A stretch of 64,000 nt of DNA from Octopus bimaculoides. Taxonomy: Eukaryota. Location of the stretch: assembly GCF_001194135.2 (NCBI RefSeq), contig NC_068997.1, positions 37,850,984 through 37,914,983 of the forward strand, in the 5' to 3' direction. Position 1 is the stretch's first letter. Each line of letters begins with the position of its first letter. Both the position numbers and the translations under genes were made by a program. This document shows positions 1 through 64,000 of the stretch, piece after piece. The notes under the pieces are model-generated. The model worked only from the letters and a program-made list of their open reading frames with translations. It was not told the origin of the DNA and did no database searches.

Positions 1-46
1 ATAGTATGAATGCGGAGTCTAAAGCAGGGCGTGCGTGAGCGTGTAT

Positions 47-199
47 ATATGTTAAATAAAATAAGACAACAAGGCCAAGGCAATGTGATATTTCTGGGAC
101 ATTTACAAGACCAACAACTGTAATACCACCTTTCTCTTTATAAATATCCTAGAAATATCACATTGCTTTGGCCTTGTTATCTTATTTTATTTAACATAT
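47..199. repeat. Inverted repeat (foldback), 59-bp arms, 35-nt loop
   Basis: 47-105 is the reverse complement of 141-199 with 4 differences (atatgttaaataaaataagacaacaaggccaaggcaatgtgatatttctggga vs tcctagaaatatcacattgctttggccttgttatcttattttatttaacatat). Confidence 0.9.
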
Positions 200-242
200 G
201 TATGTATGTAAGAATGTTTGTAGGTATGTATACGTGTATATA

Positions 243-1307
243 CAAGGTATATTTCAGAAGTTTTGAGACTTTTCAGAAGAGACAACTATTAATTTCAAAA
301 AAGTACAAGACGTTAATCTCCAACTGAGCAGGATCCTCTAACTTCAATGCACTTGTAGCGCTCCAGCCACTTCCTGAAGGCTCCATGGAAGTCTTCCATT
401 GTGAAGGTGTCTAGGACTCATGTCACAGCATCCTTCATTGTATCATCGTATCAATTTGGTAACCAAATAATTGGTTACCAAAATTGAATTGTGAATTGGT
501 GTATTGTCCTGGTGCAGGTGTCACCAGCCCGTGAGGAAGAGCGCTGACCTTTTGCAATGAAATCTCTTCATGATCTCCTTCAAAACCCCCACAAAGTACT
601 TTTTGTTGATCACCTGGCCAGGAAATCTCAGCGGATGTAGAAATTCCCTTGTTGTCGAAAAGGGATCATCGTGAGCTTCCAGGTGCTTTGCTTAGCCTAT
701 AGGTCTGGGGGAGCCAGAACGCTTCCATTGGAGATTGTGTCTCTTGGTCTATGGATCATAACAATTGATCTAGTTTTCGTCAAAGGTCATCAGAAACTCA
801 AGTTCTCTTGGATTTCAGGTAATGTGCTCAACTATTTCTCTTCTGTCCCTAACGAGTCTTTCCGTCTCTTCGTCACTGAGCACTCTATGATCAAACAAAT
901 TTTGTGTATGTTCAGATCTTCTTGAATTATTCTGTGTACAGGTAACATATCAATTCCAAACTGTATGACTTTTGTCTTTGTAGGCCTCACCCAGATGTTC
1001 TGACGTCACGTTCTCCCACACATCTCATCTCTATCGTCCTTGGATCTCTCTTGAGCCAGTGAAAAACTGATGCGTGGGTCATACAAGTTAATCTATAAAC
1101 AGTCTGTTACTTCCAGATAGATTTTACGTCCCGAAAGCATTCTGCTAACTAGTCAGCTATGTAAAACAGTATTTAGTAGGGTGTGTTCAAAGTTACACCC
1201 CATTCTTTCAATCTGGCATAGCAAAGGCTGACATGTCATCTTATTGTAAGGATATACTTTGACTGCCTCTCCTAAACAGTTTCAAAACTTCCGGAATGCA
1301 CTTCGTG
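243..1307 (-). mobile_element. Degenerate mariner (DD34D-type) DNA transposon
   Basis: Minus-strand remnants LHQDNTP and C-terminal FHGAFRKWLERYKCIEVRG. Imperfect TIRs (caaggtatatttcagaagttttgagact / rc cgaagtgcattccggaagttttgaaact) with flanking TA. Confidence 0.75.
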
Positions 1308-1455
1308 TATATGTATGTTTATCAGACAGTACAAATATTAACACTCCGACTTATAGTTCAAGTTTAAATGTGAAACAATGAAGAAACAAAATTTGGTTCT
1401 ACATTCCATGAAGCTGAAACTTTTCGAAAATATGTTTCACTTGGAGCATTTTACT

Positions 1456-1567
1456 ATGAGAATACTGCCCATGATGAGATGTAAAATATGTATGTGTGTT
1501 TGAGGGTATAAATGAGAATACTGCCCATGATGAGCTGTAAAATATGTATGTGTGTTTGAGGGTATAA
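1456..1567. repeat. Direct tandem duplication, 2 x 56 bp
   Basis: atgagaatactgcccatgatgag(a/c)tgtaaaatatgtatgtgtgtttgagggtataa occurs twice in tandem. Confidence 0.9.
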
Positions 1568-1656
1568 ATTCGCGTGTGTTTATAAGTATAAATGCACGTA
1601 TGTTTGTGGGTATCGTTGCTCGCTTATGCTGCATATTTGTGTGTGCATAGGAGGGG

Positions 1657-1657
1657 A

Positions 1658-1743
<86 letters not shown>

Positions 1744-1770
1744 ACAGAGAGACAATTGGAGAGAGAGAGA
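1657..1770. repeat. (GA)n microsatellite
   Basis: Visible GA dinucleotide run. Confidence 0.95.
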
Positions 1771-2140
1771 AAGATATAAGTGGAGATCTTATGCCAGTAA
1801 AGCTATCAGTTTTCCACTATCACATTGCTTGAATCTTCCTCGTTTTGTCTAAAGAGCACTCTCGGATCCGGGTTTCACTTTGTTCACGCATAATGCCAGG
1901 ATGATTTCGAATATGTGAGTAAATTTTGGAAAACATTCGTTCATAAATGATAACGGTGATTCGACAAAAACCAAATATCAATACTTATACATATAGTTTT
2001 AAAATAAAATAAAATACAAATATAAATCAATGATCGTCATTCAGAAAAGGTTCGACGATTCCAATACTGCTTGCGTGCAGAGGGTTTCAACCTCATGCTC
2101 AAGACGCTTCAGTTCTTCAGCTAATATATACATACATACA

Positions 2141-2194
2141 GGCATTATAGTAAGGCATTATAGTAAGGTATTATAGTAAGGTATTATAGTAAGG
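2141..2194. repeat. 13-bp tandem repeat, about 4 copies
   Basis: gg(c/t)attatagtaa repeated four times. Confidence 0.9.
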
Positions 2195-2322
2195 TTGCAA
2201 TTTAAACGGTTACTAAGCGATACATTAGAAGCATGTGTAGGTCTATTTGAAGTTGTATGTATACAAAAAGGAATTAAAGGTAATGTTAATGCTACTTCTT
2301 AATAATCATTATTATTATTATT

Positions 2323-2788
2323 GAGTGAGAAAGCAGTGCATGCCATCAAAGTGACACTAGGGTAAAATATACGAAGTCCAATATACTCATCATGACTACC
2401 CATCTGATAACGGTACACCAGGCCCATGCATCACAGCTATATATGCGTGACATGGTAATCACATATATTCAGATCGAGTAGCTCATCCCACTCAAAAGGT
2501 CCCCGTATAAGTGTTGTTTAAGGATGTTGAACGAAGTGCCCATGTTCCCGGAGTTGAATCATTCGAACCCCAAAGAATTCCTCTCAACAAATGGATATGA
2601 TATCCCCCTACTACTTCTGATCAGATGCACATATCATGCTCAACTTGTTAAAGTCAAACAACTGACATGCAAATCGGTGGTAGTGAGCAGAATATTTGCT
2701 TTAGCCCATGTTTAATACCAAGACAAAACAATGTACGTGGTAACACTTACAATCAGTTAAGATCAGAAGCCATGAGAGCCACTGCCTG

Positions 2789-2791
<3 letters not shown>
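2323..2791 (-). mobile_element. Non-coding (AAT)n-flanked interspersed element, copy 1
   Basis: Reverse complement of 63254-63797 (shared ccaggcagtggctctcatggc ... gtgtcactttgatggcatgc). (TTA)n on both sides. Confidence 0.85.

Positions 2792-2861
<70 letters not shown>
2790..2861. repeat. (TTA)n microsatellite
   Basis: Pure trinucleotide run between the non-coding element and the 3' end of an R4 copy. Confidence 0.95.
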
Positions 2862-2862
<1 letters not shown>

Positions 2863-4995
2863 TACTCTTAAACTGCATGTTTGTTACAGTCATTCGCCGA
2901 GACACAGCCAGTGTCCTACTGTGAGTGAAGGAGAAGAGATATTACAGTATGACTGAAAGCTTGGGGAGTGCAAGTGACAGGGACAGTAGCGAAATATCTT
3001 CATGTAATACAACATACATTTAAATTGATAGGGTTTTTCTAAGGTTGTGGGCAGTTCTTGTCAGCACAATCTATTGGATTTCTCTGAGATACGGTTCTCC
3101 TGGGATATTATCTAGACGTTTCTGACATCCATTTCTTATCATAAATAGGCCACCCACAATAACAGGAACAGTTCTCCCTTTCAGATGCCACATCTTTTGC
3201 ATTTCAATTTCTGGGTCCTTACATTTAAGTATTAAATTGTCAAATTCCTTTACAGATATATTTTTATCAGTGAGAACACTTACATCTATTAGTCTACAAG
3301 TATTTTGTTCTCTGTCTTTATATCCTGGATCGTTCTGTCGGTGTTGACTGGAAAATTCAAAGGATATTGACATTTTTACCTTCAACTATTGGCTCAGGAT
3401 GGTGTTCATACCTGTAAGCAGGAGTGATGATTTTGTAGTGTTTACATATTTTCCAATGTAAATACTGCCCTACCCTATCGTGGTGATTTTTGTATTCGTT
3501 TGGTGTCAGCACAGGACATCTCGAAACGAGATGGTCTATTGTTACATCAAATTTATCGCAGAATCTGCATTTAGGGTCAGAATCGTTTTGAAGAACGTTA
3601 GCCTGGTAGCTTTGTTCTTGTGCCGCCAATATGAAACCTTCAGTCTCTGCTTTCAGTCCTGAGCTTCTCAGCCACTAATGGGTTGTTACTTGGTCTACAT
3701 CAGCATTTTAGCTTCGAAGTATATACTGTCGATGCAGAGGCTTCTGGCTTCACCGCTCTTCAATTTGTTTCTGCTCTTTCTTTCTGGCAGTCTGTTTGAT
3801 CCATTTTGCTTGTTTAGTGGCAGTGGTTTCAGGTTCTTCATCTAATTCAGGGTTAAATGCAAGTTCCCTTGCGAATTTGTAAGCTTGTTTGACAATAGAA
3901 TGTTATTTCTTGCTGCTTTCATGTTTGCATACAAGTCGAAGCATCCAGTCCTCTGTACTACGTAAGTACTTGCCCATTGCTATCGTGGAGGTCTTATAGC
4001 ACAGTTCTACCTGAATCATTCCCCTTCCCCCACTATTTCTAGGTAGGTGCAGACGATCAACGTCTGTGTTTGGGTAGTGCATGTTCTTAGATGTTAGTAG
4101 TTTTCTTGTCTTCCTGTCCAGGCGTTGGAGCTCTGTTAATCCCAGTTAATGATGTTAAAATTGTATTGGACTACTGAAAGTGCCAGGGTGTTCATGGCTT
4201 CGAAACGATTTTTGGAGTTTAGTTCAGCTTTTAGTATGAGTCATTTTCTTCTGTAATACTCCTTTCGTATTTTTTCTTTCATAGTAGCATTTTGTATACC
4301 GTCTCCTTTGTTTATACTCAGATATTTATAGCTTCCTTGTGGGTAACGCTCCTTGATTGTAGTGTCGGTATCTAATTTAATGGAAACTGTTTGTTTGAGC
4401 TTTCTTCTTACAAAAGTTGCTTTAGCACACTTATCAAGGCCAAAATCCATCCCGATGTCATTGTTGAACTCTTTAACAGTTGTTAACAGCCCTACTAGCC
4501 TTTTGTCATTCCTAGCAAACAGCTTCAGACCGTCCATATAAAACAGATGATTTATTATAATATTATACATTTCGAACCCATACCTGGTGTTACTCAGTTC
4601 GTTTGAGATTGGGATTAGTACCATACAAAGGAGTAGTGGGGAGAGAGAGTCCCTTTGAAAGATGTCTCGTTTGATACTGATTGGCTCATCCTATCACTAT
4701 GGTTTAGGAGACGTATATTCCACTTGGCCATACTACCTTGTAAACGTTTGGAGACTACAGGAGAGATCATGTATATCAAAAGGGCCTCAAAGAGCCAATT
4801 ATGTGGGACACTATCAAACGCTTTCCTGTAGTCTATCAGGTTCTTGATGCTCCGGCAATTCTCTACAACCATTTTATTTATGAGTAATTGGAGTAATTGG
4901 ACTTTGCATCCATAATAAGTCCTTTTACAACCTTTTTGAGCCTGTGGCAGGACAGCGCTCTGTTCCAGGAAAGTGTGTATTCTTTCAGTTAGTAT
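2862..4995 (-). mobile_element. 5'-truncated R4/Dong-clade non-LTR retrotransposon (RT + RLE), copy A, frameshifted
   Basis: Minus-strand fragments IDYRKAFDSVPHNW, NHLFYMDGLKLFA, CRFCDKFDVTIDHLVSRCP (CCHC knuckle), RHNHDRVGQYLHWKIC-like segment (HHDRVGQYLHWKIC), LIDVSV and TVPVIVGGL. The 3' end runs into (AAT)n. Confidence 0.9.
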
Positions 4996-5014
4996 GGATG
5001 TGAGGATAATATTA

Positions 5015-5385
5015 TTATGACCACTTCCTCGGCGAAGGCGGAGATATTGTTTTTAGTCGTTTGTTTGTTTGTTTGTGGACAAGATATCTCAAGCACTGCT
5101 AGATGGATTCGGATGAAACTTTCAAATTATGTTTGGCCTTGTGACTGGCATGAACTGATAAGATTTTGGAATCTATCCGGTACCGGAAAGAGATTCTGGA
5201 TAATTTTTCCTGTTTTTTTACTTAATTTTTGAAAGCGGTCGGGTTCATTTTTAGTATTTTCGTTTGTGAGAGTAGTCAAGTTTATTCCAGATATTCTCAT
5301 TTTAAAAATCACCTCCGGCTAATCGTTGATACAACGTTGTTGTTGCTTTGGCAGAGGTTTGTGATCCCTGAGTGTTCTTCTTCTT
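5015..5385 (+). mobile_element. HINE/DINE-1-like (Helentron-associated) non-autonomous element
   Basis: 5' cctcggcgaaggcggag palindrome, then a (gttt)n core and agatggattcggatgaaact. 3' ctttggcagaggtttgtgatccctgagtg is a sub-terminal inverted match to the 5' motif. This is the architecture of HINE-type repeats. Confidence 0.55.
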
Positions 5386-5389
5386 ATCA

Positions 5390-8300
5390 TTATTCCTTCG
5401 TAACACAGTGTAGGTAAAAATGCACCGGAATCTTTAGTCATCTGTCAAGTTACAAGGACCTCAGACATAATACTTTCCTTAAGATGTGCGCTGTGCCCAA
5501 TAAGGCTACTTTTGCAAAACCATCAATTTTGCATGGGATTTCCAGTTGCCTTAATAAGTCTTGAAGTTTCAACGCTCTGATCACTACTGGTATCACTTTT
5601 ACATTACCCTCTCGCATTCCATGCAGTCTCGCCATTTCCACTTTCAAATCGAAGTACTTGGTGATTTTTTTCAACCTCTTTACTCATGTATGGCTACATG
5701 AATGATCTGACAGTATTTGTCTCTCTTATTCAATATGACAACATCCAGCCGACAGTTTTCTATTATGCAACCTGTCTGAAGATCATAGTCCCAGAATATC
5801 GTTACTTTCGCATCCTCCTACATAACTTTATTTGGTACATGCTTATACCAGTTCTCTGTTACTTCATACTGGTATTTACGGGGCATAAAAGCCAATGAAG
5901 ATACACACGCACTTTATCATGGCGGCGCTTGTATTTCTTTTTTTTTTGCAAGGCTCTCACATTCAGTTACCAAGTGGGTCACATTTTCCACTCTCTTTCC
6001 AGAGTCTACATTTCTGGCTGCCAGAAGTTTTATAGGTGTTATACTTCACTGAGTTTGTAGCGAGAGCCTGGTCTTGTGCAGCAATGATCAGGCTTTCGGT
6101 GTTACGCTTCAAATCACCATGCCCACGATGCTGTATTATCCTTAACGTCCTGTGTATTCCTTTCAAACTGTCCATGCATTCTCATTTCAAGAAGGTCATC
6201 TTTTCTATTCTTCTCAGCTGTTCGGTTAAACTCTTCCTTGCCCACCATTTCATCTGCATTTACACACATATCTTTCGCGGCATATTTCAGTAGGTCTTCA
6301 TCACTATTTATCAAATACTCGGCAAGCGTTCTCCTTTTACTCCTTATACAATAGTCTATACTAATTAGTCGTCTGCCACCATTCTTTCTTTTCATATACA
6401 GTTTTTACGTTTGCTTTAGGGTGTAGCGCCCCATGCAGCGTCATCAACTTTCTCGTCCTTCTATCCAGTGATGGAATTTTCTCCTTAGTCCATCTGAGGA
6501 TGGACGCACTATATCTGGCCACCGCAATTGCCCACAAATTCATTGCGGTAATCAAATCTTTGGTATTCAGGTTGATTTCAACACCATCTTCACCCATTTT
6601 TGATACGCCTCGCTGATCTTGACTTTCATTTCTTTGTGTAGAATGTCATCCAGTTCTAAAATCCCTAAATATCTATACCCACTACTGTCGGGTTCAACCA
6701 TGGTCTCTCCTGATGGTAACTGAAATCCTCTGCAGAATGCATTCTTCTCTAATTTCATATTAAGTACTGAGAATTTTGTAACCCCATATTTCACACCGAT
6801 GTCCCTACCACACTTCTGGAATGTTTTGGTTAAGGGATCTATCTGTTTTTCAAATTTTCCAAACAATTTAAGGTCATCCATAAACAGAAGATGGTTCAAT
6901 GATGGGCTTTTCTTCCCACATCGGTAACCTATCTGAACTTTCCTAAGTGTCATTGTTATGGGTATTAGTGCAATTACAAATAGGAACGGAGGAAACAAGT
7001 CACCTTGGAAGATTCCCCTATTAATATTAACTTCTCCAAGGAATACATTCCTTGAGTACAATTTGGTTTTCACTCTTATATGCTATGCATCAGAAAATTT
7101 GTGATGTTGTCAGCAACACCAAACATCACTAAACATATTCAACGATCCAAGAATGAAGCATCATATCATATGGTTTCTTAAAGTCAGTCTAAGCAATAGA
7201 CATGTTTGTATGATGTTTTTTACAATGCCTCAAAACTGTTTTATCGATGACCAGGTGATCCTTGGTACACTAAGTAATCTTCCTACATCCTTTTTGTTTC
7301 CTTTGTAGTATTTCTTCCTGTGCCAGGAAAGTGTATGTCTGCCGCACACATTCCAGTGAGTATCTTTCAGATTATATTTAGGCATGCTACGGTAGTTTCC
7401 CATAATATTCCCCTTTCTTTTATCTTTCATTATAAGTGTTGTCTTCTCAGTCACCATCCACGCGGGAACTGTACCTTTCTGGACACACTCATTCAATTGG
7501 GCTGCTAGTCTTTCATGCACCGCGTGGCATCTCTTCATCCAGAAGCCATGAATCCCATCTGGTCCGGGGGCTTTCTTGTCAGATACTTGTTAGATACCCA
7601 CTTGTTTTTTCACGTTACCCGTGCTTATGACAAGATTCCTTTGTTTCTTTCCTCCTTGTAATTCTGTCTGGAGAGTTCCTATCCATATTGCATCCCTTTT
7701 ATGTACCACATTATTTCCCCATCATCCGCTCCACAACTCTTTGACTTCATTTGCATCAGGAGCAACATTTTCCTCATTGTCACCTTCTAACGTTCGGAAG
7801 AATTGCTTCGGGTTATTTTGAACAATCTATTCTCGAACTGCTTATTTCTGTTCACAAATCTTTTGATCTTCTGGATTTTTGCCATGATCCTCTTTTTTAA
7901 CTGCTCTATTACTGCATCAAACCAGTTCTTCTGTATTTTATATTTCTTCTCTAATTTTTCTCGGTCGGTATTGTACCCATTTTTCCAGTTTCCTCTTAAC
8001 AATTGCTCAATTTTTCCTAGATCTTGCTTTGCCCACATTATGTCCCTTTCAATGCGTCGTTTCCACCATGGTTCTTTTGCTCCATCATTTTTTGTTATTT
8101 TAATTTGTAATTTCTCCTCAACAAGTACCGCAGTAGCTCGAAGAAGATTCCTTGTTTGTGTTATGTCCTCCGTCTGGATGTATGGTATAACAGTATTTAT
8201 CTTTCGTGTTACTTTATTTATCATACTCCTATCTACCCATCCCATATTCCTGGGAACTTTTTTCTTCTGGGGCATTCATCAAGTCAGCAAGACGTCTTTG

Positions 8301-8930
8301 AATTTCAAGCAATTCATTATCTAGTTGGTTCATTTTCCCTGCATGTCCACCCACCGCAGTATCGGGGTTTACTGTATAATGTTCCTGTTCCTCATCCTTA
8401 CCAGTCCCATTGCCTGTTCCTTCTGTCTACTCTTCTCTCTGTTTTCAACTCCTACATCTTTGTTTTCAACTCCGACCATCCTTTGTAGCCCATCTGCAGG
8501 GTCTCTCAGACTCTCAGTAATCCGAGATAGTTCTACTCCAGTTAAGTAACCCTTCCTCTTAATCACTTTCACTTGGTTCATTAATTTATTTTACGACATT
8601 GGTCACATGTCCTTTTCCATCCAAAATTTCAAGGTACGTCGGCCTATGCCGCGACTTCTTTTCAGCTTTGCTCTTTCATGACATTCGATAAGTGTATCGT
8701 ACACTTCCTACGTCCATTTACGTCTGTTTTTGCGCATACATTGTATGTGATCTGCTGTGACATAACGACCGACCGAGGCCAGATCACTGCCCCTGATGCG
8801 GGCGGTTTCGGACTGCCGGGCGGGAAACCTTCACCTTGATCGGCTATAGCTTCATTCTCGCCGTTAATTCTTTCCTTGTCGAGTTGCATCATGATTTCAT
8901 GAGTCGTTCGTGGGGTTCCCACGAGAGTTG
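5390..8930 (-). mobile_element. Near-full-length R4/Dong-clade retrotransposon, copy B, pseudogenised
   Basis: Fragments in order: N-terminal LMNQVKVIKRKGYLT, KEPWWKRRIERDI, RT INRGIFQGDLFPPFLF and LNHLLFMDDLKLFG, KRKNGGRRLISI, IIAAQDQALATN, KITKYFDLKVEM, C-terminal KVALLGTAHILRKVL. Confidence 0.92.
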
Positions 8931-8985
8931 TTATTGAAATCCCATCTTTCTCTTTCCCTCTTTATTTGTATATACTCGTTCACAT

Positions 8986-9020
<35 letters not shown>

Positions 9021-9199
9021 AACACACATACACAATATATACATATATATATATATATANNNNNNNNNNCAAACACACATACACAATATATACATATATA
9101 TATATATATATATAACGTGCTTGCATTGTGTCGCCTCCATAACTACAGTGATTATCATTACCACCATCGTTCTACCTATAGCATTTAAAATTATCAATA

Positions 9200-9420
9200 A
9201 TAATATGGGTCCCGGTATATTGCAGCAGATCTTCGTCTCTATTTACCAAATACTCGGCCAGCGTTCTCCTTTCACTCATTCTAGAATGGTCTATAATAAT
9301 CAGTCCTCTGCCACCATTCTTTCTTTTCATACACAGTCTGTTTACGTTTACAGTTAACACTTAGTACTATCTTTTGCGCTCCCTGCATGAATGGTAATCC
9401 ATGGGGTCATTCTCAGCTAA
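9200..9420 (-). mobile_element. R4/Dong fragment, same family as copy B
   Basis: ORF 9172-9360 (CMKRKNGGRGLIIIDHSRMSERRTLAEYLVNRDEDLLQY) is homologous to 6114-6395. Confidence 0.8.
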
Positions 9421-9581
9421 TTTTTAGTTCCTTTACTGGTGATTTCAAGTGGTCCTACAATCATTGGTTTGTAACTGTCTTGAGAGTAGGAGAAAGAAAA
9501 GTAGCTTAGTGAATAGACCAAATTCTATAGGTCTGTAAATACATTCGATAGATGGTAAGATCAGCAGTAGGCATATATATG

Positions 9582-9628
<47 letters not shown>

Positions 9629-10087
9629 CTGAACCAAATCCTCGTGTTGTTTTTTCTTGTCTTTTTTCTCCGTTTTTAAAATTATATATATTTATATAAA
9701 TATGAATAATATATATATGTATATATATGTAAATATGTCTCACTCTCCCTCCCCCTTTTTTCTTACTCTCGTTGGTCACACGTGACCATATACATATTAT
9801 TTATATTATTATTTAATTGAACNNNNNNNNNNNNNNNNNNNNNNNNNNNNNNNNNNNNNNNNNNNNNNNNNNNNNNNNNNNNNNNNNNNNNNNNNNNNNN
9901 NNNNNNNNNNNNNNNNNNNNNNNNNNNNNNNNNNNNNNNNNNNNNNNNNNNNNNNNNNNNNNNNNNNNNNNNNNNNNNNNNNNNNNNNNNNNNNNNNNNN
10001 NNNNNNNNNNNNNNNNNNNNNNNNNNNNNNNNNNNNNNNNNNNNNNNNNNNNNNNNNNNNNNNNNNNNNNNNNNNNNNNNNNNNNNN

Positions 10088-10156
<69 letters not shown>

Positions 10157-10280
10157 ACATCGTCGTAGTTCGCTTGAATATCGAAGAAGAGTATACGTCG
10201 CAACAACCAACGGCCCACACCTGGCAACATTTGGTGAGTGAATGTATATGTGCGTATGTATGTACGTGTCTATTTATCCG

Positions 10281-10344
<64 letters not shown>

Positions 10345-11439
10345 GACACAAATACACACGTAAACGCACACACACATATATATAGATAGATAGATAATAC
10401 ACACACACACACACACACACACATATAAGAGCATCGTAGTTCGCTTGAAGCGTTGTAATATAGAAGAAGAGTATACGTCGCAACAACCAACGGCCCACAC
10501 CTGGCAACATCTGGAAACTGACTGCTATTACTATTAACATATTGCGGTCATATCATCCAACAAAGGCTGAGTTGCCTACAGCAACAGTTGGAAGCTTGTT
10601 TACATCNNNNNNNNNNNNNNNNNNNNNNNNNNNNNNNNNNNNNNNNNNNNNNNNNNNNNNNNNNNNNNNNNNNNNNNNNNNNNNNNNNNNNNNNNNNNNN
10701 NNNNNNNNNNNNNNNNNNNNNNNNNNNNNNNNNNNNNNNNNNNNNNNNNNNNNNNNNNNNNNNNNNNNNNNNNNNNNNNNNNNNNNNNNNNNNNNNNNNN
10801 NNNNNNNNNNNNNNNNNNNNNNNNNNNNNNNNNNNNNNNNNNNNNNNNNNNNNNNNNNNNNNNNNNNNNNNNNNNNNNNNNNNNNNNNNNNNNNNNNNNN
10901 NNNNNNNNNNNNNNNNNNNNNNNNNNNNNNNNNNNNNNNNNNNNNNNNNNNNNNNNNNNNNNNNNNNNNNNNNNNNNNNNNNNNNNNNNNNNNNNNNNNN
11001 NNNNNNNNNNNNNNNNNNNNNNNNNNNNNNNNNNNNNNNNNNNNNNNNNNNNNNNNNNNNNNNNNNNNNNNATATATATAATGTTATGGGTGGCTAACTC
11101 GTAATTTTACAACCTAAAGGCAAAAATATATACGTCACTAAAGGGAACAGCATCAGTATTGCTAGAAATAAGAATCAAAACAACTCAATAACCAACAAAA
11201 GCATAAGATGACAAGAGAGACATGTTCCCTATGGTCACAGATACAGCCAGAACAACGATGATTTCGCGTTCTGATGCTTAATGCATCTTAACGTTCATCA
11301 GTGGCTTTCACCACGCCTAAGGTTAGACTCATCTCGCCTTGTCAGCTCAGAAGATTTCCGTTGAGATAATACGCTGAATTTAAAAACCGTTAAAGTGAAA
11401 ATTATATTGGATTAAGGAATAATTCATGAGCATTTTTTT

Positions 11440-11830
11440 TAAATTTAAAAATGCATGCATAAATAAAACGCATTGGCAAAATGCTTTATGTTATTTAAAA
11501 GAGAATTTTTTGCTCTACAAGATTACGTGTTTTGAGTTTTTAATTTTATTGACTTTTTTGTATTTTCAGATCATTAAATTAGAACGTCAAGTGGACAAAA
11601 CTGAACATTTTCGACTCCATTTGTTTTTTACATTTAATCGAGGTGTTAAGGCCGCCGAACCTACTTGTGAGATTTGTGCTGCGCATGGATGAGCAATGCC
11701 TCAAATTACCAGACGACATTGATTTTTCGCGCTTCAAAAATGGGAATTTTGAACTCAAGGACGGATCACACTCCCGTTGACCAATTGAGTTCAATGAAGA
11801 GCGATTGAATCAACTTCTTCACGTCAAACG
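11440..11830 (+). mobile_element. Mariner transposase 5' fragment (HTH)
   Basis: EHFRLHLFFTFNRGVKAAEPTCEICAAHG, then FSRFKNGNFELKD and IEFNEERLNQLLH, matching the Mos1-like N-terminus. Confidence 0.75.
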
Positions 11831-11848
11831 ACCAGAGAATTAAGAGAA

Positions 11849-11925
<77 letters not shown>

Positions 11926-12003
11926 GAAAGAGATATATATATATATATAGAGAGAGATATAGAGAGAGAGATAAGGAGAGAGAGATGTGCAAGTGTAACT
12001 ATA

Positions 12004-12032
<29 letters not shown>

Positions 12033-12034
<2 letters not shown>

Positions 12035-12460
12035 TTCTCTTTTACTCTTTTATTCTTTTATTTGTTTCGCTCATTTGACTGCGGCCATGGTGGAGCACTA
12101 ACTTTAGTCGAGAAAATCGACCCCAGGACTTATTCTTTGTAAGCCGAGTACTTATTCTATCGGTTTCTTAAGCCTAACCGCTAAGTTACGGGGACGTAAG
12201 CAAATCAGCGTCGGTTGTCAAACGATGGTGGGGGAACAAACACAGACACAGACACAGACACAGACACACACACATACACACATACGCATATATATATGGC
12301 AGGCTTCTTTCAGTTTCCGTCTATCAAATCCATTCAGAAGGCTTTGGTCGGTCCGAAGTTATAGTAGAAGACACTTGCCCAAGGTGTCACGCAGTGGGAT
12401 TGAACCTGAAACCATGTGGTTGGTAAGCAAGCTACTTACCACACAGCCACTCTTGCGTCT
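12033..12460 (-). mobile_element. tRNA-derived CORE-type SINE (family 1)
   Basis: Head gcaagagtggctgtgtggtaagtagcttg with a box-B-like ggtttcaggttcaatccc, CORE-like accttgggcaagtgtctt, internal (TG)n and a taaaagag tail. Homologous to 27598-28125. Confidence 0.85.
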
Positions 12461-13203
12461 NNNNNNNNNNNNNNNNNNNNNNNNNNNNNNNNNNNNNNNN
12501 NNNNNNNNNNNNNNNNNNNNNNNNNNNNNNNNNNNNNNNNNNNNNNNNNNNNNNNNNNNNNNNNNNNNNNNNNNNNNNNNNNNNNNNNNNNNNNNNNNNN
12601 NNNNNNNNNNNNNNNNNNNNNNNNNNNNNNNNNNNNNNNNNNNNNNNNNNNNNNNNNNNNNNNNNNNNNNNNNNNNNNNNNNNNNNNNNNNNNNNNNNNN
12701 NNNNNNNNNNNNNNNNNNNNNNNNNNNNNNNNNNNNNNNNNNNNNNNNNNNNNNNNNNNNNNNNNNNNNNNNNNNNNNNNNNNNNNNNNNNNNNNNNNNN
12801 NNNNNNNNNNNNNNNNNNNNNNNNNNNNNNNNNNNNNNNNNNNNNNNNNNNNNNNNNNNNNNNNNNNNNNNNNNNNNNNNNNNNNNNNNNNNNNNNNNNN
12901 NNNNNNNNNNNNNNNNNNNNNNNNNNNNNNNNNNNNNNNNNNNNNNNNNNNNNNNNNNNNNNNNNNNNNNNNNNNNNNNNNNNNNNNNNNNNNNNNNNNN
13001 NNNNNNNNNNNNNNNNNNNNNNNNNNNNNNNNNNNNNNNNNNNNNNNNNNNNNNNNNNNNNNNNNNNNNNNNNNNNNNNNNNNNNNNNNNNNNNNNNNNN
13101 NNNNNNNNNNNNNNNNNNNNNNNNNNNNNNNNNNNNNNNNNNNNNNNNNNNNNNNNNNNNNNNNNNNNNNNNNNNNNNNNNNNNNNNNNNNNNNNNNNNN
13201 NNN

Positions 13204-13568
13204 GATCCCCAAAATGTCCAATGCCATTCCCTGCATATTTGGTTTTATATCAGAGTGACCTTCTCCTAGAGACATGCTTCAACAAAAGCTGAGGGGCGCC
13301 TCACTCCCAGTGGTCTTTCAGCACGCCGGACACCATCCCGGAATTTCTGCGTACCCGTGCTATTGCTAGATAGCTGTTGAGCCTGCACTAGGTCCATCCG
13401 AGTTTTCGACAGGTCTTGTTTTTAATCCTGCTGGGTTTCTAGCAACCCTCCTCACCAGGGTAGCCTGGTGGGGGTGCCAGTTTAGTCGCCGGCAACCCGA
13501 CCATGCAACAGGTTGTACTGGATTACATGTTACCAGTAGCACTTATGAGAGCCTCATATGTGACCTGA
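13204..13568 (-). mobile_element. 5' end of an RTE-like LINE (5' UTR plus start of APE), cut by an assembly gap
   Basis: Minus strand ctctaggagaaggtcactctgatataaaacc resembles RTE-type 5' regions. It is followed by NMQGMALDILGI, which resembles the DILGISE motif of the AP endonuclease. Confidence 0.5.
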
Positions 13569-13849
13569 CATACATACATACATACATACATACATATGTG
13601 TATGCTAGCTGACGTACGCGGTAATTCCCGGAAAAGCAGGGCTTATACCTTGGTTCCGTTCTCATAATTATTTCGCTAATCCAATAATAACAATACAAAG
13701 TAGGTAGCTCTTAAAACGGTTTTTTGCATTTACAGAAAATACTGAACTGTTTTACACAGAATCTTGTTTTTAGGAATCCCCAATAAGTTATGAATACCCA
13801 AACTGTGAAGTCAGTTATGTAATAACCAAATGTAGCTTGAACTCGGGTG

Positions 13850-14620
13850 TCCAGGTCAAGTAATGCCTCACTGTGGCAGATTCCGTAGAGGTTTGCCTTT
13901 GAATCCTTCTTAAATTTCCTCTGCCATGCTAGTTTTGTGGATCGCCCAGAGTTTATGAGGTTCACGCAAGCCACATATCATCATAGAAAATATCTGGCGC
14001 AGTTGACTTAGTGCTGTGCTGACTGCTGCCCGCTCCAGTGTCTGGTCCCAGTGAGCATCATCCTCAAGTAGTCCATGTTTGGCGCAAGCTTTTCTATAAG
14101 TCTTGTAGATTTCCCGTTGTGTCTTCGAAAGTCTGCGAAAGTCCTGCTGATTAGGGTGCACAATGTACACCCGCCTGATGGCCCCAATTCTGAAGACAGC
14201 ATCTTTTTCCCAGCCCTCAGTGTGCATTTCTTCCTTGCGTCTATTCCATCTATTGTATACCCAGGTATAGTACATGGGGACCTCTACATACAACAGTGTT
14301 CGGGCAAACAGATCACATTGGCATAATTTGAAGAAAGCTGTCAATGTAGTCTCTCATGGATTCAGAACTACGTTTCGAACATTGTCGTCTGTGAAATATA
14401 CACGCTGGCCATTATCTAGATGTACAGATAGATTTTGAGGTGTTCCTAAATGTAAACAGGGTGTGACCTTTGTGTTGACAATGTATTTGTCTAAAAGCAG
14501 AACAGTTCTTCATGCAACGCTTATCAATTGGCTGAATTGACATGAAAGGCATCGTCATTCATAGTACATTCGTGAATAAGTCACTAACCGAAATAAGTGG
14601 ATCTATTGTTTAGGAAAATA
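13850..14620 (-). mobile_element. Helitron Rep/helicase fragment
   Basis: LSVHLDNGQRVYFTDDN, TAFFKLCQCDLFARTLLYVEVPMYYTW and TYRKACAKHGLLEDDAHWDQTLERA...QLRQIF are typical of the Helitron Rep-helicase linker. Confidence 0.85.
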
Positions 14621-15012
14621 CTATTTACTTGTTTAAGGGTTCTACTGGATAAACTGCGAAAATAACTCTAATAGTTAAAATACTAAGAAATAAGCATACT
14701 CAATTTGATTTATACCAAATAATATAGGAAAATAATGGGCTATTTCCTTTGGCAGTAAAAGTAAAATATGTTAGTTATATATAAGGATCTCTTACAAGGG
14801 TCCTATCATCGATTTTTTAAACAGACTGAGTATGCCATGAGGTTTCCAGACATGAGTTCTAGTCACGTGTCAAGATTCATCAAAGTCGATAAAATGATGT
14901 AGGAGGAGTTAGCTAACAACTCCGCAAACAAACACAGCCACAGACAGAATTTCGCGCGCACGCACACACACACACACACACATATACATACACATACATA
15001 CATATATACATG

Positions 15013-15052
<40 letters not shown>

Positions 15053-15602
15053 NNNNNNNNNNNNNNNNNNNNNNNNNNNNNNNNNNNNNNNNNNNNNNNN
15101 NNNNNNNNNNNNNNNNNNNNNNNNNNNNNNNNNNNNNNNNNNNNNNNNNNNNNNNNNNNNNNNNNNNNNNNNNNNNNNNNNNNNNNNNNNNNNNNNNNNN
15201 NNNNNNNNNNNNNNNNNNNNNNNNNNNNNNNNNNNNNNNNNNNNNNNNNNNNNNNNNNNNNNNNNNNNNNNNNNNNNNNNNNNNNNNNNNNNNNNNNNNN
15301 NNNNNNNNNNNNNNNNNNNNNNNNNNNNNNNNNNNNNNNNNNNNNNNNNNNNNNNNNNNNNNNNNNNNNNNNNNNNNNNNNNNNNNNNNNNNNNNNNNNN
15401 NNNNNNNNNNNNNNNNNNNNNNNNNNNNNNNNNNNNNNNNNNNNNNNNNNNNNNNNNNNNNNNNNNNNNNNNNNNNNNNNNNNNNNNNNNNNNNNNNNNN
15501 NNNNNNNNNNNNNNNNNNNNNNNNNNNNNNNNNNNNNNNNNNNNNNNNNNNNNNNNNNNNNNNNNNNNNNNNNNNNNNNNNNNNNNNNNNNNNNNNNNNN
15601 NN

Positions 15603-15646
<44 letters not shown>

Positions 15647-15649
15647 TTG

Positions 15650-15755
15650 TATGTGTCTTTGTGTCTGTGTTTGTAAGTCAGTATTGCATGACTACTGATG
15701 TTGGTGTGCTTACGTCTGAAACTTAGCGGTTTGGCAAAAGACACCGATAGAATTA
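15650..15755 (+). mobile_element. SINE family 1, 3' fragment
   Basis: gatgttggtgtgcttacg...aacttagcggtttggcaaaagacaccgatagaat matches the family 1 3' half. Confidence 0.7.
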
Positions 15756-15977
15756 TAAAGGATATTAGTAATTACGAGTTCCATCGTCGAAGAGAGAGTG
15801 AGATAAATTATAAGCGGAAGGCGTGCGAAAACTACAAGACAGTAAAAAAGAAAGTGTCATGAATGCATGAGAGTAGGTGGAGACTTACTGGGATAGAGGA
15901 GGCATATATGATACATACACACAAATATATACACATATACACATAATCTAATAATATATATATAATATATATAATAG

Positions 15978-16333
15978 ACATGGCTGGGTGGTAAGAAGCT
16001 TGCTTTCCAACCACATGGTTCCGGGTTCAGTCCCACTGTGTGGCACCTTGGGCGGGTTTTCTCTACTATAGCTTCGGGATAGCCAACGCCTTCTGAGTGG
16101 ATTTGATAGACGGAAACTGAAAGAAGCCCGGCGTATATATATGTATATATGTTTGTGTGTCTGTGTTTGTCCCCCAACACCGCTTGACAACCGATGATGA
16201 TGTGTTTACATCACCGTAACTTAGCGGTTCGGCAAAACATCCCGATAGAATAAGTACTAGGCTTACAAAGAATAAGTCCTGGAATCGACTTGTTCGACTA
16301 AAAGCGGTGCTCCAGCATATCCGCAGTCAAATG
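15978..16333 (+). mobile_element. SINE family 1
   Basis: tggctgggtggtaagaagcttgc...ggttccgggttcagtccc...gtcaaatgactgaagccaataaaaga. Confidence 0.85.
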
Positions 16334-16349
16334 ACTGAAGCCAATAAAA

Positions 16350-16422
<73 letters not shown>

Positions 16423-17257
16423 CACAGTGTACATTTAATACACATTAGAGATGCCCATAAAAGGACATCTAACCCGCTAGAAAGAGCAGTCAAATTTCTA
16501 CACCACAAAATTAGGGATAATTTCGAAAAGGAATGAAAAATAAAAACATTTACCATCTATATTCCGAACCAGGTTTCAAGTTATTTTCGCAAAGCAAACT
16601 ATTTTGCGAGGCCAAATATCATCAGCGGAATAGACTAGACCGACATGCATGCACGAGGCACTCCATAGAGAACATGACTTGTGCATATATGTCTAATTTT
16701 TCAAAAATTACCGCGCATGTATATTTATGTATTCTGGAATTTTTATTTCCACTTTATAAAGAATATATATTTCTATATAGGTTTCGAATGTGAATTCTAA
16801 TAATGTTCTTTTAGACTCCGCATGTTTTGCCTCCATAAAAATATTATATACATATATATNNNNNNNNNNNNNNNNNNNNNNNNNNNNNNNNNNNNNNNNN
16901 NNNNNNNNNNNNNNNNNNNNNNNNNNNNNNNNNNNNNNNNNNNNNNNNNNNNNNNNNNNNNNNNNNNNNNNNNNNNNNNNNNNNNNNNNNNNNNNNNNNN
17001 NNNNNNNNNNNNNNNNNNNNNNNNNNNNNNNNNNNNNNNNNNNNNNNNNNNNNNNNNNNNNNNNNNNNNNNNNNNNNNNNNNNNNNNNNNNNNNNNNNNN
17101 NNNNNNNNNNNNNNNNNNNNNNNNNNNNNNNNNNNNNNNNNNNNNNNNNNNNNNNNNNNNNNNNNNNNNNNNNNNNNNNNNNNNNNNNNNNNNNNNNNNN
17201 NNNNNNNNNNNNNNNNNNNNNNNNNNNNNNNNNNNNNNNNNNNNNNNNNNNNNNNNN

Positions 17258-17288
<31 letters not shown>

Positions 17289-17292
17289 CATA

Positions 17293-17930
17293 CAGGGGTT
17301 GGGCAAAATAATGAAACCACCTTAAAATTTCAAACAAATTTATTTTAATATGGGTAGGACAGCCTTTGGCATTAATTACAGCTTGAATTCTACGAGCTAT
17401 GGACTCGTGCAAAGGTTGAATTGTTTCCAAAGGAATTTTTGTCCATTCTCCATCTAAAACAGTCTCCAGTTCTTGTACTATTGATGGTGGAGAATATCGA
17501 CTCCTTATTTGTTTTTCTAAAATACACCATAAATGTTCAATAATATTGAGATCTGGGGACTGTGGTGGCCAGATAAGCTGTTCAATTTCACAAGAATGTT
17601 CCGCGTGCCATTCGCCAACAACGTTAGCTGTGTGAATTGGTGTATTATCATCCTGAAAGATTGCGTTTCCCCCGGAAACAGTTCCGCAAGTCTTGACTAT
17701 TAATTCTGCCATGAAGGAAAACCATTGGGCCGACGGATTTCCAAGATATAGCCCCCCCACCCAGGTCATGTAAGATCCTCCTCCATGGTGAACAGCCGGA
17801 AGAAGGCAGTGTGGGTCAAATGTTTCTTTTGGCTGTTTCCACACATACTCGGCCGGTGGTCGGAAATAAGGTAAAGGATGATTTATCCAACAAAATAACA
17901 TTCTTACACTGCTCTAGGGACCAATTCTGT
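17293..17930 (-). mobile_element. Tc1-like (DD34E) transposon, 3' half
   Basis: FQDDNTPIHTA and WPPQSPDLNIIEHLW catalytic motifs. TA followed by a caggggttgggcaaaataatgaaac terminus at 17293. Confidence 0.9.
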
Positions 17931-17967
17931 ACGTTTTTACTCCACTCTAAACTCTTTACAATACTTA

Positions 17968-18014
17968 CGTGACGTAATCCGTAAACACACTAGCATCGGT
18001 TGTCAAGCGATGTT

Positions 18015-18067
<53 letters not shown>

Positions 18068-18208
18068 CGACGGGCCTCTTTCATTTGCCTTCGACCAAAT
18101 CCACTCACAAGGCTTTGTCGAGCCGAGGCTATAGTAGAAGTCACTTGCCCAAGGTACCATGCAGTGGGACTGAACCCGGAACTATGTGATTGGTAAGCAA
18201 ACTACTTT
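17968..18208 (-). mobile_element. SINE family 1, partial
   Basis: Reverse complement of the family 1 head, core and middle (cttgcccaagg...gtgggactgaacccggaac). Confidence 0.8.
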
Positions 18209-19014
18209 ATTTCAATAAATTTTGCCATTTACGGCGTTACATAGAAGGGACAGACAAAGNNNNNNNNNNNNNNNNNNNNNNNNNNNNNNNNNNNNNNNNN
18301 NNNNNNNNNNNNNNNNNNNNNNNNNNNNNNNNNNNNNNNNNNNNNNNNNNNNNNNNNNNNNNNNNNNNNNNNNNNNNNNNNNNNNNNNNNNNNNNNNNNN
18401 NNNNNNNNNNNNNNNNNNNNNNNNNNNNNNNNNNNNNNNNNNNNNNNNNNNNNNNNNNNNNNNNNNNNNNNNNNNNNNNNNNNNNNNNNNNNNNNNNNNN
18501 NNNNNNNNNNNNNNNNNNNNNNNNNNNNNNNNNNNNNNNNNNNNNNNNNNNNNNNNNNNNNNNNNNNNNNNNNNNNNNNNNNNNNNNNNNNNNNNNNNNN
18601 NNNNNNNNNNNNNNNNNNNNNNNNNNNNNNNNNNNNNNNNNNNNNNNNNNNNNNNNNNNNNNNNNNNNNNNNNNNNNNNNNNNNNNNNNNNNNNNNNNNN
18701 NNNNNNNNNNNNNNNNNNNNNNNNNNNNNNNNNNNNNNNNNNNNNNNNNNNNNNNNNNNNNNNNNNNNNNNNNNNNNNNNNNNNNNNNNNNNNNNNNNNN
18801 NNNNNNNNNNNNNNNNNNNNNNNNNNNNNNNNNNNNNNNNNNNNNNNNNNNNNNNNNNNNNNNNNNNNNNNNNNNNNNNNNNNNNNNNNNNNNNNNNNNN
18901 NNNNNNNNNNNNNNNNNNNNNNNNNNNNNNNNNNNNNNNNNNNNNNNNNNNNNNNNNNNNNNNNNNNNNNNNNNNNNNNNNNNNNNNNNNNNNNNNNNNN
19001 NNNNNNNNNNNNNN

Positions 19015-19070
<56 letters not shown>

Positions 19071-19114
19071 ACACACAAACACACACACACACACGCATAC
19101 ACACACATATGTCT

Positions 19115-19702
19115 GGACAATTATGTGGATAAACATATTAGATATATTAAATATAATATAATAGTCTGGGAATGAAACAAAATATTTATATAACAATACT
19201 TGAAAAACGAGAGAAAGCAAAAGATGGAGACTTTCAGACAATGAATATGTAAGTACCAACATGTAGATATTTACATAAATAGACCCAACTTCCCCAGACA
19301 GAGATAATTAAAGGAGTGGAAGAAAGGCATTATAAATCCAACAGCTGTTTCTGGGGGCTTGGAGATCCATGATGATCTTGTTAGATGTAGTTCAGCTCAA
19401 CGTGCGACCGTAATGGATGCAACAAAATCATCATAGATCTCCAAGCCCCCAGAAACAGATGTTGGATTTATAACACCTTTCTTCTACTCCTTTAATTTAC
19501 TTTGTCGTTTATACTTTGTGGAAGCTGGATCTATTTATATAAATATTTATATATATTTGTCCTTAAATATTCATTGCCTGAAAGTTTCCATCTTTTGCTT
19601 TCTCTCGTTTTTCATGTATACTTATATACATACTTTTTGTTTCATGACCAAGCTATTACATTATATTTAATATATCTAATGTGTTTATCCGCATAATTGC
19701 CT
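19115..19702. repeat. Long inverted repeat or foldback (MITE-like), arms about 262-276 bp, 50-nt spacer
   Basis: 19115-19376 is the reverse complement of 19427-19702. The inner ~70 bp are near-identical and the outer parts are more diverged. The mirror ORFs at 18237-19262(-) and 19502-19696(+) share LHLLLSLVF. Confidence 0.9.
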
Positions 19703-20039
19703 CTATAGCCGCCGCTCAACTTGATCGCTCTTATAGCCACTTTTTACCCTATTGAATTGATCCCCTGTGAAGACTTAGGAGTCTAAGTTTGAAAAATTTG
19801 AGCACTACTGTCTTCTTTACTGAAAATCTCTGGATTTCATGTATGTGTGTGTGTGTGTGTGTGCTATTGTGTGACAGTTTTGTCGATGGGTGATCCCAGC
19901 AGCTCTGGTTCTCCTGGTTTGAGGGCCGAAACATCTACAGAACTGTCTCGCCGCCTATTGAAACATCGTCTCCTCCATGCAGAGACGGAGTAGACAACAC
20001 CTTTAGCACACAGGTGTTTATCCTAAAGTACAAACCCAT

Positions 20040-23000
20040 TAAAAAAAAAACAAAAAAACTTCACAAATCTGATATGCAAAAAGCATGATCAGGAACAAAA
20101 AGTCACTTGCATAATTTTGATAACATCAATTCCAGAAAACCGAAACAATTAAACAATCTTTTTAGGAGTAACAAAATATCCCTTTTTCTCAAGACATAAT
20201 ACTCTTCAATGATAAAAATATAGTAATATAAACTCGTTAACTTTTGGACAAAGACTGTAGTTCATAGAAAGAAACAAAGACCTCTTTCTATCTCTACGTA
20301 ATATCTCTCTAAATCGGGGACAACAGTTTACACAACACATCAAATATTATAAGACCACATATAAACTAGAACCTATAATAGATCACGCTTTAACGTAAGA
20401 CCAGAAAATAATTCATGCCCTTACAAGAATACAAATACCTTCAACCGAAAACTAAGGAATCCTTTTCTAGAGAGAGTGGACAGAATTCAAGACACTCGAT
20501 GGAACAAACCAAATGTATACTTCCGAATGTAATAAATATATCACACACAACTCTTTCAACGCAATAAATTCAAGATTTTCCCAATAGGTTAAAATTCTTC
20601 TCAATAACATAAAATTTCAAAATGAATGAAATGCAGAAAGATGTCAAGCATTTTGTAGAAAACTAAGCAAAACAAAAGAATTGTTCAACAAAAAAATTAA
20701 TGATGAATCATTAACAGTTATTATAGTCTGGCAAAAGATAAGACTTTAAATAAATTCTGTGATTTTATGACCACTTTTCATTATTATTTATTACCACATC
20801 TAACATTTCAATCAAAAGCAGCTGAAAGAATGGGAAAACCTCAAGGATTTTCAGAATGATCACAATATAGTTACCAAAGTAGCTAACAAAGGAAGTATTG
20901 TAGTTATTATTAACTCAGAACAATTCAAAAACACTGAGCTATCCCTATTTTGTGACATCACCCACTATGAAAAGTAAACAATTGCTGACAATCGGAAATA
21001 ACGAGAAGACCCACGACATTCTACCAGTAGATCCAAAAGGTATTTACTGAAGGAATGGGGCTATCTAATAAGACTTGAACCAACAATTTTTACGCAAAAA
21101 ACCACTAGAGCAAGACAATAAATGACGCGTTTTGAGTATTAACCTCAATGTCTATTAATATACCACATCCCAAAGATCTGAAACTAAGACCAATTATATC
21201 AGGTCCATCATGTGAAATACATAAACTTAGGAACTTTAGTGATATATCCCTAAAATCAATTCATAAATTTATATGCTGTCTTAAACTTTCTAAATGATGT
21301 CCAGGATAAAACCAACACAAACACTCTTTTTGTTTCATTTGATATAGTAAATATTTACACCACGATTCCATATGGATATAGAATAGAAGCCATACAATTG
21401 TCGTTGGAAAAATTTGCAAATAACCTACCTAAACGAATTCTTAAAAGACTGTGATGGGCATGAAAATATCCACCACGCGTGCTAATCTTCTTATTGAATA
21501 TTTAGACGTCCAAATATGTGAACAATCGAGATTGATATACGGTGATAACTTCTATAAATACTTATTCGCCAAATGAAAACGCTACATGGTTGATTATTTG
21601 AGCCAGTAGACATGCAATTGAAACCAACTCTATGAGTTTAAAACCGAGTTAGATACATAACCCACAGTATTCAATTCAGAATTGAATATAGTGAAAAACA
21701 ACTCTTTTTCGATATCTTAATCATGTAAAGAGTTACGAACGTTGAAACCGACATCTGCATTAAACCAACAGACTCAAAATAATATCTGCTAATTTCCTCC
21801 TGCCATCCAAAGCATGCGAAAATTAATATGCCTTCTAACCTGGCAGGAACAACCAGCACAATTGTATTCATTTCCGAAACACAAGAGAAACAAATTCAAG
21901 AACTTTAAAATACAGTAATCGAAACACACTACCCAATAGCTTTAATCAATAACAGGATAGAACGTCCAAAGCGATAGATACCCAAGAATTATGAAAAACG
22001 CGAAACACCCCTGATACACTCACAACTACCTTATATATCAACACACGATCCAAGAAACACGGAAGCATGCAACATCCATCAGAATATCCCTCTTTTGGTG
22101 AACGAGCTACGAATGAAAAAAACACTCTAAACACACAAAATAATTAAAAGAAAAGTCAGCCTAAATCTTCAAAAAGATCATTTACTCATCAAAATTACAA
22201 CTCCAATAATCCAAAAGTGTAACCATCCTAACTGTGTAATCTGCATCTATTTCTTGGAGAGATTGACAAGGAAATATAAATCAAGGAATATAAATTGACA
22301 TAGGAATATAAATACAAAACATTTACCATATAAAGTCATTTCGCCTGCATATCAAGCAATTTAATTTATGCTGTTAAATTGCAGTGGGTGTGATGAAGAC
22401 CACATAGGACAAACAAGTTTAAATCTGATGAACAAAATAATGGTACACTACCAATAAATATGAGACTCCACGTGTAAATATCTAGATCTCTGTCTAACAA
22501 ACTAATATACGAAATATGAAATTTTCCTCTTATATCAAAGCATCTGGAACACCTTTGTCCAATTTCGATTAAATAAGGAAAATATGTTTATAAAGAAATA
22601 TAAACCAAAATTATACACTCCATAACAAAGAAATATATTGCGAAAACAGTTTATTCGACTGAAGTTAAAATAATTTGAAATAAGAAAAATAATAAAAGTA
22701 AATCAAAATTTGAAGTAACGGCCTGCCTCCAAGATTCGAATCCCTTTCTTCTAACCACTACACATAACACATTTTTGACACTATTTGCCCTAGAAATTGA
22801 CCAATTGGATTTTATTTTGGGTTAAAACCGGACTCTTAACGAGACAAGAATAAATAAATAATGCTACTAAACATTGAGCCGATCGTGACGTCAGAGAAAC
22901 CACTGATGTCTGAAGGCTGCCAGCCAACCGGAACACTAGCCGACTGCTCGACAAAAACAAGTGACATGACATTTGATAAACAAATGAAACTCAGAGAAAA

Positions 23001-23060
23001 ATCATTCAACCGGAGCAATGGTCGAAGGTAAGTGACCCAAACAAGTTGATAAATAAATGA
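20040..23060 (+). mobile_element. Degenerate Penelope-like element (RT + GIY-YIG, 3' pseudo-LTR region)
   Basis: LFVSFDIVNIYTTIP, GMKISTTRANL, ETDICIKPTDSK*YLLISSCHPKH (Penelope RT and thumb), and a NLIY..CSGCDEDHIGQT GIY-YIG motif near 22360-22420. Confidence 0.8.
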
Positions 23061-23643
23061 CGTCCCAAGTCAGCCCAGCAGAAAGCTGGGCTATTGCTGA
23101 GCAATAATAATGTATGACCAGACTATTTGATAAATAAATCAAACCAAACGAATATAAAAATCGCCACTATAGGGTAGGACAAAAGTTTCAGTGAGAAATA
23201 TGTGAGGACTACCAAATCGACACCCCTTACTGGTATGGACATGGTCCTAATCCAGTGGCTGAAGGTGAAAATGTTCCCAGCTTATGGGATTTTCCTATCA
23301 ATACTGGTAGAAAAATCCAGACATAATCATTAAAGATAGGAATGTAAATATTTGTAAAGTGATAGATATAAGTGTCTCCGCCGTGGTCAAGGAACTTGAT
23401 AGCTCAGTAAATATAAGTACCTGGAAATTGAAATACAAAACGTGGTACTTTAAGCGAAAACAGCCCCTGAATGTATTTCTGTACTGTCTTCACCTTCTGT
23501 CCTCAAACTTTGCTCTTGGCGTCTGGATCATTCGGCAAGTGATAGTATCAAACATGCTAATGAAAAAGCAAATAATTTTTTTTTTTAATTTCAAATTTTA
23601 GCTCAAGGCCAGCAATTTTGGGGAAGAGGTATGCAAATGCAAT

Positions 23644-24485
23644 AAACCAACCGCAAAGACAAAAATAGAGTTCTTGTATGAATTATTTGCCCGATATTGT
23701 GTTCCAGACACCTTGGTATCAGATAATGGAACACAATTTACTGGCTGTTAATTCAAAAAATTCTACAAAATACATGCGATAAAGCATATTTTTGCCCAGC
23801 TCTACCATCCAAGGCCAAACGGACGGGTACAAAGATTCGTGATATTTTCAAGCGAGCGTTAAAAAAAGTAAGGGATGACATAGGGAATGACGAAGTGTTA
23901 ACGAAATTATTGAAGGTATATAGAGTAATGCTCAGTCCGAATACCAGTTCAGGGAAGTTTCCGACAGAGTTGATGTTCGCGCAAAAGATAAAATTGGTCT
24001 TCGATAAACTATTGCAAGGAAAAATATACATTTAAAGGAAATACAAAAAAGGCAACAAATCATTTCGAAGATAAAGTTCATTTTAAAATTTACAAAACTT
24101 GTGAAGAAGGCTGGGAGGATGGTTTTGTAACTTAAAGATTAGGAATGATGTATGTAATTAAAGGACAACGTTGGGAACATGAGATACCTAAATCAATTAA
24201 AAACGAGACATACTGAAAAACGAAAGGAAATACCAGCAGAAGTCTGCTATGCCAGCACCGAAAGAGATTAAACCTCGTAGAAGCAGCAATAGAAAAACGA
24301 AACAGACTGTACGCTTAGAAACAATGCCAAAACGAAAACGATGTTAAATTTTCAAAAAATAAATAAATAAATAAATAAATAAAAACAAAAGAGGGAGAGG
24401 TTCTGGGAAAATAGAAAAAGAGAAGAAGAGGTTCTGGGAAAATAAAAAAGATAAAATAAATTTCATTTCTTACAGAAAGGGGAGA
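23644..24485 (+). mobile_element. Gypsy (Mag-like) integrase remnant, 3' UTR and polypurine tract
   Basis: IEFLYELFARYCVPDTLVSDNGTQFT...YHPRPNGRVQRFV integrase core. PPT agaaaggggaga at 24474-24485. Confidence 0.85.
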
Positions 24486-24771
24486 TGTTGTGATGATAGT
24501 TACAACGCCCCGTTGTAGGAAATAGACAGGGCCGAGCGATTATAAATAGTGGCGGTCAGAGTGAAGTTTGTGTGTTAGTTCGAGTTGAATTCACAATGAA
24601 GTCGGAAGGTGTCGGCTGGTTAGTTCGTTTGGAATATTGATTGTTGGTTCGTGAAGAGATGGTTGGATCGTCACGTTGTTATTACGGCTGCATCGTTATC
24701 TTGTCTACTGTTACTACACTGGTACAGTGGATTTAAACCATCCGTCACAATGTCATGGTGGTACCACGACA
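24486..24771 (+). mobile_element. Gypsy LTR (286 bp)
   Basis: Starts tgttgtga directly after the PPT and ends ccacgaca (inverted termini, TG...CA). Contains a tataaata TATA-like motif and is followed by PBS-like tttggagacgaagga. Confidence 0.75.
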
Positions 24772-24834
24772 TTTGGAGACGAAGGATACAACATATACAC
24801 ACATACCAAGTCGGAGGTAAGAAGGAAATGTGGA

Positions 24835-26327
24835 GCTGTATACAACAGCTAATAGTTAACAAAATGAGTTCAGAAAAAACAAAAAATCGCATAAACTTAA
24901 CAGACTGGATTACCAAAAGCATTTCGATAGTATACCTATCACTTTTCACAACGGGTTTGTGCATGTTGCATTTTCCTTGCTCAATTTCATCTCGGATCAG
25001 CCAATCCTTGCGTACATAATGTTCAGCTCTTGCTCTGGAATTCCATACGCACAGGAAGCAGCAAAATTCAGTATATCCAAGCTGAAGGCCAGTAAGCATG
25101 GCCACAACCTTAAAATCTGCACAAATATGCCAGGTATGGTCATCATACTGTATGCCTGTTAGAATTGCTTTCAGATTTTCATATGATTCTTTCATGGTTG
25201 TGCTATAAGCTATGGAAACAGAAGGCAGAGTATTACCATTGCGTAGTAGAACAGCTTTGATACTGTCCTTGGATGCATCTATGAAAAGTCGCCAGTCGGT
25301 TTTATCATATGGTATTTCCAGTTGCTCAAAAAGTTCAGTGATGTCATTACAAAGGCATAAATCATCCTTCATGGTGAATAATGCAAGTAAATCCTCTGTA
25401 CGCATTCTGTACAGTGTTATCTTCACTCCTTTCTCAAGAAGATTACGTTCTTGAAGCCTTGATGCCAGAAACTCCCTTTTCTCTTTGGTTAAATAGAGAT
25501 CCCTGCACAAGTCATTCAGAGCCTCTTGAGAAAATGGTATTGGTTTCTTCTCGCTTTCTGGATCATTGGGCTCCACACATTCACCACTGGAATGTTCATC
25601 AGCACTGTTGGAACTCTGCATTTCTTCATCTGGAGTTTTGGAGACAGGTAAATTTTCTAAGTGCTCTACTGGGTGCATTGCTGATTGCAAATTTTGGTAA
25701 ACAATGTGTTTCTTTTTCTTTGCTGTAGTACAGCCTGTAAAGTCATGGTGACAGAAATAGCAATCATTAGAGTGATCTTTCTGCTCACGCCAAATCCTTG
25801 GCACACCAAACTTCATGTGAACATTTTTTCTGCATACCAGGCACTCAATGTCTTCACACATGTAAGGCAACACACATGAGGAGCCTATTACTTATCCTGG
25901 TCTCCTAAGTAATAATCGAAGTACGCCTTGTATAAATTTTTGATATGGCGTGTAACACTGCGCTTTTCTTTAGCAAAAGTCAATTCCCCACAGATATAAC
26001 AGAATCTGTTTGGATCATTTTTGCACTGTCTTGCACTCATTGTTGTAAACAAATAAGATCTGAAAGATAAAAACTAACATTAAACACGAGCTTTGAATCA
26101 CATTGTAGGTGTTACTAAGATTAGTCTCTAGCCCTGGGTTGAAATCCATTTTACAATGCGGTAGAAAATTTTATTTAATAATAATGACAAAAAGGGTATA
26201 CAGTGACAATTCTGAAGAAACCATGCTTAATTCAATAAAAGAAAAAGGTCAGAAATGGATTTCCTATGTCATTTTGCATATAAAAATGGCTACAGATCTC
26301 TTGTACTTTTATGAGTGTTGCACAGTG
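24835..26327 (-). mobile_element. Chapaev3-like (CMC) DNA transposon, internally deleted
   Basis: N-terminal CKNDPNRFCYICG...LGDQDK, FGVPRIWREQKDHSNDCYFC, DWRLFIDASKDSIKAVLL, WHICADFKVVAMLTGLQLGYTEFCCFLCVWNSRAR. CACTG terminus at 26327. The superfamily name is from my recall of the motifs. Confidence 0.75.
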
Positions 26328-26328
26328 T

Positions 26329-26564
26329 GGAGCAACAGGATACATAACAACACCCCTGGAGCAAAGAACGGCTGAGCTTGGAATCTTGGTGAGCGAATGC
26401 AAATCCTTAATTCATACGCTAAAAATAATCACGATATCTGGGACTATAAAAATCTGCAAGACCTTAAAATTCAAAGAGTGATAGTTAAATCAAGATACTT
26501 TCCTTCCCAAACTTGCTACCAAGTCGGTGGCCAGTCAAAATTTACTGTAAATTAAAAAGAGAAA
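26329..26564 (+). mobile_element. R4-clade 3' fragment ending in (ACAT)n
   Basis: GATGYITTPLEQRTAELGILVSECKSLIHTLKIITISGTIKICKTLKF* (R4 C-terminus), a short 3' UTR, then (ACAT)n. Confidence 0.7.
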
Positions 26565-26697
26565 ACATACATACATACATACATACATACAGACAGACAT
26601 ACAGACAGACAGACAGACAGACATACACACACACATACATACATACATACATACATACATGCATACATGCATACATACATACATACATACATACATG
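26565..26697. repeat. (ACAT)n/(ACAG)n compound microsatellite
   Basis: Visible tetranucleotide run. Confidence 0.95.
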
Positions 26698-27891
26698 CAT
26701 TGGAAGCGACAAGTCGCGTATTTGGCGTGGGATACTATTTATCGAAAATACGATGAATACTATCCCCAACTTTGAAACCACAACTATCAGCGCTGTTAAG
26801 TAACTGGTGAATCTTCAGATGAATTAACTGAGAGATACTTTTATCCATGATTGTAATGATTTAGGACTGAAACTTGAATTTACCACGCAGAGAGTTACTA
26901 CAAACAACATGACTGGACACATGATCAACAACACAACCAAGGAACAAAACGAAAACAACAGCTCAACAGATAAACAGATTCTTTCTAGCTGTAGAAGAAA
27001 CCATAATTTCAAAACTCATTTCTCTTGGAATTATGAATTGAATACTGATCTATTTAACTGCTTCAAAAAAGCGAAACAAAACTCTGCTGTTGGCTATATG
27101 AATCAACTGAAGTCATGTTGGGACGATCTGCACCAAGAATTAAATCATTTTACTGTGAAGGAATTACGCCAACAAGCAACATTTGTGGAACGTAAGAAGA
27201 AGGTTCGTGACTGTAACTTTATTAAAAAAAGACCTGAAATCAGTCTTCTTCCCAACTAAACAGTCCCCCTACTACGACTATGGTAAATAGCATGCAGAAT
27301 CCAACGATTATTGTTGTAGTAGTAATTGTAGCAAGGGTTATATATCGGTGAAATGTGCCCTTACTGAAATTTTCCGAGAAAAAATAGCTTTGGTTCTGAA
27401 GCACTCTCTTAAGGAGAGAGTATTCTCTACCAAAGTAAAAAAAAAAATACCAGATACGGTACTAAAATCTGTTAACGAAATTGGAGAGGAATATTTACAG
27501 CAGTGTAATGAACCTACATTCTGGCAGATTAACGCCTGTCTCTATGCTCTGTCTACTACTGCAAAGAAGTACATGAATGACATTCAAAAAGTGTACAAAG
27601 ACGCAGGAGTGGCTGTGTGGTAAGTAGCTTGCTTACCAACCACATGGTTCCAGGTTCAGTCCCACTGCGGGGCATCTTGGGAAAATGTCTTCTACTATAG
27701 CCTAGGGCCGACCAAAGCCTTGTGAGTGGATTTGGTAGACGGAAACTGAAAGAAGCCCGTCGTATATATGTATATGTATATNNNNNNNNNNNNNNNNNNN
27801 NNNNNNNNNNNNNNNNNNNNNNNNNNNNNNNNNNNNNNNNNNNNNNNNNNNNNNNNNNNNNNNNNNNNNNNNNNNNNNNNNNNNNNNNTAC

Positions 27892-27937
<46 letters not shown>

Positions 27938-30927
27938 TTGTCTGTGTTTGTCCCCCTAGCATTGCTTGACAACCGATGCTGGTGTGTTTATGTCCCCGTC
28001 ACTTAGCGGTTCGGCAAAAAGAGACAAAGAATAAGTCCCGGGGCTGACTTGCTCGACTAAAGACGGTGCTCCAGCGTGGCCGCAGTCAAATGACTGAAAC
28101 AAGTAAAAGAGTAAAAGAGTAAAACCAAAACAACAAAGAAAGTACCATCATGGTTTTTGAAGACAAAGAAAAAGATACCTGATTTACGGAAGACCATCAA
28201 CAATGTAATGATGTTTATTGCGTGCAAACAAGCAAATCATTATACCTCTCACCAACAAAAAGTGAAAAAGGAGAAAAATCATGATGTTTGGAGACAGCAA
28301 AAAGAGGACACTCACTTGCAAACTGATCACACTCAAGCAGGAGCTAAAATCTGTCAGTGAAAAACTCCGACATCAGAAGAGAATAACCAAGAGAAAAACA
28401 GTAAATAAAAAATTTCACCAGAACCAGGCAGCAGTATAGAGACACGAGGGGAGAAGCAGTGAACATCAGAGAAGCTCCTTCACGAGAAGACAGACTCCTT
28501 TTGGAGGAAAATCTGGAGTGAACAGAAGGAGATTAACCAAGATGCTCTGTGGCTGAAAGAAATCCGAAAAAGTTATTATCCCTGCATTACACCCAAGACA
28601 TACAGGATGGATGGTGATATTCATGTAAGTGTAATCAAGAAACCCCAGGATGGAAAAGCACCCGGAAAGATACTTGATTCTTGGATATTTGTACAAGATG
28701 GTAACCTTCACCCGTCCATTTCTTATCAACCTGTACCAACAATGGGTACAATAGCATACCACACTGGTTAGCCCTGGCAGTGACAAAATTGATCTTCCAG
28801 TGCAGAACCACCCACATAACAAAAGACTACCGGCCAGTTGCATGGCAGAACTTAATATATGATATACACAGCATGCTTAAACCTCTTCTTCCAAGACCAT
28901 TATGAAACCAGTAATATCATCACAACAGAACGAGCAGCTGGGAAGAAGTGAGTCTGACGATGTGCCGAGCAATTGTTAATAAAAAAAACTGTGGTGTCAG
29001 AGGTGCAGGAGCACAGGAGGAACCTAGTATCAATGTGGCTAGACTACAAGAAATTTTTGACTTTGTTCCCCACTCATGGATGCTAGAAGCCCTTCAACTT
29101 GCTAAAGTTCCAGTGAGAATAGTCAAAGCCATAGCCGACCTGATTCATCGTGGGTCACCATTTTGAAATTAAACACAAAGAGTGGCTGTATAATCACTGA
29201 TAGAATACAGTATCACAGAGGCATATTCCAAGGGGACAGCCTCTCTGTGATGTTGTTTATACTTTCTGTAAATCCTTTGTCATTCATGTTAAGAAAGTCT
29301 GAAGGATATCTCACTGGTTCACAAGCAAACGAAAATACCAAAAGTACCCACTGCTCGAGATGAAAAAGAGCCTTGACCTGGTTACAACATTCTCAAAGGA
29401 TATAGGCTGGAGTTTGGTCAGGATTAATTTTGTTATATGGTTGTGAAAAGGTGGGGAAACTGTAAACCAAACTAGTAACATCTCCATCAATGACTTGACT
29501 GTTTCCTTTGTATCTAATGAGGAATGCTGCATGTATCTAGGGATGGATGAAAAGATATCTTACAATGTCACCTGTAATAAAACGCATGGCACTCAAGAAT
29601 ATTACAACCGAATAAAGAAACTTTGGACCTCGGAATTCTCTGCATTCAATAAAACAGTGACCTACAATATATTTGCAGTGCCAGTATTCTTACCAACATT
29701 TGCATTTAGGTTGCTTGATTGGACGCTTGATAAGATCCGAGCTATTGATGTGAAAACCCAGAAAATACTAACTAGCACACAATTTCTCCATAAACAGTGA
29801 TGTAGATCGTCTCTACCTAAAACGAACACAAGGCGGCAGAGGTTTAACATCAATCCAAAGTGCCTTTGAATGTCGTATCATATCCCTTCGGAAACATCTT
29901 TTAGCCACCAAGTGTTGAAATGCATCCCATGACCAACTTTTCATACATGAGGCTGATAACATCATAAGACTTGGAAGGCAACTCCTTGAACAGCATTCCC
30001 TGTCTGATAACCTTAAATATATGCCCAAAGAAGTCGCACGACTCTACCGCAACGTATCTTCAGATGACAGGATAAGCATATATGAGCAGAAGATTGTGCA
30101 TGGATGTGTTAGTAGAATGTTCCGCGATGACAGTAACATGGATCATGAAAGCCGTTTATCATGGATCAACAACCGGATTACTACCTTCCACTTTGAAGGG
30201 TATGCGTTTTCAATCCAGGAATAGGAAATATCAATCAAATACCTGATGCACAAAAGATACAGAAGTGCAGGAAAAGCAGTAAAGTGTGAGAACCGATGCA
30301 GACTTTGTGGAATTGACATCGAATATATCAATCATATCATACGCAGTTGTCCAAAAATGTTATCACAGTATTAACTACCGATGAGACATGATGTAGCTAG
30401 GACACAATATAACGAGCTCCGTCGAAAGGATAACCCCGAGGACAAAGAAATAAGAACCTACAGTATGGTGGAAGCCAAAGCCACTCAAAATAAAAAGCAG
30501 TACTGGTGGAATGCCCCAGTGAAAACGCAAATAAAATGTAAACACAACAGACCTGTTATAATGATTTGGAATAGAGAAGAGAAACTATATACAATTGTGG
30601 AAATCAGCTGCTCAGCGAATGTTAACATGAAGCTGGAGATCAGTGAAAAGGAGAATATCCACGATGAACTATTGAGAAATCTGCAGTTACTCTATCCAGA
30701 TTACAAGTTCACGTCTTAATTGAGGCACTGGGATATACAACACGATGCCTAAATACCAATCTTGAGAATGTTAGGCTTCTGAAAACCAGAAAGGAGAAAC
30801 CTGATTCGAATACTACAGATCCAATCCATCACTGCAACTGTACATATAAGTATATATCAGCATGTCTACATATGCAAATATATGCATGAGAAGACATACA
30901 TGAAACAAAATATACAAATCTGCACGT
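26698..30927 (+). mobile_element. Near-full-length R4-clade retrotransposon flanked by (ACAT)n, pseudogenised, interrupted by a SINE
   Basis: N-terminal FSWNYELNTDLFNCFKKAKQNSAVGYMNQLKSCWD, RT RGIFQGDSLSVMLFILSVNPL, GGRGLTSI, CRLCGIDIEYINHIIRSCP, RLE KHNRPVIMIW..TIVEISC, C-terminal LQIQSITAT. Confidence 0.9.
27598..28125 (+). mobile_element. SINE family 1 inserted in the R4 element
   Basis: gacgcaggagtggctgtgtggtaagtagcttgc ... gtcaaatgactgaaacaagtaaaagagtaaaagag. Confidence 0.9.
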
Positions 30928-31015
30928 ATACATACATACATACATACATACATACATACATACATACATACATACACACATAGATACATACATGCATACA
31001 TACAAACATACATGT
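30928..31015. repeat. (ATAC)n microsatellite at the R4 3' end
   Basis: Visible run directly after the 3' UTR. Confidence 0.95.
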
Positions 31016-31099
31016 GTACACTTAACGCTGTTCACAGGTAGATTCAGCACGACACAGAATGTAACAAGGATGATATAATTGTACAATTATATTTTAGTA

Positions 31100-31700
31100 T
31101 AATGGGTGTTATGTCCGTCTGTTCGTTTGTCTGTTTGTTCCCTCTTCACGATCAAACGGCTGGACCAATTGTCACGATGTTTTTCAGGATTACAAAGGAG
31201 ACAATCAGGAAGGGTTTTAGCAGGAAAAAAAAATGTGCAAAAGTATGATTATTTAGTAGATATTGAGTTTTGTATTAATAAATCACCTTTGATATTTCTT
31301 GTTAAAATCCCAGCGACGAAGATTAACTCTGGATTTCCACGCCGTATATTTCGTGAACATACAGGGTTTAGACTTGCGATACTACCCCATTATTTCACAT
31401 CGTAGATAGGTAGATTTGCTATCTTACTGTAACGGGCGTTATTTCCGTCTCTCCGTCTCTTTCTCTGTTCCCGCTTCACGGCCAGACGGCTGGACCAATG
31501 GTTACGATACTTTTCGGGAAGGTTTTTAGCATTAAAAAAAATTCAGAAAGTATAATTATTTCATGGATATCGATTTTTGAATTGATAAACCACCCTCGCA
31601 TTTTTATTAAAAATATACCGGCCACGAGTAACTCTGGATTTTCATCGTATAGTTCGTGGCTTCATCGTAGTTACGAAGCGGATCGCGAGGACGCTTAATA
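31100..31700 (+). mobile_element. HINE-like element with two tandem core units
   Basis: The unit tccgtct...ttccc(t/g)cttcacg...acggctggaccaat occurs at about 31112 and 31444, each followed by related actctggattt...cgtata segments. The 3' end is gcgaagcggatcgcg. Confidence 0.45.
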
Positions 31701-32632
31701 GCGATAATAAAATGAAAAAAGTGTGTATAAGTATATATATATATAGTGTGTGTGTGTGTGTGTGATTATTTAGTGGTTATTGATGTGTGTCAGTCCCGAG
31801 CAGAATTCGAAACGCCTAATCGAAGCGGCTGTTGTTTACAATTTTGTCAATCAAAATAACCTATGGTACTAGAACATCCAGACATTATTTGAATAGAACA
31901 GTGAGAAGTAGGTCTTAGTTTGATCTTTTGCAACCCTAAAGATCCCGCTCGCGCATTCACAGCAAAAAGGCACAGGACCAGACTTTAGATAGTGTCGGTG
32001 TATATTTACCCACTCCGATGCTTACATGGACAATTATACCTCGCTATGAGTAGAGCAACGGACACCAGTAATTTGAAACTCAGTGTCGACCAAACGGAAA
32101 TTATCATCTACAAAGAAGTTTTGTAATCATATTGATATTATCGAAAGGAATATTGTTCATAATTTAAATTTGTGAACTTTGAATATATAAAAGTATAAAC
32201 AAGCGTAAAATACTGTAAACAACTAAAATAAAAGTATAAATAATATTTTTTCTTAATATTTTTTATGTAGTGGTCGAAGGAAGCCCTGGCTATCGTTAGG
32301 AGTGGTTCACATAACCATTCATGATACAAAGGCTGGGAGCCTATTTCAGTTCGGGAGTGAATCGTCATCACATGCTACTTAGTCGCAAATACATGTCATA
32401 TAGCTGCAAGAGCTGTATCACCACCAATAATGTAACATCCCCCAGTAATCAATCAAGTCCATTTACACATTTCTCAATACGTACTGCTGTTGTGACTGTC
32501 TTTCCTCATCGTAGATTCGCTAGTTTGTATAATTACATTGTACAATGCATTTTTGCCAACCGAGTGCTAAATGGAATGGAACAACAGTCATACGTTTATG
32601 TGTGTGTATATGTGTGTGTGTGTGTGAATGTG

Positions 32633-32706
<74 letters not shown>

Positions 32707-32820
32707 TATGTACGTACATAAATACTCATATGTATATATATTTGTATAACCATGCGATATATATTACATACGCACACGAATGTACATACAAATAAATATA
32801 GAAATGTGTGTGCGTGTGTG

Positions 32821-32859
<39 letters not shown>

Positions 32860-33194
32860 NNNNNNNNNNNNNNNNNNNNNNNNNNNNNNNNNNNNNNNNN
32901 NNNNNNNNNNNNNNNNNNNNNNNNNNNNNNNNNNNNNNNNNNNNNNNNNNNNNNNNNNNNNNNNNNNNNNNNNNNNNNNNNNNNNNNNNNNNNNNNNNNN
33001 NNNNNNNNNNNNNNNNNNNNNNNNNNNNNNNNNNNNNNNNNNNNNNNNNNNNNNNNNNNNNNNNNNNNNNNNNNNNNNNNNNNNNNNNNNNNNNNNNNNN
33101 NNNNNNNNNNNNNNNNNNNNNNNNNNNNNNNNNNNNNNNNNNNNNNNNNNNNNNNNNNNNNNNNNATATATATATATATATATATATACACACA

Positions 33195-33523
33195 AAATTA
33201 GGGAATGGAGTAGATAAAATTCAGGCTACATGTGTTTCATAGCTAGCAGAAGCTCGGAAGTAATAATTACCTCGACGAGGGGTAATCCGGTAGCTACTCG
33301 TCAGGCCGAAGACAGTTTAATGAAATGAAGTTTACATTGTCGTCGAGGGATCCTCGAATCTCCTGCGACTTAATATGGGATCTCTAGACGACAATGTAAA
33401 CTTCATTAGATTAAGGTATCTTTGGTCCGACGATTACCCTTCGTTGGGTAATTACTACTACCGAAGTACTGCTGGCTATGAAACATATGTAGCCTGGATT
33501 TTATCTACTTCATTCACTCATTT
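33195..33523. repeat. Imperfect long inverted repeat (MITE-like), arms about 146-159 bp, 24-nt spacer
   Basis: 33195-33353 is roughly the reverse complement of 33378-33523 (agtagataaaat.caggctaca.. and atgaagtttacattgtcgtc shared). One internal indel. Confidence 0.85.
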
Positions 33524-33756
33524 GGGATTTTTATTCGCATACACGACAATCCCAGCTGCTAACAATGAACAATTAAATAACTTTTTTCAACTTATCGAAC
33601 TTCGAAATGGGAAAAATTTACAATCCTCTCCGTCATTAAATCACTATTGTCCCTGAAGGTTGTTTTTTTATACCTTCTACGGACTGCTAGAAGTTTACTA
33701 ACTTCCTACACCTCGATCCTTGGATCTTACTTTTACTTATATACATAGTAGTTACG

Positions 33757-33788
<32 letters not shown>

Positions 33789-33847
33789 TGTATGTATGTA
33801 TGTATGTATATAGATCGGNNNNNNNNNNTATATATATATATAGTAAT

Positions 33848-33886
<39 letters not shown>

Positions 33887-34519
33887 ATGTGTGTGTAGTA
33901 ATTACACAAACGTATCTATACACGCACATACACACACATATATAAATATGTATGTATGCGTGTATATTTGTGTATCTATACATAAAACGTAGTTATTAAA
34001 TCAGATATAATCTAATTTAGCATCACAGAAGTTAGGCTTTATTGGCGGGTTCTGGTATACATAATATATTTGATAAAATATACAGCATTATACGTTTCCC
34101 TATGAATATCGAATCAGATTACGTCTGGTTTAGATATGTAATTGCAAAACTATTCTACTCTCATTTTCGAACTTTATAGTACTTCATAAAATTCAAATAT
34201 TACCTGATCATAAAGTATTTTCCTCATCTTATATTAAGGCATATTTTTATACATTTGTAATCATTTTCCAGGTTGGGGTTCAATTTAAATTAATTCTAAA
34301 CTTTTGTTTTCACTTTTCGTTATATTTTGTTAGAATTAAATAAAACTAAACAGTATTAAAAAGGTGACAGCCATTTTCTCCTTTTAGTTTGAACCAAATA
34401 GACACCATATTTATAAGGGAGAGAAAGTATTTTGTGATGTTTATTCTGTGTCTATTGGACATTTACGTCGTAGGTGACGTGAAATACTATCTTTAAACAA
34501 TAACCTATTACAACAGAAA

Positions 34520-34650
34520 TGACTGAGAACCCGCCTCAACAGCTCACAGTATTTCGTTACGTCGATTGATGTTCTACGTTCAAATTCGATGAGATTGGTT
34601 TTAAGTTTCATCCTTTTATGAACATGTACCTTCTCAACACGTACTTGGTC
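34520..34650 (+). mobile_element. Highly degenerate SINE family 2
   Basis: gtatttcg...ttctacgttcaaattc...tttcatcctttt resembles the family 2 head and core. Confidence 0.3.
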
Positions 34651-36232
34651 TTGTGTTAAAATTAATTATCAATATTAACCCTCTATAATGGAAATATTGC
34701 TCCTACATCAGAAATGAGCGTAACGAAAATTCAATTACCGCTGAGTCCGGTTCAGTTTGGGCAGGCCTGATTATAGAAACGTAGAAAATGAAATATTTTT
34801 TTTTCTAAACAATCTCCTTTCTGAAAGTCTTTCATTATCTTATACTGATGTTTTTATTGCAGTTCGATGAACGAAACTTTTAAAAATTTAAATAAATCTT
34901 TGAATTTCCTGTTGATAATGAATAATGTTGAGGATGATAATACCATTGAATTTCTTTTGGAATATAATCATATTTCTTGAACGATGTATTTCGTTCATGT
35001 CGGAGTGAGAACAAAGTAACTTATATTGGTTTGGATAATTGAGACGCCAGTTACTTATTGTGAATGACATTTAAAGGTTAATCATTGCTAAACAATAACA
35101 CTAATATTTATGAGATATCACTCTATGAAATTATTTCACGTTGGTGTGGGGTAGTGTAATGGGATGTTTTCAAATCAAGTGTTACAGAAGTAAATCGCTA
35201 AACGATTATGTCATTTTCCAGGTAATCGATTAAAGTTTGTCTTATACAACTCCATTAAAAATACATCAAATTTTACTCTCATTGTAGTGTGTTTGAGTCT
35301 TATTCTATACGATGAAATTTAATAAGCGACATTTTGTTTAAAAGAACATAACAGTCTAATATTTAGTTAATTAATTATACAAACTGGAATTTGAAAGGTA
35401 AGAAATCAATTTAGTATTGAATATATAAAAGTGTGTCACCAGTAATTTTATAATTTATGAGATTTAATAAAAAATTTTCGTCAATTTGTTTGTGGCGATC
35501 TCATATTATAAAAAATTAAAACAATAAAAATGTTACCTCATATAATAATAGAAAATCTTTTCGTAAGAAAAATCCACTTAATCCAGCGTAGGATCCTGTT
35601 TAAGATTGTCAGTGGGTTCGCAAAAATTTTAAGAATCCTCAAAAGTAAACACGATTACCAGGAAAAATGCGCGCTGGAGATAAACGAAGATAGGATTGGT
35701 CGTTAGGCGTGTGTTCCACTACTAAATACCTTTTTTATGATGATACATAAACGGGTAGACGGTAACAAAACCCGTCGAAAAATATTTCAATTTGGCAATA
35801 TAAAAGCTTCAGTCAAGGGTATAAGCAAAACAAAGAGATCACACCAACAAGTATCACATGTCGATGTGTATGGAAATAAGGTCATTACTGCAGTCGATAT
35901 ATGTAATAGAAAACGCTACTGATTTTGGAGTAGGGGGAGGTGGCTTGTAAAGCTATAACAATTACATTCAGAAACACACATTGAAAGTTGTTTGCGTCGG
36001 TGTATAAACATATGTACACACACACACACACACACACTTACGGTGTGTGTGTGTGTGCGTGCGTGTGTGTGTGTGCGTGCGTGCGTGTGTGTGTGTCTGT
36101 GTACGCGTTTGTGTGTTTGTGTGTGTCTGTGTATGTTTATGCGTTTGTGTGTGTACTACCGCTAACATGCTACCTTAAAGATAGTGGTTTCCTAATGACA
36201 AGTGGGTTCTGATATACAGATTATACATATAC

Positions 36233-37580
36233 AGGGTGCGATGGGTAAATTGTCAACATTTCATATTATTTATTTCGCACATGCGCATTGTTTGTATTTG
36301 ATTTTGCCGACTACACAGTATGTTAGGGTCAGTTGGGCACCGTCTATGAGAAAAACAGCACCATGACACAATTCATTCTGCCAGAAATTTAGAAACGACA
36401 TGCTGTACTACTTGGCATTCGCGCCGAAAGCTCCAATACAAACATTTCAGAGTGTTTGTGTGTCAATCTGAGGACAGTGCAATCTGAGGACAGTGCAATC
36501 TGAGGACAGTGCAATCTGAGGAAAGTGCAATCTGAGGACAGTGCAATCTGAGGATAGTGCAATCTGAGGACAGTGCAATCTGAGGACAGCGCAATCTGAG
36601 GACAGCGCAATCTGAGGACAGTGCAATCTGAGGACAGTGCAATCTGAGGACAGTGCAATCTGAGGAAAGTGCAATCTGAGGACAGTGCAATCTGAGGACA
36701 GTGCAATCTGAGGACAGTGCAATCTGAGGATAGTGCAATCTGAGGACAGTGCAATCTGAGGACAGTGCAATCTGAGGACAGTGCAATCTGAGGATAGTGC
36801 AATCTGAGGACAGTGCAATCTGAGGATAGTGCAATCTGAGGACAGTGCAATCTGAGGACAGTGCAATCTGAGGATAGTGCAATCTGAGGATAGTGCAATC
36901 TGAGGATAGTGCAATCTGAGGACAGTGCAATCTGAGGATAGTGCAATCTGAGGACAGTGCAATCTGAGGACAGTGCAATCTGAGGACATGTACCAAGAGT
37001 GATAAAAATCGAACATCCTGTCAACATCGTGGTGTTTGAAATGATCACTAGAGATGGCGACTTTATGCCTCCATTCATCTTCCCACACGGCTTCAGATTC
37101 AACATGGAGGCCTACATCAAGTGCTTGGAGGAGGCATGCTTCCCTGGGTCAAGAGGGTGGCTGCTACAAGGCTCTTCACCATGCCGCACAAGCAAGACAA
37201 CCCAGTCATGGCTGTCAGACAATTTCTGTGACCACATCACCCCCAATATCTGACCACGTAACTCCCCAGAATGCAACCCCCTTGATTACAGTTGATACAG
37301 TTGAGCGAGAGACCAACAAAACTCCTTGTAACAACAAAGATGAACTAAAGGCAATTTATTTAGCAGCATTCACCAACCTAAACAAGTGTTCAAAAGAGTT
37401 GCAGGAGATTCCAAAGTCGCCCGGAGGCCGTGGTAAAAGCCAATGGCGATTTTATTGAATAAATTTTCTCTTTAGTATTTCAAGATATCTATGTAATTTT
37501 GGCAAATATATCTGTTAAAATGAGATGTCAGTGTTGTTTTCATTTTTGAGTAATTGAGTAATTTAGACGACAGTTTATTC
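36233..37580 (+). mobile_element. Tc1/mariner-superfamily element (DD37D/maT-like) with its central region replaced by a minisatellite
   Basis: TA followed by a cagggtgcgatgggtaaattgtc terminus. N-terminal KRHAVLLGIRAESSNTNISECLCVNLRTVQ, resuming VPRVIKIEHPVNIVVFEMITRDGDFMPPFIFPHGFRFNMEAYIKCLEE. The 3' end is lost in a gap. Confidence 0.7.
36465..36988. repeat. 16-bp minisatellite (aatctgaggacagtgc), about 32.75 copies
   Basis: Exact 16-bp phase at 36465, 36481, 36721 and 36961. Variants are gat/gaa at positions 9-11 and agcgc. Confidence 0.97.
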
Positions 37581-38099
37581 NNNNNNNNNNNNNNNNNNNN
37601 NNNNNNNNNNNNNNNNNNNNNNNNNNNNNNNNNNNNNNNNNNNNNNNNNNNNNNNNNNNNNNNNNNNNNNNNNNNNNNNNNNNNNNNNNNNNNNNNNNNN
37701 NNNNNNNNNNNNNNNNNNNNNNNNNNNNNNNNNNNNNNNNNNNNNNNNNNNNNNNNNNNNNNNNNNNNNNNNNNNNNNNNNNNATATATATACATTTCCA
37801 ACTTCTCTTGGAAGCAGCTTTTCCATACCACGACACCCTGGTCACCAGTGGATTTAATGATAAAATTAGTTACACACGACCTTAACCTTACATAGAGAAA
37901 ACACCACCGGAAAGTTTTATATTTCACTTCATCTTTCCTTTAGCATAAAAACTTGTGAAGGTAGGATCTTTCATAACCTAGTCGATAAACACTACCCTGC
38001 ATAGCATAAATGCATAAAAGTATTTTGCAGATATATCTTATGTATTTCTTTCAACTGTGTACCTAGTATCAAGAAAAATTAGTAAGTAAGCCCATACCC

Positions 38100-38500
38100 T
38101 ACACAAAGGGAGGTTACTCATAGAGACAACACCGCATGTTCACTAAACGGCCAATGCAACACGAAGGCCGCTGTATATGGGGATAGATGACGTCAAAGGA
38201 TCCTAGTAGGCAGACCAGGGTGTAGTAATATGTGGGCACGATAGAAAGTCCCTTCAGACTCAGATCTAATAAAAACGAGTCTTGTAATATTCAAGAGAGA
38301 TAAAATGCCACCGCTCTAGCAAGGCACATGTGGTCTCTGAATGGGTTACTGCATCAAATAGAGAGTAGTGGAGAGGTGAAAAACCTTACATCACTAGCAA
38401 TGAGAGCTGGAGGCTTTGCTTTGTGAAAAAAAGAATTATACTAAAAACCTCTCTGCACTCGGATACCTATCTAAAATATAAAAGCAAAACATACCAATTT
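38100..38500 (+). mobile_element. Penelope-like GIY-YIG C-terminal remnant
   Basis: aatgccaccgctctagcaaggcacatgtggtctctg translates to NATALARHMWSL, similar to the post-GIY-YIG T.LS..IW.L motif. Heavily decayed. Confidence 0.4.
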
Positions 38501-38936
38501 TGCTGTTGAGTGCAGATACGCTCTTGGATACTGGTGGACCGTAACATAAATATAAATGATAGGGCTCCCACCATCTGTACTTTTCATCACTACAACTGAG
38601 GGTTAAGCATAAGGTTTGCCAAACCTTATACTAAGGCAGTGATCAGACGGTGATAGCACTGTCTGATCCCTAGCCAATAAGCACAAGAAAGCAATTCTTC
38701 TGTAGATTTCTCCCACAGTTCTTGTCGTCCGATATTTTACGACACCCCAAAATCGACGTGACACTTTCAGACCTCCAGTAGCAAAATACCGTCCCCAAAT
38801 AAGTCCTACAACCTCTGTGATGATTAGCAAAACTGGGTTTTCCCAAACTCGTGTGCGCGAAGCTTATTGTTAAAATTGGAAACTGAATATGCATAAATAT
38901 ACATACATATTTATGTGTATGTATATATATGTATAT

Positions 38937-39058
<122 letters not shown>

Positions 39059-39829
39059 CATGCGCGCACACGCACATACACATATTAGTTACAGGATTCA
39101 TTAGAATCTAAGCGTATCAACAAGTAGGACGCCTGGACTGGTTGGGTACCATAGCACTGAATTTGCAGTAAGGTAGAACAACCACTAGGTGTCAACTTTT
39201 GTAGTACACTGCAGGTGTGTAGCGTATGTATAAATGAACACAGTCTTGCGTGTGAGTTTTCTCTGAGGCTCATTAGGCAAGTTACGTCTAGAGACTTGTA
39301 ATGGTGGTCATGTATATAAGTTTCTTGTTATAGGCTGGAGGTCCATGTATTAGCGGAGAAAGGGAAAAGGAGGGAAGAAAATCAATGAGGGAAGGAAAGA
39401 AAAAGAAGAGGTAAGAAGAGAGGGCATTAAAAGGGAAATAAGATACGCACAGGTATTAATTTAATAAAATAATTCAATCGAAATACATATAATTAAATAG
39501 TAAATATGTAAAGCGAATAGGAGACAATGAAATGAGACAATATAGAGAGAGAATGTCGTGAAAATGATAGCGTACGAGTACTGTGGAGAGGGAATTTGGA
39601 AGATGTATAACTAAAAGACATTTAAAAAACGAACTGAAATGCAAATGGGTTGAAATAAATAATAGATAAATGAATATATGATAATAGCATTAACTGAAGA
39701 ATGTTGATTGAAAACACACTTGTGACCTTTAATTGCTGTTCATTGGCGGCGTCGGTTGCAGAGTAATTAAGGTAGTAAGAGGCTCTAAGGAGAGCTGAAC
39801 AATAAAAAGCCTTCAGCGAAGTGGCCCTT

Positions 39830-42150
39830 TCATGCAAGTGTTTCGATTCTTAATTGCTCCACTCTATGAGAACACGGCCACATCCAAGTTATGAGTATTG
39901 GATACCACCATGCTGTCACATTATGTACTACTCTTTGTATTTTAACTTGCATCTTTCTAGATAGTAAAGGTGCTCCAAAGCTAATGAGTAAGGACGGGCC
40001 ATACGTCATTCGAGCTGAAAATTGTTTGGAGCGCATTCTTCTAGGTTGTTCGTTGTCCATATTGACTATACTGTACTACTATCTAGATTCTCTTAGCATT
40101 CTCTTCCGTTTGGCTTCCTGTATTACTATATGCATCATTTTGCTTTTGATCGCCATTCATTGAGTTTAGTCTGTGCCTGCTGGTCCGTGTGAGTCCCGAT
40201 ATTTTCCTAATATTGAAGGTATTCTTTATCCACCACTTCCTTTACCTTCCATTTTCTGCCAATTCTCAACTCAAGATGATTGGTTTCACAATCCTATGTT
40301 CGAAATCTTGAAGCATTTACAGGGTCCTTGCTTTTCCACCCTTGTACTCTTTCAAGATGGACTTTAAAAGTAGTTTCAGCTTTACAATAGTAAACGACAT
40401 CAGTGAGACAATGAAGGGTAACAAAACTACTTCCTTGAGTATTTATTAATCTCGGCCTACACCATTTCTGGTGTGCTAGTGCTTATACAGTATTCCAGCA
40501 AAAGAGAGAACTTTGATGTTAGCATGAACTGCAAGCAGTAAACTTTGTAGTTGCTAGACAGGTTCAATAGTTCTGTAGCTTAGCTCAAAAGCTCTGCCCT
40601 CCCGTTTGCTTCACTTCATTTCATGGGAACTCATCAGGCACTGGCCTCTTTCGTAGTGAGAGGCTTCGTAACTTCTTAGTAGCTCATTCTGCATGATCGG
40701 ATTATTGCATGTCTCATTTTCACTTTTTGAAAGTACTGCAGTGTCGTCCATAAAGCCTCTTAGAGGTGGGATTCAATATCTATTCCCAGGTCTGCTATAC
40801 ATCAGCCACTCATCACTGCCTCCAAGTTGATTTCCACTGCCAGAATGAAGAATATTGGAAAAATGGTGCAACCCACCGCTATGCCAACTTTCGTGAAATT
40901 CCCTGTGAAGAAACGCATCCATGAAACGAAGCCATAAAAGTACTTCAACATTTCTTGGATATTCTTTGAGATGGGACATCACACATTGCAAGAACTGATC
41001 CATAACCTTTTGCAAGATTCGAATCGCGACATCGAGGTCGTTCTTCTATGCTCTACTCTGTAGATTGCTTACAAGGTATGCTCTATGTCTCCAAACACAC
41101 TTGGATACCTCATTTCTAGATTGACACATCCTAATGTTTATTAGTTGCTACTACAACGGGGAAGACGATTTTTCCTCTCAACATCCAGAAGTGGTATTGG
41201 TCTGAAATGTTTCATCTCACATGAATTCTTTATTTTAAGAATATACACTCTGGCAGCTGTCATACATTGGTTATTGACTTCTTTCAAGCTGACCTTAATA
41301 AGCTTTGGAGCAACCCAAGAACGTTGGGACATCCTTTATACAGCAGAGAAGGAATTCCGATTGACCCAGGTGTTGATTTGATTCTGGTTTTCTAAACTAA
41401 TTGTTTTACTTCATTCGGTGTTGGTGGTTTGTGATTGAACATTTCTTCTGACATTAATGCTTACACCAGACTCAAGATCTCAAGTGGCACCCCACGAAGC
41501 CAGTAGGAATAAGTTTTCTTGTGATGCTGTCCAAGAGATTTTTTTGTCCATTGTGAGTGTTCCGGATTTTGGTTGCTCGAATTGTTTCTTGGCAAACTGA
41601 AATGGAATTTTGAAGACATCTTGGATCTTCATTTTACTCCTCTTCTTTCTCACAGATTCTACGTTTCTGAGGGCACCGTGACTTGATTTAAGTTTTCTCA
41701 AAACTTCTCTAGACCCTGAGTTTCAGAATCTGTGAATTGGGATCGCTTTTCTTCTTCTGGATGTAATTCATCTCTTATTCACACCTAGATTGCTGAGGAG
41801 GTGTTTTCAGACTTGGAAACTTTACCCCCACAACAGGCTGCAGAAGCATTACCACCAAATACGTCTAGTTTGTGTTGCAGGGTGCGCCTTTCTTTTAACT
41901 CATTCATCTTAGGAACTATCATTTCATTTAATCTCTCCAGTTGAGCTTCTGGAATTTGGCGTCAAAATCATGTGCAAATGTCTGATCTAGATGAACAGCA
42001 TGGGACTGTGGTGTGAGTCCTAATCTTGGTTTTCTGACATCTTATCAGCTGGTACAGAGCGTTGCTGCTCATTCATTAGAGTCTTCATACAGTCCTTTTT
42101 CATCCTATTGCTCTTCATGCCGTGCCACATTCAGAAGAGAGTTTCATTCC
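39830..42150 (-). mobile_element. HERO/NeSL-like RLE non-LTR retrotransposon remnant
   Basis: FKIPFQFAKKQFEQPKSGTL, VYILKIKNSCEMKHFRPIPLLDVERK, NLAKGYGSVL (cf. DLANAYGSVPH) and PPLRGFMDDT (RT active site). Confidence 0.7.
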
Positions 42151-42719
42151 AAAGACACTGGACTACCATTTGTTCTTCATACATTTGAGATTGCAAAGAA
42201 TTTGATGAATTCCTTTTTTTTTTGAGAAAAAGCTTGTAAAGTTAGAAGACTAAACTTACATCATATGGATAAAACCTAGTTATATTAAGAATCAAAAGAG
42301 GGAAAAGTAACATTTAGATAAAGAAAAACAAAGACCAACCATCGATTATTTATGGAAAATCTCGAGCTGTAACGAGTTTCTTTAGTGACAATAGTTTATT
42401 ATTTTAGTAAGTACATAAAACGGAATTTAGCCTAAAAGTATGAAGTAATATTCATGACGATGGGGGAAAGTCAACAGTCTAGAAGGTGTAGAATTATCAT
42501 CAAAGAAAATCATGAAAAGGATTGATGTTAGTAGAGTTGAATGAATTCATGGAATAAATGAAGTAAGGCTTTACACAGGAGTTCCACCGAAAACTTAAAA
42601 CTGTTGCTGCGCTACTGAATGGAAGGCGTTTAAATTAGCAATTGCTTGTAGGAAATAGAATTTACAGAGGCTAATTTACAGAGAAAACAACTCACAATGC
42701 AAATAGCATTCCACCTCAA

Positions 42720-42932
42720 GAGTCGGTTTCAAATTTTGGCGCAAGGCCAGCAATTTCGTGGAAATGAGTAAGTCATTTTAATATGTACTCAACTCGTACG
42801 TATTTTATCGACCTCGAAAGGTGAACAGCAACATCAACCCCAATGAAATTTGAACTCAGAATGCAAAGTCAGAAAAAATTCCGATAAGCATTTTGTCCAG
42901 CGTGATAACGATTCTGCTGAGCCACCGCCTTC
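42720..42932 (-). mobile_element. tRNA-derived SINE family 2
   Basis: rc aaggcggtggctcagcagaatcgttatcacgctggacaaaatgcttatcgg...tctgagttcaaattt...tttcgaggtcgataaaat...gctggccttgcgccaaaatttgaaacc. Homologous to 62975-63186. Confidence 0.75.
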
Positions 42933-43149
42933 ATCTCAAGTGTGATATTGACCGGCACAACGGTAGGCTAGAGTTAATCAACAGTGGAAGTTGCATATAC
43001 ACAGATAAAGTAGCGTGGATGCTATAGGACTAATGTTAGTTTAGGTGAGAATATTTGATTTAGTTAGGATATACTTGCAAGTAGACAGAGGAGTATAAAT
43101 AGGAAAAAAGCCTAAGAAAGACGAAAGAAAATGGAATGGAAAAAGATGT

Positions 43150-43683
43150 TTGTATTCCCGTTCACCTCTCTCGCAGTTCGTGAGAGAGGAGAACAGAAAT
43201 ACAGACGCCGATGAAAGAAGGCACTGGCTAAGGAAAATTTACATGAATCAAGGAACAGAAGCGCTTTTTTGTGCTGCGCAGAAACAAACACTTAGAACAA
43301 GTTGCACCAAATGCAGGGATGATAATACAGAAGAATGTGACAAGTGCAGAGTTTGCAGTGATAAAGGTGAGACTGAATGGCATATTGTGAATGAGTGCGC
43401 AAAGGTGTCCCCTCTCTCAAATACAAAAGAAGATACAATAATGTCGCAAGACTGATCCATTGGAAGGTGTATAACAAGTATGGATTGGATGGAGTAAATA
43501 CGTATTATGGACAAATTCCAGAACTAGACTCGAAAAGGACAAAATAAAGAAACTGAAACTTAATGATTATATGTGATCATGAAATTGAACTTCGAAAGCC
43601 AAATGTAATGGTTGTGGAATAAAGAGGACACATCTGTTTAATCATGACAAAGTAATGAAATAGAAAAGAAAAAAAAGAAGCAG

Positions 43684-43685
<2 letters not shown>
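43150..43685 (+). mobile_element. Old R4/Dong 3' fragment ending at (AAT)n
   Basis: ALFCAAQKQTLRT...CDKCRVCSDKGETEWHIVNECAK, and DHEIELRKPNVMVV (RLE PD region). Confidence 0.7.

Positions 43686-43760
<75 letters not shown>
43686..43760. repeat. (AAT)n microsatellite
   Basis: Pure run. Confidence 0.95.
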
Positions 43761-43932
43761 TATTCACTGGGTAATATGCAAAAACCTGGACTTGCCCCAA
43801 TATAAAAACTGGTGGGAACACAAACCACCCCCAGTACTTGAAAATGATCACATCGCACTCCTCTGGAACTTCACCATTCAAACTGACAGAAAGATAGACG
43901 CAAATAGGCCAGACATCATACTGAAAGACTTC
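43761..43932 (+). mobile_element. 5'-truncated R4/Dong copy starting at (AAT)n and running into a gap
   Basis: IHWVICKNLDLPQYKNWWEHKPPPVLENDHIALLWNFTIQTDRKIDANRPDIILKD. Confidence 0.85.
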
Positions 43933-45010
43933 NNNNNNNNNNNNNNNNNNNNNNNNNNNNNNNNNNNNNNNNNNNNNNNNNNNNNNNNNNNNNNNNNNNN
44001 NNNNNNNNNNNNNNNNNNNNNNNNNNNNNNNNNNNNNNNNNNNNNNNNNNNNNNNNNNNNNNNNNNNNNNNNNNNNNNNNNNNNNNNNNNNNNNNNNNNN
44101 NNNNNNNNNNNNNNNNNNNNNNNNNNNNNNNNNNNNNNNNNNNNNNNNNNNNNNNNNNNNNNNNNNNNNNNNNNNNNNNNNNNNNNNNNNNNNNNNNNNN
44201 NNNNNNNNNNNNNNNNNNNNNNNNNNNNNNNNNNNNNNNNNNNNNNNNNNNNNNNNNNNNNNNNNNNNNNNNNNNNNNNNNNNNNNNNNNNNNNNNNNNN
44301 NNNNNNNNNNNNNNNNNNNNNNNNNNNNNNNNNNNNNNNNNNNNNNNNNNNNNNNNNNNNNNNNNNNNNNNNNNNNNNNNNNNNNNNNNNNNNNNNNNNN
44401 NNNNNNNNNNNNNNNNNNNNNNNNNNNNNNNNNNNNNNNNNNNNNNNNNNNNNNNNNNNNNNNNNNNNNNNNNNNNNNNNNNNNNNNNNNNNNNNNNNNN
44501 NNNNNNNNNNNNNNNNNNNNNNNNNNNNNNNNNNNNNNNNNNNNNNNNNNNNNNNNNNNNNNNNNNNNNNNNNNNNNNNNNNNNNNNNNNNNNNNNNNNN
44601 NNNNNNNNCTTTCACTTCTCAGAATGTATGAGGAGAAATATGTTTGCGGGTTATTAACATCATGCCCTGGAAGAATGAATAAGATGACAGGAGAATATCA
44701 CCAAATTTATACAAAACTGTTTGAATGAATATTCTTCTTTCTCTTTCCTTTTTTTCTGTCGTCTTCCTTTTTCTATTTTTTTTTCTGTCTTTTTCTTTCC
44801 GCCTGTTATAAAATTGTAACTTAAAAACTGATGATGTCATTCCATCAACGTGTGGACGCTGGTTGCTCTCGTTCATACTTTACGTTTAAATTTCTGTAAA
44901 TTTGAATTTTTATCATTTCTTATTTTGAACTTGACAAAGACACACTTACTGTTGAAATATTGTTTAACTAATAAAATATCTTACAATCGAATCGCGCTCT
45001 TCGTCTTGAC

Positions 45011-45073
<63 letters not shown>
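45011..45073. repeat. (AAT)n microsatellite
   Basis: Pure run. Confidence 0.95.
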
Positions 45074-45075
<2 letters not shown>

Positions 45076-47887
45076 CCACGATGTTTAACATATGAGAGCG
45101 ATAAAACACTGCTTCGAAATCTATCCAAAATCATCGGGAATAAAAACAACAAATGGAGCCTAAAATAACTGACAAAGTGTTGGACTATATCCGAGTAACT
45201 AATACACATTTCTATTTTCCGAATGAAATTATGTATTTTAACTATGTATCATCTCTGCCACGACAAGATCCCCAACTCCTGAATAAAATACCTAACAGGA
45301 ACACATAAAAAGCTGGCTGAGAAATTTAATGAAACGCCAGTAGAGCCAGAGATAATGCCTGACTGGCTCACGGAAGGGGAACTATCCTAATTCCCAAATC
45401 CACTGAAACGGCAATCGCATAAAATAGAGACTGATAACTTGCCTCACGACATTTTTACAAAGCCTTTACTGCAATAATATCGTAGAGAATGAGCAAACAT
45501 CTGGAAGAAAACAATCTGTTTCCAGAAGACCAGAACGGATGCTACAAGAGCTCATACGGATGTAAAGATCAGCTACTGATTAATAAAGCCATACCTGAAG
45601 GCAGCTCTAGAAAGAAGGGCGTAAGTATGGCCTGGATCGATTATCGAAAGGCTTTTGATAATATTCCCCACACACGGATCCTAGAAACAATATCCATGAA
45701 CAAGGTAGCACCAATATTCATAAAATATATAAAACATTCCATGAATGAATGGCAGACTGAGCTACAGCTCCAGACAAAGAGGGACTCATAAAAACAAAAG
45801 CCATCCCCATCAGAAGAGGAATATACCAAGAAGATACGCTCTCTCTCCGCCCCTTTCCTGCTTTGCACCTTTATCTGACATGCTAAACAGAACTGGGTGG
45901 GGATGCAACTATTACGGCAAAACAATCAGCCACCTTTTATATATGGATGATCTAAAACTGTACGCTACAAATGATAAACAGTTGGAAACATTACTATAGA
46001 CAGTACATGGATTTACCAAAGAGATAGACATTAAATTTGGCTTAGAAAAATGTGCCAAAGCAACCTTGAAAAGAGGGAAAGTAGTTAAGAATAGCAACAT
46101 CACACTAGATAAAGGAAAGGAAATAAGAGAATGAGACAAAAGCCAGACATACAAATACTTGTAAATCAATGAACTAGATACGATACAACACACACAAATG
46201 AAAGAGAAGGTAAGAAAAGAATACTATAGACGAGTAAGATTAATATTGAAAACAGAGACGAATGCGAAAAACAAGATAATAGGTATCAACACATTAGCCG
46301 TCCCAGTTATGAGTTACAGGTACAATATTCTTAACTGGACTCTGAATAAACTAATCAAAATAGAGAAAAAAAAAAATAATAATGACAGGATTTCGGATGC
46401 ACCACATGAAAGATCCTACCTTCACAAGTTTATATATACAACGTATCGAAGGTGTTAGAGGCCTTACACGGCTAGAAAATTATTACAAAATAACCACTAT
46501 AGGACTACAGAAATACCTACTTCAGAAGCAAGGAAAAAAATAGAAATAGCCGCAAAACACGAACAAAACAAAAAACTGTTTTCAGTCTTTAAGGAAGCTG
46601 ACAAATTCAAAACAGAAGTCATAGTACCTAACAACTATGAAGAAAAAGGAGAAACAACAAACGCTGTAAAACAAATGAAATCCAAGCTAAAGCTGGAACA
46701 ACAATGAATAATGATAAAACGATGCCCCTTCATGGAAAATATTGGGTTAAGCTAAACAAAAAAGAAATAGACAAAGCAAAATCCCAACAATGGCTGAGAA
46801 GCTCAGGCCTCAAAGCAGAGACTTAAGGATTTTTAATTGCAGCACAAGGTCAAAGCCTTCCCGCCAAAAATTACCAAAAACATGTAATGAAAAGAAATAC
46901 AACTGACTGCAGAATATGTGGAGATGGACAAGAAACAATAAATCATATTGTCTCTGGCTGCCCAATCCTACATAAGAAGGAATATATTCGCAGATACGAC
47001 AGAGTAGGGATCAATATATACTGGAATCTATGGAATAACAACAGAATAAAGATGGTATAGGTACACACTAGAAAAGGTCATAGAAAATGAGAAAGTAACC
47101 ATGCTCTGTGATATACCAATACAGACAGATAGAGAAATTTAAGCCAATATGCCAGATATAGCTATCAGTGATTACCAAGAAGAAAAATGCTTTCTAATCG
47201 ATGTATCAACACCAACAGATGACAGTGTTTCTCTAAAAGAAACGGAGAAACTTNNNNNNNNNNAAACAATAAATCATATTGTCTCTGGCTGCCCAATCCT
47301 ACATAAGAAGGAATATATTCGCAGATACGACAGAGTAGGGATCAATATATACTGGAATCTATGGAATAACAACAGAATAAAGATGGTATAGGTACACACT
47401 AGAAAAGGTCATAGAAAATGAGAAAGTAACCATGCTCTGTGATATACCAATACAGACAGATAGAGAAATTTAAGCCAATATGCCAGATATAGCTATCAGT
47501 GATTACCAAGAAGAAAAATGCTTTCTAATCGATGTATCAACACCAACAGATGACAGTGTTTCTCTAAAAGAAACGGAGAAACTTTCAAAATACAAAGATC
47601 TAGAAATAGAGGCAACTCGAATGTGAAGTCTAAAAATAGAAACAATTTCTATTACAGTAGGCACACTAGGTATGATAAAAAATATTCAGATAAATGCATA
47701 ACAAAAATAGTGGGACTAACAAGAATATATAACATACATAATATAACACTACTAGGCACCACATTCATCTTACTTAAAACATTTTCAATACAGTAACAAC
47801 ATCTCAACAAAGCACAGCACGTACTCAAGGCACACAGAGCTGAGCTTGGTACTGCAGTGAAAGCACATGATAAAAATAAGACTACTG
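45074..47887 (+). mobile_element. 5'-truncated R4/Dong retrotransposon with (AAT)n on both sides (contains an assembly duplication)
   Basis: GCKDQLLINKAI, SMAWIDYRKAFDNIPH, ISHLLYMDDLKLYA, KEYYRRVRLILKTE, CRICGDGQETINHIVSGCP, FLIDVSTPTD. The 3' UTR ends in aataacaacaacaataataat. Confidence 0.92.
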
Positions 47888-47940
47888 AATAACAACAACA
47901 ATAATAATGATAATAATAATAATGATAATGATAATAAAAA

Positions 47941-48164
47941 CATCCTTAAACAACCCTTATTCAATGACCTTTTGAGCGAGGAAAAGTCTAACTGTGAGCA
48001 CCACTTGCAAGGTCTTGCGCTGTTGATATGAGTTCACCGCGCACATATGGTTGTGATGCATGTACCTGCTGTAACATTATCAAACCGGTAGTCATGATGG
48101 ATGTACTGAGCTTCGTATATTTGATCCAAGTGTCACTATGATGGTATGCACAGCTCTCTCACTC
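47941..48164 (+). mobile_element. Non-coding (AAT)n-flanked element, copy 2 (5'-truncated)
   Basis: Matches the 3' ~250 bp of 63254-63797 (catatggttgtgat...agtgtcactatgatggtatgcacagctctctcactc). AAT repeats on both sides. Confidence 0.8.
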
Positions 48165-48193
<29 letters not shown>

Positions 48194-48196
<3 letters not shown>

Positions 48197-48698
48197 CTGT
48201 AGAATATGTGGAGATGGACAAGAAACAATAAATCATATTATTTCTGGCTGCCCATTCCTGGTTAAGAAGGAATATATTCACAGATACGACAGAGCTAGGA
48301 CCTATATACACTGGAAGCTATGCCAACACTATGGGATAACAACAGAAAAAAGATGGTGTAAACACACGCCAAAAAAGGTCACAGAAAATGAGAAAGCAAC
48401 CATACTCTGGGATATGCCAATACACACAGATAGAGAAATTAAGGCCAATAGACCAGATATAGTTGTCAAAGATCATGAAGAAAAAAAAATGCTTTCTAAT
48501 TGATGTATCAATACCAGCAGATGACAACGTTTCCCTAAAAGAAATGGAAAAACTTTCAAAATACAAAGACCTGGAAATAGAGGTAACTCGAATGTGGAAT
48601 CTAAAAACAGAAACAATTCCTATCATAGTAGGTGCCTTAGGTATAATAAATAAATATTCAGACAAATACATAACAAAAACACCAGGACTTACAAATAT
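48194..48698 (+). mobile_element. 5'-truncated R4/Dong copy starting at (AAT)n
   Basis: NCRICGDGQETINHIISGCP...ILWDMPIHTDREIKANRPDIVVKD, FLIDVSIPADDNVSLKEMEKLSKYKDLEIEV...IPIIVGALG. Confidence 0.9.
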
Positions 48699-49952
48699 NN
48701 NNNNNNNNNNNNNNNNNNNNNNNNNNNNNNNNNNNNNNNNNNNNNNNNNNNNNNNNNNNNNNNNNNNNNNNNNNNNNNNNNNNNNNNNNNNNNNNNNNNN
48801 NNNNNNNNNNNNNNNNNNNNNNNNNNNNNNNNNNNNNNNNNNNNNNNNNNNNNNNNNNNNNNNNNNNNNNNNNNNNNNNNNNNNNNNNNNNNNNNNNNNN
48901 NNNNNNNNNNNNNNNNNNNNNNNNNNNNNNNNNNNNNNNNNNNNNNNNNNNNNNNNNNNNNNNNNNNNNNNNNNNNNNNNNNNNNNNNNNNNNNNNNNNN
49001 NNNNNNNNNNNNNNNNNNNNNNNNNNNNNNNNNNNNNNNNNNNNNNNNNNNNNNNNNNNNNNNNNNNNNNNNNNNNNNNNNNNNNNNNNNNNNNNNNNNN
49101 NNNNNNNNNNNNNNNNNNNNNNNNNNNNNNNNNNNNNNNNNNNNNNNNNNNNNNNNNNNNNNNNNNNNNNNNNNNNNNNNNNNNNNNNNNNNNNNNNNNN
49201 NNNNNNNNNNNNNNNNNNNNNNTGTTTTCCGTACACCTAGGGCAGAGAAACGTTGTATGCATTCCCAATTTACACACGCAAATTCATAGGTAAAACATGT
49301 ATTTAAGAAGAAAAAAAAATCATGAATGGATGTTGTTTTCACAGCGATAATGCTCTTCTTAGTACATGAGTCGTTCCAGTTAGCACGATTTTTTGCACCT
49401 CCTGTAGAGATGGTAAGCCTGGTATCATTTTCAAATAGATTTCAAATAGATTTCAGTACCTTATTATTATTATTATTATTATTATCACTGATTTTATTGT
49501 TTTTATGGGTAGTAGCAGCAGTGGTTGCAGCAACAGCAATAGCAGTAGGGGTGGAGTAGTGGTAAGGGTGATAGTTGGGCCTCAGATTCTTGTGCTATCA
49601 TAATAGTAATAGTTGTATTATTATTGTAGTATTAATAGTATTTAGCAGTAACAGCTGCAGCATATTATTATTATTTTTATTTTTATTTTTATCATTATCA
49701 CCATCACCACCACAACCATTGTTTGAGGAACTAGTTGGGTAGCAGTTTGGTAAATAGATCATATTCTACAGGTCTGTAAATAGATTCGGCAAATGGTGGG
49801 GAGATCAGCCATAGAAACAAAGGAATTTTCGAACCCTTTGGTCAAATGTGTTTACTACTACCAGTGGCTGCTGACCACTGAGAGCGCTGCCTTGAAAAGA
49901 AGCAATTCAACCTGTTCTATTTGTAATTACTGATAGAAAAAACAATAATAAT

Positions 49953-49988
<36 letters not shown>

Positions 49989-51276
49989 NNNNNNNNNNNN
50001 NNNNNNNNNNNNNNNNNNNNNNNNNNNNNNNNNNNNNNNNNNNNNNNNNNNNNNNNNNNNNNNNNNNNNNNNNNNNNNNNNNNNNNNNNNNNNNNNNNNN
50101 NNNNNNNNNNNNNNNNNNNNNNNNNNNNNNNNNNNNNNNNNNNNNNNNNNNNNNNNNNNNNNNNNNNNNNNNNNNNNNNNNNNNNNNNNNNNNNNNNNNN
50201 NNNNNNNNNNNNNNNNNNNNNNNNNNNNNNNNNNNNNNNNNNNNNNNNNNNNNNNNNNNNNNNNNNNNNNNNNNNNNNNNNNNNNNNNNNNNNNNNNNNN
50301 NNNNNNNNNNNNNNNNNNNNNNNNNNNNNNNNNNNNNNNNNNNNNNNNNNNNNNNNNNNNNNNNNNNNNNNNNNNNNNNNNNNNNNNNNNNNNNNNNCAA
50401 TGAAAGGTGTGTTTTCGTATTTGGGGAATATATTAAAGTTTTCTTGAGATGGTCGTTTGTCTGTCCAGTTGGAGAATACAGTAGGACTTCTGTAATGCAA
50501 AGGATGTTTACTTTTTCGAATACTCAAGGAGAGTCAAAAAGAAAAGAAAACAAGTTGCAGACAGTAAAGTTTTAAGATTAACTAAATATGTTCTTTTGTA
50601 TGACCGCACAAAGAGAAATTGTAGTGTTCTTAGAATAAAAAGGAGGATGGTGTTTACATTTTCGAATACTCAGTGAAAAAGGAAAGGATAGAGTAGTTGT
50701 AGATGTTAAAGGTTTTTTTTTTTAAAGCTGATCGTTTGTGTGTTCGAAAGCTGTAGGTATGTAAGTTTCCTAACTTATTTTATTTTGAGGGAGATTTAGA
50801 ATATTCACAGGAAGTTGTAGATATTCCAGTCTTTGGGAATAGTAGGAGGAAGAGACGTTTACCTCGTCGGATTTTTGAATTTCTGAATTTCTTTTTCTTT
50901 TTCTTTTGGAATTTTTCTCTTTTTTCTTAAAAGTTTTGCTGTGGTTTACAGTTGTAGTTGTGCAGTAAGTATATATTGGCTGGTGTTTACTTCCTTAATT
51001 TTTTTTTTATCGTGCATTAAATTGTGTTGTTACAATAAAAAGCATGTTTACATATTCTGTTAAGGAAGAAGGGAAGACAAAATATTCACACAAAATTGGA
51101 TTGAAGATATTAAAGTTTCAAAATTTTTGGAGGTTTCTATGGCTGATCTCCCCACCATAGCTGTAGATATGTAAGTTTCTTAACTTATTTTGAGGGAAAT
51201 TCAAAATACTTACAGAAAACTGAAGAAAACGTCCAGCCGCTGTCACGTCCAAACCTTAGAGCATAAAAATAATAAT

Positions 51277-51438
51277 ACGTGGCACAAATAGGGGCTGCAA
51301 TAAGGGTGGAGCACTTGCAGAAAACAGCACTGATTGGAACCGCTCGAATACTCCGCTCGAAAAATAAGAGGTGTTACCTTAGTTCACTGGTAGTGAACAG
51401 CTGACACTGTAATACATCTCCAGCGTTAGGAGCTGTGC
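51277..51438 (+). mobile_element. Extremely 5'-truncated R4/Dong 3' end between AAT repeats
   Basis: aataataat (51268-51276), then VAQIGAAIRVEHLQKTALIGTARILR, a short 3' UTR, then (AAT)n 51439-51497. Confidence 0.75.
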
Positions 51439-51440
51439 AA

Positions 51441-51497
<57 letters not shown>

Positions 51498-52592
51498 GAG
51501 AAGCAATTCTTCCGAACGTTAGAAGGTGACAATGGGGAAAATCTTGCTCCTGATGCAAATCAAGCCAAGGAATTCTGAAGCGGATTATGGGGAAATAATG
51601 TGGTGCATAAAAGGGATGCAATGTGGCTAGGAACTATCAAGACAGAATTACAAGGCGGAAAGAAACACAGGAATATTATCATAAGTATGGGTGACGTGAA
51701 AGAACAAGTGGGCAAAGCGCCTAACTTCAAAGCCCCCGGGCACGAAGGGATTCATGGCTTTTGACTGAAGGGATGCTACGTGGTGCATGGAAGACTAGCA
51801 GCCCAATTGAATGAGTGTGTCCAGAAACGTACAGTCCCCGCGTGGTTGGTGGCTAGGAGGACAATACTTATAATGGAAGATAAAAGAAAGGGGAATATTG
51901 TGGAAAACGACTGTCCCATACCATATCGAAACATAATTTGGAGTGTGTGCGGCAAAGATATATACTTTCCTGGCACAGGAAAAAATACTACCAAGGTAAC
52001 AAAAAGGATGTAGGAAGAATTCTCAGAGTACCAAGGATCACCTGGTCATCGATAAAACACTTTTGAGGCATTATAAAAAACATCATATAAACATGTCTAT
52101 GGCTTGGATTGGCTTTAAGAAGGCATATGGTATGAGGCCTCATTCTTGGATCGTTGAATGCCTGCAGATGTTTGGTGTTGCTGACATCACACATTTTCTG
52201 ATGCATAACATGAAAGGGTAGAAAACCAAATTGTACTCAAGGAATGTATTCCTTGGAGAAGTTAATATTAATAGGGGAATCTTCCAAGGTAACTCGTTTC
52301 CTCCGTTCCTATTTGTAATTGCACTAATACCCATAACAATGACACTTAGGAAAGTTAAGATAGGTTACCGATGTGGGAAGAAAAGCCCTTCATTGAACCA
52401 TCTTCTGTTTATGGATGACCTTAAATTGTTTGGAAAATTTGAAAAACAGATAAATTCCTTAACCAAAACATTCCAGAAGTGTGGTAGGGACATCGGTATG
52501 GAATTCGGGGGTTACAAAATTATCAGTACTTAATATGAAAATACGGAAGAAAGCATCCTGCAGAGGATTTCGGTTATCATCGGGAGAGACCA
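51498..52592 (+). mobile_element. R4/Dong RT fragment (copy B family) starting at (AAT)n
   Basis: Closely similar to the reverse complement of about 6700-7800 (gaagcaattcttccgaacgttagaaggtgacaatg...; INRGIFQG; LNHLLFMDDLKLFG). Confidence 0.9.
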
Positions 52593-53345
52593 AGGGATTC
52601 TGGGCTGAAACAACACCGAAATTGTGCCGCATTGTTTGCCCCTCGCTATGTACTTGGTATCATTTCTGATGCACCTCATCGACGCTTTAATATCTACTTG
52701 GGCTATTAAAGCCGCTTTTTTCGTCTCTGCTGAAATGCATCTGAAAAGCACCGTTCTTTTCTCTATTGCTTCATGTGCCTCTGACGGAACAGATAGGTTG
52801 GCCCAGGTTTGTTCGTGTTTAATCAGTTTCCATGCCTGAGCCAACATTTTATCTCTGCTTGTGAGGTCCACAGTGAAGCGTTGCTTCCTTTTCGCTGCTG
52901 CTGCAGCGAACGTGTTTTTGTTGTTGGTAATATTGTTGCTGCTGCTGCCATTGTTGTTGTTGTAGCTGCTTTTGTTGGTGTTGTTTGTGTTGTTTTTTTT
53001 TTTTGCTGTTGATGTTGTCACTTTTGCTATTGTTGTTGTTGTTGTTGCCAGCGCTGCTGCCGCTGCTGTGGCTGTCTCTTTAGTTGTTGTTGCTACTACC
53101 ACTACTATTGCTGCTGCTGTTGTGACTCATACCGCTGTTGTTACTGCTACCACTGTTGTTACTGCGAAGTGAACTTTCTACTGTTCCACTCTCGTTTTTC
53201 TCCTTCCCTTCTGTATTGTTGCCAGTAACGGAGGGAAGGGGAGAGAAATCTTCAGCAGTCACCAGATTTGGAGGAGGAGCAGTTTTCTTTTTTCTCAAAT
53301 ATTTCAAAACGCGCTCCGCCATCTTGTTGAGTTGTATTTTATTAA
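52593..53345 (-). mobile_element. Possible L1/Tx1-type LINE 5' end (ORF1 N-terminal fragment)
   Basis: Starts caagatggcgg (L1/Tx1-like start) with MAERVLKYLRKKK. Low-complexity S/N/T/A linker, then FAAAAAKR...RTVLFR...TKYIARGKQCGTISVLF, possibly RRM-like. Confidence 0.4.
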
Positions 53346-53559
53346 ATTAAATTAAATGCCCGACGAACATATTTGGTAGACCGAATATAGCCCCTCGAGC
53401 GACTAAACAACCATAGAAAACCAGTAACAGGTTCCTGGTGTTTCTATTGACAACTTGGATTAAAACGAATAATGCAAAAAAAAACCAAACCGGTATAAAT
53501 ACATGTTTTAAGCTGCACCAACCTGGAGTGTTTGAAAACTTGTCCTATGTATTCCGCAG

Positions 53560-53562
<3 letters not shown>

Positions 53563-53604
<42 letters not shown>

Positions 53605-53615
53605 GTAATAATAAT
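53563..53615. repeat. (AAT)n microsatellite
   Basis: Near-pure run. Confidence 0.9.
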
Positions 53616-56600
53616 GGTAAACCTGTTGACCGCTCATGTATTTCTAGGCCACTTTGTATATTTAAACAGTTTACATAGATATAAACGTACAAATACCGTT
53701 ATAGATAAAGTAGATACATCAACACACACATACATACACACGTAGTAAATAATACTTTTAACAAACATAGTAAATTGTCTTTAATAATTAAATCCAGTGG
53801 TTAGAAAGCTCTCAAACATCTCAAGTTGGTGTTTTGCCAATGCTGCTGCTAGTTTTGCGGACACGTGTATAGCAACTGTGCTTTCTGTTCTACGCCACTA
53901 GTCTAATTCCTTTCATTTATGGTTACACAAGGGTTACAACTCCGGGAAGATTCATGGATTTCTAGGTTATCAAGACTTGCAATTTTATGGGGACTCCAAC
54001 CTATAATATGTTGGTTGGAGTCTTTATGAAGCTCCGCGCACAACATCCGCTAACGTTTTTTCGCAAAGGCGACGATGAGCTAATGTTGACCATCAATATC
54101 TTTGACTGACTTTTGCACGTTTTTCTTCATATATCGCTGGCTCACGCTATGGCCAGGTTTGTGATGTTCTAAATTCGTCTATTTCTTCGCTTCGCACTTT
54201 TCTAGATGGCAAGGCGCACATCGGCCAAAATTTTCCCCAACTGTTGTATTCATGTTATATTAAAAATCTTTCCGCTTTTTATAAAGAAGGAATAGCTGCT
54301 CGCTAATGATTTTGTGGAAAAGAGGCATTGTTTCTGTTAACATTCCTCTTTCGTATTCTTATCCATGTGCTGATCTATACTGAGTTCTTTCTTCTGATTA
54401 GCAATCCTAGTAAAACTGCAGCTATCGATCTTACGTTATTAGAAATCTCGCTGTTGCCTTCATTCGTGTAAATGTCAGTTGTTTCTGTCTCTTCATTTCC
54501 ATAACTCTCCTTTTACTCTCTGTTCCTTTATAAAACAGTAATACTTTGTGCGATAGTTTAAAGTTTCTCTTTGGTGACATAATCGGTACTACCTCATCTA
54601 TTTTAAATTGGTATTAAACAATATTCTATTAAAATGTCTAAATGGTAGGAAACTCATTTCATGGAAGTTAGAAAGTTACATGGGAGAGACAAAGAGGATG
54701 GGATAGATTTTAAAAATTACTACAGTAAAAGCAATTTTGCAAAAGATGTGATTTTGATGATGAAGGGATTAAAATTAAGTGTACCAAAAGGAAATCTGTA
54801 TAACAAAGCTATATTCTTCAGAGTGGTGTCGTTAACAACATAGAATAGCAGAAATCAAAATGGAACACTGAAAACTACAAAGAAAAAAATCGGAAGAAAA
54901 ATTCTGCACAATTCGACATCGATAAATTAACACAAACTAAGACATGGTAGGTACGGTTTTAACTATACAGAACTATGTCTAACCATAAAAAAAACTTTCA
55001 AAACCTTTAGAAACTGAATAGTGAAAGAAGACTTTGAATCCATCATAAAGAACTAATTGTCTGGTGCTTCAATTTTGTTATACGATCTGCTAAATTTCTC
55101 TGATATCATATCCTTCCTTCTTAACGTATAGAACAAAAGACATTAAACACTGTGATCCTAGATGCTTATATTATCACGGCGATAAAATCACGCCTGGAAT
55201 ATCTTTGATCATTGTTATACTTCATCAGGGTTGAAATTTAAAAAAATAGCAGCGATTAGACCATTTCAATACTCACAGCATCAAATTATAGATACGGACA
55301 AAGAGGGCGGGCAACTATGTACATTGAACAATATGCTATTACTTCGATATGAAAAATGTGAATAAGTGGCATACGTGTACAACAAGCTAGATATGACCTG
55401 GCTACAATCATATGACCTGGCTACAATCATATGGTACACCCATGTCAAGACTCGAAAGCTGATCAATGAGTGATCTGCTTAGATATGATAATCACGGATA
55501 AGTTATAGCTAGAATGTCTTTGTTCACATACTAAACAGCAATGAGAGAATGGTTATAAAATTTACGTCGCAATCATAAAGTGCTGAGTTCAATCTCACTT
55601 CGCTGAAGTTGGACCTTCTTTCATAAATTCTGGTCACCTTGTGAGTAAAAGTGGGTTGCTGGAGATTGTGTGGAATCCTGTTATACGGATTATATCTGTA
55701 ATTTAATTCAAAATGCGAGCTTTGCCCCCACACTTTTTAAACGTCGAATCTAATTGAAGATTACGTTCAACGTATTCTTAAAACAGAATCAGAGTTACAC
55801 ATGTGTCTGTGGAATATTCAGTCACCTTAAGTCTATTACACTGAGTAGATGGTTTAGATTATCGATATATAGAAATTATAAGTACCCATCGTCGAAATTG
55901 AAGGATGATCCACCCACTTCCTTTAGTTGCAAAATTAATACAATGGCGAAGACTATCCTGTCTGGGTTTACTTAACTATAAAATTCAAAAATGAACAAAT
56001 CTTTAGGCCAAACAGACACACTATATGCTAATTATTTACACTACACAAAACACAGCGTTCTACTGAATGGTGGAAGGTGAAAAACTATAACTTAGACAAC
56101 AGAGAAACACGACATAACCTAAATACATTGAAAGCTTCGGTTTATATGTCAACTAGAGTATAGCTGGGCTTCGCAACAATAGCAGCAGTTACACAAGTTA
56201 TTGACATCCACTAAAATATAGGTCAAGCTGAATAATGCTGTCATTTGAAATCCATATTCATTTCTGAGAAATTTCACACAGTAAGTAAAATATTCATTTA
56301 TATAGTAGATTCAAATGCGATGAAACAAATTAGAGACGTATTTCTCCTGCCATTGGATTGTATATCTCTTCTCTACTCTTTAGGTTATTCGTACGAATAA
56401 CTTTTAATGTTTAAGTAGATTCAGTATACAGTGTTATTGTTCTAACGAACTGCATTTGTTTCTACAACTTAATGAATTTTACACTATGCAGAGAAACATT
56501 AGACCTACGTAACCTGTTTTGTTAGAGCTTAGACATACATTCATGAGCACATTTATAAACATGTATGTGTGTGTGCGTGCGCGCGCGCGCGTGTGTATGC

Positions 56601-56759
56601 ACTTAAACATTTACAGTTCAATTTTACAAAAGCATACGGATATCATACATATGACGCTGCAAGTATTGTGCATTATCATGCTATTAGGCCATCCGATAAG
56701 TATTGTCTGAATTGTGGGTAAGGAAAGAAAGTGATCTAATTTTACATATTAAAATTTCA

Positions 56760-57300
56760 TCTTGTATCTAATTCCCATCAGTATTGATGGCTTTCTACCA
56801 TCTACTCATCAATGTTTTAATTTCATTGGTGAATAACTCATTTGGTTTTGATGAGAAGGAAGACTGGTCAGTTTTAACCTTTTTGGGGGTTCTGAGTAGT
56901 AATTCACCTAAATGATTCAGTAAGCTGCGAACCAATTGGTAATCAGAAAGAACGCGGTCCGGGGAATAAGGGGGTGAGGGACTTTTTTTCCCAGCCAAGT
57001 TCTTCGATTTTTTTTGTGATGTAATATTTCCAGTATAAAGCCTTGCATTACCATTGTGAAAAACCACTCCCTTACAATTCACTAAAGCAGGCCTTGTTTT
57101 CTTCAAAGCAGCATCGAAACGATCTAATTATTGGCAATAGGTGTGAGCTGTAATTGTTGCATTAGTTGGTAACAGCTCAAAGTGGACGACTCCAATGTAA
57201 TCCCACCAAACAGAAAGAACAGTTTTTTTGCATGGAGGTCCTCAATGGGTTGTGGTTTAACCTGTCCCCCATAACGAAGCCATTGCCTGTATGACTTAAC
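56760..57300 (-). mobile_element. Mariner (DD34D) remnant
   Basis: VLSVWWDYIGV, VFHNGNARLYT and PPYSPDRVLSDYQLVRSL motifs. Confidence 0.8.
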
Positions 57301-57399
57301 ATTTTTATACTGTTAATTCTTTAATATGATGGATAAAACACAAACTATCATACACATACTTTCATATACACGGAACAAATTTCCGCTTGCGAGAACGTC

Positions 57400-58191
57400 T
57401 GAAATGTTTCATGTCTACACAATCTTTTGAATACTCCAACAGTAGCCTGCCATCATGTATGTGTTCCATCGGCCTTGATATCTCTCCTCCATAATCTTTA
57501 TTGCTTGATGAAAATGCTCACCATGCTCATCGCTCATGTCTCCGAGTTTAGGAGGAAATTCATCGAGATGGCCAATGAAGTTTTATGCTCATGTTGCAAT
57601 CTAAACGATGAAAGCTTTCAAATAATGTCTCCACCAAATCTTAGTAGTTTGCAGCATTTTCACTCCTCCAAAATCCTTTCACAACAGCCACAAATGAATC
57701 CTATTCTATTTTTTCAACATCAGTCATGGAGCTCGAGAAATTCTGGCATTTCTTTAACTTTCTAATTTGTAGCCCATCACAAACAGCAGACGTTAATCTA
57801 TCATAACTTAGGCCAAGAAGTGTTATACCTATGAATTTGAAACAGTTACCCTCTACATTAAGAGCTTTAACAAATTATCTCATTTGTCATAATTGTATAT
57901 GAAACGATGGGAAAATGATTTTCTCTCGCTCAACAAGTGGTTGGTGTATGATATTCTTCTCCCCAACAGTCAAACTTTACCAGACTGGTTAGAATTTCTG
58001 TTCCCAATGTTTGCCACTCGCTCGGCTATCCCATAAACACGGGAAACACAGATATTTTGTATACCCTCCTTGTTGGCCAAGTAAAAAGTTGACCATTTTT
58101 AGATCCACACAAATGACCCATTTGTGTTCATCATACTTGAGTAAATCTAATATAACTTTTATATGATCATAATTCTCTTTTAAATGTACAA
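57400..58191 (-). mobile_element. Chapaev3-like transposase, C-terminal half
   Basis: VHLKENYDHIKVILDLLKYDEHKWVICVDLKMVNFLLGQQGGYTKYLC...CLWDSRA, and GDMSDEHGEHFHQAIKIMEERYQGRWNTYMMAGYCWSI. Confidence 0.8.
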
Positions 58192-58323
58192 AGAATTATG
58201 ATCACATAAAAGTTGTATTAGATTTACTCAAGTATGAAGAACACAAATAGGTCATTTGTGTGGATCTAAAAATGGTCAACTTTTTACTTGGCCAACAAGG
58301 AGGGTATACAAAATATCTGTGTT
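58045..58323. repeat. Near-perfect inverted repeat, 132-bp arms, 15-nt loop
   Basis: 58045-58176 vs 58192-58323 match at 128 of 132 positions. Confidence 0.95.
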
Positions 58324-58519
58324 ACCAATAGGAAGCGCAGTAAACAAGTTTCCATGATGGAGTAATACGCATCTTAGACTTTTGTTTGAACTGTCTATAA
58401 AGAGTCTCTATTTACTAGGATCATACTGTTCAGCACTCATACTCATACTCATACTCATACTCATACTGTTCAGCACCCATCGCATTTAACAGTCTTGCCA
58501 CGTCACAATAATAGTAAAC

Positions 58520-59203
58520 AAAATCTTTTCTAGTTCTAAGTTTCGTACCGAATAGTGATGGGTTCTCTATAAAAATGTCAAGCGCCAAAGACAGTGGGCA
58601 GGGAAAGGAGAAACACCGGCACCCCAGACTAAACAAGGTTTTCAACCACGTAAGGTGTTGGTATCTGTTTGGTGGGATATGAAATGTTTAGTCCACTTTG
58701 AACTTTTAAACCCCAAAACAAACGATAATAAGGGCGATCTACTGCGAACAGCTTGAGCGGCTTAAGTCAGCGCTAAAAGACAAACGACCATCTTTGGTTT
58801 CAAGACGAAAGGTGTTCTTCCGTCAGGATAATGCTTGACCACATATAGCGAGGATGACATTACAAAGGCTGGGGCAGTTTGAATAGGAAACTATGCCCCA
58901 TCCACCGTATTCACCGGACATTGCCCCATATGATTATCATTTATTCTGCAATCTTCAAAATCATTTGGACGGGAAAAAATATGAATTCTGTAGATGAGGT
59001 CAGAACAGTACTGGAGGAGTATTTTTCGTCACGGACAAGTGAATTATGGAAGAGAAGCCTTGTACGTCTACCAGATAGATAGAAGAGCATGGTAGAAGAT
59101 GAAGGAGAGTATATTTTAGATTATAAAAGAACTTCGTTTATCTTAATTTTGAAAAATAAAAGAAGTAAAAAAAAAAACGCATTATTTATGGGATGACTTA
59201 ATA
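58520..59203 (+). mobile_element. Mariner (DD34D) 3' half with right TIR
   Basis: KVLVSVWWDMK, FRQDNA*PH, PHPPYSPDIAPYDYHLF. The terminus cgcattatttatgggatgacttaa is followed by TA. Confidence 0.85.
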
Positions 59204-59399
59204 TATTCAAGTGTGTTACTTTAACATTACATTTGAAATAATTCATGCTGTTTTTTAAAAATTTCTTGACCTATTTCAATTTTCATTTTCCTAGAGGCTG
59301 ATGAACATATTAATTATATTTATTTTCATATTTAATCAATTCTTAATGTTTTTTTTAAAATTCAACTTCTGCTACACAAGCAGAAAATAGAATTCGTTA

Positions 59400-62300
59400 A
59401 TGCCATATTATTGTCGCTAAAGAATATAACAGGGGTGTTTCACCTGTTTCTATATGATTATCTAAGAGAAAAGCTAATGTGTAAGGTCTGTATATGCATT
59501 TCGTTCTCTTTGCATATCTATTCCACGATTTCAATCAGGTGAATAACCAAAGTAATTCAGCTGATCTAATGAATCTTCATGAATTTTCGCACTCCTTGAA
59601 AGTTTGATATGGTTAAACCTCTTACACCTAGAAACATCATCTAACAGTTTTTATGTGAATTAGTATTCTTTCGAACCTGATATTAGATAATGTTTACTAT
59701 AAGATATACGTTTGTCTCAATTTGTAACGTAATAAAATCTTGATACATATTTTTGTTTTGATTAATGTTCCCCAAAGGCACTGCAAATAAAACTCATTAA
59801 TAACGATATGAGAGCAATTATTTTACATGAAATATATTTATTTCATCTTTCTAACTTTATTAACAATGTAAAGCCGAATTTATAAACAAATGGCAACTGA
59901 TAACAAAATATACAAGAAAAAGAAACAGGATCACGTTTAGTCAATCATTTTGTTTGAAAAGTTTCAGTTTCAGCACTTCTTCATGCTATTCCTTTATTGT
60001 CTGATGAAACATTTAATTCGTCCAATATTGCAACTTAAGTTAGCTGAAGAACTGTAATATTCTTCATTATTGAAACAAAATTTAACATTGCTGTACATTG
60101 AAAGTGTATGGTATTCGCAAAAGAAGTTTATAAAACTATTTTCAAATGAGTGTACTGTATCACTATTACAACATAGATGAAAAATAATGAAAACTAAAAT
60201 ATACACACTAGCCATAACTAATTTTGTTTTAAAACAATTTTGTTGTTTTTTTCCATTTTGAATATTTGGTAAAATAGAAGATAATGCATATAAATACAAG
60301 AATGTAAACACAAGCATATTGAATAATTTATGAAGAAATAGAAAACAAATTATTCTAGAGCTGGAAATCAAAAATATGAACTAAAGCAATGAGTTGTAAA
60401 TCGCAAATGTTTCAAATTCCATAAACATGAGTTATCGGTACCAATTAAGATCACAACTATAGGTGACATCTGAGGTCATATTTAACAGTTTTATTCAAAT
60501 TCACATTATCAAAATATAAGTGGTCTAAGTGAATTATGAAATATTTTAGTAACGGTACAATAGGAGACAATAACAACAGAAAATAATATGAGTATAGAAA
60601 AGAAGGTGACTATTAAATTTCTAGTAAATATTTAAATTTGAAAGCATCATCATTAACGTTAACGTTATTTGGACTATGGGTAATAAATATGGTAAAATGT
60701 GTAAGGAGAGTATATAAAGAAATCTCTTTATAAACATAAAGTCGTGTCTCACCATGCAAAGCATTGTCAGTGAAATATATACAAAGTTTTATATCAGTCA
60801 CAATTATATTCTATAGGGTGAGGCAGAGAGGACAGACGTTTTTGAAATGGCTATTACTCAGCCCCGGGGTGGGGTAATATGTCCGATAGGTACCATTCGG
60901 TCCGTGGTGTCTTAGTATTTTGCGTATTTTTAGGTGAAGCCATGGAGCTGTGGACAATACAGCATCGTGTCTTTGCCTACGACAGTTACGTGAAGAATAA
61001 TGAGTCTGTCACAGCAGTTTAGCATGAGTTTCGGTGCCACTTCAACATTCACCGAAATCAAGCTGTTCCCACCCGTAACACAATCGTACGCTGGGTGAAT
61101 GCACTTCGTACAAGCTTTGATACGGAATCCGAATCGCTCTGCTCGGAGATATTCCACTGAATTTGGCATCGGTAATCGATCGGTAATGCGTATTTTGCAT
61201 GAAAATCAGCATTTCCACCCGTACAAAGTGGTCATTGGGCAGCAGTTGAAACCATAGGATTATGCACCGAGCAATGTTGGAGAGAGTGGAAACCAACTTC
61301 CAAGAATGCCTTCAGAAATGCATCAATGAAAACGGACACCACATAACGGATGTAATTATTCACACTTAATTTTGACAAATGCTAATTCAATACAAACACA
61401 ATTATGTCAATAAAATTTGCTTGCAGTTAAAATTAATAATTTTGTAAATTTTTCAAAAATGTCCCTCTTCTCTGCCCCACCCTGTATAAGGTTTAATTTG
61501 GTCACGGGAAATTAATCAAAGATGGCAAGCTGTGTAGGAGATGGGAAGTTACGAAATATTGACATTCGATAGAACAATATACAAGAAAATATATGAAATT
61601 GTATTTATTCCGTTCTAAGCGGATAAGATTAAGTAAATATTTATTAACTATATAGAAAATATTTGTAATTTGAGCAGCATTATGCAGGAAAGATGCATTT
61701 TGTAATGCAGTTATTGAACCATATAGTGAATGCAGAATACGTTTTCGTGTACTGCAATGGTAAGGCATAAACTTAGATATAAACCACACAGTTTGGTGGT
61801 TTATTTGGTGCAAGAACGTTTGATAGCATAAAAGTCATAGCTCTAATAGCTGATATTCATTAAAGAACACTTTATTGGCCCATAATTTGAATAGATTGTG
61901 TTTCAGTGAAGACTATTCTAAAGTTGGTTTCATTAATTTGAACTGGACGAAGTTGAAATTTACTCGATTTGTGTAATTGTGTAAAATCTAGTCAAGTGGA
62001 TGTAATAAAAGAGAAGATAGCAGCAGCTACGTTGGAAGTTAGCATTTCAACATAAGCGTCCCTCTATAGAATTGAGGACATAGTATTGTCGAAATACATG
62101 TAACAGTATCGATATACGTAGCTAGACAATCATATGGGTTTCGAATAGTCACCCGATAACTATCAGTGACCTATGACTTATCCCAAAGGGTGAAAGGCAC
62201 AGAGAGGAAACAAAATATCATTCCTCGGAGGATTAGTGGGAGTAATATATTCATTAAAAAAAATCTCACACTAAACTCCATCTAAATTTATATATATAAA

Positions 62301-62800
62301 AAAAAAACTAAAACTATTATTCTCTTAGTCACATTCTTCAGTTTGTCTTAATTCTACTCGAGATAAACCGATTGAAGATAAATTTTATAAGTCATTGCTT
62401 TCAATCTTTTGTAAAAGTTTGGTAAGTCTCATTTTGACGGTTTTGTCGTATCCAAAGCACTGGATATTTAATGCAAACATAACTGTAATGTGATCATCAT
62501 ATTTGAGTTCATTTTATGAAAACATTTGAATTCTTTGAAGGAAGTGCTTAGCAAGAATCTCAGTCGTACCAGTAACATTAATCAATACTATTATAATCAT
62601 TATCGTTTCTGCCAAGAATTTTTGCTGTTATTAACCATATTTAACAGGCTTAAAACCTCAGCTAAATATAATTGTTAGATGCTTAGCTTATGGATGTTTC
62701 ATTATGTAAGCAGTGACTAGCAATACAGTCAGTATAGTGTCAAGACTATAACCAATGTCAACCCTTTTCTCTATTATAATAGGTGCAATGTTTCTTACGA
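59400..62800 (-). pseudogene. Possible decayed LRR-containing GPCR (GRL101/LGR-like), interrupted by the 60814-61484 transposon
   Basis: Collinear fragments with stops and frameshifts: LRR-like LLQKIESNDL*NLSSIGL, TVWFISKF, LLNLIRLER, a TM5-like IVTFFSILILFSVVIVSYCTVTKIF, and a TM6-like VVILIGTDNSCLW. Recognised by eye only. Confidence 0.3.
60814..61484 (+). mobile_element. Internally deleted Tc1/mariner-superfamily element (DUF4817-type HTH) with TIRs and TA TSD
   Basis: TIRs tagggtgaggcagagagg / rc cagggtggggcagagaag with TA on both sides. MELWTIQHRVFAYDSYVKNNESVTAV*HEFRCHFNIHRNQAVPTRNTIVRWV, then FHPYK and a C-terminal NFQECLQKCINENGHH. Confidence 0.8.
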
Positions 62801-62974
62801 TTTAACAATTGTTTTACAACCAATTCCTGTTCTTTACATAACCTGCCTACCTTTTGAAAAATATTTTCTTTCGATAGTATAAACCATACTACAATGTGAA
62901 GTTAATTTATTGTTTGTAACTGATAACTTAGTAGCTAGATTGTATGTTGTGTTAGTTTAGAAATAACGGTAATT

Positions 62975-63184
62975 CTTTCTCTTATAGGCACAAAGCCCGA
63001 AATTTGGGTGCGGAGGCAAGTCGATTACATCGACTACAGTGCTCAACTGGTACTTATATTATTGACCCAGAAAGGATGAAAAGCAAAGCCGATCTGGGTG
63101 GAATTTGATCTCAGAACGTAATGACGGACGAAATTCTGCTAAGCATTTTGCCTGGCGCACTAACAGTTTTGCCAGCTCACCACC

Positions 63185-63186
<2 letters not shown>
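62975..63186 (-). mobile_element. tRNA-derived SINE family 2
   Basis: rc aaggtggtgagctggcaaaactgttagtgcgccaggcaaaatgcttagc...gttctgagatcaaattcc...cttttcatcctttctgggtcaataa...taagtaccagttgagcac. Confidence 0.8.
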
Positions 63187-63253
<67 letters not shown>

Positions 63254-63256
<3 letters not shown>

Positions 63257-63797
63257 GCCCTGATGCAGTACCAGACAGTGGCTCTCATGGCATTTGATTG
63301 GAAGTGTTATCATGTACATTGTTTTGTCTTTGTATAAAAGATGGGCTATAGCAAATATTCTGCTCAATACCACAGATTTGCTTGTTACTTGTTTGACCTT
63401 AACCAATTGAGTATGTCCATCAGTGGCTGACAATATATGCATCTCTGACCACAAGCAGAAGTAGTGAGGGAGCACCATAGCCATGTGTTGAGAGGAATTC
63501 TTTGGGGTTTGAATAATTTACCTCAGGAGACATGGGTGTTTTGTTCATCATTCCCAAACAAACCTTATTCAGAGAACTTTGGGTGGTATGGGCTATTCAA
63601 CATGAAAAATATTCTAACTGGACCCCACCTGCAAGATCATGCTATGTTTATCTTGAGATGTGATCACCATGTCGCGAACATATGGTTGTGATATATGTGC
63701 CTGGTGTACCCTTATCAGATAGGTAGCGGTGATGGGTATACTGGGCTTCGTATTATTTACCCCAGTGTCACTTTGATGGCATGCGCTGCTCCCGTTC
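63254..63797 (+). mobile_element. Non-coding (AAT)n-flanked element, copy 3 (longest)
   Basis: Lies between (AAT)n 63187-63253 and (AAT)n 63798-64000. Homologous to 2323-2791 and 47941-48164. Confidence 0.85.
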
Positions 63798-63845
<48 letters not shown>

Positions 63846-63871
63846 AATAACGATAATAACGATAATAATAA

Positions 63872-63902
<31 letters not shown>

Positions 63903-63921
63903 AATAATAACGATAATAACG

Positions 63922-63956
<35 letters not shown>

Positions 63957-63957
63957 G

Positions 63958-64000
<43 letters not shown>
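63798..64000. repeat. Long (AAT)n with AAC/GAT variants, running to the window end
   Basis: Visible run. Confidence 0.95.

What the first reader, a model, noticed from the sequence alone, without database searches (positions are those of the whole stretch)
26329..31015. A second R4-clade lineage that appears to target (ACAT)n instead of (AAT)n
Seen: a near-full-length RT-RLE element (26698-30927, about 3.7 kb without the SINE) has (ACAT)n on its sense strand at both ends. An independent 3' fragment with a different 3' UTR (26329-26564) also ends in (ACAT)n. Both share a C-terminus (GYIT/GYTT...I.SITAT/ISGT.KICK) unlike the LQK.ALLGTA.ILR ending of the AAT-associated copies. Established: Dong (R4 clade) targets TAA repeats, and ACAY targeting is known for the APE-encoding R1-clade Waldo elements. 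I do not know of an ACAT-specific R4/RLE element. Inference: a target-specificity switch within R4, with both lineages coexisting in one genome, which could help locate specificity determinants in RLE elements.
Basis: partly seen in the sequence, partly recalled or inferred. Interest (0 to 1): 0.78.

Follow-up and report, generated by a model that had tools for sequence, protein, structure and literature searches.

The report
ACAT-repeat-targeting Dong-like retrotransposon relic
This is a dead copy of a jumping gene from a previously undescribed, widespread sister lineage of the Dong/R4 retrotransposons that inserts into (ACAT)n microsatellites instead of (TAA)n, which gives a natural system for finding what aims this class of elements.

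Summary
Window 26701-30927 (+) is a near-full-length but dead RT plus restriction-like-endonuclease (RLE) non-LTR retrotransposon. It has sense-strand (ACAT)n on both sides (26565-26700 and 30928-31013). A SINE at 27608-28124 interrupts it, and the assembly gap lies inside that SINE, not in the LINE coding sequence. An unrelated-at-DNA-level 3' fragment (26329-26564) ends in the same upstream array.

- An RT tree built with published reference sequences puts the element in the R4/Dong clade with 100% bootstrap, not in HERO, NeSL, R2 or CRE. It sits in a 100%-supported sister group of the (TAA)n-flanked Dong-like elements.
- About ten intact relatives (33-55% amino-acid identity) come from metagenome contigs and an Argonauta genome. 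Every visible end carries sense (ACAT)n. In two cases there is no upstream element.
- Control Dong-like loci carry (TAA)n.
- Some members of the same clade are instead flanked by (ACTT)n, and these do not form one group. Microsatellite targets have therefore switched repeatedly.

I found no ACAT-specific RLE element in the searchable literature. Repbase could not be checked. No empty site or biochemical evidence is available.

The parts
26329..26564 (+). 3' terminal fragment of a second ACAT-type element. It holds the C-terminal 50 codons (GATGYITT...ISGTIKICKTLKFKE, stop codon at 26479-26481) and an 83-nt 3' UTR. Its 5' flank is unique sequence with no ACAT.
   Evidence: Profile positions 1099-1148, 31.5 bits. 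No DNA similarity to the main copy. Its 3' end and hairpin resemble those of the Argonauta element L095.
26512..26534 (+). Conserved 3' UTR stem-loop CTTGCTACC-AAGTC-GGTGGCCAG in the fragment. Inferred to be the RNA feature recognised by the element's own reverse transcriptase.
   Evidence: RNAalifold on six family representatives gives 9 pairs, 5 of them kept through changes on both sides.
26565..26700 (+). Compound (ACAT)n/(ACAG)n/(AC)n array. It is at once the 3' tail of the fragment and the 5' flank (target) of the main copy.
   Evidence: TRF: period 4, 34 copies, 91% matches. Sequence.
26701..30927 (+). Near-full-length, inactivated ACAT-type R4/Dong-clade non-LTR retrotransposon. It spans 5' UTR, single ORF and 3' UTR. 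It is 3710 bp without the SINE.
   Evidence: Profile map covers positions 6-1093. tblastn with P0001. Homologue search. Trees.
26987..27229 (+). N-terminal three-helix domain (RRNHNFKTHFSWNYELN...LRQQATFVERKK). It is homologous to the N-terminal Myb/SANT-like domain described for Dong/R4 and is a candidate DNA-recognition module.
   Evidence: Profile positions 6-86, 79.8 bits. hhalign against the Dong-like N-terminus: 85.8% probability, E 5e-6. The AlphaFold2 model of the P0001 homologue has three helices, pLDDT 82. Foldseek and Pfam give nothing significant.
27608..28124 (+). Secondary insertion of a SINE with an internal microsatellite that holds the assembly gap 27782-27888. It is not part of the LINE.
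   Evidence: Three other copies in the window have both halves contiguous. The LINE profile is continuous across it, 215 to 216.
28484..29906 (+). Reverse-transcriptase domain, frameshifted, with the catalytic FxDD block deleted at 29351/29352.
   Evidence: Profile positions 338-827 with 631-643 missing. RVT_1 in the intact relatives.
30297..30350 (+). CCHC zinc knuckle (CRLCGIDIEYINHIIRSC) between the RT and the endonuclease.
   Evidence: zf-RVT weak hit. C/C/H/C are invariant in the relatives.
30549..30713 (+). Restriction-like (PD-(D/E)XK) endonuclease core. It is mutated here: RPD changed to RPV and CPxD changed to CSAN.
   Evidence: Profile positions 982-1093. The model of the P0001 C-terminus matches the R2 CCHC+RLE region: 9dou_A E 1.5e-9 with TM 0.73, 8gh6_A E 1e-4.
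30928..31013 (+). 3' (ACAT)n array: tail and downstream half of the target microsatellite.
   Evidence: TRF: period 4, 21.5 copies, 90% matches. Sequence.

Best explanation
The region is an old, inactivated insertion of a non-LTR retrotransposon. The element belongs to a distinct, widespread sub-lineage of the R4/Dong clade that integrates specifically into (ACAT)n microsatellites, always with ACAT on the element's sense strand.

Shown here:
- the anatomy of the element;
- its clade placement;
- the lineage-wide, two-sided, strand-specific association with (ACAT)n;
- the restriction-like endonuclease fold;
- a conserved 3' UTR hairpin.

Inferred from the established mechanism of R2/R4-type elements:
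- The single ORF protein has an N-terminal three-helix DNA-binding domain, an RT, a CCHC knuckle and a C-terminal restriction-like endonuclease.
- It binds its own RNA through the 3' UTR hairpin.
- It recognises the repeat and nicks the bottom strand.
- It then primes reverse transcription from that nick. The (ACAU)n at the RNA 3' end can pair with the nicked (ATGT)n strand.
- Insertion into the tail of an earlier copy produces head-to-tail arrays, such as fragment-(ACAT)n-element here.

The lineage is the sister of the (TAA)n-specific Dong-like elements that lie in the same window. It has itself given rise, apparently more than once, to (ACTT)n-flanked families.
For: Clade placement. I built an NJ tree on 448 RT columns with reference sequences from PMC5678591 supplement 10.
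- R4 + Dong + Dong-like + this group: 100% bootstrap.
- The ACAT/ACTT group: 100%.
- HERO, NeSL/Utopia, R2 and CRE fall outside.
- The best PDB sequence hits (R2) reach only E 1e-28, against 1e-68 to 1e-199 for R4/Dong-type proteins.

Flanks of intact relatives.
- 5' (ACAT)n: L001, L002, L003/L013, L004/L012, L006-L009, L014, L093, L095.
- 3' (ACAT)n: L002, L003/L013, L004/L012, L006-L009, L014, L092, plus a degenerate array in L095.
- No exception occurs where an end is visible.
- L001 has 4.4 kb and L095 has 4.1 kb upstream of the 5' array with no LINE remnant.

Controls. Dong-like loci L090 and L091 carry (AAT/TAA)n. So do L022, L025 and L027-L030, and the window's own Dong-like copies.

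Protein features.
- The C-terminal model matches the R2 CCHC+RLE region.
- The N-terminal domain is homologous to that of Dong-like elements.
- The 3' UTR hairpin shows compensatory changes.

Chance. The probability of the arrangement in the window arising by chance is about 1e-7.
Against: - No empty (pre-insertion) allele and no biochemical test exist, so specificity is inferred from flanks only.
- Most relatives sit on short metagenome contigs that end inside the repeats. For those, the 5' array could be the tail of an upstream copy.
- The window's 3' fragment has ACAT only on its 3' side, with a unique 5' flank.
- The main copy's 5' array is that fragment's tail.
- The N-terminal fold could not be assigned to Myb/SANT by Foldseek or Pfam.
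- No HDV-like 5' ribozyme was detected by Rfam. Such a ribozyme is known for Dong and R4.
- The tree is NJ only, and Rex6 and the Repbase R4 families were not available.
Confidence: 0.85

Rival explanations
1. The (ACAT)n is only a self-made 3' tail, as in LINEs that end in a simple repeat, and insertion is not targeted. Under this view the 5' arrays are just the tails of neighbouring copies, or they are assembly effects.
For: - In the window, the 5' array of the main copy is the tail of the upstream fragment.
- That fragment has no ACAT on its 5' side.
- Many supporting contigs end inside the repeats.
Against: - A randomly inserting element would not land in the tails of its relatives in every one of about ten families.
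- L001 and L095 have kilobases of non-element DNA upstream of a 5' array of 41 and 14 units.
- In L094 a 5'-truncated fragment of the ACTT type is flanked by the repeat on both sides.
- The sister Dong lineage shows the same two-sided pattern, and this is accepted as target specificity (PMC7998251, PMC3812793).
Confidence: 0.06
2. The biology is as described but not new. An ACAT-specific (or ACTT-specific) R4/Dong, Rex6 or HERO-type family is already catalogued in Repbase, Dfam or a subscription-journal paper.
For: - Kojima and Jurka state that some HERO families are microsatellite-specific and cite only a Repbase Report (PMC4640811).
- Repbase, Dfam and Kojima & Fujiwara 2004 could not be read.
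- Octopus 'Dong-R4' families are routinely annotated (PMC13282606).
Against: - Full-text searches for ACAT/CATA repeats with RLE or non-LTR terms found nothing relevant.
- Reviews list only (TAA)n for Dong and rDNA for R4 (PMC3812793, PMC7998251).
- The element is not in the HERO clade.
Confidence: 0.2
3. The association is passive. Elements of this lineage accumulate in, or themselves seed, ACAT-rich low-recombination regions, as proposed for Drosophila Waldo near CA repeats. No sequence-specific cleavage is involved.
For: The window is very rich in microsatellites and in nested transposable elements.
Against: - The junctions are exact. The arrays abut the 5' UTR and 3' UTR directly, are always in the sense orientation, and recur in unrelated source samples.
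- Only three sense ACAT arrays exist in the window, and two of them flank this element.
- The neighbouring Dong-like copies in the same region are flanked by TAA, not ACAT.
Confidence: 0.03

Closest known systems
Dong (Bombyx mori) and Dong-like elements of insects, molluscs and cnidarians (R4 clade)
   Same: - Same clade in the RT tree (100% bootstrap with R4; 88% for Dong plus this group excluding R4).
- Single ORF.
- N-terminal three-helix domain homologous by hhalign.
- RT, CCHC knuckle and C-terminal restriction-like endonuclease.
- Microsatellite on both sides on the sense strand.
- Head-to-tail arrays.
   Different: - The target repeat is (ACAT)n, or (ACTT)n in some members, not (TAA)n.
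- Only 25-28% amino-acid identity over the ORF (33-37% over the trimmed alignment columns).
- Different C-terminal signature: SGTVKIxKTF against LLGTAHILRK.
- The RT starts about 55 residues (P0048) to about 270 residues (P0053) nearer the N-terminus than in the Dong-like proteins.
- The 5' HDV-like ribozyme shown for Dong was not detected.
R4 of Ascaris and other nematodes
   Same: Same clade and the same domain order.
   Different: R4 targets one site in the large-subunit rRNA gene. It branches outside the Dong plus ACAT pair.
Waldo (R1 clade), specific for (ACAY)n
   Same: Almost the same target repeat, which makes this a case of convergence on ACAT-type microsatellites.
   Different: Waldo has an N-terminal AP-type endonuclease and belongs to an unrelated clade. 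The element here has a C-terminal restriction-like endonuclease and no AP endonuclease domain.
Other microsatellite-specific RLE elements: Togen (TG)n near NeSL, and some HERO families
   Same: RLE-bearing LINEs that target simple repeats.
   Different: They belong to different clades in the RT tree and have different repeats.
R2 (28S rDNA), the mechanistic model
   Same: The CCHC+RLE fold superposes on solved R2 structures (TM about 0.7). A 3' UTR RNA structure is probably used for template recognition.
   Different: R2 has N-terminal zinc fingers plus Myb and a single rDNA target. RT similarity is much weaker (E 1e-28).

Membership tests
R4 clade (R4/Dong) of RLE non-LTR retrotransposons | RT domain groups with Ascaris R4 and Bombyx Dong in a phylogeny of RLE LINEs. 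| tested here: met
   NJ tree, 448 columns, 200 bootstraps, references from PMC5678591 supplement 10. The R4 + Dong + this group clade has 100% support, and HERO, NeSL, R2 and CRE are excluded.
R4 clade (R4/Dong) of RLE non-LTR retrotransposons | Single ORF with RT followed by a CCHC motif and a C-terminal PD-(D/E)XK restriction-like endonuclease, and no AP endonuclease. | tested here: met
   The intact relatives are single ORFs of 1083-1162 aa. C/C/H/C, PD, D and K are invariant. The C-terminal model matches the R2 CCHC+RLE region at E 1.5e-9. Pfam finds only RVT_1 and zf-RVT.
R4 clade (R4/Dong) of RLE non-LTR retrotransposons | N-terminal Myb/SANT-like domain without zinc fingers (PMC7998251). 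| tested here: inconclusive
   The domain is homologous to the Dong-like N-terminus (hhalign 85.8%, E 5e-6). It is predicted as a three-helix bundle and has no Cys/His finger motif. Foldseek and Pfam give no significant Myb/SANT match.
R4 clade (R4/Dong) of RLE non-LTR retrotransposons | Insertion into a specific repeated target (rDNA or microsatellite). | tested here: met
   Two-sided, sense-strand (ACAT)n in about ten families and in the window.
R4 clade (R4/Dong) of RLE non-LTR retrotransposons | HDV-like self-cleaving ribozyme at the 5' end, as shown for R4 and Dong (PMC3774820). | tested here: inconclusive
   No Rfam HDV-like match even at E up to 10 on the 5' UTRs. A conserved 5' block exists but I could not fold it into the ribozyme. 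These ribozymes are hard to find by sequence.
Dong sensu stricto | Target is (TAA)n. | tested here: not met
   The flanks are (ACAT)n. The control Dong-like loci and the window's own Dong-like copies have (TAA)n.
Waldo (R1 clade, ACAY-specific) | N-terminal AP-type endonuclease and R1-clade RT. | tested here: not met
   There is no Exo_endo_phos domain. The endonuclease is C-terminal and restriction-like. The RT is in the R4 clade.
HERO clade | RT groups with HERO-1_BF, HERO-1_SP, HERO-1_PP and HERO-2_DR. | tested here: not met
   HERO forms its own 99% clade, far from this group.
Rex6 (teleost R4-clade family) | RT groups with Rex6. | not testable with these tools
   No Rex6 sequence was available. 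None of the 46 closest protein clusters is a named fish protein.

The most novel reading that the evidence does not exclude
The R4/Dong clade contains an old, animal-wide radiation of microsatellite specialists in which the target repeat has changed several times. The changes are (TAA)n to (ACAT)n, and (ACAT)n to or from (ACTT)n at least twice. Pairs of elements about 50% identical differ by a single base of a 4-nt target. If this is unreported, these natural ACAT/ACTT pairs would allow the residues or RNA features that aim RLE retrotransposons to be mapped by simple swaps. That question is central to re-aiming R2-type elements for gene insertion.
Probability: 0.5. Interest if true: 0.7.

Novelty: new variant of a known kind. 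Interest (0 to 1): 0.6.

Why it matters
How restriction-like-endonuclease retrotransposons choose their sites is only well understood for R2.

For R4/Dong even the DNA-binding domain was recognised only in 2021, and the only microsatellite target on record in the literature I could search is (TAA)n.

This lineage adds a sister group with a different 4-nt repeat target. Inside it are close relatives that use (ACTT)n. Together they give graded natural comparisons (TAA vs ACAT vs ACTT) for locating specificity determinants in three places:
- the N-terminal three-helix domain;
- the endonuclease;
- the 3' end of the RNA.

It is also a second, independent origin of ACAT-type targeting besides the AP-endonuclease Waldo elements.

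For genome annotation, it shows that 'Dong-R4' in cephalopods covers at least two lineages with different insertion niches.

Tried and rejected
- **Pfam on single ORF pieces of the window copy.** Nothing useful was found because the copy is too fragmented. I used a stitched query and a clade profile instead.
- **Rfam on the window region, on five loci and on two 5' UTRs at E up to 10.** Only low-complexity miRNA-like artefacts on the repeats, and no HDV-like ribozyme. A manual attempt to fit an HDV-like double pseudoknot to the conserved 5' block gave no pairing consistent across families, so I dropped it.
- **Foldseek of the N-terminal model.** No hit with E below 3.
- **Pfam on the N-termini.** Nothing found.
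- **Test of whether 24795-24940 and 26326-26472 are one degraded copy.** No recognisable coding remnant lies between them, so I left them as separate fragments.
- **blastn of the two 3' ends and the 5' end against the window.** No other copies were found. The other ACAT arrays (13568-13595 on +, 33760-33807 on -) have no detectable LINE remnant beside them.
- **R2-clade membership.** Rejected on weak similarity and on the tree.
- **HERO membership.** Rejected on the tree.
- **Kojima & Fujiwara 2004.** Could not be retrieved.
Full report
**What is in the window**

- A compound (ACAT)n array lies at 26565-26700 and a second one at 30928-31013. Both are on the + strand.
- Between them is 4227 bp of sequence that translates, in shifting frames, into an N-terminal domain, a reverse transcriptase, a CCHC knuckle and a PD-(D/E)XK-like motif.
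- A stitched translation finds 408 homologues. The best 46 clusters reach E 1e-91 to 1e-199, and the full-length ones among the best are single-ORF proteins of 1083-1162 aa, at only about 33-43% identity to the window copy.
- A profile of ten of these proteins (A1) maps positions 6-1093 of about 1150 onto 26987-30713. The copy is therefore near full length.
- It is dead. It has at least 11 frame changes and several stops. The catalytic FxDD block (profile 631-643) is deleted at 29351/29352. The endonuclease residues RPD and CPxD have become RPV and CSAN.

**The assembly gap**

I tested the gap first, as asked.
- 27608-28124 is a SINE.
- Its left and right halves occur contiguously, in the same order and orientation, in three other copies in the window. 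In each copy they are separated by a short variable microsatellite.
- The gap 27782-27888 sits in that internal microsatellite.
- The LINE profile stops at position 215 at 27596 and resumes at 216 at 28121.
- So the SINE is a clean secondary insertion, and the gap says nothing about the LINE reading frame.

**The upstream fragment**

- 26326-26472 matches profile positions 1099-1148. A stop codon and an 83-nt 3' UTR follow, and then the (ACAT)n array.
- It shares no DNA similarity with the 3' end of the main copy, so it comes from another family of the same lineage.
- Its 3' end resembles the Argonauta hians element.
- Two caveats apply. Its 5' flank is unique sequence without ACAT. Its tail is the very array that forms the 5' flank of the main copy.
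- In the window alone, therefore, the two-sided association rests on one array pair. The chance probability of that arrangement is about 1e-7.

**Evidence from elsewhere**

I fetched the DNA around intact relatives.

*Sense (ACAT)n directly abutting the 5' UTR:*
- L001 (41 units);
- L002;
- L003 and L013 (one family);
- L004 and L012 (one family);
- L006-L009 (one family, three samples);
- L014;
- L093;
- the Argonauta locus L095.

*Sense (ACAT)n directly abutting the 3' UTR:*
- L002;
- L003/L013;
- L004/L012;
- L006-L009;
- L014;
- L092;
- L095, where the array is degenerate.

No locus with a visible end is an exception, apart from the ACTT group described below.

The 4.4 kb upstream of the 5' array in L001 and the 4.1 kb upstream in L095 hold no LINE remnant. 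These are solo insertions into a microsatellite, not insertions into a neighbour's tail.

The control loci behave as expected.
- The more distant hits at 25-28% identity (L090, L091), the 32-36% loci L022, L025 and L027-L030, and all the other RLE-LINE pieces in the window are flanked by (TAA)n/(AAT)n.
- They also score better with a TAA-clade profile than with the ACAT-clade profile.

**Clade assignment**

- A published alignment of RLE LINEs supplied reference RT sequences (PMC5678591, supplement 10). It covers R2, R8, R9, Ascaris R4, Bombyx and Aedes Dong, CRE, HERO, NeSL and Utopia.
- I built an NJ tree on 448 columns with 200 bootstraps.
  - R4 + Dong + Dong-like + the present group: 100%.
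  - The present group alone: 100%.
  - Dong-like plus the present group, excluding R4: 88%.
  - HERO (99%), NeSL/Utopia, R2 and CRE fall outside.
- Sequence similarity to solved R2 proteins is far weaker, E 1e-28.
- An AlphaFold2 model of the C-terminal 215 residues of P0001 has pLDDT 86.6. It superposes on the CCHC+RLE part of R2 structures: 9dou_A at E 1.5e-9 with TM 0.73, and 8gh6_A at E 1e-4. The next hits are PD-(D/E)XK cap-snatching endonucleases.
- The N-terminal 80 residues align profile-to-profile with the N-terminus of the TAA-type proteins (85.8%, E 5e-6). The model is a three-helix bundle.
- This fits the Myb/SANT-like domain reported for R4/Dong (PMC7998251). Foldseek and Pfam give no significant assignment, however.

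**A further switch inside the clade**

- Three metagenome loci are flanked by sense (ACTT)n instead: L010 and L011 on the 5' side, L015 on the 3' side.
- A 9.7-Mb genomic contig (L094, family of P0013) shows the arrangement (CTTA)26 - element - (CTTA)29 - 5'-truncated fragment with the repeat on both sides - (CTTA)18 - element.
- In a tree on 815 columns the ACTT families are never monophyletic (0 of 300 bootstraps). L015 is basal (94%). L011 plus P0013 (97%) lie among ACAT families.
- The target has therefore changed between ACAT and ACTT more than once, or the ancestral state is ACTT. The internal nodes are weak (35-50%), so I would not fix the number of events.

**Mechanism**

*Shown:*
- the domain set;
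- the endonuclease fold;
- the strand-specific two-sided flanks;
- the head-to-tail arrays;
- a conserved 3' UTR stem-loop (CCUUGC-stem-loop-stem-CCGG, 40-50 nt from the 3' junction) with compensatory changes at 5 of its 9 predicted pairs, four of them in the 6-bp core stem, in six family representatives.

*Inferred from R2/R4 biology:*
- The protein binds this RNA feature and recognises the repeat. The N-terminal domain is the obvious candidate for that recognition.
- It nicks the bottom strand with the RLE and primes cDNA synthesis there.
- The 3' junction is mostly '...A|ACATACAT', so the RNA probably ends in (ACAU)n that can pair with the nicked strand.
- Because a transcript always copies the repeat it sits in, the RNA part of target matching would follow automatically after a rare off-target insertion. 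This may ease switches.
- Dong and R4 are released from co-transcripts by a 5' HDV-like ribozyme (PMC3774820). I found a conserved 5' block (GGACGTGTGGATTAYCGCTC) but no ribozyme match, so that step is open.

**Novelty**

- In the searchable literature, the microsatellite-specific LINEs are Waldo (ACAY), Mino (AC), Kibi (TC), Koshi (TTC), Dong (TAA), Togen (TG) and unnamed HERO families (PMC3812793, PMC4640811).
- Six targeted searches found no ACAT- or ACTT-specific RLE element.
- Repbase, Dfam and Kojima & Fujiwara 2004 could not be consulted. I put about 0.2 on it being catalogued already.

**Verdict**

- The thing in the window is itself an ordinary dead transposon copy.
- The lineage it reveals is a new variant of a known kind: a new target specificity, with a further switch, within the R4/Dong clade.
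- What is missing is a genome-wide census, empty sites and biochemistry.

Noticed in passing
L010 401-476; L011 1-56; L015 4651-4694; L094 3388-3491, 7908-8023, 8710-9007, 9824-9895: Close relatives of the ACAT lineage (40-56% identity) are flanked by sense (ACTT)n instead. These include a head-to-tail array on a 9.7-Mb genomic contig. The ACTT families are not monophyletic in the tree.
   Followed up: partly
window 26512-26534; L002, L003, L004, L092, L095, about 40-50 nt before the 3' junction: A conserved 3' UTR stem-loop, CCTTGC-stem-loop-stem-CCGG, keeps 5 of its 9 predicted pairs (four of them in the 6-bp core stem) through compensatory changes. It was not found in the window's main copy, L006 or L014.
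   Followed up: partly
window 26722-26745; L003, L004, L012, L013, L092 (20-45 nt inside the 5' junction); weaker in L006, L093, L011: A conserved 5' UTR block, GGACGTGTGGATTAYCGCTC, is present. It may be part of a promoter or of a self-cleaving ribozyme like that of Dong and R4. There is no Rfam match and I found no consistent fold.
   Followed up: partly
window 46933-47584: An exact 331-bp tandem duplication straddles the 10-N gap 47254-47263 inside a TAA-type LINE copy. The same protein segment is read twice. It looks like a scaffolding artefact rather than biology.
   Followed up: no
window 12040-12452 (-), 15981-16351 (+), 17982-18207 (-), 27608-28124 (+): Four copies of one SINE are present, each with an internal variable microsatellite. 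Several assembly gaps in the window abut such simple repeats, which suggests the gaps mark repeat-collapse points.
   Followed up: partly
window 24795-24940 (+): An isolated ACAT-type RT fragment (profile 486-537) lies 1.4 kb upstream of the 3' fragment. No recognisable coding remnant joins them.
   Followed up: yes
proteins P0075 and P0053 (TAA-type Dong-like; L091): Some (TAA)n-flanked Dong-like proteins carry an extra N-terminal OTU-like cysteine protease domain. P0075 has PF02338 on record, and P0053 has a DGHCLLHS motif.
   Followed up: no
window 3026-8224 (-), 9214-9351 (-), 23198-23382, 43144-43929, 45283-47790, 48165-48690, 49345-49446 (-), 51279-52518: At least eight pieces of TAA-type Dong-like elements are scattered through the window, most next to (TAA)n/(AAT)n arrays. 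Both lineages are therefore abundant in this stretch of genome.
   Followed up: partly

What the first reader, a model, noticed from the sequence alone, without database searches (positions are those of the whole stretch)
63187..64000. Candidate non-autonomous retroposon parasitising the (AAT)n-targeting R4/Dong machinery
Seen: a 544-bp element with no long ORF, TIR, LTR or recognisable tRNA box A/B head. There are three diverged copies in 64 kb (2323-2791, 47941-48164, 63254-63797). All sit inside AAT repeats with the same strand polarity as the R4 copies, share one 3' end, and differ at the 5' end. Two directly follow an R4 3' tail. Its 3' end does not visibly match any R4 3' UTR in this window. 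Established: most SINEs borrow APE-LINE enzymes, and non-autonomous partners of RLE elements are rare (for example R2-derived SIDEs). Inference: a site-specific SINE-like family mobilised in trans by Dong-like RT-RLE. With the two R4 lineages it would form a microsatellite-targeted retroelement system.
Basis: partly seen in the sequence, partly recalled or inferred. Interest (0 to 1): 0.8.

Follow-up and report, generated by a model that had tools for sequence, protein, structure and literature searches.

The report
Short AAT-repeat-targeting retroposon in octopus
A roughly 550-base non-coding mobile element, seen three times here and in at least six more places in the Octopus bimaculoides genome, always sits inside AAT repeats in the same direction as neighbouring Dong-like jumping genes, so it probably borrows their copying machinery; this is a modest addition to a known kind of genomic parasite, not a new principle.

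Summary
Three diverged copies exist: C 63254-63797 (+), A 2323-2791 (-) and B 47941-48164 (+). All three end at the same 3' base, and all three are embedded in (AAT)n with the polarity of the neighbouring restriction-like-endonuclease (RLE) LINEs. B is 5'-truncated. One detail is wrong: A and C share essentially the same 5' end, within 14 nt. The element is non-coding. It has no TIR or LTR, no tRNA, 5S, 7SL or snRNA head and no detectable ribozyme. Its last 150 nt match no LINE 3' UTR in the window. Six short "uncharacterized proteins" of Octopus bimaculoides are translations of further copies. One of them reads the same 3' end followed by 11 Asn codons, which would be (AAT)11. Copies A and B directly follow LINE tails of two different lineages, as expected for repeated hits on one landing pad. 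The best reading (about 0.55) is a non-autonomous retroposon mobilised in trans by Dong-like RLE LINEs, recognised mainly through its (AAU)n tail. The main rival (about 0.3) is the 5'-truncated tail of an autonomous LINE not sampled here. I could not test the R4/Dong clade assignment, trans-mobilisation, or absence from Repbase/Dfam. Interest is moderate.

The parts
63254..63797 (+). Element copy C, 544 bp and the most complete copy. Bases 63255-63268 (TGCCCTGATGCAGT) are extra 5' nucleotides absent from copy A.
63187..63253 (+). (AAT)22 array, the 5' flank of copy C.
63798..64000 (+). AAT array (about 68 units with AAC/GAT variants), the 3' flank or tail of copy C. It runs off the window.
2323..2791 (-). 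Element copy A, 469 bp. It has the same 5' and 3' ends as C, plus internal deletions of about 17, 8 and 48 nt.
2791..2862 (-). (AAT)24 on the minus strand. It is the 5' flank of copy A and at the same time the tail of LINE R4a.
2308..2322 (-). (AAT)5 on the minus strand, the 3' flank of copy A.
47941..48164 (+). Element copy B, 224 bp. It is 5'-truncated at about position 300 and has the same 3' end.
47890..47940 (+). Degenerate AAT/AAC/GAT array. It is the tail of LINE R4b and the 5' flank of copy B.
48165..48191 (+). (AAT)9, the 3' flank of copy B. It is followed at 48196 by a 5'-truncated R4b copy.
2863..5052 (-). RLE-LINE lineage 'R4a' (RT, CCHC and RLE remnants). Its 3' UTR ends at 2863 on (AAT)24.
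45074..47889 (+). RLE-LINE lineage 'R4b', 5'-truncated. It starts right after (AAT)20 and its 3' end, ...AAGACTACTGAA, lies at 47889. It contains an assembly duplication across a 10-N gap.
48196..48698 (+). Second R4b copy, 5'-truncated at the CCHC motif. It runs into an N gap.
5453..8275 (-). RLE-LINE lineage 'R4c', with an ORF from a candidate start ATG at 8275 and no APE domain detected. Its short 3' UTR is followed by degenerate AAT/AAG repeats. A second, 5'-truncated copy lies at 51498-52595 (+), right after (AAT)n.

Best explanation
This is an old family of non-autonomous retroposons in an octopus genome, with a consensus of about 550 bp. It carries no protein and no recognisable promoter or ribozyme.

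Proposed mechanism (inferred): its RNA ends in an (AAU)n tail. An RLE-type, Dong-like LINE protein nicks the (ATT)n strand of an AAT microsatellite. The nicked DNA end anneals to the (AAU)n tail and primes reverse transcription (target-primed reverse transcription, in trans). The 5' end is joined inside the same array, sometimes after premature termination (copy B) and sometimes with a few extra bases (copy C).

Recognition would rest mainly on the microsatellite tail rather than on a LINE-derived 3' UTR. At least three LINE lineages here have unrelated 3' UTRs but share the AAT tail and target.

Shown: the family exists, its ends are defined, and it is AAT-embedded, directional, non-coding and adjacent to RLE LINEs. 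Inferred: trans-mobilisation, tail-based recognition and the source of transcription, which may be read-through from upstream sequence.
For: - Three copies share one 3' end and sit in AAT arrays on both sides with one polarity. Arrays cover only 1.0% of the window.
- A fourth, independent 3' junction exists in O. bimaculoides. Protein P0126 reads ...ACTAFSL-N11-unique sequence.
- Five further O. bimaculoides ORFs derive from the 5' half of other copies.
- Copy B is a 5' truncation, which is typical of target-primed reverse transcription.
- A and C start within 14 nt of each other, which argues for a discrete unit.
- The element is non-coding. Substitutions per codon position are 33/36/31, and stop codons occur in every frame.
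- The neighbouring LINEs carry an RT domain and C-terminal CCHC plus PD...D/ExK motifs. Their only PDB matches are the RLE regions of R2 proteins. No APE domain was found in the two stretches upstream of the RT scanned, residue pieces 7233-7589 and 7790-8275.
- These LINEs begin or end on AAT arrays in the same polarity.
- R4b relatives from other samples also end in (AAT)n.
- Dong elements are known (TAA)n-specific elements, including in a mollusc (PMC3812793). Dong-R4 LINEs are abundant in Octopus vulgaris (PMC13282606).
- The LINE 3' UTRs are unrelated to each other and to the element.
Against: - Only two copies define the 5' end, and C has 14 extra bases.
- No promoter, tRNA-like head or 5' ribozyme was found, so how the RNA is made is unexplained.
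- There is no sequence or fold similarity to any LINE tail in the window. The link to the LINE enzymes is therefore circumstantial.
- The copies are old (K2P 0.22-0.37), so activity cannot be inferred.
- No genomic DNA of other copies could be retrieved.
Confidence: 0.55

Rival explanations
1. The three copies are 5'-truncated 3' ends (3' UTR) of an autonomous Dong-like LINE family whose longer copies are not present in this window. In that case there is no separate non-autonomous element.
For: - A shared 3' end with variable 5' ends is the classic LINE pattern, and copy B is clearly truncated.
- At least three RLE-LINE lineages with mutually unrelated 3' UTRs already coexist in 64 kb, so a fourth is plausible.
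- The element has no promoter or head of its own.
- C has 14 more 5' bases than A, which could be upstream LINE sequence.
Against: - A and C end within 14 nt of each other at the 5' side and abut the AAT array directly. That is unlikely for random truncation of a multi-kb element.
- There is no coding signal anywhere in 544 bp, whereas the 3' UTRs of the LINEs here are only about 66-260 nt.
- Five of six O. bimaculoides ORFs come from the 5' half, so many copies reach that far. This is weak evidence, because ORF calling biases the sample.
Confidence: 0.3
2. The element is a passenger rather than an adapted parasite: a stretch that once lay between two AAT arrays downstream of an active Dong-like LINE. 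It would be copied repeatedly by read-through transcription (3' transduction). Reverse transcription would start in the distal (AAU)n and the 5' join would form by annealing at the proximal (AAU)n, giving apparently discrete units.
For: - Two of three copies lie immediately downstream of a LINE tail plus an AAT array.
- It has no promoter of its own.
- The discrete 5' end lies exactly at an AAT array.
Against: - The upstream LINEs of A and B belong to different lineages, and B is truncated. The adjacency is therefore better explained by independent hits on one landing pad.
- At least nine copies with K2P up to 0.37 suggest sustained amplification.
Confidence: 0.08
3. It is a retroposon mobilised by an APE-type LINE whose tail is also (TAA)n-like (as in I-clade elements). 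The AAT context would then be partly its own tail and partly chance or AT-rich target preference.
For: (TAA)n tails are not unique to Dong (my own knowledge of the Drosophila I factor). Octopus genomes carry RTE, CR1 and L1-Tx1 LINEs (PMC13282606).
Against: - All three copies have long AAT arrays on the 5' side as well.
- No APE-LINE tail in the window matches the element.
- The only LINEs that share its context are RLE-type.
Confidence: 0.05
4. It is a DNA transposon derivative (MITE) with a TAA/TTA target duplication, such as a PIF/Harbinger type, that happens to land in AAT repeats.
For: TWA target sites are typical of PIF/Harbinger (my own knowledge). With random orientation, three of three copies in one polarity has p of only 0.25.
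Against: - There are no terminal inverted repeats.
- Copy B shares only the 3' end, which cut-and-paste transposition does not produce.
Confidence: 0.02

Closest known systems
Dong (Bombyx mori) and Dong-like R4-clade LINEs, including DongBg of the snail Biomphalaria and the 'Dong-R4' families annotated in Octopus vulgaris
   Same: They insert into (TAA)n/(AAT)n microsatellites in one polarity and form head-to-tail chains in the arrays (PMC3812793; PMC13282606; window).
   Different: Those elements are autonomous, several kb long, and encode RT and RLE. This element is about 550 bp and non-coding, and it shares no sequence with the LINE copies here.
R2 SIDEs and other bipartite non-autonomous LINE derivatives (from R2, RTE, Ingi)
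   Same: They are short non-coding passengers of a site-specific RLE LINE that use the parent's target site.
   Different: SIDEs keep the parent's 5' ribozyme and 3' UTR. Here no ribozyme was detected and neither end matches any LINE in the window. As of 2018, R4 was not among the clades known to produce such derivatives (PMC5786205).
SINEU mobilised by target-specific Tx1 LINEs in crocodilians
   Same: It is a non-autonomous retroposon thought to be moved by a target-specific LINE. Its transcription may depend on flanking sequence (PMC4494074).
   Different: SINEU has an snRNA-derived head and an APE-type partner. This element has no RNA-gene head, and its presumed partner is RLE-type.
Classical tRNA-derived SINEs of cephalopods (OK, OR1, OR2, Ceph-SINEs)
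   Same: They are short interspersed non-coding retroposons of the same host group. A repeat of this general type lies next to copy C.
   Different: Those SINEs have a pol III tRNA head at the 5' end and are dispersed. This element has no detectable head and is confined to AAT arrays in all copies seen.

Membership tests
Retroposon inserted by target-primed reverse transcription | A constant 3' end with variable, truncated 5' ends. | tested here: met
   All three copies, plus P0126, share the 3' end. B is truncated at about position 300.
Dong-type (TAA)n-specific insertion | Flanked on both sides by (AAT)n/(TAA)n, always in one polarity. | tested here: met
   Three of three copies in the window. 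The 3' side is also seen in P0126. Arrays cover 1.0% of the window. A genome-wide test was not possible.
Classical SINE | A 5' head derived from tRNA, 7SL, 5S or snRNA, with an internal pol III promoter. | tested here: not met
   ARAGORN found 0 genes. Rfam gave no hit at gathering score or at E<=10 other than chance or low-complexity matches. A B-box-like GGTTCGAAT occurs only internally, at about position 240 of copy A.
Classical SINE | A 3' tail derived from the partner LINE's 3' end. | tested here: not met
   The last 150 nt compared with every LINE 3' region in the window and in L001 gave nothing consistent across copies. The best single comparison had p=0.015, for one copy in 30 tests. 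The partner could lie outside the window.
Bipartite non-autonomous LINE (SIDE-like) | 5' and 3' segments homologous to the parent LINE, and a 5' self-cleaving ribozyme in R2-type cases. | tested here: inconclusive
   There is no homology to the LINE copies present. No Rfam ribozyme was found. A custom HDV-like descriptor gave one AU-rich hit in A that is not conserved in C, at the rate seen in shuffles. No certainly full-length LINE 5' end is available in the window.
MITE / DNA transposon | Terminal inverted repeats. | tested here: not met
   The repeat finder shows no terminal inverted repeat in C or A.
LTR or solo LTR | Long direct terminal repeats, or a TG...CA unit with a fixed-length target duplication. 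| tested here: not met
   There are no long direct repeats. The ends are ACCAG... and ...CACTC/GTTC. The truncated copy B does not fit a solo LTR.
RLE-type LINE (neighbouring elements) | RT followed by a CCHC motif and a PD-(D/E)xK restriction-like endonuclease, with no APE domain. | tested here: met
   RVT_1 hits. CRICG...HIISGCP, RPDIVV, IDVS and EKLSKYKDL motifs read directly. The only PDB hits are the RLE regions of R2 proteins, E=0.016 and 0.034. No Exo_endo_phos hit in the two stretches upstream of the R4c RT that were scanned (7233-7589, 7790-8275).
R4/Dong clade (neighbouring elements) | Placement within the R4 clade in an RT phylogeny, as opposed to HERO, NeSL or R2. | not testable with these tools
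   No reference LINE sequences were available. Some HERO families also target microsatellites (PMC4640811), so the clade name rests on target specificity and on published octopus annotation.

The most novel reading that the evidence does not exclude
This would be the first described non-autonomous family that depends on an R4/Dong-type (RLE) LINE. It would be recognised not through a borrowed LINE 3' UTR but only through its (AAU)n microsatellite tail, which also specifies the target by annealing to the nicked AAT array. If so, Dong-like enzymes in octopus would be 'relaxed' for template choice but strict for target. That would explain how several LINE lineages with unrelated 3' UTRs and a promoterless passenger share one landing pad.
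Probability: 0.35. Interest if true: 0.55.

Novelty: new member of a known kind. Interest (0 to 1): 0.4.

Why it matters
Non-autonomous partners are well documented for APE-type LINEs. Among restriction-like-endonuclease LINEs they are known essentially only for R2. A Dong-dependent passenger with no LINE-derived tail would suggest that, for microsatellite-targeting LINEs, the repeat tail alone can act as both template tag and target guide.

That idea can be tested directly in retrotransposition assays, and it bears on current efforts to use RLE LINEs for site-specific gene insertion. It would also help explain why AAT arrays in octopus genomes turn into nested chains of retroelements.

If instead the element is the tail of an unsampled LINE, the finding is routine repeat annotation.

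Tried and rejected
- **Known RNA families.** I scanned the whole window at gathering score and both full-length copies at E<=10. Only chance or low-complexity hits appeared, and there was no tRNA, ribozyme or snRNA. ARAGORN found nothing.
- **HDV-like ribozyme.** A custom descriptor applied to the 5' regions gave one AU-rich hit in A. It is not conserved in C and occurs at the rate seen in shuffles.
- **Overall RNA structure.** Copy C folds no better than shuffles (z=-0.5). The 3' consensus fold has only 3 compensatory pairs among 3 sequences. No terminal hairpin is shared with the LINE tails.
- **Internal dimer.** This idea was suggested by a 24-nt direct repeat 239 nt apart. The halves align with p=0.013 in C but p=0.33 in A, so I rejected it.
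- **Internal tRNA-like segment.** Copy A has GGTTCGAAT with TAGTAGGGGG 44 nt upstream. No model supports it and it is not at the 5' end, so I left it as an unexplained detail.
- **External DNA copies.** Two conserved 20-21-mers were scanned in metagenome contigs and one in viral contigs. Only two chance matches of 20-29 nt appeared. The O. bimaculoides proteins are not linked to contigs in the collection.
- **Bacterial promoter/terminator scan.** Irrelevant and at background level.
- **Pfam on other ORFs in the window.** Nothing informative.

Full report
**What is in the sequence**

The window is a eukaryotic scaffold with 33.5% G+C, 15 runs of N and many microsatellites. blastn with copy C (63254-63797) finds two other copies. 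One is at 2332-2791 on the minus strand (69% identity over 533 alignment columns). The other is at 47987-48156 (74% over 181). An nhmmer profile of the three copies extends them to 2323-2793 and 47939-48164 and finds no fourth copy.

In a pairwise global alignment, A and C are 81.6% identical over 456 ungapped positions (K2P 0.22), with about 100 gap columns. B is more diverged, with K2P of 0.30-0.37.

All three copies end at the same base (...GATGGCATGCACTGCTTTCTCACTC in A), directly followed by AAT repeats. All three are also preceded by AAT-type arrays in the same polarity:
- A has (AAT)24 upstream and (AAT)5 downstream.
- B has about 17 degenerate units upstream and (AAT)9 downstream.
- C has (AAT)22 upstream and more than 60 units downstream.

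Arrays of five or more AAT/ATT units cover 1.0% of the non-N window. Three of three insertions inside them, in one orientation, is therefore not chance.

One detail is wrong. A and C have the same 5' end (ACCAGRCAGTGGCTCTCATGGC), and C carries 13-14 additional bases between the array and that point. Only B is 5'-truncated.

**What the element lacks**

- It has stop codons in all six frames. The A-C substitutions show no codon periodicity (33/36/31), so it is non-coding.
- It has no terminal inverted repeats and no long direct repeats.
- ARAGORN finds no tRNA in the window.
- Rfam finds nothing at gathering score in the whole window. At E<=10 on both full-length copies it finds only chance or low-complexity matches, with no tRNA, 5S, 7SL, snRNA or self-cleaving ribozyme.
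- A hand-written HDV-like descriptor gives one AU-rich hit in A. That hit is not conserved in C and occurs at the background rate of shuffles.
- The whole element folds no better than shuffled sequence, with z=-0.5.
- The consensus fold of the last 140 nt has only three compensatory pairs among three sequences.

**The neighbours**

These LINEs have reverse-transcriptase domains. C-terminal to the RT they have a CCHC motif and PD...(D/E)xK endonuclease motifs, read directly from the translation as CRICGDGQETINHIISGCP, RPDIVV, IDVS and EKLSKYKDLE. The only solved structures matching this region are R2 retrotransposon proteins, aligned over the same motifs at E=0.016 and 0.034. No apurinic-type endonuclease domain is detected in the two stretches upstream of the RT in the longest copy that were scanned, 7233-7589 and 7790-8275.

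At least three lineages with mutually unrelated 3' UTRs are present:
- R4a at 2863 to about 5052 on the minus strand.
- R4c at 5453-8275 on the minus strand, with a second copy at 51498-52595 on the plus strand.
- R4b at 45074-47889 and at 48196 onward, both on the plus strand.

Their copies begin or end on AAT arrays in the same polarity, forming head-to-tail chains. One chain is R4c, R4a, then A on the minus strand. The other is R4b, B, then R4b on the plus strand. Relatives of R4b found on contigs from other samples also end in ...ACTACTGAAC(AAT)n.

Published work describes Dong as a (TAA)n-specific element in insects and in the snail Biomphalaria (PMC3812793). It also reports Dong-R4 as abundant and recently active in Octopus vulgaris (PMC13282606). 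I could not run an RT phylogeny. Some HERO families also target microsatellites (PMC4640811). "R4/Dong" therefore remains a reasonable label, not a tested one.

The stretch upstream of copy C's array (62960-63186) is not a LINE tail. It is one of two copies of a SINE-like repeat; the other is at 42785-42934. Both have a B-box-like motif on the minus strand. The end of the 42k copy corresponding to the one that abuts the AAT array at 63187 lies next to ordinary sequence. From memory it resembles the abundant tRNA-derived octopus SINE, but that is a lead and not a test.

**Relation of the element to the LINE tails**

I compared the last 150 nt of each copy by local alignment with shuffled controls. 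The comparison set was every LINE 3' region in the window, the sequences upstream of the other AAT arrays, and an external R4b-like tail. Nothing was consistent across copies. The best single value was p=0.015 for one copy, among 30 tests. The terminal 80 nt fold differently from the LINE tails. R4b relatives share a GCRCAGAGCTGYGC hairpin that the element lacks.

**Copies outside the window**

Translations of the element's accidental ORFs were searched against 5.8 billion proteins. The only hits are six short "uncharacterized proteins" of Octopus bimaculoides.
- Five derive from the antisense strand of the 5' half. They are 46-84% identical to copy C's translation over the aligned part.
- One derives from the sense strand of the 3' end. 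P0126 reads ...YPSITLMACTAFSL, then eleven Asn, then unrelated sequence. The Asn run is most simply read as (AAT)11, although AAC would also encode Asn. This would be an independent copy with the same 3' terminus followed by AAT repeats.

These hits identify the host as an octopus, probably O. bimaculoides or a close relative, and show at least nine copies. They also show that copy C is closer to the family consensus, and that A's 17-nt gap and C's 10-nt gap are secondary deletions. The consensus is therefore about 550 bp.

The DNA for these loci is not in the accessible collections. Scans of metagenome and viral contigs gave only chance 20-29-nt matches. A genome-wide census could not be made.

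**Interpretation**

The constant 3' end, the truncated copy, the strict AAT context and polarity, and the company of RLE LINEs with the same habit make a retroposon inserted by target-primed reverse transcription into AAT arrays the only well-supported class.

Polarity fits a simple mechanism (inferred). An (AAU)n RNA tail anneals to the nicked (ATT)n strand, so the sense strand of the insert lies on the AAT strand.

Three LINE lineages with unrelated 3' UTRs share only the AAT tail and target, and the element shares neither UTR. Recognition by the repeat tail is therefore the most economical hypothesis.

A and B sit behind LINEs of different lineages, and B is truncated. This argues for independent hits on one landing pad rather than co-mobilisation of a LINE-element composite.

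The main uncertainty is whether the roughly 550-bp unit is complete. Two copies ending within 14 nt of each other, 544 bp without any coding trace, and LINE 3' UTRs here of only about 66-260 nt all favour a discrete non-autonomous element. Two copies are still thin evidence, and a fourth LINE lineage with a long UTR cannot be excluded. How the RNA is transcribed is unknown. Read-through from upstream sequence is a possibility, and a pure "3' transduction passenger" is a minor rival.

**Comparison with known systems and novelty**

The element works like the passengers of site-specific LINEs (R2 SIDEs; SINEU with Tx1, PMC4494074). It fails the defining tests of a classical SINE, having no pol III head and no LINE-derived tail. 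It cannot be shown to be a bipartite LINE derivative.

A 2018 survey lists only RTE, Ingi and R2 as clades that generate bipartite non-autonomous LINEs, while noting 5' ribozymes in R4 (PMC5786205). A Dong-dependent passenger would therefore be a new member of a known kind, with a possibly distinctive tail-only recognition.

The 2026 O. vulgaris annotation lists 893 unclassified SINE families. I could not consult Repbase or Dfam. The family may already be catalogued without this interpretation.

**Verdict**

Noticed in passing
window 62960-63186 and 42785-42934 (both minus strand): Two copies (about 72% identical) of a SINE-like repeat with a B-box-like GAGWTCAAATTYC. The putative head end of the first abuts the AAT array that holds copy C. 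The corresponding end of the second lies next to ordinary sequence. From memory it resembles the abundant tRNA-derived octopus SINE, but Rfam and ARAGORN do not call a tRNA.
   Followed up: partly
window 46933-47253 and 47264-47584: Two 321-bp stretches are 100% identical and separated by a 10-N gap inside LINE R4b. This is almost certainly an assembly or scaffolding duplication, not biology.
   Followed up: partly
window 28115-30900 (+), with (ATAC)n at 30928-31013: Another LINE with RLE-like motifs (RHD..., KHNRP) ends next to an ATAC microsatellite rather than AAT. It may be a lineage with a different microsatellite association.
   Followed up: no
window 2540-2600 (copy A) and 63460-63520 (copy C): Copy A contains GGTTCGAAT (a B-box-like 9-mer) with TAGTAGGGGG exactly 44 nt upstream, which is tRNA-like spacing. 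This lies about 200-250 nt inside the element. In copy C the CpG has decayed to TG. No tRNA model matches, and the significance is unclear.
   Followed up: partly
window 43099-43759: A decayed RLE-LINE remnant (IHWKVY..., KPNVMVV-like motifs) ends in (AAT)25. A further (AAT)20 at 45012-45071 is immediately followed by the 5'-truncated R4b copy. The whole 43-49.5 kb region is a chain of AAT-targeted insertions.
   Followed up: partly
window 36464-36988: A 16-bp minisatellite (CAATCTGAGGACAGTG) of about 33 copies, 96% matching.
   Followed up: no
window 24674-25891 (-): A 406-codon open frame, the longest in the window without N. It has several Cys/His clusters and no Pfam match. Its identity is unknown.
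   Followed up: partly
window 63798-64000: The AAT array downstream of copy C contains a thrice-repeated AATAACGATAATAACGAT variant block. This suggests internal segmental duplication of the array after it formed.
   Followed up: no
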